Shown one piece after another: positions 1 through 14,161 of a stretch of 14,161 nt of DNA. The stretch's first letter is position 1, and every line of letters starts with the position of its first letter. The DNA is from an uncultured Gammaproteobacteria bacterium. GTDB lineage: Bacteria; Patescibacteriota; Microgenomatia; Daviesbacterales; UBA10151. Below the pieces are notes generated by a model. The model saw only the letters and a list, made by a program, of their open reading frames with translations. It was not told the DNA's origin and made no database searches. The stretch covers positions 1 to 14,161 of the forward strand of contig CAZFVS010000016.1 in the NCBI GenBank assembly GCA_964522265.1. Reading direction: 5' to 3'. Position numbers and translations under genes: made by a program.

Positions 1-46
1 ACTTTTCATATTTATATTGTACCACAAAAAACTTTTCGCGCAATTT

Positions 47-1696
47 CTAATGTTTGGAGGTTGAACCTCCAAACATTACGGAGTACCCTACAAGCACTAA
101 CAAAACACCATAAACAAACGGGGTTGCCTCGTTTTTTAAAAGCTGGGGCCTGGCAGTACCGTCAATGTGTACAACTGCAGGGCATTTTTTTGCCATAAAA
201 GGTGTGCAATTAAAGGTAATTGTCATAAACTCTGCTGAAGATTGGGCTTTCTTAATATCCTTAAAACACCTGAACCGTTGTTCAAACAGGACTACCGGTG
301 CAAAAGGCATAAACTCATCCCTTTTGAGCAGCCTATTCAACTTTTCGGCGGTTTTTTTGTCTGCAGCCGATGCTAAAATTGACCGGTTGCCCAAAGCCCG
401 GGGACCATATTCCATCCTCCCCCTGAAAACGGCGATTATTTTTTTATCTTTCAGTAATTTTGCAACCCTTAGCTTAAGAACCTTGGGTTTTTCGTATTTC
501 AATCCATTTTTTTTAAGAGCTTCCTCTATCGCGACATCTCCAAACTGTGGACCCAAGTATAAGTTTTTAAGCCTGCTGACCTTAATTTCGGTACCTTTCA
601 CAGGCGCTGCAGCTGCCCCATGAGCATTGCCAAAATCCCCCATCCCGGGGTAGACAAAAAGCTTCTTAACCTCCGGAAGCTCAGCAATTGTTTGGTTCAT
701 CCTAACATTCGCACAGACTCCACCTGTCAGCACAATTTTTTTGCAGTCTGTCTTCTTAAGAAGCCTGCTTGCCAAATCCGTAACAACCTCCTCCAGCCTC
801 TTTTGGGCAGCCCAAGCAATATCCTCTTTCTGGAAACCCTTAAGCTGAATAGGCAGTTTTTTCTGCTGACTAAAATAGTATGGGAATAAAAAAACTTTGT
901 CTGAAAGTTTAAGCTTCATACTTTTTGTTCCTAACATCTGCTGTACAATTTCATGCAATTTTTTGAACCCATCAGGTTGCTTTTTGATTCTACCCCAAGC
1001 AGATAATCCAGTTACTTTACCTTCATCAAATCCGGGTTTAAACCCTAAAAGCTCCGTAAAGGCCGCATAAAAATGACCGGCGCTGTGCGGGTCAGGGGTT
1101 GAAACAACCTCTGTTATGATGCCTTTTTCACCAATATAAGCGTTCACAGTATGTTCAAATGAGCTCCCCTCAATATTCAATATCAGGCATTTGCCGGCAA
1201 AACCTGAAGCGCTGTAGGCCGCATAAATATGACAAAGTTTATGGGGAATGTAACGGATTTTTCCCTTAAACCCTAATTTTTTAAGGCTTCTGACCAGTTT
1301 TGCCATCCCCCACTCATCCTTTAATGCTTTTTCAGCCATATTAATACTTCCCTGCGATGAAGCCATCCTTCTGGAAACAACTGACTGGAACTTATCTTTG
1401 GAAAAAGAGATCCTGATAAGATCAAATTTGAGAAGAGCCAATAACCTAAAAAAGGTTTTTATAAAAGCAGCAATTTTCTTTACTGGCGGATATCCGACTA
1501 TATGGATGCAGTCCAATTCCGAAGGTTTGATATCCAAAGTCTCCAAAACAGCCTCAACCGACCTTAAGGGCACTCCTCTTTGCTGTTTTACCCTAGTAAA
1601 CCTCTCCTCGTTTACAGCTGCTGCTAACTTTCCATCTACAACCAGAGCTGCACCGCTATCATGCAGCAGATTACAATTTATGCCTAAAATTTTCAT
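47..1696 (-). CDS. Carbamoyltransferase (NodU/CmcH/TobZ family), apparently lacking the usual C-terminal ~50 aa
   Basis: 549-aa ORF with family hallmarks as I recall them: an N-terminal MKILGIN...HDSGAALV block, GGVCANVRMNQ, FRGRMEYGPRALGNRSILA, DEFMPFAPVVL and HIDGTARPQ. Only 31 aa follow HIDGTARPQ, and no NTSFN...EPIV-type terminal block is present. The ATG overlaps the upstream gene's stop by 4 nt (ATGA). Confidence 0.85.
   Translation of the reverse strand: MKILGINCNLLHDSGAALVVDGKLAAAVNEERFTRVKQQRGVPLRSVEAVLETLDIKPSELDCIHIVGYPPVKKIAAFIKTFFRLLALLKFDLIRISFSKDKFQSVVSRRMASSQGSINMAEKALKDEWGMAKLVRSLKKLGFKGKIRYIPHKLCHIYAAYSASGFAGKCLILNIEGSSFEHTVNAYIGEKGIITEVVSTPDPHSAGHFYAAFTELLGFKPGFDEGKVTGLSAWGRIKKQPDGFKKLHEIVQQMLGTKSMKLKLSDKVFLFPYYFSQQKKLPIQLKGFQKEDIAWAAQKRLEEVVTDLASRLLKKTDCKKIVLTGGVCANVRMNQTIAELPEVKKLFVYPGMGDFGNAHGAAAAPVKGTEIKVSRLKNLYLGPQFGDVAIEEALKKNGLKYEKPKVLKLRVAKLLKDKKIIAVFRGRMEYGPRALGNRSILASAADKKTAEKLNRLLKRDEFMPFAPVVLFEQRFRCFKDIKKAQSSAEFMTITFNCTPFMAKKCPAVVHIDGTARPQLLKNEATPFVYGVLLVLVGYSVMFGGSTSKH
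49..77. terminator. Perfect 12-bp hairpin (AATGTTTGGAGG / loop TTGAA / CCTCCAAACATT) covering the carbamoyltransferase stop codon; possible operon-end terminator or inserted palindromic element
   Basis: Read directly: 49-60 pairs with 66-77. The stop codon (47-49) abuts the base of the stem (49-77), sharing nt 49, and the last 9 codons are encoded by the stem-loop. On the minus strand a T6 run lies roughly 18-20 nt downstream of the stem, so this is not a canonical intrinsic terminator. Confidence 0.3.
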
Positions 1697-3591
1697 TTTT
1701 GAGGATAGTCTTTGAGCAGTTTTTCTAAATTATCTTTTGCTTCCCGATTGGCAGGATTGGTTAAAATAGCTTTCTGAAAATTATTGTAAGCCTGGTCAAA
1801 ATATTTTTGGCTTTGGTAAATTAACCCTAAATTATTATAAATTCCGGCCATACTCTCCTTGATCTCAGTACCGGTCATACCTCCCTTTTCCAGATTAGAT
1901 TTTAACCCCTGATTATAGATTTCAAAAGCTTTGCTCAGACTCTTCTCATTGATATAATGATTACCTAAACCCAGATATGCAGGCATATAATTCGGGTTTA
2001 TACTTATAACTTTTTCAAAGCTTTCTACTGATAAATTATCCTCACCTAAAACCTTGTAAACGTGGGCTAAATTAAATATCGCCTGATAAAAATCAGGACG
2101 CAGTCCGATAGCTTTTTTATAATATAGAACTGCCTTATCAGGCTGGCTTCCAGAGGAATTAAAAGCGCCTATATTATAATATGCTAAAGCGCTTTCGGGA
2201 TAAACTTTGCTGACTGATTGCCACAAACTCATCTGATCTCTCCAATCAAAATTCCGCCGGTAAGTTCTGGCTGAATAAAAAATAACTATTCCTGTAAGCA
2301 GAATCAACCCTATAATCCGTTTCTGCTGGATCAACTTATTTAAAAACCAACTCAAAATCATTACAAACCCGAAAGATGGTATGTACATATACCTTTCCGC
2401 CATAGGAGTAAACTGAGTAATGAAGTTTGAAAACGGCAACAAGGAAACCAAAAACCAACTCAAACCGAATGAAATAACAGGGTTCTTGAAGAACCTGAAA
2501 AAAAGGACCACCAGTGTTAATAAAACTACAGCTGAGGTCAAAATATCCTGATCGAAAAAGTTTTGCCGGGTTAAAATCCCATGGGCGTTTAATGCGGGCG
2601 CAAAAGTTTCAAATCCGGGGGGAATAATATGGTTTAAAGAAAGGTTAACCGGCAAAATTAACAGCAAAAGATACTGCAGGTGTATTTTCAATGTTAAAAG
2701 CTGCATTAAGTAGAAACTACTGAGATCATAGTTAAAATTGGATGAACTCCTGCCTAAAACAGCTATCCTGACAAAAAAGATTACTGCGATAAGAGCCAAA
2801 AAAGGCGCTACCTTTTTGAGCCTGACGAATATCGATATTTTAGACCTGTAAACATAACAGTCATACAGGAACAAAAAAGCCGGGAGGATAACTGCCGGAT
2901 CATAAGTTAAAAATGCCAAACCGGCAAGAAGCAGGGAGGTTTTACGCCTGTTTTTGATGTACAGTAAAAATGACCCAAAAAACAATAAGACTCCGGTCAT
3001 ATCTATACTTGATGTAATGAAGGTAATAGCCTCAGTATGGATCGGATGCAGGCCAAAAAGCAGGGCAGTTAAAAAAGGTGGCAGTGAGTAGTGAGTAGTG
3101 AGTAGTTTGTGCGGGGTGGCAGGAGCGGGTCCTGCACGTAGTGCGGACGGGAGTCTAAATGACTCCCCGGAGGGCCCCCGCCGAGTGCCCGCAGCGACGG
3201 CTTCGAGCGAGGACATCGGGCGGGGGTGGCGACTGACAGGACCCCAAACAAATACTAATTCCCTGGTTATAAAATATATGAGGACAGTTATCCCAAGGTG
3301 GACCAAAATGGAATGAAGATGATAGCCAAAAGGATTTGTGCCAAAAAATTGATGGTATAACACAAATATCATATCCCTTACCGGCCTGTAATCTTTTTTA
3401 GAAACCGGGCCCTCACCTTTAATTATTGCCGGTAAATTTCTAATATCGTTTTTTTCCTGCCAATTGATGATAAAAATAGGATCATCTATAACAAACCTAT
3501 TAGCGAAAATATTTGAATAGGCCAGAAGCGTAAGAAGTATTACTACAACAAGCTGAAACCGAATAGAACGAAATGATTCAAGGATTTTCAT
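1693..3591 (-). CDS. TMTC/PMT-like GT-C fold glycosyltransferase (putative protein O-mannosyl/glycosyl-transferase) with C-terminal TPR repeats; paralog 3 of 3, carrying a GC-rich in-frame insert
   Basis: 632 aa. The N-terminal signal-anchor is followed by FVIDDP, a DD/DE-type first-loop motif of GT-C enzymes. It has LFGLHPIHTEAITFI (a DUF1736/TMTC-like HPxHTE block), about 9-11 hydrophobic helices, PMAERYMYIPSFGF, and then 4-5 TPR-like repeats (YYNIGA..., FNLAHVY..., YLGLGNHY..., YNNLGLIY...). It is collinear with the two upstream paralogs. Confidence 0.75.
   Translation of the reverse strand: MKILESFRSIRFQLVVVILLTLLAYSNIFANRFVIDDPIFIINWQEKNDIRNLPAIIKGEGPVSKKDYRPVRDMIFVLYHQFFGTNPFGYHLHSILVHLGITVLIYFITRELVFVWGPVSRHPRPMSSLEAVAAGTRRGPSGESFRLPSALRAGPAPATPHKLLTTHYSLPPFLTALLFGLHPIHTEAITFITSSIDMTGVLLFFGSFLLYIKNRRKTSLLLAGLAFLTYDPAVILPAFLFLYDCYVYRSKISIFVRLKKVAPFLALIAVIFFVRIAVLGRSSSNFNYDLSSFYLMQLLTLKIHLQYLLLLILPVNLSLNHIIPPGFETFAPALNAHGILTRQNFFDQDILTSAVVLLTLVVLFFRFFKNPVISFGLSWFLVSLLPFSNFITQFTPMAERYMYIPSFGFVMILSWFLNKLIQQKRIIGLILLTGIVIFYSARTYRRNFDWRDQMSLWQSVSKVYPESALAYYNIGAFNSSGSQPDKAVLYYKKAIGLRPDFYQAIFNLAHVYKVLGEDNLSVESFEKVISINPNYMPAYLGLGNHYINEKSLSKAFEIYNQGLKSNLEKGGMTGTEIKESMAGIYNNLGLIYQSQKYFDQAYNNFQKAILTNPANREAKDNLEKLLKDYPQK
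3084..3104. repeat. Tandem heptamer (GTGAGTA)x3 at the edge of the GC-rich insert
   Basis: Three perfect copies at 3084-3090, 3091-3097 and 3098-3104. On the coding strand they encode LLTTHYS. Confidence 0.9.
3109..3243. repeat. GC-rich, stem-rich 135-nt block embedded in frame in the GT-C/TPR gene (candidate inserted structured element)
   Basis: Hand count is 94/130 G+C (72%) for 3111-3240, against 21/60 (35%) for 3251-3310. Stems are GCAGGA 3119-3124 / TCCTGC 3130-3135; GGGAGTC 3149-3155 / GACTCCC 3161-3167 (loop TAAAT); and CCCCCGCC 3175-3182 / GGCGGGGG 3219-3226. GGGGTGGC occurs as a direct repeat near both ends (3113-3120 and 3223-3230). All frames on both strands are open here. The block encodes a Pro/Arg/Gly/Ala/Ser-rich ~45-aa segment that is absent from both paralogs at the aligned position. 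Confidence 0.6.
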
Positions 3592-5317
3592 TTGATAGCT
3601 GTGGATTAATATTTATCAGATCAAGTAATTCCTGTCTAATAATACTATCAGAAGGGTCTAAAACTAAAGCCTTTTTAAAATTTAAAAATGCAAGATCAAA
3701 CTCTTTCCGGTCTTTATAAATAAAACCTAAATTTCTGTACACTATAGACAGATCTTCTTTAGAGCTTATCTTTATTGCCTTTGATAATAACTTTATCGCC
3801 AATTCAGGATTCTCTGCCCTGTAAATATTTGCAAGATTAATATAGGCTGATGCAAAATCCGGGTTAATTTCTATCGCTTTCTTATATTGCTCCTGAGCCT
3901 GATACAAATTCCCTATCTTTTGGTTTGCATAAGCTAAATTATACCTTGCCTGATAAAAATTTGGTTTTAAGCTAATTGCTTTGGCAGTAAAAATTATTGC
4001 AATATCATATTTTTTTTGTTCATTATAGATAGCACCAATACTATAATAACCGAGAGCACTGTTCGGATAAATTTTAACTACTTTCTGCCATAAAGTTTCA
4101 TCATTTTTCCAGTCAAAATTACGCCGGTAAGTCAGCACCAGGTAACAGGCTAACAATCCAATAAGTCCTATCAGACCAACCAGTCTCACGCGCCGTATGA
4201 CTTCCCTAAAAAACAACCCCAAAAACAGCACAAATCCAAATGAGGGGATGTAAAGATATCTTTCTGCCATAGGCGTAAGCTGCGGAGTTAGGTTGGCAAA
4301 AGGCAACAGGCTTAAAAAAAACCAGCCTATGCTAAAAGAGATGATCGGGGTTTTTTTGAAAAATTTTATGGCAATAATAACTAACACTACAACTGATAAA
4401 ATTGATAAAAATACTCCTGATCCAAATATAGATTCTTTAAAAAATAGCCGTAAATCATTGGAAACCGGGGAAAAACTCTCTACCCCATCCGCAATAATAT
4501 GGTTTATGGATAACCACAGCGGTAAAACCATAAGGTATATGTAAAACGCATATATCTTGGACATTAAAAGCTGAGCATGATATAAGCCTTGTAATGAGTA
4601 TTTGCTGAGCACAAAATCATGCTGTAAGAAAATAAACCTGTGTGCTATAAAAATTAACACAGGCACCAGATATCCAATATAATACTTAATGCTGGAAAAA
4701 AATTTGATTTTTTGCTTAAAGCAAAGGCCGTACAACATAATAAGCAGCGGCAATACAACTGCAGCTTCATATATGAGCATCGCCACTATCCCCAAAGACA
4801 AAGAACAGGCATAAAAAACAGGTTTTGACGTTTTTTCGTAAAATAAGTAAAGGTAAAATGAGGCCAGTAAAAAAACTGCACCTGTTGAGTACACCCCGAT
4901 AGTTATAAAAGTTATTGCCTCAGTATGGATGGGGTGCAGGCCAAAAAGCAGAGCTGTGACGAAGGGTAACCAGTGACCACCCCTCAAATGTCTAATTATA
5001 AAATAAATCAACACTGTCGAGGCTAAATGGACCAGAATAGATACAATATGATACCCAAAAGGGTTTACGCCAAAAATTTGATATGCAAGCATGAAAAAGA
5101 GATTACCTATAGGTCTATATCGTGTATTTATACCTGCTGCCTCTTCTCCCGTAAAAATTTTAGGTATATTACGCAAGTCGTTTTTTGTTGTCCATTCAAC
5201 AATAATTTTCGGGTCATCAATCACAAATGCATTTGCGAAGATGTTGGAGTAAGCAAGAAAGGTTAGGATGATAATAATCAGTAATTGGATTTTTGTGGAT
5301 TTGAGCTTTCGGAACAT
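3578..5317 (-). CDS. TMTC/PMT-like GT-C fold glycosyltransferase with C-terminal TPR repeats; paralog 2 of 3 (the 'clean' copy without inserts)
   Basis: 579 aa with FVIDDP, LFGLHPIHTEAITFI, PMAERYLYIPSFGF and a TPR array (YYSIGAIY, YNLAYANQ, YINLANIY, YRNLGFIY). The ATG shares one base with the upstream stop (TAATG), and the stop overlaps the next ATG by 14 nt. Confidence 0.75.
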   Translation of the reverse strand: MFRKLKSTKIQLLIIIILTFLAYSNIFANAFVIDDPKIIVEWTTKNDLRNIPKIFTGEEAAGINTRYRPIGNLFFMLAYQIFGVNPFGYHIVSILVHLASTVLIYFIIRHLRGGHWLPFVTALLFGLHPIHTEAITFITIGVYSTGAVFLLASFYLYLFYEKTSKPVFYACSLSLGIVAMLIYEAAVVLPLLIMLYGLCFKQKIKFFSSIKYYIGYLVPVLIFIAHRFIFLQHDFVLSKYSLQGLYHAQLLMSKIYAFYIYLMVLPLWLSINHIIADGVESFSPVSNDLRLFFKESIFGSGVFLSILSVVVLVIIAIKFFKKTPIISFSIGWFFLSLLPFANLTPQLTPMAERYLYIPSFGFVLFLGLFFREVIRRVRLVGLIGLIGLLACYLVLTYRRNFDWKNDETLWQKVVKIYPNSALGYYSIGAIYNEQKKYDIAIIFTAKAISLKPNFYQARYNLAYANQKIGNLYQAQEQYKKAIEINPDFASAYINLANIYRAENPELAIKLLSKAIKISSKEDLSIVYRNLGFIYKDRKEFDLAFLNFKKALVLDPSDSIIRQELLDLININPQLSNENP

Positions 5318-7401
5318 TAAATTTTAATTGACCCCAAAATAATATCAAACAACCTCATCTGAGGTGAATTTGCAGGGTAGGCCAAAATTTTTATCACCTT
5401 TTCGTCCTGGACCAGGAAAAACTGCAATCTACTCACACCATTATCATCAAAAACCCTGACATAAGCTGTCTGGAAATTAGGGATCCTCGCCAAACCCTGG
5501 TTAACCAACATACCCGCAGGCGATGCTTGTTTGTCCAGAAAATCATTAATCTTCATCTTTGCAGGCTTGGCAGCCTCCTCAAACTCAACAAAAAATTGCC
5601 CATCTTGGTCTTTGATTATAATCTTACCTCCATCCTCAATACTCCAGTAGCTTGGGAAGAAAAACTCAAACCTGTTTTCTTTTTTAAACTTTGCAAAAAC
5701 ATCATTGCCGTAGATCTGGGCGGAATCTGTGGATGCTTTTACCAGGGACAAGTTTTTGAGAGTATTTGAAGCTGCTTTTAAATTCGGATTTAAATTTAGA
5801 GCTGTTTGGTATTCCTCCGCAGCCTTTTCAAGCACCGCTGCCCGCAGGTAAATATTGCCCAAATTCATATGCGCCTGCCAAAAATCAGGTGCTTTGTCCA
5901 GCACTGCCCTGTAATATTTTTCAGCCTCCCCCAGTGCATTAAAATTACCAAACCATATCCCCAGTGTATAATTTGCCAGCAGGTTTCCCGGTGATTTTTT
6001 GACAACATCAGAAAAAAGGCTGATATCGTCTCTCCAAACTATGTTTCTGGCAAAAGTTAATCCTGAGTAAACCACAAGCAGCAAAATAAGCATGAATATC
6101 AGCAGTTGCTGAAAAAACTTTTTGGTAATCCACCCCGGAGACGAAGAAAATATTACACCTCCGAGGTGTGATATAAGCAGCAAAAACCCGAAAGAAGGTA
6201 TATACAAGTACTTCTCAGCCATGGCTCCACCGTGCGGGATGATATAAGAGACAGGCAAAAGAGAGATAAAAAACCATAGAATTGAAAATGATATAATTGG
6301 ATATTTTCTGATGTATTTAACTGCTGCCAAAAGTAACGCTGCTATAACTGCTATGGAAAGCAGGACGTCCGCATCAAAAATAGTCTGGTTTAGGATTGGG
6401 CCAAGTTTGTCATAAGGGGTCATGGATGAGGGAAAATCCCCCACCAGATTATGGATGGCTGTCTGGTTAATTGGGAAAAATAAAAGCCCAATGTAGCGCA
6501 CAAATACCTTGACCATAGTAAGCTGGGTCAGGTAAAAGCTGTACCCAAGATAATCTGTCCTGGAAAGCAGTCCAAGCACACTGAACCTGATAGCCACAAA
6601 AGTTAGAGCTATTGCAAAATAAGGCACAACCTTAAGGTAACTTCTCGCTCTCAGGCGAAGCCTGATCGCTCGAAGAGGAAATCGGAAACAGATCTCATAC
6701 AGCACTATCAGCATAGGCAAAGTCAAAGTCATTTCATAGGTGAAAAAAGCCAGGGCTGCAGAAATAACCGAAGCTCCCAGAATCACACCTCGAAGGTGTA
6801 ATCCCATTTCTTTCACCTTCGAGGTGAATTCCTCTGAGGTGTGCCGCCGGAAAAGCAAATACAGCCAGAAGCTCAGAAAGAAAAATACAGTCCCAAAGCT
6901 TTCCATGCTGGTTGAGATATAATCAATGGTTTCTGTATGGATGGGATGACGGCCAAAAAGCAGGGCTGTGATAAATGGCAAATAGTGACCGGCTCCTAGT
7001 ATCCACCTCGGAGGTGTAACTGCATTTTTTTCACCTCCGAGGTGAGTTGCTTGGGAGATAAGCTGTCTGGTTATAAAATAGACCAAAAGCGTACTGATAA
7101 GGTGGATTAAAATAGCCTGGACCCTGTATCCCAAGGGATTTGAACCCCAAAGCTGGTAATCTACCATATAAAATACTCCTCTAAGCGGCCGGTAGATCTT
7201 GCCTTGTGCAGGCGGTGCAGAACCCTTTAAAATCTCACCCAAATTTTGAAAACTTTGAATCTGGGGCCATTGTTCCAGAAATAAATGGTCATCCCAAAGC
7301 AGCCTATTGGGCAATGAGTTGGCATAAACCAAAAAAGTCAATATCAGAACAACCAAAAGTTGAATTTTTGTATCTTTAAGCGATTTTAATAGATCTGACA
7401 T
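5317..7401 (-). CDS. TMTC/PMT-like GT-C fold glycosyltransferase with TPR repeats plus an extra ~135-aa C-terminal domain of unknown function; paralog 1 of 3, carrying several hairpin-element inserts
   Basis: 694 aa with a LLWDDH loop motif, LFGRHPIHTETIDYI, AMAEKYLYIPSFGF and TPR-like repeats (NYTLGIWF, HMNLGNIY). The tail after the TPRs (STDSAQIYGND...ILGSIKI) has no counterpart in the other two paralogs. Confidence 0.7.
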   Translation of the reverse strand: MSDLLKSLKDTKIQLLVVLILTFLVYANSLPNRLLWDDHLFLEQWPQIQSFQNLGEILKGSAPPAQGKIYRPLRGVFYMVDYQLWGSNPLGYRVQAILIHLISTLLVYFITRQLISQATHLGGEKNAVTPPRWILGAGHYLPFITALLFGRHPIHTETIDYISTSMESFGTVFFFLSFWLYLLFRRHTSEEFTSKVKEMGLHLRGVILGASVISAALAFFTYEMTLTLPMLIVLYEICFRFPLRAIRLRLRARSYLKVVPYFAIALTFVAIRFSVLGLLSRTDYLGYSFYLTQLTMVKVFVRYIGLLFFPINQTAIHNLVGDFPSSMTPYDKLGPILNQTIFDADVLLSIAVIAALLLAAVKYIRKYPIISFSILWFFISLLPVSYIIPHGGAMAEKYLYIPSFGFLLLISHLGGVIFSSSPGWITKKFFQQLLIFMLILLLVVYSGLTFARNIVWRDDISLFSDVVKKSPGNLLANYTLGIWFGNFNALGEAEKYYRAVLDKAPDFWQAHMNLGNIYLRAAVLEKAAEEYQTALNLNPNLKAASNTLKNLSLVKASTDSAQIYGNDVFAKFKKENRFEFFFPSYWSIEDGGKIIIKDQDGQFFVEFEEAAKPAKMKINDFLDKQASPAGMLVNQGLARIPNFQTAYVRVFDDNGVSRLQFFLVQDEKVIKILAYPANSPQMRLFDIILGSIKI
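5352..5366. repeat. Solo palindrome of the CACCTC/GAGGTG family (ACCTCA-TC-TGAGGT, followed by G)
   Basis: ACCTCA at 5352-5357 pairs with TGAGGT at 5360-5365. The 10-mer GAGGTGAATT (5361-5370) is identical to 6821-6830, next to hairpin copy B. Confidence 0.5.
6131..6168. repeat. Hairpin element copy C (inverted orientation, one degenerate arm)
   Basis: The arms are CACCCCGGAGACG (6131-6143, 10/13 to consensus) and CACCTCCGAGGTG (6156-6168). The 12-nt spacer AAGAAAATATTA resembles the reverse complement of the copy A and B spacers (AAAGAAATGGGATTA, AAAAAAATGCAGTTA). It encodes HLGGVIFSSSPGW, which is absent from the paralogs. Confidence 0.55.
6786..6826. repeat. Hairpin element copy B: 13-nt arm, 15-nt spacer, 13-nt arm
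   Basis: CACCTCGAAGGTG (6786-6798), spacer TAATCCCATTTCTTT (6799-6813), CACCTTCGAGGTG (6814-6826). The arms are exact reverse complements, and each arm is also nearly self-palindromic. It sits inside the segment SEEFTSKVKEMGLHLRGV, which is missing from both paralogs. Confidence 0.8.
6829..6841. repeat. Extra degenerate arm (TTCCTCTGAGGTG) abutting hairpin copy B
   Basis: 11/13 match to CACCTCNGAGGTG, with the CCTC-T-GAGG palindrome at 6831-6839. Confidence 0.4.
7004..7044. repeat. Hairpin element copy A: 13-nt arm, 15-nt spacer, 13-nt arm
   Basis: CACCTCGGAGGTG (7004-7016), spacer TAACTGCATTTTTTT (7017-7031), CACCTCCGAGGTG (7032-7044). The arms are exact reverse complements. The architecture, spacer length and TAA...TTT spacer ends match copy B. 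It encodes part of THLGGEKNAVTPPRW, in the same loop that carries the GC-rich insert in paralog 3. Confidence 0.8.
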
Positions 7402-7466
7402 TTGAGATTTAAGATTTGAGATGCTAACTCCGAGTTTATCACAGAAAAAGACCTAAACAGAAGATG

Positions 7467-9788
7467 TCACTTGTGGATGATAATGGACCCTCCGCCAAGC
7501 TCTTGCGGGTTGGCTGAGTCAAGATCATCTGAGACGCCTAAGGCATTATCATAACCAACTTGGCTGTCTTTGGTAATTTTAATCCTGAACTTATCCGGAT
7601 TATCTTTTGTCTCACCATCGGTTGCGGTTAAAAGAAAGTTATAACCTGAAACCTCGTTTACTGAACCTGAGCCTTTATATTGCGCCTTGCTTCCTGCAAC
7701 CACCAGCCACTGATAGGTATCACTGTGGAAGTTAAAACCGGCAACCTTAAATTGGAACTCAGTCTGCCCTGTTGGAACATCTGCCCCTTTTTGGTATTTG
7801 GAGACAAAACCAAAATTGGCAACACCGGCAAGGCCCGGATCAGCAGTATATGCGCCTGCAGGTGAGTTAAGCCATCCTCCGCCTGTGACAAACCCACCAT
7901 CAGGATCATAAACTACTACCATCACACTTTCAGTATCAGCTGCTCCCTGGCTGTCTGTTAAAACAGTATTGATAGTATAAACCCCGGCACCACTGAAGTT
8001 ATGGCTTGCACCGCAAGTCCCGGAGCCGGCTGACTCAACCACGCTGCCCTGGCTGTTGCTGCCATCATCCCAATAAGTAATACATGTGTGGATACCGCTG
8101 TCATTCGGGTCAGTAAAGGAGGCCTGAAGATTGACAGCATTACCCAAAGCATAAAGTTGTCCTCCGGCAGGTGAAGTGATGGCAAGCTCGGGAGGGGAAT
8201 TTGTTTGCAGGGCTAAATTCCAGCTGCTGGCAGTTGAGGTCAATACTGTTATCTGAGCATCCCCGCCGGCAAGAAGCACCCTGGAAGACACACATGGATC
8301 AGGAGATGCCACACCCGGGCTGCCTAAACAAGGCGGAACCGGCACAGTATTTTTTAATATTTGTATGGTATTGACATCAGCCCCGGCTACTACAGTAGAA
8401 TCTAAAACGAACACCAGCTGCAACGGGTTTTCTGCTGTTGCGGCAGGGGCAGTAATATTTACCTGCGAGCCAAGAAAACTATAACCTGAAGGGGGCTGCA
8501 AACTGGGTGTTGTTTCACTGATAGAAACTTCTCCACCGGTGGGGCTGGTGATGGTTGTTTCAACAGGATCAACAGCTGTGGCCCCATCTGACTCTGAATC
8601 AGAGGTTAAACTGCCTCCTGCTGAAACGGTTTGAATAACATTTTCTAAAGTTGAGGTATTAAATCTGGTAACCAGGAAGTTTGGTCTTAAGGTCCCTATG
8701 TCAGTAAAAATACCAACCCCTACCAGCTGACCATCGCTTTGGAAGCTTAAATCCTTAAGTTGTACAGAATCAGCCCCAAAAGGCTGGATGATTTTTCCTG
8801 CTGAACCAAAATTTGTGTCCAAACTGCCATCTGTATTGTACCTGGCCAATCCTAAGTTAAACACTCCGTTAACAGTTGCATCTCCTCCAACCATAATTTT
8901 CCCGTCGGATTGGAGTACTACAGCATTTGCGAAATCATCTTCTGAACGAAAATCAGTAGTTACCTTGCCCCCCGAGCCAAAAGTGGTATCTAAACTGCCG
9001 TCTGTGTTATAACGAGCTAGGGCAAAGTGGTTAATAAATGGCGTCCCGTTGGAAAAGTTTCCACCAACTACAATTTTCCCATCTGATTGGATTCCTACAG
9101 TATTGCCTTCATCATTAAAACCGGTAAAATCAGTGATTACTTTACCCCCGGAGCCAAAAGTGTTATCCAATGTACCGTCTGTGTTATAACGTGCTAAAGC
9201 AAAATCTGCCGAATCGTTAAAGTAATCCACCCTCGTCGTTCCGGCCACTACAATTTTACTGTCTGTTTGTAAGGTTACAGCATGCGCCACTTCAGTAAAA
9301 CCACCAAAATCAGTAGTTACCTTGCCCCCGGAGCCAAAAGTGTTGTCCAGGGTACCGTCTGTGTTATACCTGACAACGGCTAAATTATCATCTGCATTGC
9401 CTACTGCCACTATCCTGCCTGCAGGATCGATCTGTATAGCTATATCATAAAGCATATCGTAAGCCGAGGAAAAATCCGTAATGACTTTGCCTTCAGAACC
9501 AAAAGTAGTATCCAACGTACCGTCTGTGTTGTATCTAGACAGTCCGAAGGCGAATTGGGTGGATGGGGCGGCGCTTACAGAAACAAAACCCGCAGCTATA
9601 ATTTTTCCATCAGTTTGTATAGCAACAGCTATAGCATCATCGCCATTGGGATCAGAGCTAAAACTCGTTGTCACAAAACCGTTTGTCCCAAAGCTTAAAT
9701 CCAAGGTCCCGGGGGCTGCAAATACAGGTTTGGGGATAAAAAGGAGGCTTAAAAATATTACCAAAACAACTGGCAGTTTACTGGGCAT
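7467..9788 (-). CDS. Secreted repeat protein: signal peptide, 6-7 delta-60 repeats (beta-propeller-like), PKD-like domain and a conserved C-terminal beta-rich domain
   Basis: The N-terminus MPSKLPVVLVIFLSLLFIPKPVFA/AP looks like a Sec signal. The unit R(Y/F)NTDG(T/S)LD(T/N)TFGSGGKV recurs at residues 85, 140, 200, 259 and 316 (degenerate at 27 and 375) with a 55-60 aa period, matching the delta-60 repeat (TIGR02608) as I recall it. WDDGS...SHNFSGAGVYTINTVLTDSQG is PKD-like. The tail GGGWL...ANFGFVSKY...FRIKI...GGGSIIIHK resembles a domain often found after PKD or propeller modules. There is no C-terminal sorting tail. Confidence 0.8.
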   Translation of the reverse strand: MPSKLPVVLVIFLSLLFIPKPVFAAPGTLDLSFGTNGFVTTSFSSDPNGDDAIAVAIQTDGKIIAAGFVSVSAAPSTQFAFGLSRYNTDGTLDTTFGSEGKVITDFSSAYDMLYDIAIQIDPAGRIVAVGNADDNLAVVRYNTDGTLDNTFGSGGKVTTDFGGFTEVAHAVTLQTDSKIVVAGTTRVDYFNDSADFALARYNTDGTLDNTFGSGGKVITDFTGFNDEGNTVGIQSDGKIVVGGNFSNGTPFINHFALARYNTDGSLDTTFGSGGKVTTDFRSEDDFANAVVLQSDGKIMVGGDATVNGVFNLGLARYNTDGSLDTNFGSAGKIIQPFGADSVQLKDLSFQSDGQLVGVGIFTDIGTLRPNFLVTRFNTSTLENVIQTVSAGGSLTSDSESDGATAVDPVETTITSPTGGEVSISETTPSLQPPSGYSFLGSQVNITAPAATAENPLQLVFVLDSTVVAGADVNTIQILKNTVPVPPCLGSPGVASPDPCVSSRVLLAGGDAQITVLTSTASSWNLALQTNSPPELAITSPAGGQLYALGNAVNLQASFTDPNDSGIHTCITYWDDGSNSQGSVVESAGSGTCGASHNFSGAGVYTINTVLTDSQGAADTESVMVVVYDPDGGFVTGGGWLNSPAGAYTADPGLAGVANFGFVSKYQKGADVPTGQTEFQFKVAGFNFHSDTYQWLVVAGSKAQYKGSGSVNEVSGYNFLLTATDGETKDNPDKFRIKITKDSQVGYDNALGVSDDLDSANPQELGGGSIIIHK
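8778..9536 (-). repeat. DNA-level tandem repeats (~165-180 nt period) encoding the delta-60 blades
   Basis: Near-identical stretches recur around 8968, 9145 and 9323, for example CCCCCGGAGCCAAAAGTGTT(G/A)TCCA...GTACCGTCTGTGTTATA. Confidence 0.7.
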
Positions 9789-9798
9789 CTACATTATT

Positions 9799-9827
9799 AC
9801 TGTAAGCAACTCTTTGGTTTTTGTCAA
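9799..9827 (-). promoter_or_regulatory. Sigma70-like promoter candidate for the secreted repeat-protein gene, with a near-leaderless transcript
   Basis: The minus strand reads TTGACA (9827-9822), a 17-nt spacer, TACAGT (9804-9799), then 10 nt and the ATG (9788). The -35 is perfect and the -10 matches 4/6 with T1, A2 and T6 kept. There is no SD between the -10 and the ATG. Confidence 0.4.
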
Positions 9828-9839
9828 TACCTCGATTTG

Positions 9840-11735
9840 TTACTCTTCTTCCCCTAATCCATGCGATAATTTAGCCAGGATTCGGGACATCCCGGGATAG
9901 AATTTATCATAATTTAATATCATAAAAACCAGCACCAAAGATATCAAAACAGGTATAACCCTTTCCCAAGCCTGGATCCGGTACTCAAGGCTCAGGTGAA
10001 CCCGGCCGGCTGCAGCCGGTATCACTACAATATTGCCCAAACTATCACCAACCACCCTGCCGCCCGCGCCACCCTCAATTGCCCAACCAGGACTGAAAGA
10101 GATTGCCAAAGAAATTACTTCATCTTTTTTTAAATCAGCATTTATCTCAACCAACCTTGCAAAGTGAGAGCTTGTGAGGCTAAGAGGGGTTTTGAAGGTG
10201 TTGACATATTTTGTCAGTGTATCTTGATCTGCGCCGTTTTTGGGTTTTTTAACCTCAAGTATTGATTTATCAGCTACCCTGGCAATACTTGCCCCACTTA
10301 CCTTATATAGAGTATCCCCCTTCTCCTCCCTGATCTCCCTTATCCCCCCGATCTCCCCAATCCCCCCAAACTTCTCCAAGTGCTTAAAATCCCTGTAAGG
10401 CTCCTGCGACCCTTCCCCATGCACCAAAATCCAACTTGCACCCAGGGCTTTGAGCCAATTCAGCGCCAATTCACTACTTTCCCCTTCCCTGATTTGGAAT
10501 ACTCCATGCGCCCAAAACGGATGGATTGATGCCTGGTCAACTCCACCCCTGACTTGGGCAATATCAAGCTTGCTGTTTATCCAAAAAACGCTCGTGCCGG
10601 AAAGAAACACCCGCTCACTTTTGGGCACATTTTGCAGCATCTCAGTAACCCTTTTTTTGTATTCCCCATTCATCCCACCAACCCATCCTCTTAAAATCAG
10701 CGCCAACAATATTGTCATTCCCGCGAAAGCGGGAATCCAACCGCGAAGCGGGAACTTTAGTTCATTAGAGACAAAGGATGGATCCCGGATCGGTGTCCGG
10801 GATGACATCCACTGACCCAGCAAAATTGCCACCCCAAATTGAATCTCAATAAAAAACCCGATCCAATCCCTCACAAAATCAGGGTCTGATAAAAACCTGA
10901 ATAAAGTTAAAAGTAAAAAGGAAAAAGTAAAAAGAATGCCAAAAAAGAGCAATGGTTGGGGTTTTTTATGCCTCAGCTTAACCACCCAAACCGCTGCCAG
11001 GATAGGAACCAGGTTCAAAAGCAGCTGGAACAGGAATTTTCCCAAATTAACAAGCGGCATCCCTCCAAAGGAAGGGTTTTGCAAAAGAGTGAGCCAAAAC
11101 CCGGGCGTATACCAAACCGTAGCCAGGCTTAAGGCAAGCAATATAATAATGAAGGTTTTAAAAATTTGGTATTCTCCAATCCCCCGTACCACCCCCAAAC
11201 AGATAAACCCTACCACAAGCGGAAGCAGTATCGAAATATCTATAAGAGATAAAAATGCTATCAAAACACAAAGCAATAGGGCAAATTTTGTGTCTTTTTT
11301 TTGTAAAAACTGTAAAAATACCACAAAAACCCAGGGTAAAAACCCCCAGGCAAAATGGTAAAGGCCATTGCTGCCGGATAATAAAAGAAAAAAGTAAAAA
11401 GGCAAGAGTAAAAATAAAAGAGAGACAATAAATGGTAACGAAGTTACGAGAGGTGATGCGGTAGGACCCCGAGCAACATACATTAATCCCCTTACCAGCT
11501 TATACACCCCCATCCCTCCAACCACCCATGAGATAGTAACCAGAATTAAATATTTTTGTAACATTGAAAATTCATTGAAAATTGGTAATTGAAAATTGAA
11601 AATTCCCAGCAAAGCTGGGATCACCGGCCCTATTAAATAATGGAAGGGTACTCCTAAATACCAGTCAGGATACCAGGAAATATCGGGAAAGTTATTTATA
11701 AAAAACTGGGAGAGAGCCAAGACAGTTTGTATCAT
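9840..11735 (-). CDS. Large polytopic membrane protein with an extracytoplasmic C-terminal domain and terminal anchor; possibly a GT-C-like (PTPS-related / YfhO-like) glycosyltransferase
   Basis: 631 aa. The N-terminal ~345 aa are almost entirely hydrophobic helices. SWYPDWYLGVPFHYLIGP near the N-terminus resembles the W-P-x-WY-x-G-x-PF motif I associate with COG5617-type 'PTPS-related' membrane proteins. A ~270-aa soluble region follows, then a final helix VIPVLISLVLVFMILNY. It carries three separate in-frame repeat inserts, listed below. Confidence 0.5.
   Translation of the reverse strand: MIQTVLALSQFFINNFPDISWYPDWYLGVPFHYLIGPVIPALLGIFNFQLPIFNEFSMLQKYLILVTISWVVGGMGVYKLVRGLMYVARGPTASPLVTSLPFIVSLLFLLLPFYFFLLLSGSNGLYHFAWGFLPWVFVVFLQFLQKKDTKFALLLCVLIAFLSLIDISILLPLVVGFICLGVVRGIGEYQIFKTFIIILLALSLATVWYTPGFWLTLLQNPSFGGMPLVNLGKFLFQLLLNLVPILAAVWVVKLRHKKPQPLLFFGILFTFSFLLLTLFRFLSDPDFVRDWIGFFIEIQFGVAILLGQWMSSRTPIRDPSFVSNELKFPLRGWIPAFAGMTILLALILRGWVGGMNGEYKKRVTEMLQNVPKSERVFLSGTSVFWINSKLDIAQVRGGVDQASIHPFWAHGVFQIREGESSELALNWLKALGASWILVHGEGSQEPYRDFKHLEKFGGIGEIGGIREIREEKGDTLYKVSGASIARVADKSILEVKKPKNGADQDTLTKYVNTFKTPLSLTSSHFARLVEINADLKKDEVISLAISFSPGWAIEGGAGGRVVGDSLGNIVVIPAAAGRVHLSLEYRIQAWERVIPVLISLVLVFMILNYDKFYPGMSRILAKLSHGLGEEE
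10332..10367. repeat. 18-nt tandem duplication inside the membrane-protein gene
   Basis: GATCTCCCTTATCCCCCC (10332-10349) and GATCTCCCCAATCCCCCC (10350-10367) are 16/18 identical. They encode the low-complexity GGIGEIGGIREI. Confidence 0.8.
10714..10806. repeat. 93-nt MITE/REP-like palindromic element inserted in frame ('IPAFAGMT' element)
   Basis: The ends are an imperfect terminal inverted repeat: GTCATTCCCG (10714-10723) against CCGGGATGAC (10797-10806). There are two internal 8-bp hairpins: ATTCCCGC-GAAA-GCGGGAAT (10717-10736) and ATCCCGGA-TCGGTG-TCCGGGAT (10782-10803). A partial extra copy CCGC-GAA-GCGG lies at 10741-10751. The element is 31 codons long and encodes SSRTPIRDPSFVSNELKFPLRGWIPAFAGMT. 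The opposite strand reads VIPAKAGIQ. I recognise both peptides as recurrent translations of a widespread bacterial repeat. Confidence 0.65.
11562..11604. repeat. TGAAAAT-rich repeat, coding copy (in frame in the N-terminal part of the membrane-protein gene)
   Basis: CATTGAAAATTCATTGAAAATTG (11562-11584) matches 13298-13320 at 22/23 positions. The 43-nt block encodes GIFNFQLPIFNEFSM. Confidence 0.7.
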
Positions 11736-11762
11736 GTATTACGTAGCATGTATTATGTTTAG

Positions 11763-11777
11763 CATAATACTTAATAC
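11763..11777. repeat. Direct repeat flanking four-helix-bundle cassette 1 (downstream copy)
   Basis: CATAATACTTAATAC, which contains the stop codon of the four-helix-bundle gene. Its partner at 12171-12192 is identical apart from a 7-nt internal duplication. Confidence 0.6.
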
Positions 11778-12166
11778 TTATTTCTAACGCTTTTGACCAG
11801 ACCATTAATGAGCTTGCTAATAATCACTGTTTGTGAAGCTATTTCTTGAAAACGCTGTTTATTGATATATCCTAAATCTCTGGCTATTAAAAGTTGGTTT
11901 TGAACTTCAGTCAAGGACCCTAATGATATATAGTAAAATTGAACCTTTTCTTTATTTGAATTTCTAGAAAAACCTTCTGCTATATTACTGGTAACAGAAA
12001 CTACTGCTCTTCTGAGCTGACTACTAAGATCAAATCTTTCATATACTGGAAATAATTTAGTTTCATTATAAATTACCATAACTAATTTATGTCCTTCTTT
12101 CCACGCATTAAGATCTGTAAAAGATTTAATTGTTTGAGTTTTTTTAAGAGAAATTTGATTTTGCAT
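11771..12166 (-). CDS. Four-helix-bundle protein (TIGR02436 / PF05635, '23S rRNA intervening-sequence protein' family)
   Basis: 131 aa with FTDLNAWKEGHKL, LSSQLRRAVVSVTSNIAEGFSR, FYYISLGSLTEVQNQLLIARDLGYI. This is the classic family pattern F-x-DL-x-W / QLxRAxxSIxxNIAEG / GSxxE. Confidence 0.85.
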   Translation of the reverse strand: MQNQISLKKTQTIKSFTDLNAWKEGHKLVMVIYNETKLFPVYERFDLSSQLRRAVVSVTSNIAEGFSRNSNKEKVQFYYISLGSLTEVQNQLLIARDLGYINKQRFQEIASQTVIISKLINGLVKSVRNKY

Positions 12167-12816
12167 AATACATAATACTTGATACTTAATACAAAAGATA
12201 TAAAACTAGCGCTGATTATAGCAGGTTTTTTAGACCGTTTAGCAAATTTAACATCAAGCAATGGATTTTTCTCCTCCAAAATATACTTGTACGCTATCCA
12301 CCAGTAAACAAACAGCCATAAAATTGACAGCAGGTTGGAAAAATAGTCATGGAAGACAGTCCCTACCCCCCGTCCGGTAAAATAATAGATCATCACGACT
12401 ATCGCGAAACGGAAGATATTAATCAGGTACGTCCCCAACACCCCGACTAAAAACGCCTGGAATTTGCTGAATTTTGTGTAAGCCCCTGATAGACCAGTGA
12501 TTAAGGTGATAAAAAACAAAAGAAATGACTGCCAACCGATACAATTCCATGCTAAATATATCACCTCAAGCTTACCGCTTCTGATAAACTGGACGTATGA
12601 GGGGCCTGCTTCAGTTTGAAGACGAAATAGGTTTAAAACCGCTGCCAAAACCTTCATCTCATACGGCACCACAATATTTTGCAAAACCTTATAGCTGTCA
12701 AAGTGTAAAATTATGCGGGTTAGTACATCCTGGAAAGTGGTAATAAAGGGCAAAAATACCAGTACTGCCACAAGCAGTATAAAAAGGCTGGAAAAAGTCT
12801 CACGCTTTGTGTTCAT
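12082..12816 (-). CDS. Exosortase/archaeosortase-family membrane transpeptidase (PF09721-like); the last ~30-60 codons are probably a non-native read-through tail
   Basis: 244 aa. LNLFRLQTEAGPSYVQFIRSGKLEVIYLAWNCIGWQS fits the exosortase pattern (...G...g..i...g..l.V...CxG..s). The candidate catalytic residues are Cys92 (WNCIGWQS), Arg136 (INIFRF) and His156 (VFHDYF), set within 5-6 hydrophobic helices. The conserved part ends near residue ~180. The tail runs through the cassette flank and overlaps the next gene by 85 nt. Confidence 0.7.
   Translation of the reverse strand: MNTKRETFSSLFILLVAVLVFLPFITTFQDVLTRIILHFDSYKVLQNIVVPYEMKVLAAVLNLFRLQTEAGPSYVQFIRSGKLEVIYLAWNCIGWQSFLLFFITLITGLSGAYTKFSKFQAFLVGVLGTYLINIFRFAIVVMIYYFTGRGVGTVFHDYFSNLLSILWLFVYWWIAYKYILEEKNPLLDVKFAKRSKKPAIISASFISFVLSIKYYVLCKIKFLLKKLKQLNLLQILMRGKKDIN
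12171..12192. repeat. Direct repeat flanking four-helix-bundle cassette 1 (upstream copy)
   Basis: CATAATACTT-GATACTT-AATAC, 5 nt upstream of the cassette ATG (12166). It equals 11763-11777 plus an internal 7-nt duplication. Confidence 0.6.
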
Positions 12817-12824
12817 ACTACTTT

Positions 12825-12837
12825 AATTTTCAATTTT
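12825..12837. repeat. Inverted-repeat arm downstream of four-helix-bundle cassette 2
   Basis: AATTTTCAATTTT is the exact reverse complement of AAAATTGAAAATT at 13314-13326. Confidence 0.6.
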
Positions 12838-12880
12838 TAATTTACAATTTACAATCAATATTTAATGTATCAATTTACAT

Positions 12881-13300
12881 TTAAAATCTTGCTCCTCTTA
12901 ATGAAGATGTAATTTTTTGGAATATTAAAGTCAATTCTTGTGCTTCTTTCCATAATTTATCTATTTCCTCTTTATGCTCAGGGAAACATGTTACAAGCAT
13001 CCTAAGCCAGTGTTTAGTTTCTTGTGCTTCTTTTTTACATATGAAGATTTTATTTTGAAAATCCTTCCTGGAACTTGCTCCGTTTGCTTCCATATAATTC
13101 GCACCTACACTTGTCCCGGACCTAGTAAGCTGGTTAATAAGCGGCACAGAAATCACGTTTTGTTTCAAACCTTTACAAAACTTAATAACAGCCTCACCAA
13201 ATTTAGCTGTCCTCTCTTCCAAGTCATAACTTTTTGATGATTGCTCCATATTGTTCGATTTACTTTGCATTATACTGTTTAGTTTGAAAAATTGTATCAT
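12881..13300 (-). CDS. Four-helix-bundle protein (TIGR02436 / PF05635 family), second divergent subtype; start uncertain
   Basis: Motifs are LEERTAKFGEAVIKF, INQLTRSGTSVGANYMEANGASSRKDF, ICKKEAQETKHWLRML and EAQELTLIF, which is the QLxRSGTSIGAN / SRKDF / KExxET-x-WL subtype. The first ATG (13300) lies inside the flanking repeat. The ATGs at 13270 or 13249 would give a more typical length (129 or 122 aa). Confidence 0.85.
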   Translation of the reverse strand: MIQFFKLNSIMQSKSNNMEQSSKSYDLEERTAKFGEAVIKFCKGLKQNVISVPLINQLTRSGTSVGANYMEANGASSRKDFQNKIFICKKEAQETKHWLRMLVTCFPEHKEEIDKLWKEAQELTLIFQKITSSLRGARF

Positions 13301-13340
13301 TGAAAATTCACTGAAAATTGAAAATTGTTACTTGAAAATT
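13298..13340. repeat. TGAAAAT-rich repeat, intergenic copy between the Kelch-like gene stop and four-helix-bundle cassette 2
   Basis: CATTGAAAATTCACTGAAAATTGAAAATTGTTACTTGAAAATT. The first 23 nt match 11562-11584 at 22/23. It contains the inverted-repeat arm 13314-13326. Confidence 0.7.
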
Positions 13341-14161
13341 ATCTCCTATCCCTCCTCCACCTTTTGAATTTCTCCACTATCTTTGGCAGCAGCAGCCCTA
13401 ATGGCAACAATCCCAGTAAATTCTCAGGGATGGCCAGGGATGATATATCAACTACCAGCCAGGATGAGGCAACTTGGGCATTTTGGATCTCACTGTCATA
13501 CTCACTGTTTGATATCCTGGACTGGTAAAAGGTGGATTGGTCAGTAGTACCAAGTTGTCCTCCGCTGATATACAGGTAAGTGGTAGCACCAAGAGTGGCA
13601 GTAACAGCTGTGTGTTTGTTTAAAACAATGGGCAGTCCATTGGCAGAGTAGGAAAATGCTCCGACATTACCGGTTGATGCAGGGATGGTGAAGCGGTAGA
13701 TAGTCTGCTGGGTGTTGGCCAGGGTACAGGCACCGGCATCTGTACATCCGCCTATGGTATAAACATAAGAGGAGCCATTATGGTTGTAAAATGCTGTGGC
13801 ATGGGACTGCAGAAGTGTTGAAAGTTGAGTTTGGGAAGTGGTGGCAAAAGTGCCTACATCACCCTGGGTGGCACCAACAGTCCCGGTAACAGTGGCCCGG
13901 TAGAGGGTGGAGACAGAGACAGTACTATCGTTTAGTCCTCCCATCAGGTAGATATAGCTGGTTCCGGCAATTGTGGCAAAATTGGCACTCAGATTTTTTA
14001 GTTTTTGGGGAATCTGACCCTGGGAAGTGGTGGCAAAAGCCTGGACAACTGGGTCAGTGTTTAAGGCGCTTTTGTAGACATCTGGAAGAAAGTCTACACC
14101 ATCAGCTCCTCCTAAAAAATAAATATAGGATGAGGAACCAATAGCAGAATAAAGAGCTCCC
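13339..14161 (-). CDS. Kelch-like beta-propeller repeat surface protein (5'-partial, continues past the window end) with a PEP-CTERM-style C-terminal sorting tail
   Basis: I translated upstream of the listed Met (13944) in the same frame and found no stop up to 14160 (GALYSAIGSSSYIYFLGGADG...). The blades recur with the pattern Y-I/V/L-Y-x-x-GG: SYIYFLGG, SYIYLMGG, SYVYTIGG, TYLYISGG. Confidence 0.7.
   Translation of the reverse strand, partial: GALYSAIGSSSYIYFLGGADGVDFLPDVYKSALNTDPVVQAFATTSQGQIPQKLKNLSANFATIAGTSYIYLMGGLNDSTVSVSTLYRATVTGTVGATQGDVGTFATTSQTQLSTLLQSHATAFYNHNGSSYVYTIGGCTDAGACTLANTQQTIYRFTIPASTGNVGAFSYSANGLPIVLNKHTAVTATLGATTYLYISGGQLGTTDQSTFYQSRISNSEYDSEIQNAQVASSWLVVDISSLAIPENLLGLLPLGLLLPKIVEKFKRWRRDRR
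13342..13431 (-). other. Candidate C-terminal sorting signal: IPEN motif, hydrophobic segment, Arg/Lys cluster
   Basis: The last 30 aa are IPEN-LLGLLPLGLLLPKIV-EKFKRWRRDRR-stop. This is the tripartite layout of PEP-CTERM / PGF-CTERM-type signals, and it lies ~520 nt from the exosortase-family gene. Confidence 0.55.

What the first reader, a model, noticed from the sequence alone, without database searches (positions are those of the whole stretch)
6131..7044. A 41-nt hairpin element with 13-bp arms occurs three times in frame in one gene, and a base-pair change between copies is compensatory
Copy A (7004-7044) and copy B (6786-6826) have the same layout: a 13-nt arm, a 15-nt spacer (TAA...TTT) and a 13-nt arm. 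Within each copy the arms are exact reverse complements.

Between copies, arm 1 differs at position 8 (G to A) and arm 2 differs at position 6 (C to T). These are the two positions that pair with each other, so a G:C pair becomes A:T. That is the signature of selection for, or copying of, a stem-loop.

Copy C (6131-6168) is inverted, with a shortened spacer and one decayed arm. Solo arms lie at 6829-6841 and 5352-5366. Each insertion coincides with residues missing from both paralogs.

Each arm is also a near-palindrome that pairs a perfect SD-like GGAGGTG with an anti-SD-like CACCTCC.
Basis: seen in the sequence. Interest (0 to 1): 0.65.

Follow-up and report, generated by a model that had tools for sequence, protein, structure and literature searches.

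The report
In-frame REPIN-like hairpin repeats in genes
The three hairpins are copies of a small mobile DNA repeat, widespread in ultra-small (CPR/Patescibacteria) bacteria, that looks like the known REP/REPIN elements moved by RAYT transposases but mostly sits inside protein-coding genes, in frame, and is translated.

Summary
Copies A (7004-7044) and B (6786-6826) are perfect 13-bp/15-nt-loop hairpins. Copy C (6131-6168) is an inverted, decaying copy. All lie in frame in one membrane-protein gene, at sites where its paralogues have gaps.

The A/B base-pair swap is a difference between two widespread subfamilies. Over 130 copies from about 110 CPR (mainly Microgenomates) loci keep the two arms complementary while the stem varies (8 of 13 pairs show double changes; 0/500 shuffles match).

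About 80% of copies lie inside long ORFs, no less often than random positions. Arms are read in phase 0 (HLxG) or phase 2 (TSEV), almost never phase 1. Loop lengths of 8, 11, 14 and 17 nt keep both arms in the same phase.

Genes for RAYT-like HUH tyrosine transposases are bracketed by the same CACC-N5-GGTG palindrome: by doublets in L080 and L137, and by single units on both sides in 25 of 80 metagenomic relatives.

Best reading: a REPIN/RAYT-type element adapted to live within genes. Two classical REP features fail (extragenic location, GTAG tag), and intragenic REPs are already described, so this is a new variant of a known kind. Unexplained: synonymous sites inside orthologous copies are frozen (96% vs 51% identity).

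The parts
7004..7044 (-). Copy A: an intact 41-nt doublet hairpin (arms 7004-7016 and 7032-7044, 15-nt loop, CGG/CCG stem centre). On the mRNA (-) strand it reads CACCTCGGAGGTG-AAAAAAATGCAGTTA-CACCTCCGAGGTG and encodes ..HLGGEKNAVTPPRW.. The second arm is read in the rare phase 1.
6786..6826 (-). Copy B: an intact 41-nt doublet hairpin (arms 6786-6798 and 6814-6826, 15-nt loop, CGA/TCG stem centre). It encodes ..TSKVKEMGLHLRG.., with arm phases 2 and 0, as is typical of 15-nt-loop copies.
6131..6168 (+). Copy C: a decaying 38-nt copy with its loop inverted relative to A and B. The decayed arm is 6131-6143 CACCCCGGAGACG, the loop is 12 nt, and the intact arm is 6156-6168. There are 10 Watson-Crick pairs, plus 3 G.U pairs on the mRNA strand only. 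It encodes ..HLGGVIFSSSPGW..
6829..6841 (.). Arm-like 13-mer TTCCTCTGAGGTG (2 mismatches), 2 nt from copy B and read in the same phase (TSEE). It may be the remnant of a chained arm, as seen in L079 and L091.
   Evidence: Matches of this quality are expected about 1.45 times per window by chance.
5354..5366 (.). Arm-like 13-mer CTCATCTGAGGTG (2 mismatches) with no partner arm. Probably a chance match.
5317..7401 (-). Host gene: a 694-aa multi-pass membrane protein with C-terminal TPR repeats. Its paralogue 3578-5317 matches PMT_2 (glycosyltransferase family 39-like). The hairpin-encoded segments lie in variable loops.

Best explanation
What it is. The hairpins are non-autonomous mobile repeats of the REP/REPIN type. 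The basic unit is a 13-nt palindrome, CACCT-NNN-AGGTG. Two units in inverted orientation around a spacer of 8-17 nt form a 34-43-nt 'REP doublet forming a hairpin'.

Shown here:
- The family is dispersed in many CPR/Patescibacteria genomes (mainly Microgenomates and WWE3).
- Its stem is kept complementary through compensated changes.
- The stem-centre type is genome-specific.
- Presence is patchy among close orthologues.
- There is no target-site duplication.
- Genes for RAYT-like HUH/tyrosine (Y1) transposases in related genomes are bracketed by the same palindrome.

Inferred, by analogy with E. coli TnpA-REP and IS200/IS605. The transposase recognises the folded unit on single-stranded DNA, for example at a replication fork. 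It then cuts and rejoins the DNA, so that copies are excised and pasted in trans.

Shown as a pattern, with its cause inferred. These genomes have almost no intergenic space, so most copies land in genes. The survivors are those that keep the frame, sit in tolerant protein loops, and have both arms read in phase 0 (HLxG) or phase 2 (TSEV). The family's loop lengths (8, 11, 14 and 17 nt) and its lack of stop codons in two phases fit that way of life. The copies are therefore translated as 12-15 extra residues.

In this window. A and B are intact members of two stem subtypes and C is a decaying copy. All three were gained in this lineage. No transposase gene lies on this 14-kb contig.
For: Family and covariation:
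- At least 119 loci were found in public genomes, nearly all CPR.
- 109 of 133 doublets have perfectly complementary arms across six centre types. Compensated changes also occur at positions 4, 5 and 9.
- In the 11-nt-loop class, 99.1% of cells are paired, with 25 doubly changed cells against 3.7 in shuffles (0/500). Pairing falls to 42-54% when the register is slid. The window's loop class gives 98.5% paired.

Copying within genomes:
- Two copies from the same genome share the stem-centre type in 0.656 of pairs, against 0.394 in shuffles (p < 0.0005).
- Roizmanbacteria MGAF01 uses TAA/TTA both in dispersed copies and next to its RAYT.
- The WWE3 dispersed copy L086 resembles the copy that flanks the RAYT in L080.

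Mobility:
- The element peptide is present or absent among UvrD orthologues that are 72-80% identical. At least two distinct insertion types occur in the same loop, and decayed or interrupted copies exist.
- No target-site duplication was found.

Transposase link:
- L032:1445-2122 passes Pfam Y1_Tnp (25.3 bits, cutoff 23) and hits NCBIfam REP_Tyr_transpos at E = 1.8e-13.
- Relatives occur in 8 of 119 hairpin-seeded loci, all with invariant HUH and RYxH motifs.
- The best PDB match is E. coli TnpA-REP, 4ER8.
- The L080 gene lies between two doublets in mutually inverted orientation, 16 nt upstream and overlapping the stop codon. L137 has doublets 45 and 43 nt from the gene.
- 25 of 80 metagenomic relatives have the 13-mer on both sides, 3-59 nt from the gene. 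Left and right centres are identical or reverse-complementary.
- Other RAYT-like genes carry their own different palindromes. This is the 'one RAYT, one REP type' rule described in PMC3337134.

Life in coding sequence:
- 95 of 121 copies lie in open stretches of at least 150 codons, against 80% for random positions.
- Phases are 34: 1: 29.
- Alignments to homologues run through the element in a single frame.

Literature: compensatory changes and length-constrained spacers are reported properties of REPINs (PMC3116915).
Against: - No RAYT-like gene is in the window, and the rest of this genome is not available.
- Most RAYT flanks carry single 13-mers or one-and-a-half units rather than the full doublet. 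No RAYT was found flanked by the window's own 14/15-nt-loop type.
- The NCBIfam RAYT score (50.6 bits) is below the curated cutoff of 80, and the PDB match is weak (E = 0.001).
- Two classical REP features fail: location is not extragenic, and there is no GTAG or CGTC tag.
- How the frame is preserved is not explained. Element lengths are 1 mod 3, there is no duplication, and net length changes at filled versus empty sites do not equal the element length.
- Synonymous sites inside orthologous copies are frozen (96% vs 51% identity). Purely selfish DNA would not predict that, unless there is continuing RAYT-dependent maintenance or an added function.
- Transposition of REPINs by RAYTs is itself only inferred in the literature.
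Confidence: 0.72

Rival explanations
1. The hairpins are kept, or have been co-opted, because they act in the mRNA. Possible roles are slowing or pausing ribosomes, masking a strong Shine-Dalgarno-like GGAGGTG with an anti-SD-like CACCTCC, providing internal starts (GGAGGTG-A6-ATG), or serving as RNase or stability signals. This could sit on top of a mobile origin.
For: - Element DNA is 98.7% identical, and its third codon positions 96% identical, in four UvrD orthologues chosen by protein similarity. Adjacent flank third positions are 51% identical.
- Loops, which the search pattern does not constrain, are 87% identical, against 74% for flanks.
- G.U wobbles in imperfect copies fall on the mRNA-sense strand 16 times and on the antisense strand 3 times, including all 3 changes in window copy C.
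- The loop is A-rich on the sense strand at 48 sites and T-rich at 15.
- The loop ATG is in frame at 13 of 14 independent sites.
Against: - Copies sit in unrelated proteins at unrelated positions, and their presence is patchy among close orthologues.
- Loops can be inverted in place without loss of the copy (L064, L035/L049).
- The 17-nt-loop class has no ATG yet is also phase-0 only (12:0). Phase bias can therefore come from peptide tolerance.
- Transcription-strand mutation bias could produce the wobble asymmetry.
- Uncompensated decay occurs (L206, L207).
- No Rfam family matches.
Confidence: 0.2
2. The 13-mers are double-stranded DNA sites for a dimeric protein or a sequence-drive system, such as uptake signal sequences, restriction-modification or methylase-linked iterated palindromes like cyanobacterial HIP1, or a nucleoid protein. 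In this reading their pairing into hairpins is incidental.
For: - Each arm is itself a near-perfect interrupted palindrome, with strongly conserved outer bases CACCT/AGGTG.
- The motif occurs inside genes in the tolerated reading phases, as uptake sequences do (own knowledge, not tested here).
- In the UvrD loop the element partly replaces native residues rather than simply adding length.
Against: - Independent binding sites would vary independently. Instead the two arms covary.
- Arm palindromy is often broken while inter-arm complementarity is kept (CGA/TCG, CCA/TGG).
- Whole 37-43-nt units with conserved loop classes recur at unrelated loci. That requires copying, not point-mutation drive.
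- The motif brackets transposase genes.
Confidence: 0.05
3. The hairpins arose locally by replication template switching or quasi-palindrome correction, are chance inverted repeats, or are a protein-level repeat motif.
For: - Template switching can make arms perfect and can invert loops (own knowledge, not tested here). Loop inversion in place is observed.
- Recurrent peptides HLRG..HLGG and TSEV..TSEV could be mistaken for a protein motif.
Against: - The same 13-mer and the same loop classes occur in hundreds of unrelated genes and many genomes.
- The motif is enriched 7 versus 1.45 in the window.
- The same DNA is read in two different frames, giving unrelated peptides, and an inverted loop changes the peptide (EKMRL to VSAFF) at one orthologous site.
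Confidence: 0.02

Closest known systems
REP/REPIN elements with RAYT (REP-associated tyrosine transposase) genes ('REPtrons'), described in Pseudomonas, E. coli and other bacteria (PMC3337134, PMC3116915, PMC5581495, PMC3733652)
   Same: - A short palindromic unit, with two units in inverted orientation around a spacer forming a hairpin.
- The spacer varies in sequence but is constrained in length.
- Compensatory stem changes are common.
- There are many dispersed copies and no coding capacity.
- A Y1/HUH transposase gene is bracketed by its own repeat type.
- Copies persist and are inherited vertically.
- Occasional intragenic copies have already been reported, including in UvrD/Rep and other repair genes (PMC3733652).
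   Different: - The unit is only 13 nt and the doublet 34-43 nt, against an 89-bp GI REPIN in Pseudomonas fluorescens SBW25 (PMC3337134).
- There is no GTAG or CGTC tag.
- Loop lengths step by 3.
- The hosts are CPR/Patescibacteria, for which the papers searched hold no REPIN/RAYT report.
- The RAYT-like proteins are about 210-230 aa and score below NCBIfam's RAYT cutoff.
Rickettsia palindromic elements (RPEs)
   Same: Palindromic repeats found inserted in frame in many unrelated protein-coding genes of a reduced genome, and translated as extra peptide segments (PMC10969869; PMC3733652).
   Different: - RPEs are about 150 bp, and each family encodes a conserved peptide in one frame.
- They end in CGTC and have no dedicated transposase (PMC3733652).
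- The elements here are 34-43 nt, are read in two frames, and are linked to RAYT-like genes.
- There is no sequence similarity between the two.
IS200/IS605-family insertion sequences and their hairpin ends
   Same: The Y1 HUH transposase fold and motifs. Recognition of subterminal hairpins on single-stranded DNA and the absence of target-site duplication are own knowledge of the family; the ISDra2 TnpA structures are the next-best PDB matches.
   Different: Those elements are autonomous and carry their own transposase gene between the hairpins. The copies here are 34-43 nt with no ORF of their own.
Bacterial MITEs (Correia/NEMIS, ERIC, RUP, Nezha)
   Same: Small, non-autonomous, dispersed, able to fold, and sometimes intragenic with in-frame fusions (PMC10969869).
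   Different: MITEs are 70-300 bp with 15-30-bp terminal inverted repeats (PMC3733652), and they make target-site duplications (own knowledge; listed as a MITE term in PMC10969869). No duplication was found here, and the element is essentially only the inverted repeat.
Hairpin and palindromic insertions in organelle genes (for example the coding palindromes of Nematomorpha mitochondria, PMC6649704)
   Same: Inverted repeats embedded in coding sequence and translated.
   Different: A different domain of life, different sizes and no transposase link. The comparison rests on the abstract only.

Membership tests
REP/REPIN-RAYT system | A short palindromic core repeated many times in the genome | tested here: met
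   The core CACCT-NNN-AGGTG gives 5 perfect arms in the window, and 7 hits with up to 2 mismatches against 1.45 expected. Beyond the seeding copy there are about 2.7 further doublets per 100 kb. A whole-genome count for the window's own organism is not possible because only a 14-kb contig exists.
REP/REPIN-RAYT system | [quoted passage not shown] | tested here: met
   Arms are exact reverse complements in 109 of 133 doublets. They fold as 13-bp hairpins as DNA and as RNA. Definition taken from PMC3337134.
REP/REPIN-RAYT system | Compensatory changes in the stem, and a spacer that varies in sequence but is constrained in length | tested here: met
   8 of 13 pairs show changes on both sides, in 25 cells against 3.7 in shuffles (0/500). 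The 11-nt loops are highly variable in sequence at a fixed length. Property as described in PMC3116915.
REP/REPIN-RAYT system | A RAYT gene (Y1 transposase with HUH and catalytic Tyr motifs) flanked by the same repeat | tested here: met
   Met in related genomes. L080 has doublets on both sides in inverted orientation, L137 has doublets on both sides, and L032 has one 26 nt downstream. 25 of 80 metagenomic relatives have the 13-mer on both sides. The motifs are invariant. This cannot be tested for the window's own genome, and no RAYT-like gene is in the window.
REP/REPIN-RAYT system | Each RAYT is associated with its own specific repeat type | tested here: met
   Left and right centres match or are reverse-complementary within a gene and differ between genes. 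Other RAYT-like genes carry unrelated palindromes. Stem centres are genome-specific.
REP/REPIN-RAYT system | Repeats lie predominantly in extragenic space | tested here: not met
   95 of 121 copies lie in stop-free stretches of at least 150 codons, the same as random positions at 80%. Homologue alignments run through the element in frame.
REP/REPIN-RAYT system | A GTAG (or CGTC) tetranucleotide tag at one end of the unit, the site cleaved by E. coli RAYT (PMC3733652) | tested here: not met
   Units begin CACC and end GGTG. The flanks show no conserved tetranucleotide; the only signal is that position -1 is rarely G and +1 is never C.
REP/REPIN-RAYT system | The transposase is classified as a RAYT by a curated model | tested here: inconclusive
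   Pfam Y1_Tnp scores 25.3 bits, above its cutoff of 23. NCBIfam NF047646 REP_Tyr_transpos gives E = 1.8e-13, but its 50.6 bits are below the cutoff of 80. The best PDB hit is TnpA-REP 4ER8 at E = 0.001.
REP/REPIN-RAYT system | The RAYT gene is present as a single copy per genome | not tested
   Only 8-kb stretches of each genome were available.
Rickettsia palindromic elements | In-frame insertion in ORFs of functional genes | tested here: met
Rickettsia palindromic elements | An element of about 150 bp that encodes a conserved peptide and carries a CGTC tag | tested here: not met
   The elements here are 34-43 nt, are read in two frames that give unrelated peptides, and have no CGTC tag.
MITE (cut-and-paste, TIR type) | Target-site duplication flanking the element | tested here: not met
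   Matching flanks of 2 nt occur at 10 of 64 sites against about 5 expected, and longer matches are essentially absent.
Intrinsic terminator | A GC-rich hairpin followed by a run of T, located after a gene | tested here: not met
   The run of T or A lies inside the loop, and the copies are inside ORFs.
Any curated RNA family (Rfam 15) | A match to a covariance model | tested here: not met
   0 matches at E <= 1 over the whole window.

The most novel reading that the evidence does not exclude
The copies are not merely tolerated passengers. Once inserted, they are held under nucleotide-level purifying selection because the hairpin does something for the cell in the transcript. It could act as a built-in ribosome pause, a masked internal SD/start signal, or a stability element inside coding regions. 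Alternatively, a RAYT-dependent process could actively 'proof-read' copies against a master sequence. Either would make CPR REPIN-like elements a vertically inherited, coding-embedded layer of regulation or maintenance. The evidence that does not exclude this reading is the frozen synonymous sites (96% vs 51%), the sense-strand G.U bias (16:3) and the strong sense-strand loop orientation bias (48:15).
Probability: 0.22. Interest if true: 0.8.

Novelty: new variant of a known kind. Interest (0 to 1): 0.5.

Why it matters
- **REPIN theory.** It is argued that in gene-dense prokaryotes most duplications of mobile elements destroy genes, so such elements should die out unless they are beneficial (10.1101/2021.07.10.451892). 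These CPR elements show another route: a repeat whose architecture allows it to be translated harmlessly.
- **Annotation.** Many CPR proteins carry 12-15-residue repeat-encoded segments (HLRGEKMRLHLGG, TSEVKxxxTSEV and others). These can mislead alignments, domain boundaries and structure prediction, and they can seed spurious similarity between unrelated proteins.
- **A lineage marker.** The motif flags probable CPR contigs filed under other names.
- **An experimental system.** The transposase relatives with a 13-nt hairpin target are a compact system for studying recognition of single-stranded DNA.
- **An open question.** The frozen synonymous sites give a concrete, testable case for asking whether such repeats are maintained by selection or by an active copying process.

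Tried and rejected
- **Source contig.** An exact-protein look-up failed once and then found nothing on record. Public genomes were used instead.
- **Rfam.** No match.
- **Phage origin.** Only 2 hits in viral contigs, so rejected.
- **Literature.** The motif is not printed in any held paper, and no paper combines RAYT/REPIN with Patescibacteria.
- **Target-site duplication or extended stem.** Not found.
- **Exact insertion boundaries.** Filled versus empty orthologues were too diverged.
- **Translational bypass or excision of the hairpin.** Rejected, because homologue alignments continue through the element in a single frame.
- **Protein-level motif.** Rejected, because two frames are used.
- **'Loop ATG in frame' as proof that ribosomes see the SD.** Withdrawn as evidence, because the ATG-less 17-nt class shows the same phase exclusivity.
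- **My first conservation figure (arms 97.8% identical).** It is biased by the search pattern, which fixes 10 of 13 arm bases. It was replaced by a pattern-independent test.
- **Orientation relative to the replication strand.** Not attempted, because 8-kb loci cannot separate replication skew from gene-strand skew.
- **GC-rich insert in the paralogue.** No relatives among the fetched loci.


Full report
**1. The observation**

Reading the window confirms the coordinates and layout. Copy A is CACCTCGGAGGTG (7004-7016), TAACTGCATTTTTTT, then CACCTCCGAGGTG (7032-7044). Copy B is CACCTCGAAGGTG (6786-6798), TAATCCCATTTCTTT, then CACCTTCGAGGTG (6814-6826). Within each copy the arms are exact reverse complements. 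The two differences between copies are the two bases that pair with each other.

Copy C (6131-6168) has one intact arm, a 12-nt spacer of opposite orientation, and one arm with three changes. All three changes give G.U pairs on the mRNA strand.

The arm pattern with up to two mismatches occurs 7 times against 1.45 expected (0 of 200 shuffles), and every hit lies in one gene. A and B fold as 13-bp hairpins on either strand, both as RNA (z -4.4 to -7.0) and as DNA (about -15 kcal/mol, z about -7).

The gene 5317-7401(-) encodes a 694-aa membrane protein with TPR repeats. It is one of three tandem paralogues of the PMT_2 type. The ORF reads through all three copies. The encoded segments are missing from both paralogues. 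For A and B they are also missing from every orthologue found, all at most 54% identical. The two 'solo arms' are two-mismatch matches of the kind expected by chance. The one next to copy B is plausibly a remnant; the other is probably chance.

**2. It is a family, and the stem covaries**

Nearly all come from CPR/Patescibacteria MAGs: Davies-, Curtiss-, Roizman-, Beckwith-, Levy-, Woese- and Gottesmanbacteria, and WWE3. Several are labelled 'uncultured Gammaproteobacteria' or 'Pseudomonadales', yet their proteins are Daviesbacteria-like.

Of 133 doublets, 109 have perfectly complementary arms although the central triplet takes six forms. Relaxing the pattern reveals compensated changes at positions 4, 5 and 9 as well, for example CACCCCCGGGGTG/CACCCCGGGGGTG.

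On 36 distinct 37-nt copies, 99.1% of cells pair. Eight of 13 pairs show changes on both sides, in 25 cells against 3.7 ± 1.6 in shuffles (0/500). Pairing falls to 42-54% when the register is slid. The window's 41-nt class behaves the same way.

The A/B difference is therefore a subfamily difference. Both stem types occur elsewhere with the same loop (L059, L074). Stem centres are genome-specific: the within-genome match is 0.656 against 0.394 in shuffles, p < 0.0005. That points to copying within genomes.

**3. Where the copies sit**

Copies lie inside long open frames as often as random positions do (95 of 121 against 80%). Alignments to homologues continue through them in a single frame, in proteins such as a UvrD-like helicase and RadA.

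After collapsing orthologous sites there are 64 independent sites. The first arm is read in phase 0 at 34 sites, phase 1 at 1 and phase 2 at 29. Phase 0 gives HL(R/G/Q/E)G and phase 2 gives TSEV/TSKV/TLEV. Phase 1 would give PPRW, or a TGA stop when the loop starts with A.

Loops of 8, 11, 14 and 17 nt place both arms in the same phase. Loops of 12 or 15 nt give phases (2,0), and loops of 10 or 13 nt give (0,2). The second arm of window copy A, and that of copy C, are rare phase-1 exceptions.

The same DNA read in two frames gives unrelated peptides. At two orthologous sites the loop is inverted in place, which changes the peptide. The conserved entity is therefore nucleic acid, not protein.

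There is no target-site duplication and no extended pairing. The base before the stem is G at only 3 of 64 sites, and the base after is never C.

**4. Mobility and decay**

Among 120 UvrD orthologues retrieved by protein similarity, most have an 'empty' loop (..FILSQIDKKRLSDYAVLYRTNAQ). Eleven carry ..FIINHLRGEKMRLHLGGVAVLY.. Five carry a second type with a longer loop in which the native LSDF is retained. Others show a broken arm, an arm split by an insert, or a nested insert in the loop.

Presence is patchy among proteins 72-80% identical. The same loop holds unrelated repeat-derived peptides in other orthologues. The same is true of the host protein's loops and of the paralogue in this window. 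Permissive loops are thus colonised repeatedly.

The net length change is not the element length: it is +4 aa with about 9 native residues lost, or +15 aa. The insertion chemistry therefore remains unresolved.

**5. The partner**

In L032, two copies flank an ORF (1445-2122; one copy lies 26 nt downstream, the other 668 nt upstream). The ORF passes Pfam Y1_Tnp and hits NCBIfam 'REP-associated tyrosine transposase' at E = 1.8e-13, although its score is below that model's cutoff.

Relatives lie in 8 of the 119 hairpin-seeded loci. All have invariant YH..N, MPxHxH (the HUH motif) and RYxH motifs. The best solved-structure match is E. coli TnpA-REP.

In L080 the gene sits between two doublets in mutually inverted orientation, one 16 nt upstream and the other overlapping the stop codon. 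Other relatives are bracketed by their own different palindromes.

A metagenome scan gave 80 more relatives. One has doublets on both sides with a fully compensated variant stem. Twenty-five have the CACC-N5-GGTG 13-mer on both sides, 3-59 nt from the gene, with left and right centres identical or reverse-complementary. Many right flanks read AGGTG-N11-13-CACC..GGTG.

This is the arrangement that defines REP/REPIN-RAYT systems: a REP doublet forming a hairpin, and a RAYT flanked by its own type (PMC3337134; PMC5581495). Common compensatory changes and length-constrained spacers are reported REPIN properties (PMC3116915).

**6. What does not fit, and what is unexplained**

Two classical features fail. 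The copies are not extragenic, and there is no GTAG or CGTC tag (PMC3733652). I therefore describe the element as working like a REPIN without filing it as a classical REP.

The window has no RAYT gene, and its genome is otherwise unavailable.

The most interesting residue is conservation. My first estimate (arms 97.8% identical) was inflated by the search pattern. In four UvrD orthologues chosen by protein similarity only, the element is still 98.7% identical and its third codon positions 96% identical (75/78). That compares with 51% (83/162) in the adjoining flank, and divergence starts at the stem edge. Two other orthologues show uncompensated decay.

In imperfect copies, G.U wobbles favour the mRNA-sense strand 16 to 3. 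The loop is A-rich on the sense strand at 48 sites and T-rich at 15. These facts are compatible with an RNA-level constraint, with RAYT-dependent maintenance, or partly with strand-biased mutation.

The sense-strand loop of the window's class reads GGAGGTG-A6-ATG, and the ATG is in frame at 13 of 14 sites. However, the ATG-less 17-nt class is just as phase-restricted (12:0), so peptide tolerance may be the cause.

**7. Comparison and novelty**

The closest known systems are REPIN/RAYT, for mechanism and architecture, and Rickettsia palindromic elements, for the in-frame intragenic lifestyle (PMC10969869).

Intragenic REPs and REP dimers, including in UvrD/Rep and other repair genes, were already described for the GTAG and CGTC families (PMC3733652). 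The phenomenon as such is therefore not new.

What is new, as far as the searched literature shows:
- this untagged 13-nt family;
- its presence across CPR lineages;
- the predominance of in-frame intragenic copies, with an architecture that steps by three;
- the link of such copies to RAYT-like genes.

**Verdict.** It is a new variant of a known kind, of moderate interest.

Noticed in passing
window 3085-3245 (inside gene 1693-3591, - strand): A GC-rich in-frame insertion of about 160 nt (55-60% GC against a background of about 38%). It sits in the paralogue at the same protein loop as hairpin copy A and begins with an (AGTGAGT)x3-like run. As RNA it folds into a branched structure (-68.6 kcal/mol, z -3.1). 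It has no Rfam match and no relatives in the fetched loci. It may be another repeat or structured element.
   Followed up: partly
window 11771-12166(-) and 12881-13300(-); repeats at 11556-11604, 12825-12873 and 13292-13340: Two genes of the '23S rRNA-intervening sequence protein' family (PF05635; one also hits bAvd-like weakly). Each is associated with a 49-53-nt AT-rich repeat built of TTGAAAATT-like units, present in direct and inverted copies.
   Followed up: no
L003, L006-L008, L010, L011, L016, L019, L022, L027, L033-L037, L041, L044 and others (genome contigs records titled 'uncultured Gammaproteobacteria' or 'Pseudomonadales'): The UvrD encoded in L044 is 65-79% identical to helicases that the sources name Candidatus Daviesbacteria. 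Like the other loci listed, L044 also carries this CPR-typical repeat. The taxonomic labels of these TPA MAG records look wrong.
   Followed up: partly
UvrD orthologues P0203, P0225, P0209, P0212, P0178, P0207, P0124; host orthologues P0002, P0003, P0008, P0017: The same permissive protein loops carry other, unrelated repeat-like peptides, for example IASEAKQS..SPRNDN, ..GAADRN.., and VIPAKAGIHTM. This suggests that several palindromic repeat families insert in frame in CPR genes.
   Followed up: partly
L022:2782-2815 and 3469-3502; L065:4208-4233 and 4890-4915; L066:907-934, 1151-1175 and 1591-1618; L017:5283-5308, 5529-5548, 5806-5825 and 6018-6043: Other RAYT-like genes are bracketed by their own palindromes: AACAAAGGAC-N-GTCCTTTGTT, GTTAAGGTTC-C-GAACCTTAAC and AACAAACCC-GGA-GGGTTTGTT. 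In L066 and L017, extra copies lie inside the transposase ORF itself.
   Followed up: partly
L064 versus L019, L044, L072 and L090; L035 versus L049: At orthologous sites the loop of the hairpin is inverted in place while the arms and flanks stay the same. The encoded peptide changes (EKMRL to VSAFF, VLRF to EISR).
   Followed up: yes
L044:118-3156(-) and about 40 UvrD orthologues of 950-1020 aa (P0121-P0165): These UvrD-like helicases carry an intein (PF14890 and Hint domains). Orthologues of about 620 aa lack it.
   Followed up: no
window 8778-9549 (gene 7467-9788, - strand): Five tandem repeats of about 165-180 nt. They correspond to the DUF5122 beta-propeller blades of a PKD-domain protein and are ordinary protein repeats.
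   Followed up: no
L207:about 290-320 (P0167; P0180 is similar): One UvrD copy has arm 1 split by a 19-nt insert (CACCT-agaacgtggggtgacccaa-CGAGGTG). A second orthologue shows the same kind of event at the peptide level.
   Followed up: no

Follow-up and report, generated by a model that had tools for sequence, protein, structure and literature searches.

A predicted one-enzyme, one-cargo C-terminal sorting pair of the exosortase/archaeosortase superfamily in uncultured monoderm bacteria

Exosortases and archaeosortases are widespread, and the canonical tripartite cleavable signal consists of a motif, a short hydrophobic span and a cluster of basic residues, placed at the extreme C-terminus of a protein. 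The 14,161-nucleotide stretch of DNA analysed here as a whole (the window) encodes a short membrane protein resembling these enzymes and, close to it, the end of a repeat protein with such a C-terminus, which raises the question of whether the two form a dedicated enzyme–cargo pair. An earlier note, made from the letters of the window, had raised this possibility, and the open reading frames and the tail that it described were confirmed in translation. The explanation proposed here, to which a probability of roughly 0.7 is assigned as a whole, is that the window carries one module of a dedicated one-enzyme, one-cargo C-terminal sorting system of uncultured monoderm bacteria, namely Microgenomates, other CPR and Chloroflexota. 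The superfamily itself is known; no description of the pair turned up in the literature and libraries consulted. The features of the locus are as follows.

13339..14161, minus strand: 3' end of the cargo gene (last 273 codons plus stop), encoding Kelch-like repeats and then the sorting tail; the window end cuts the open reading frame
13342..13431, minus strand: candidate C-terminal sorting signal IPEN-LLGLLPLGLLLPKIV-EKFKRWRRDRR, assigned from tail HMM scores and consensus; [VIL]PE motif, then a Pro-containing hydrophobic span, then a basic cluster
12881..13300, minus strand: four-helix-bundle gene (23S rRNA IVS-type; PF05635 59 bits, TIGR02436 76 bits)
12082..12816, minus strand: exosortase/archaeosortase-family enzyme, 244 aa (TIGR04178 34.1 bits, cutoff 23); codons for Cys92 at 12541-12543, Arg136 at 12409-12411 and His156 at 12349-12351
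11771..12166, minus strand: second four-helix-bundle cassette gene (PF05635 123.9 bits, TIGR02436 119 bits)
9840..11735, minus strand: polytopic membrane protein with a predicted GT-C, oligosaccharyltransferase (OST)-like fold; conserved third gene of the module

Synteny between the window and a Daviesbacteria locus (L001) is complete. An exact-sequence cluster look-up returned no named clusters for the window proteins, and a promoter and terminator scan of 11600-13500 was uninformative, with counts at chance level and no terminator-like site between the genes.

The enzyme and its place in the superfamily

The 244-aa protein is a member of the exosortase family, in agreement with the earlier note, and its cleavage activity is predicted. 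It passes the NCBIfam exo_archaeo signature (TIGR04178), as do 30 of 30 aligned homologs, and Cys92, Arg136 and His156 are invariant in the 30-sequence alignment, where they sit in the conserved motifs WNC[IV]GWQ, N[IV]xR and FHDY. This invariance across the subfamily argues, at the level of sequence, for an active enzyme. In the AlphaFold2 model (pLDDT 85.4) Arg136 and His156 lie in long helices and Cys92 in a short helix (residues 90-93) where the next helical segment begins; the order Cys, Arg, His in membrane-embedded segments is that expected of the superfamily. Neither a sequence search nor Foldseek identified relatives of the enzyme in the PDB.

The 92 homologs are usually 185-210 aa in length. 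In the window enzyme the conserved core comprises residues 1 to ~184, and the ~60 residues that follow are a non-conserved extension, whose coding sequence shares 85 nt with the next gene. An origin of this 60-aa extension as an artefact of cassette insertion was considered and rejected, as L002 and other near homologs extend similarly without a downstream cassette.

Scoring against PF09721 and the NCBIfam models, which the earlier note had suggested as a check, gave a divided result: the general signature was passed and the enzyme falls outside all named subfamilies, but the Pfam threshold was missed (PF09721, Exosortase_EpsH; 10 bits versus 25.7). A precomputed PF09721 match is present in about 14 of the 92 homologs. 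None of the named exosortase/archaeosortase subfamily models was passed, the scores lying far below cutoffs of ~100 bits or more. The top sub-threshold matches were ArtC (29.9 bits) and XrtG (20.1 bits), both aligning nearly end to end, with ArtC being the best-scoring named subfamily for the window enzyme and for 18 of the 30 homologs; the XrtA-type model matched neither the window enzyme nor any of the 30. A profile search with the subfamily retrieved no more than 573 of 1.84 billion representative proteins, indicating that the subfamily does not merge with mainstream exosortases.

The tail, the cargo and their coupling to the enzyme

The translated cargo reading frame terminates in ...SSLAIPENLLGLLPLGLLLPKIVEKFKRWRRDRR*. 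A tail HMM of the kind that the earlier note had called for, constructed from 41 related loci with the window excluded, scores the window tail at 43.6 bits (E = 2.7e-12 in a set of 2726 ORFs) and still at 25.6 bits (E = 1.2e-6) when the entire clade of the window is held out. The tails of the nearest loci read ...SSLQIPENLLGFLPLGLLLPK... (L001), ...SLAIPENLLGLLPLGLVLPH... (L002) and ...NLQIPENLLAFLPLGVFIPR... (L003), and of 49 tails anchored on the motif, 48-49 keep the P and the E. Conservation thus extends to [VIL]-P-E-x, which is related to PEP and PEF, rather than to IPEN; the earlier proposal of an unnamed signal class holds in that no NCBIfam model captures the tail, but not in its choice of motif. 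The short span with two Pro and one Lys, previously raised as a caveat, turned out to be the family norm: Pro at +14 occurs in 33/49 tails and Lys at +15 is the commonest residue (13/49), and the window tail has both. The view that these residues weaken the hydrophobic span as a signal was accordingly discarded, both being consensus features.

When 12 tails were searched with the NCBIfam sorting-domain models at E values up to 10, none reached a cutoff. The window tail gave no match to TIGR02595 (PEP-CTERM), for which the tails of ten relatives produced two near-misses (15.3 and 14.6 bits versus a cutoff of 16). The PEF-CTERM and Firmicu-CTERM models matched none of the tested tails, and a 9.1-bit match of the LPXTG model to one tail is at chance level.

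The cargo fragment in the window shares 55% identity across 268 aa with the C-terminal end of the L001 protein, which exceeds 3172 aa and contains a Glyco_trans_2_3 domain (65.3 bits) with TED at 59 and QRMRW at 97. Each of the 22 long cargos whose 5' end is complete has a GT2 domain with Q(R/Q)xRW, and most of them also have TED, and the features of a processive GT2 (Pfam GT2, TED, QxxRW and flanking TM helices) are found in orthologs and relatives. By this homology the window cargo gene, cut by the window end, would carry the GT2 N-terminus of its ortholog. The Kelch beta-propeller described in the earlier note is borne out in part, by four Y-x-Y-x-x-G-G blades whose Kelch scores stay below threshold (Kelch_3 18.2 bits versus 22; Kelch_1 14.6 versus 20.1), and instead of a simple secreted propeller it appears to be the end of a giant GT2-fused protein. 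The L001 ortholog scores 26.7 bits for Kelch_1 (versus 20.1), without any individually significant domain. Cargo orthologs were located via the enzyme loci and not by a cargo homology search, which for the 273-aa fragment produced a single weak relative (P0093) with the tail absent.

In the flanks of up to 10 kb around the enzyme loci, tail matches were found in 60 of 2696 ORFs, and 50 of these occupy the slot upstream of the enzyme (hypergeometric P = 8e-54), so that the co-occurrence of tail and enzyme in relatives anticipated by the earlier note is borne out. The tail-bearing ORF, a large gene, lies on the same strand and ends at most 1.1 kb upstream of the enzyme homolog in 50 of 77 loci, the distance being at most 100 nt in 26 of the 50. 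An adjacent tail-bearing ORF is absent from 27 of the 77 loci, some of which have fragmented contigs, tandem enzymes or a tail 2-3 kb away.

A dedicated pair encoded side by side, as had also been proposed, is further supported by covariation, by paralogs and by natural fusions. Enzyme and tail distances are correlated (Mantel r 0.62, reached in 0/5000 permutations, the statistic being inflated by shared ancestry), and the tails fall into classes when the enzymes are ordered by UPGMA. For paralogous modules within one genome the tail class matches the enzyme clade, with different tail classes in the same-genome pairs L001/L050, L003/L062, L005/L038, L009/L078 and L004/L020. Enzyme and cargo are fused in both orders, as ectodomain, VPEN tail and enzyme in P0246, P0231 and P0230 (the first two also with GT2) and as enzyme, ectodomain and VV[PSD]E tail in P0208, P0215, P0221, P0229, P0245 and P0278. 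The pair recurs in uncultured ultra-small (CPR) bacteria and in Chloroflexota. According to the criteria of Haft (10.1101/2023.06.07.544157), dedicated sorting involves a tripartite signal at the extreme C-terminus and an enzyme and target that are regularly consecutive genes; both are observed here, in the tail consensus and in 50/77 loci.

Adjacency and fusions would fit a stable complex equally well, and since the cargo is already a multi-pass protein one more TM helix at its C-terminus would be nothing out of the ordinary. The tail could thus be the last TM helix of a polytopic GT2 synthase that is never cleaved, its conserved PE serving as a helix cap or interaction site, while the enzyme acts elsewhere or as a non-proteolytic scaffold or chaperone. 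However, the catalytic Cys, Arg and His do not vary across the subfamily, the tripartite C-terminus is canonical for cleavage with two of ten tails near the PEP-CTERM cutoff, and the tail persists in cargos that lack any GT2 (L050 and the enzyme–ectodomain–tail fusions), making an uncleaved tail unlikely.

Comparison with known sorting systems

In XrtG operons a dedicated target gene adjoins the enzyme gene, together with glycosyltransferase genes (PMC12854382). This Firmicu-CTERM system of Firmicutes resembles the module described here in its monoderm host, short enzyme, adjacent dedicated target and nearby glycosyltransferases, and the alignment of the XrtG model TIGR03110 (187 positions) with the window enzyme covers residues 11-175 of the latter. 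However, the enzyme reaches only 20.1 bits against the TIGR03110 cutoff of 102.75, no tested tail matches Firmicu-CTERM and the partner here is a GT-C, OST-like protein; the GT2 is moreover fused to the cargo and, in cargo L009, scores 24 bits against the TIGR03111 cutoff of 363.95.

The PEP-CTERM/XrtA (EpsH) system shares the superfamily, the Cys, Arg and His residues and a tripartite tail opening with [VI]-P-E, but it pairs one enzyme with many cargos and requires the outer membrane of its Gram-negative hosts, whereas the relationship here is one-to-one in monoderm hosts. The second Pro of PEP is missing here, the TIGR02595 cutoff is missed, and the enzyme has ~190 aa in contrast to the ~280-500 aa of XrtA-type enzymes. 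A link between PEP-CTERM/exosortase A and exopolysaccharide synthesis has long been suspected (PMC1569441).

The archaeosortase systems ArtA/PGF-CTERM and ArtC/PEF-CTERM are alike in their single-membrane setting, and the surface proteins that serve as ArtA cargos are glycosylated and anchored to lipid (PMC7157517), which parallels the OST-like neighbour in the window. They differ in that the hosts here are bacterial, the motif is [VIL]PEx and not PGF or PEF, and the system is dedicated with its cargo fused to a GT2; the 29.9 bits for ArtC compare with a TIGR03762 cutoff of 100. Sortase A/LPXTG follows a like logic in monoderm bacteria, in that a Cys transpeptidase cleaves a C-terminus made up of a motif, a TM helix and a basic tail, but its enzyme fold and motif are unrelated.

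The nearly end-to-end alignment with ArtC and XrtG, the [VI]PE common to this tail and PEP-CTERM, and the way in which the XrtG system of monoderms couples glycosyltransferases and a short exosortase to a dedicated CTERM protein (PMC12854382) could indicate an ordinary member of PEP-CTERM/XrtA, PEF-CTERM/ArtC or Firmicu-CTERM/XrtG whose low scores reflect CPR divergence. Such an assignment is improbable given that every named subfamily model is far under its cutoff, that the CTERM models fail on all 12 tails, that the profile of the subfamily is confined to the 573 proteins noted above and that a GT2-fused cargo appears in no system description found. These proteins are presently labelled 'hypothetical', 'glycosyltransferase' or, for the enzyme in public records, generically 'exosortase/archaeosortase family protein', and their annotation would benefit from curated HMMs, one of the enzyme subfamily and one of a '[VIL]PE-CTERM' tail.

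Proposed mechanism and the intervening cassettes

In 28 loci the gene immediately following that of the enzyme is a homolog of the third gene. The AlphaFold2 model of the 9840-11735 product (pLDDT 88.3, pTM 0.88) has a predicted GT-C, OST-like fold, with STT3, AglB, PglB, AftD and DPY19 as the top PDB matches in Foldseek (E down to 2.4e-6, probability 1.0, TM 0.40-0.47). The GT-C assignment is based on this fold and on precomputed PF10131 matches in 12 of 71 homologs; the window protein itself scores 8.2 bits versus a threshold of 26.4. NCBIfam gave no match for the GT-C protein and 15 homologs, and Pfam no meaningful match for 10 GT-C homologs from the loci.

In the proposed dedicated system the cargo would be a giant membrane protein, starting in the Microgenomates versions with two N-terminal HTH domains, continuing with a processive GT2 glycan synthase, which about five TM helices hold in the membrane, and a 400-3000-aa extracytoplasmic domain (Kelch-like repeats in the window), and ending in [VIL]-P-E, ~15 hydrophobic residues that include conserved Pro, and a cluster of Lys/Arg. 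The enzyme would recognize [VIL]PE on the outer side of the membrane, and Cys92, aided by Arg136 and His156, would cleave off the TM-plus-basic tail via an acyl-enzyme intermediate, a step proposed by analogy with exosortases and archaeosortases. The new C-terminus would then pass to an acceptor, either a lipid head group or a glycan. Removal of the tail would not release the cargo, which the TM helices of the GT2 keep anchored, and this counts against the proposed reading. For the downstream GT-C, OST-like protein, glycosylation of the cargo or synthesis of the acceptor is the probable role. For this module we infer cleavage and transpeptidation, and likewise the acceptor and what the two glycosyltransferases do.

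A more specific version, which is possible but doubtful, has the enzyme joining the C-terminus of the ectodomain to the polysaccharide made by its own GT2 or to the glycan of the OST-like GT-C. If so, joining in cis would produce a covalent protein–glycan surface fibre, and the acceptor long sought for a transpeptidase of the exosortase type would be a glycan. The subfamily offers a minimal and explicit case, with one ~190-aa enzyme, one cargo and orthogonal paralogous pairs within a single genome, and the fusions, GT2-bearing cargo and OST-like neighbour make specificity, cleavage, the acceptor and the link between sorting and glycans directly testable. The system may show how CPR (Patescibacteria) and Chloroflexota build giant surface structures, with a bearing on episymbiotic attachment.

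The slot between cargo and enzyme holds a four-helix-bundle gene in the window and a PDDEXK_3 gene in L001, and is empty in most loci; the 12881-13300 gene is probably a variable small cassette with no functional part in the sorting system. A cassette lying between cargo and enzyme, and an enzyme reading frame whose last 85 nt lie inside the following cassette gene, might also mean that cassettes on either side of the enzyme have uncoupled or damaged this module and that the pairing is defunct in the window. This is very improbable, since the enzyme core, catalytic residues and tail are intact and small cassette genes adjoin the enzyme gene in L001, L002 and L003 as well, with both partners conserved. 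The 12881-13300 gene is flanked by 53-nt inverted repeats (12824-12876 and 13289-13341) and the 11771-12166 gene by inverted repeats at 11726-11757 and 12164-12195; in RNA folds of both cassettes the ends pair, with z-scores of about -0.6.

Gene order and the enzyme

The long ORFs of the window are all encoded on the minus strand; in transcriptional order, these are:

13339 to beyond 14161, minus strand: 3' end of the cargo gene, cut by the window end
12881–13300, minus strand: four-helix-bundle gene
12082–12816, minus strand: 244-aa membrane protein (the enzyme)
11771–12166, minus strand: second four-helix-bundle gene, with an 85-nt overlap with the enzyme ORF
9840–11735, minus strand: 631-aa polytopic membrane protein
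7467–9788, minus strand: delta-60-repeat/PKD secreted protein
1693–7401, minus strand: three tandem membrane-plus-TPR paralogs, one with a PMT_2 match
47–1696, minus strand: carbamoyltransferase

The closest relatives are found in Candidatus Daviesbacteria and other Microgenomates, with one Daviesbacteria locus (L001) being syntenic across the whole window at 55–79% protein identity.

With 34.1 bits, the enzyme clears the 23-bit cutoff of TIGR04178, the NCBIfam signature model for exosortases and archaeosortases, and Cys92, Arg136 and His156 are invariant in an alignment of 30 homologs, in the motifs WNC[IV]GWQ, N[IV]xR and FHDY. The family assignment and residue order proposed in an earlier note on this DNA are thus borne out, as is the position outside named subfamilies that it had raised for checking: the scores are far under the cutoff of every named NCBIfam subfamily model (ArtC 29.9 against 100, XrtG 20.1 against 102.75). 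The threshold of Pfam PF09721, to which the note had also pointed, was missed (10 bits against 25.7). The AlphaFold2 model is confident (pLDDT 85.4), and neither a sequence nor a fold relative was found in the PDB. Homologs are usually 185–210 aa long compared with 244 aa here, which marks the last ∼60 residues as a non-conserved extension. When 1.84 billion representatives were searched with a profile, 573 matches were obtained at E<=1e-3 and 84 at <=1e-30, which shows that the subfamily is small and clearly set apart; in public records its enzymes already carry the generic name 'exosortase/archaeosortase family protein'.

The C-terminal tail and its pairing with the enzyme

The cargo ORF has the C-terminus that the earlier note described, ...SSLAIPENLLGLLPLGLLLPKIVEKFKRWRRDRR, and the tails of the nearest loci around enzyme homologs in other genomes are nearly identical to it:

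L001: ...SSLQIPENLLGFLPLGLLLPKLMKKFRRQKD
L002: ...SLAIPENLLGLLPLGLVLPHLVRKYKEWRRKG...
L003: ...NLQIPENLLAFLPLGVFIPRLITKLREWRRRR...

In most of 80 loci sampled around enzyme homologs in species-representative genomes (where 272 relatives are present), a large same-strand ORF stops just ahead of the enzyme gene and ends in [VIL]-P-E-x followed by a hydrophobic span of some 15 residues and a terminal Lys/Arg cluster. A tail HMM from which the window had been left out gives the window tail 43.6 bits in a search of 2726 ORFs (E 2.7e-12), and one that also leaves out the rest of its clade still gives 25.6 bits (E 1.2e-6). Among the 77 loci with enough upstream sequence, the tail ORF ends <=1.1 kb from the enzyme start in 50, and <=100 nt from it in 26 of these. 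The tail co-occurs with the enzyme, a point that the earlier note had proposed to test with a tail HMM: 50 of the 60 tail matches among 2696 ORFs occupy the slot upstream of the enzyme (hypergeometric P 8e-54).

The tail consensus is [VIL]-P-E-x-x-L-x-L-L-...-P(+11)-[FL]-[LI]-P(+14)-K(+15)-...-K/R cluster. Pro and Glu are fixed in 48–49 of 49 tails, which had been anchored on that motif; tails found by the HMM only and those of fusion proteins likewise carry PE, with DE or SE variants being rare, and these are the more independent evidence for the motif. The 'IPEN' signal of the earlier note therefore stands as a conserved tail with the motif corrected to [VIL]PE, the fourth residue (Asn in the window) being variable, and its caveat about a short hydrophobic span with two Pro and a Lys falls away because these are consensus features of the family.

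When the enzymes are ordered by similarity, the tails fall into classes:

Class I (includes the window): LV[VI]xVxxLx[IV]PE[NKR]LL..PL...
Class II: ..NFEFAT[VL]PE[KN]...PFLP..KKLRR
Class III: LSTPxIIVPE..
Chloroflexota class: TPxVxVPE...

Enzyme and tail distances show a Mantel correlation of 0.62, a value inflated by shared ancestry and reached by none of 5000 permutations. Paralogous cargo–enzyme modules of the same genome carry different tail classes, each matching its enzyme clade (L001/L050 of Daviesbacteria JACPKP01, L003/L062, L005/L038/L073, L009/L078 and L004/L020).

Natural fusions were also recovered by the search of 1.84 billion representatives. Three database proteins have the order ectodomain, VPEN tail, enzyme (P0246 and P0231, both with a GT2 domain, and P0230), and six have the order enzyme, ectodomain, VV[PSD]E tail (P0208, P0215, P0221, P0229, P0245 and P0278). 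These fusions lend independent support to the enzyme–tail pairing and, since cargo and enzyme share a single chain in both orders, self-processing is possible. Together with adjacency and clade–class matching they support, with the corrections made here, the earlier interpretation of a dedicated enzyme–substrate pair. In the enzyme-first fusions the motif Pro can be replaced by Ser or Asp (VVSE, VVDE), the Glu being kept. In P0185 the enzyme is fused to a domain that resembles a methyltransferase on visual inspection.

Cargo, GT-C-fold protein and proposed processing

Only the last 273 residues of the cargo lie in the window. The earlier label of a Kelch protein is partly borne out by its four Kelch-like Y-x-Y-x-x-G-G units, with Pfam Kelch matches that are sub-threshold. 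The L001 ortholog exceeds 3172 aa and has an N-terminal GT2 domain (65.3 bits with Glyco_trans_2_3). A GT2 domain is present in all 22 long tail-bearing proteins with a complete 5' end, its best NCBIfam matches being the processive synthases PgaC/IcaA, CelA and NodC (all sub-threshold). The Q(R/Q)xRW signature is found in 22/22, in the majority as QRMRW, with TED located 38 residues before it. The GT2 domain has about two TM helices on its N-terminal side and three on its C-terminal side, after which come a large ectodomain and the tail. This arrangement makes the cargo a glycan synthase joined to a giant surface domain and anchored in the membrane at each end; by orthology, the window gene probably has the same GT2 N-terminus. 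Microgenomates cargos start with two transposase-like HTH domains (HTH_23, HTH_28, HTH_Tnp_1; IS481/IS630-like), for example L009:6058-9945, L017:2913-9116 and L010:5059-9981, so that a glycan synthase anchored in the membrane and bearing a giant ectodomain also has a cytoplasmic DNA-binding module; Chloroflexota and class III cargos are without them.

Homologs of the 631-aa protein lie directly downstream of the enzyme in 28 loci, and 12 of 71 database homologs have a precomputed PF10131 match. Its AlphaFold2 model (pLDDT 88.3, pTM 0.88) matches GT-C enzymes, foremost the oligosaccharyltransferases STT3, AglB and PglB (E down to 2.4e-6, probability 1.0, TM 0.40–0.47), followed by AftD and DPY19. 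It is the fold that makes this protein a predicted glycosyltransferase, because no catalytic motif was identified.

The most likely mechanism is that the cargo enters the membrane so that its ectodomain faces outward, its tail helix crosses the bilayer and the basic cluster stays inside, and that the adjacent enzyme recognizes the [VIL]PE motif on the outer side of the membrane. Homology to exosortases and archaeosortases suggests that cleavage proceeds through Cys92 and that the new C-terminus is handed to an acceptor; the GT-C protein, and perhaps also the product of the cargo's own GT2 domain, could provide glycosylation or the acceptor. The main alternative is that the tail is an uncleaved anchor within a stable complex, which is less likely because the catalytic triad is invariant and tails also occur on cargos without GT2. 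Cleavage and transpeptidation are the preferred reading, and the module architecture works like that of dedicated sorting systems of the type defined by Haft (bioRxiv 10.1101/2023.06.07.544157). The system that it most resembles is XrtG/Firmicu-CTERM of Firmicutes, in which a short exosortase goes together with one CTERM protein and glycosyltransferases (PMC12854382). By model score, the module belongs to none of XrtG, ArtC/PEF-CTERM and PEP-CTERM, with every subfamily and signal model under its cutoff.

Full-text literature searches found no paper that connects exosortases with such systems in CPR/Patescibacteria or Chloroflexota, and none that describes a glycosyltransferase fusion of a cargo with a sorting signal. 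What appears to be new is that uncultured monoderm lineages bring together an enzyme subfamily and a [VIL]PE signal that no existing model covers, a cargo carrying GT2 and a partner resembling an OST. With its small size, its ready-made orthogonal pairs and its naturally fused forms, the system is directly relevant to how exosortases are linked with the synthesis of glycans.

Module variants, inserted elements and flanking genes

Several genomes have 2–3 modules. Enzyme paralogs can stand side by side or be separated by no more than about 20 kb (L007:2-430 with 1416-2012; L080:1931-2554 with 2538-3107; two modules each on MGFX01000001 and OY970314.1). Modules that are typically CPR-like or Chloroflexota-like also occur in bins with a Bathyarchaeota or Gammaproteobacteria label (L046, L056 and about 16 loci with the title 'uncultured Gammaproteobacteria'), where the label may reflect a mistake in binning or naming and not the true host. 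In class II modules an additional gene often separates cargo and enzyme, which is a class-A beta-lactamase-like serine hydrolase (PF13354) at L038:9031-10002, with ORF ends of similar sequence in L023 and L061, and an unassigned ∼220–330-aa ORF with a conserved C-terminal region in L017 (9113-9973), L020, L033, L052 and L055.

Each four-helix-bundle (23S rRNA IVS-type) gene of the window sits between imperfect inverted repeats (53 nt, 75% complementarity, 12824–13341; 32 nt, 81%, 11726–12195), through which the cassette ends pair in MFE and centroid RNA folds, with insignificant whole-fold z-scores. These genes look like IVS-type cassettes inside an mRNA operon. The cargo–enzyme slot holds a PDDEXK_3 gene in L001 and a four-helix-bundle gene in L002 and is empty in most loci; four-helix-bundle genes also adjoin the enzyme in L003, L004, L059 and L064.

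Within gene 9840–11735, an in-frame GC-rich palindromic element at ∼10715–10765 (TTCCCGCTTTCGCGGGAATGAC) translates as ...GWIPAFAGMT..., with ...VIPAKAGIQ... on the opposite strand, a peptide signature typical of small interspersed repeats. It adjoins residues 321–327, the sole stretch of the AlphaFold2 model with pLDDT <50.

Downstream of the module (47–7401), the three tandem paralogs have a membrane N-terminal part and C-terminal TPRs, the PMT_2 match belonging to the 3578–5317 copy, and are followed by the carbamoyltransferase, which is of NodU/CmcH type; L017 also has a carbamoyltransferase near its module. Together with the NodC/PgaC-like GT2 domain of the cargo, these genes suggest a surface-glycan modification island. 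Gene 1693–3591 contains an in-frame low-complexity GC-rich insert of about 165 nt (∼3095–3260; ...RHPRPMSSLEAVAAGTRRGPSGESFRLPSALRAGPAPATPHKLLTTHYSL...), which is a local anomaly in GC and GC-skew and is without a counterpart at the matching position in the two other paralogs, as judged by eye from unaligned translations.
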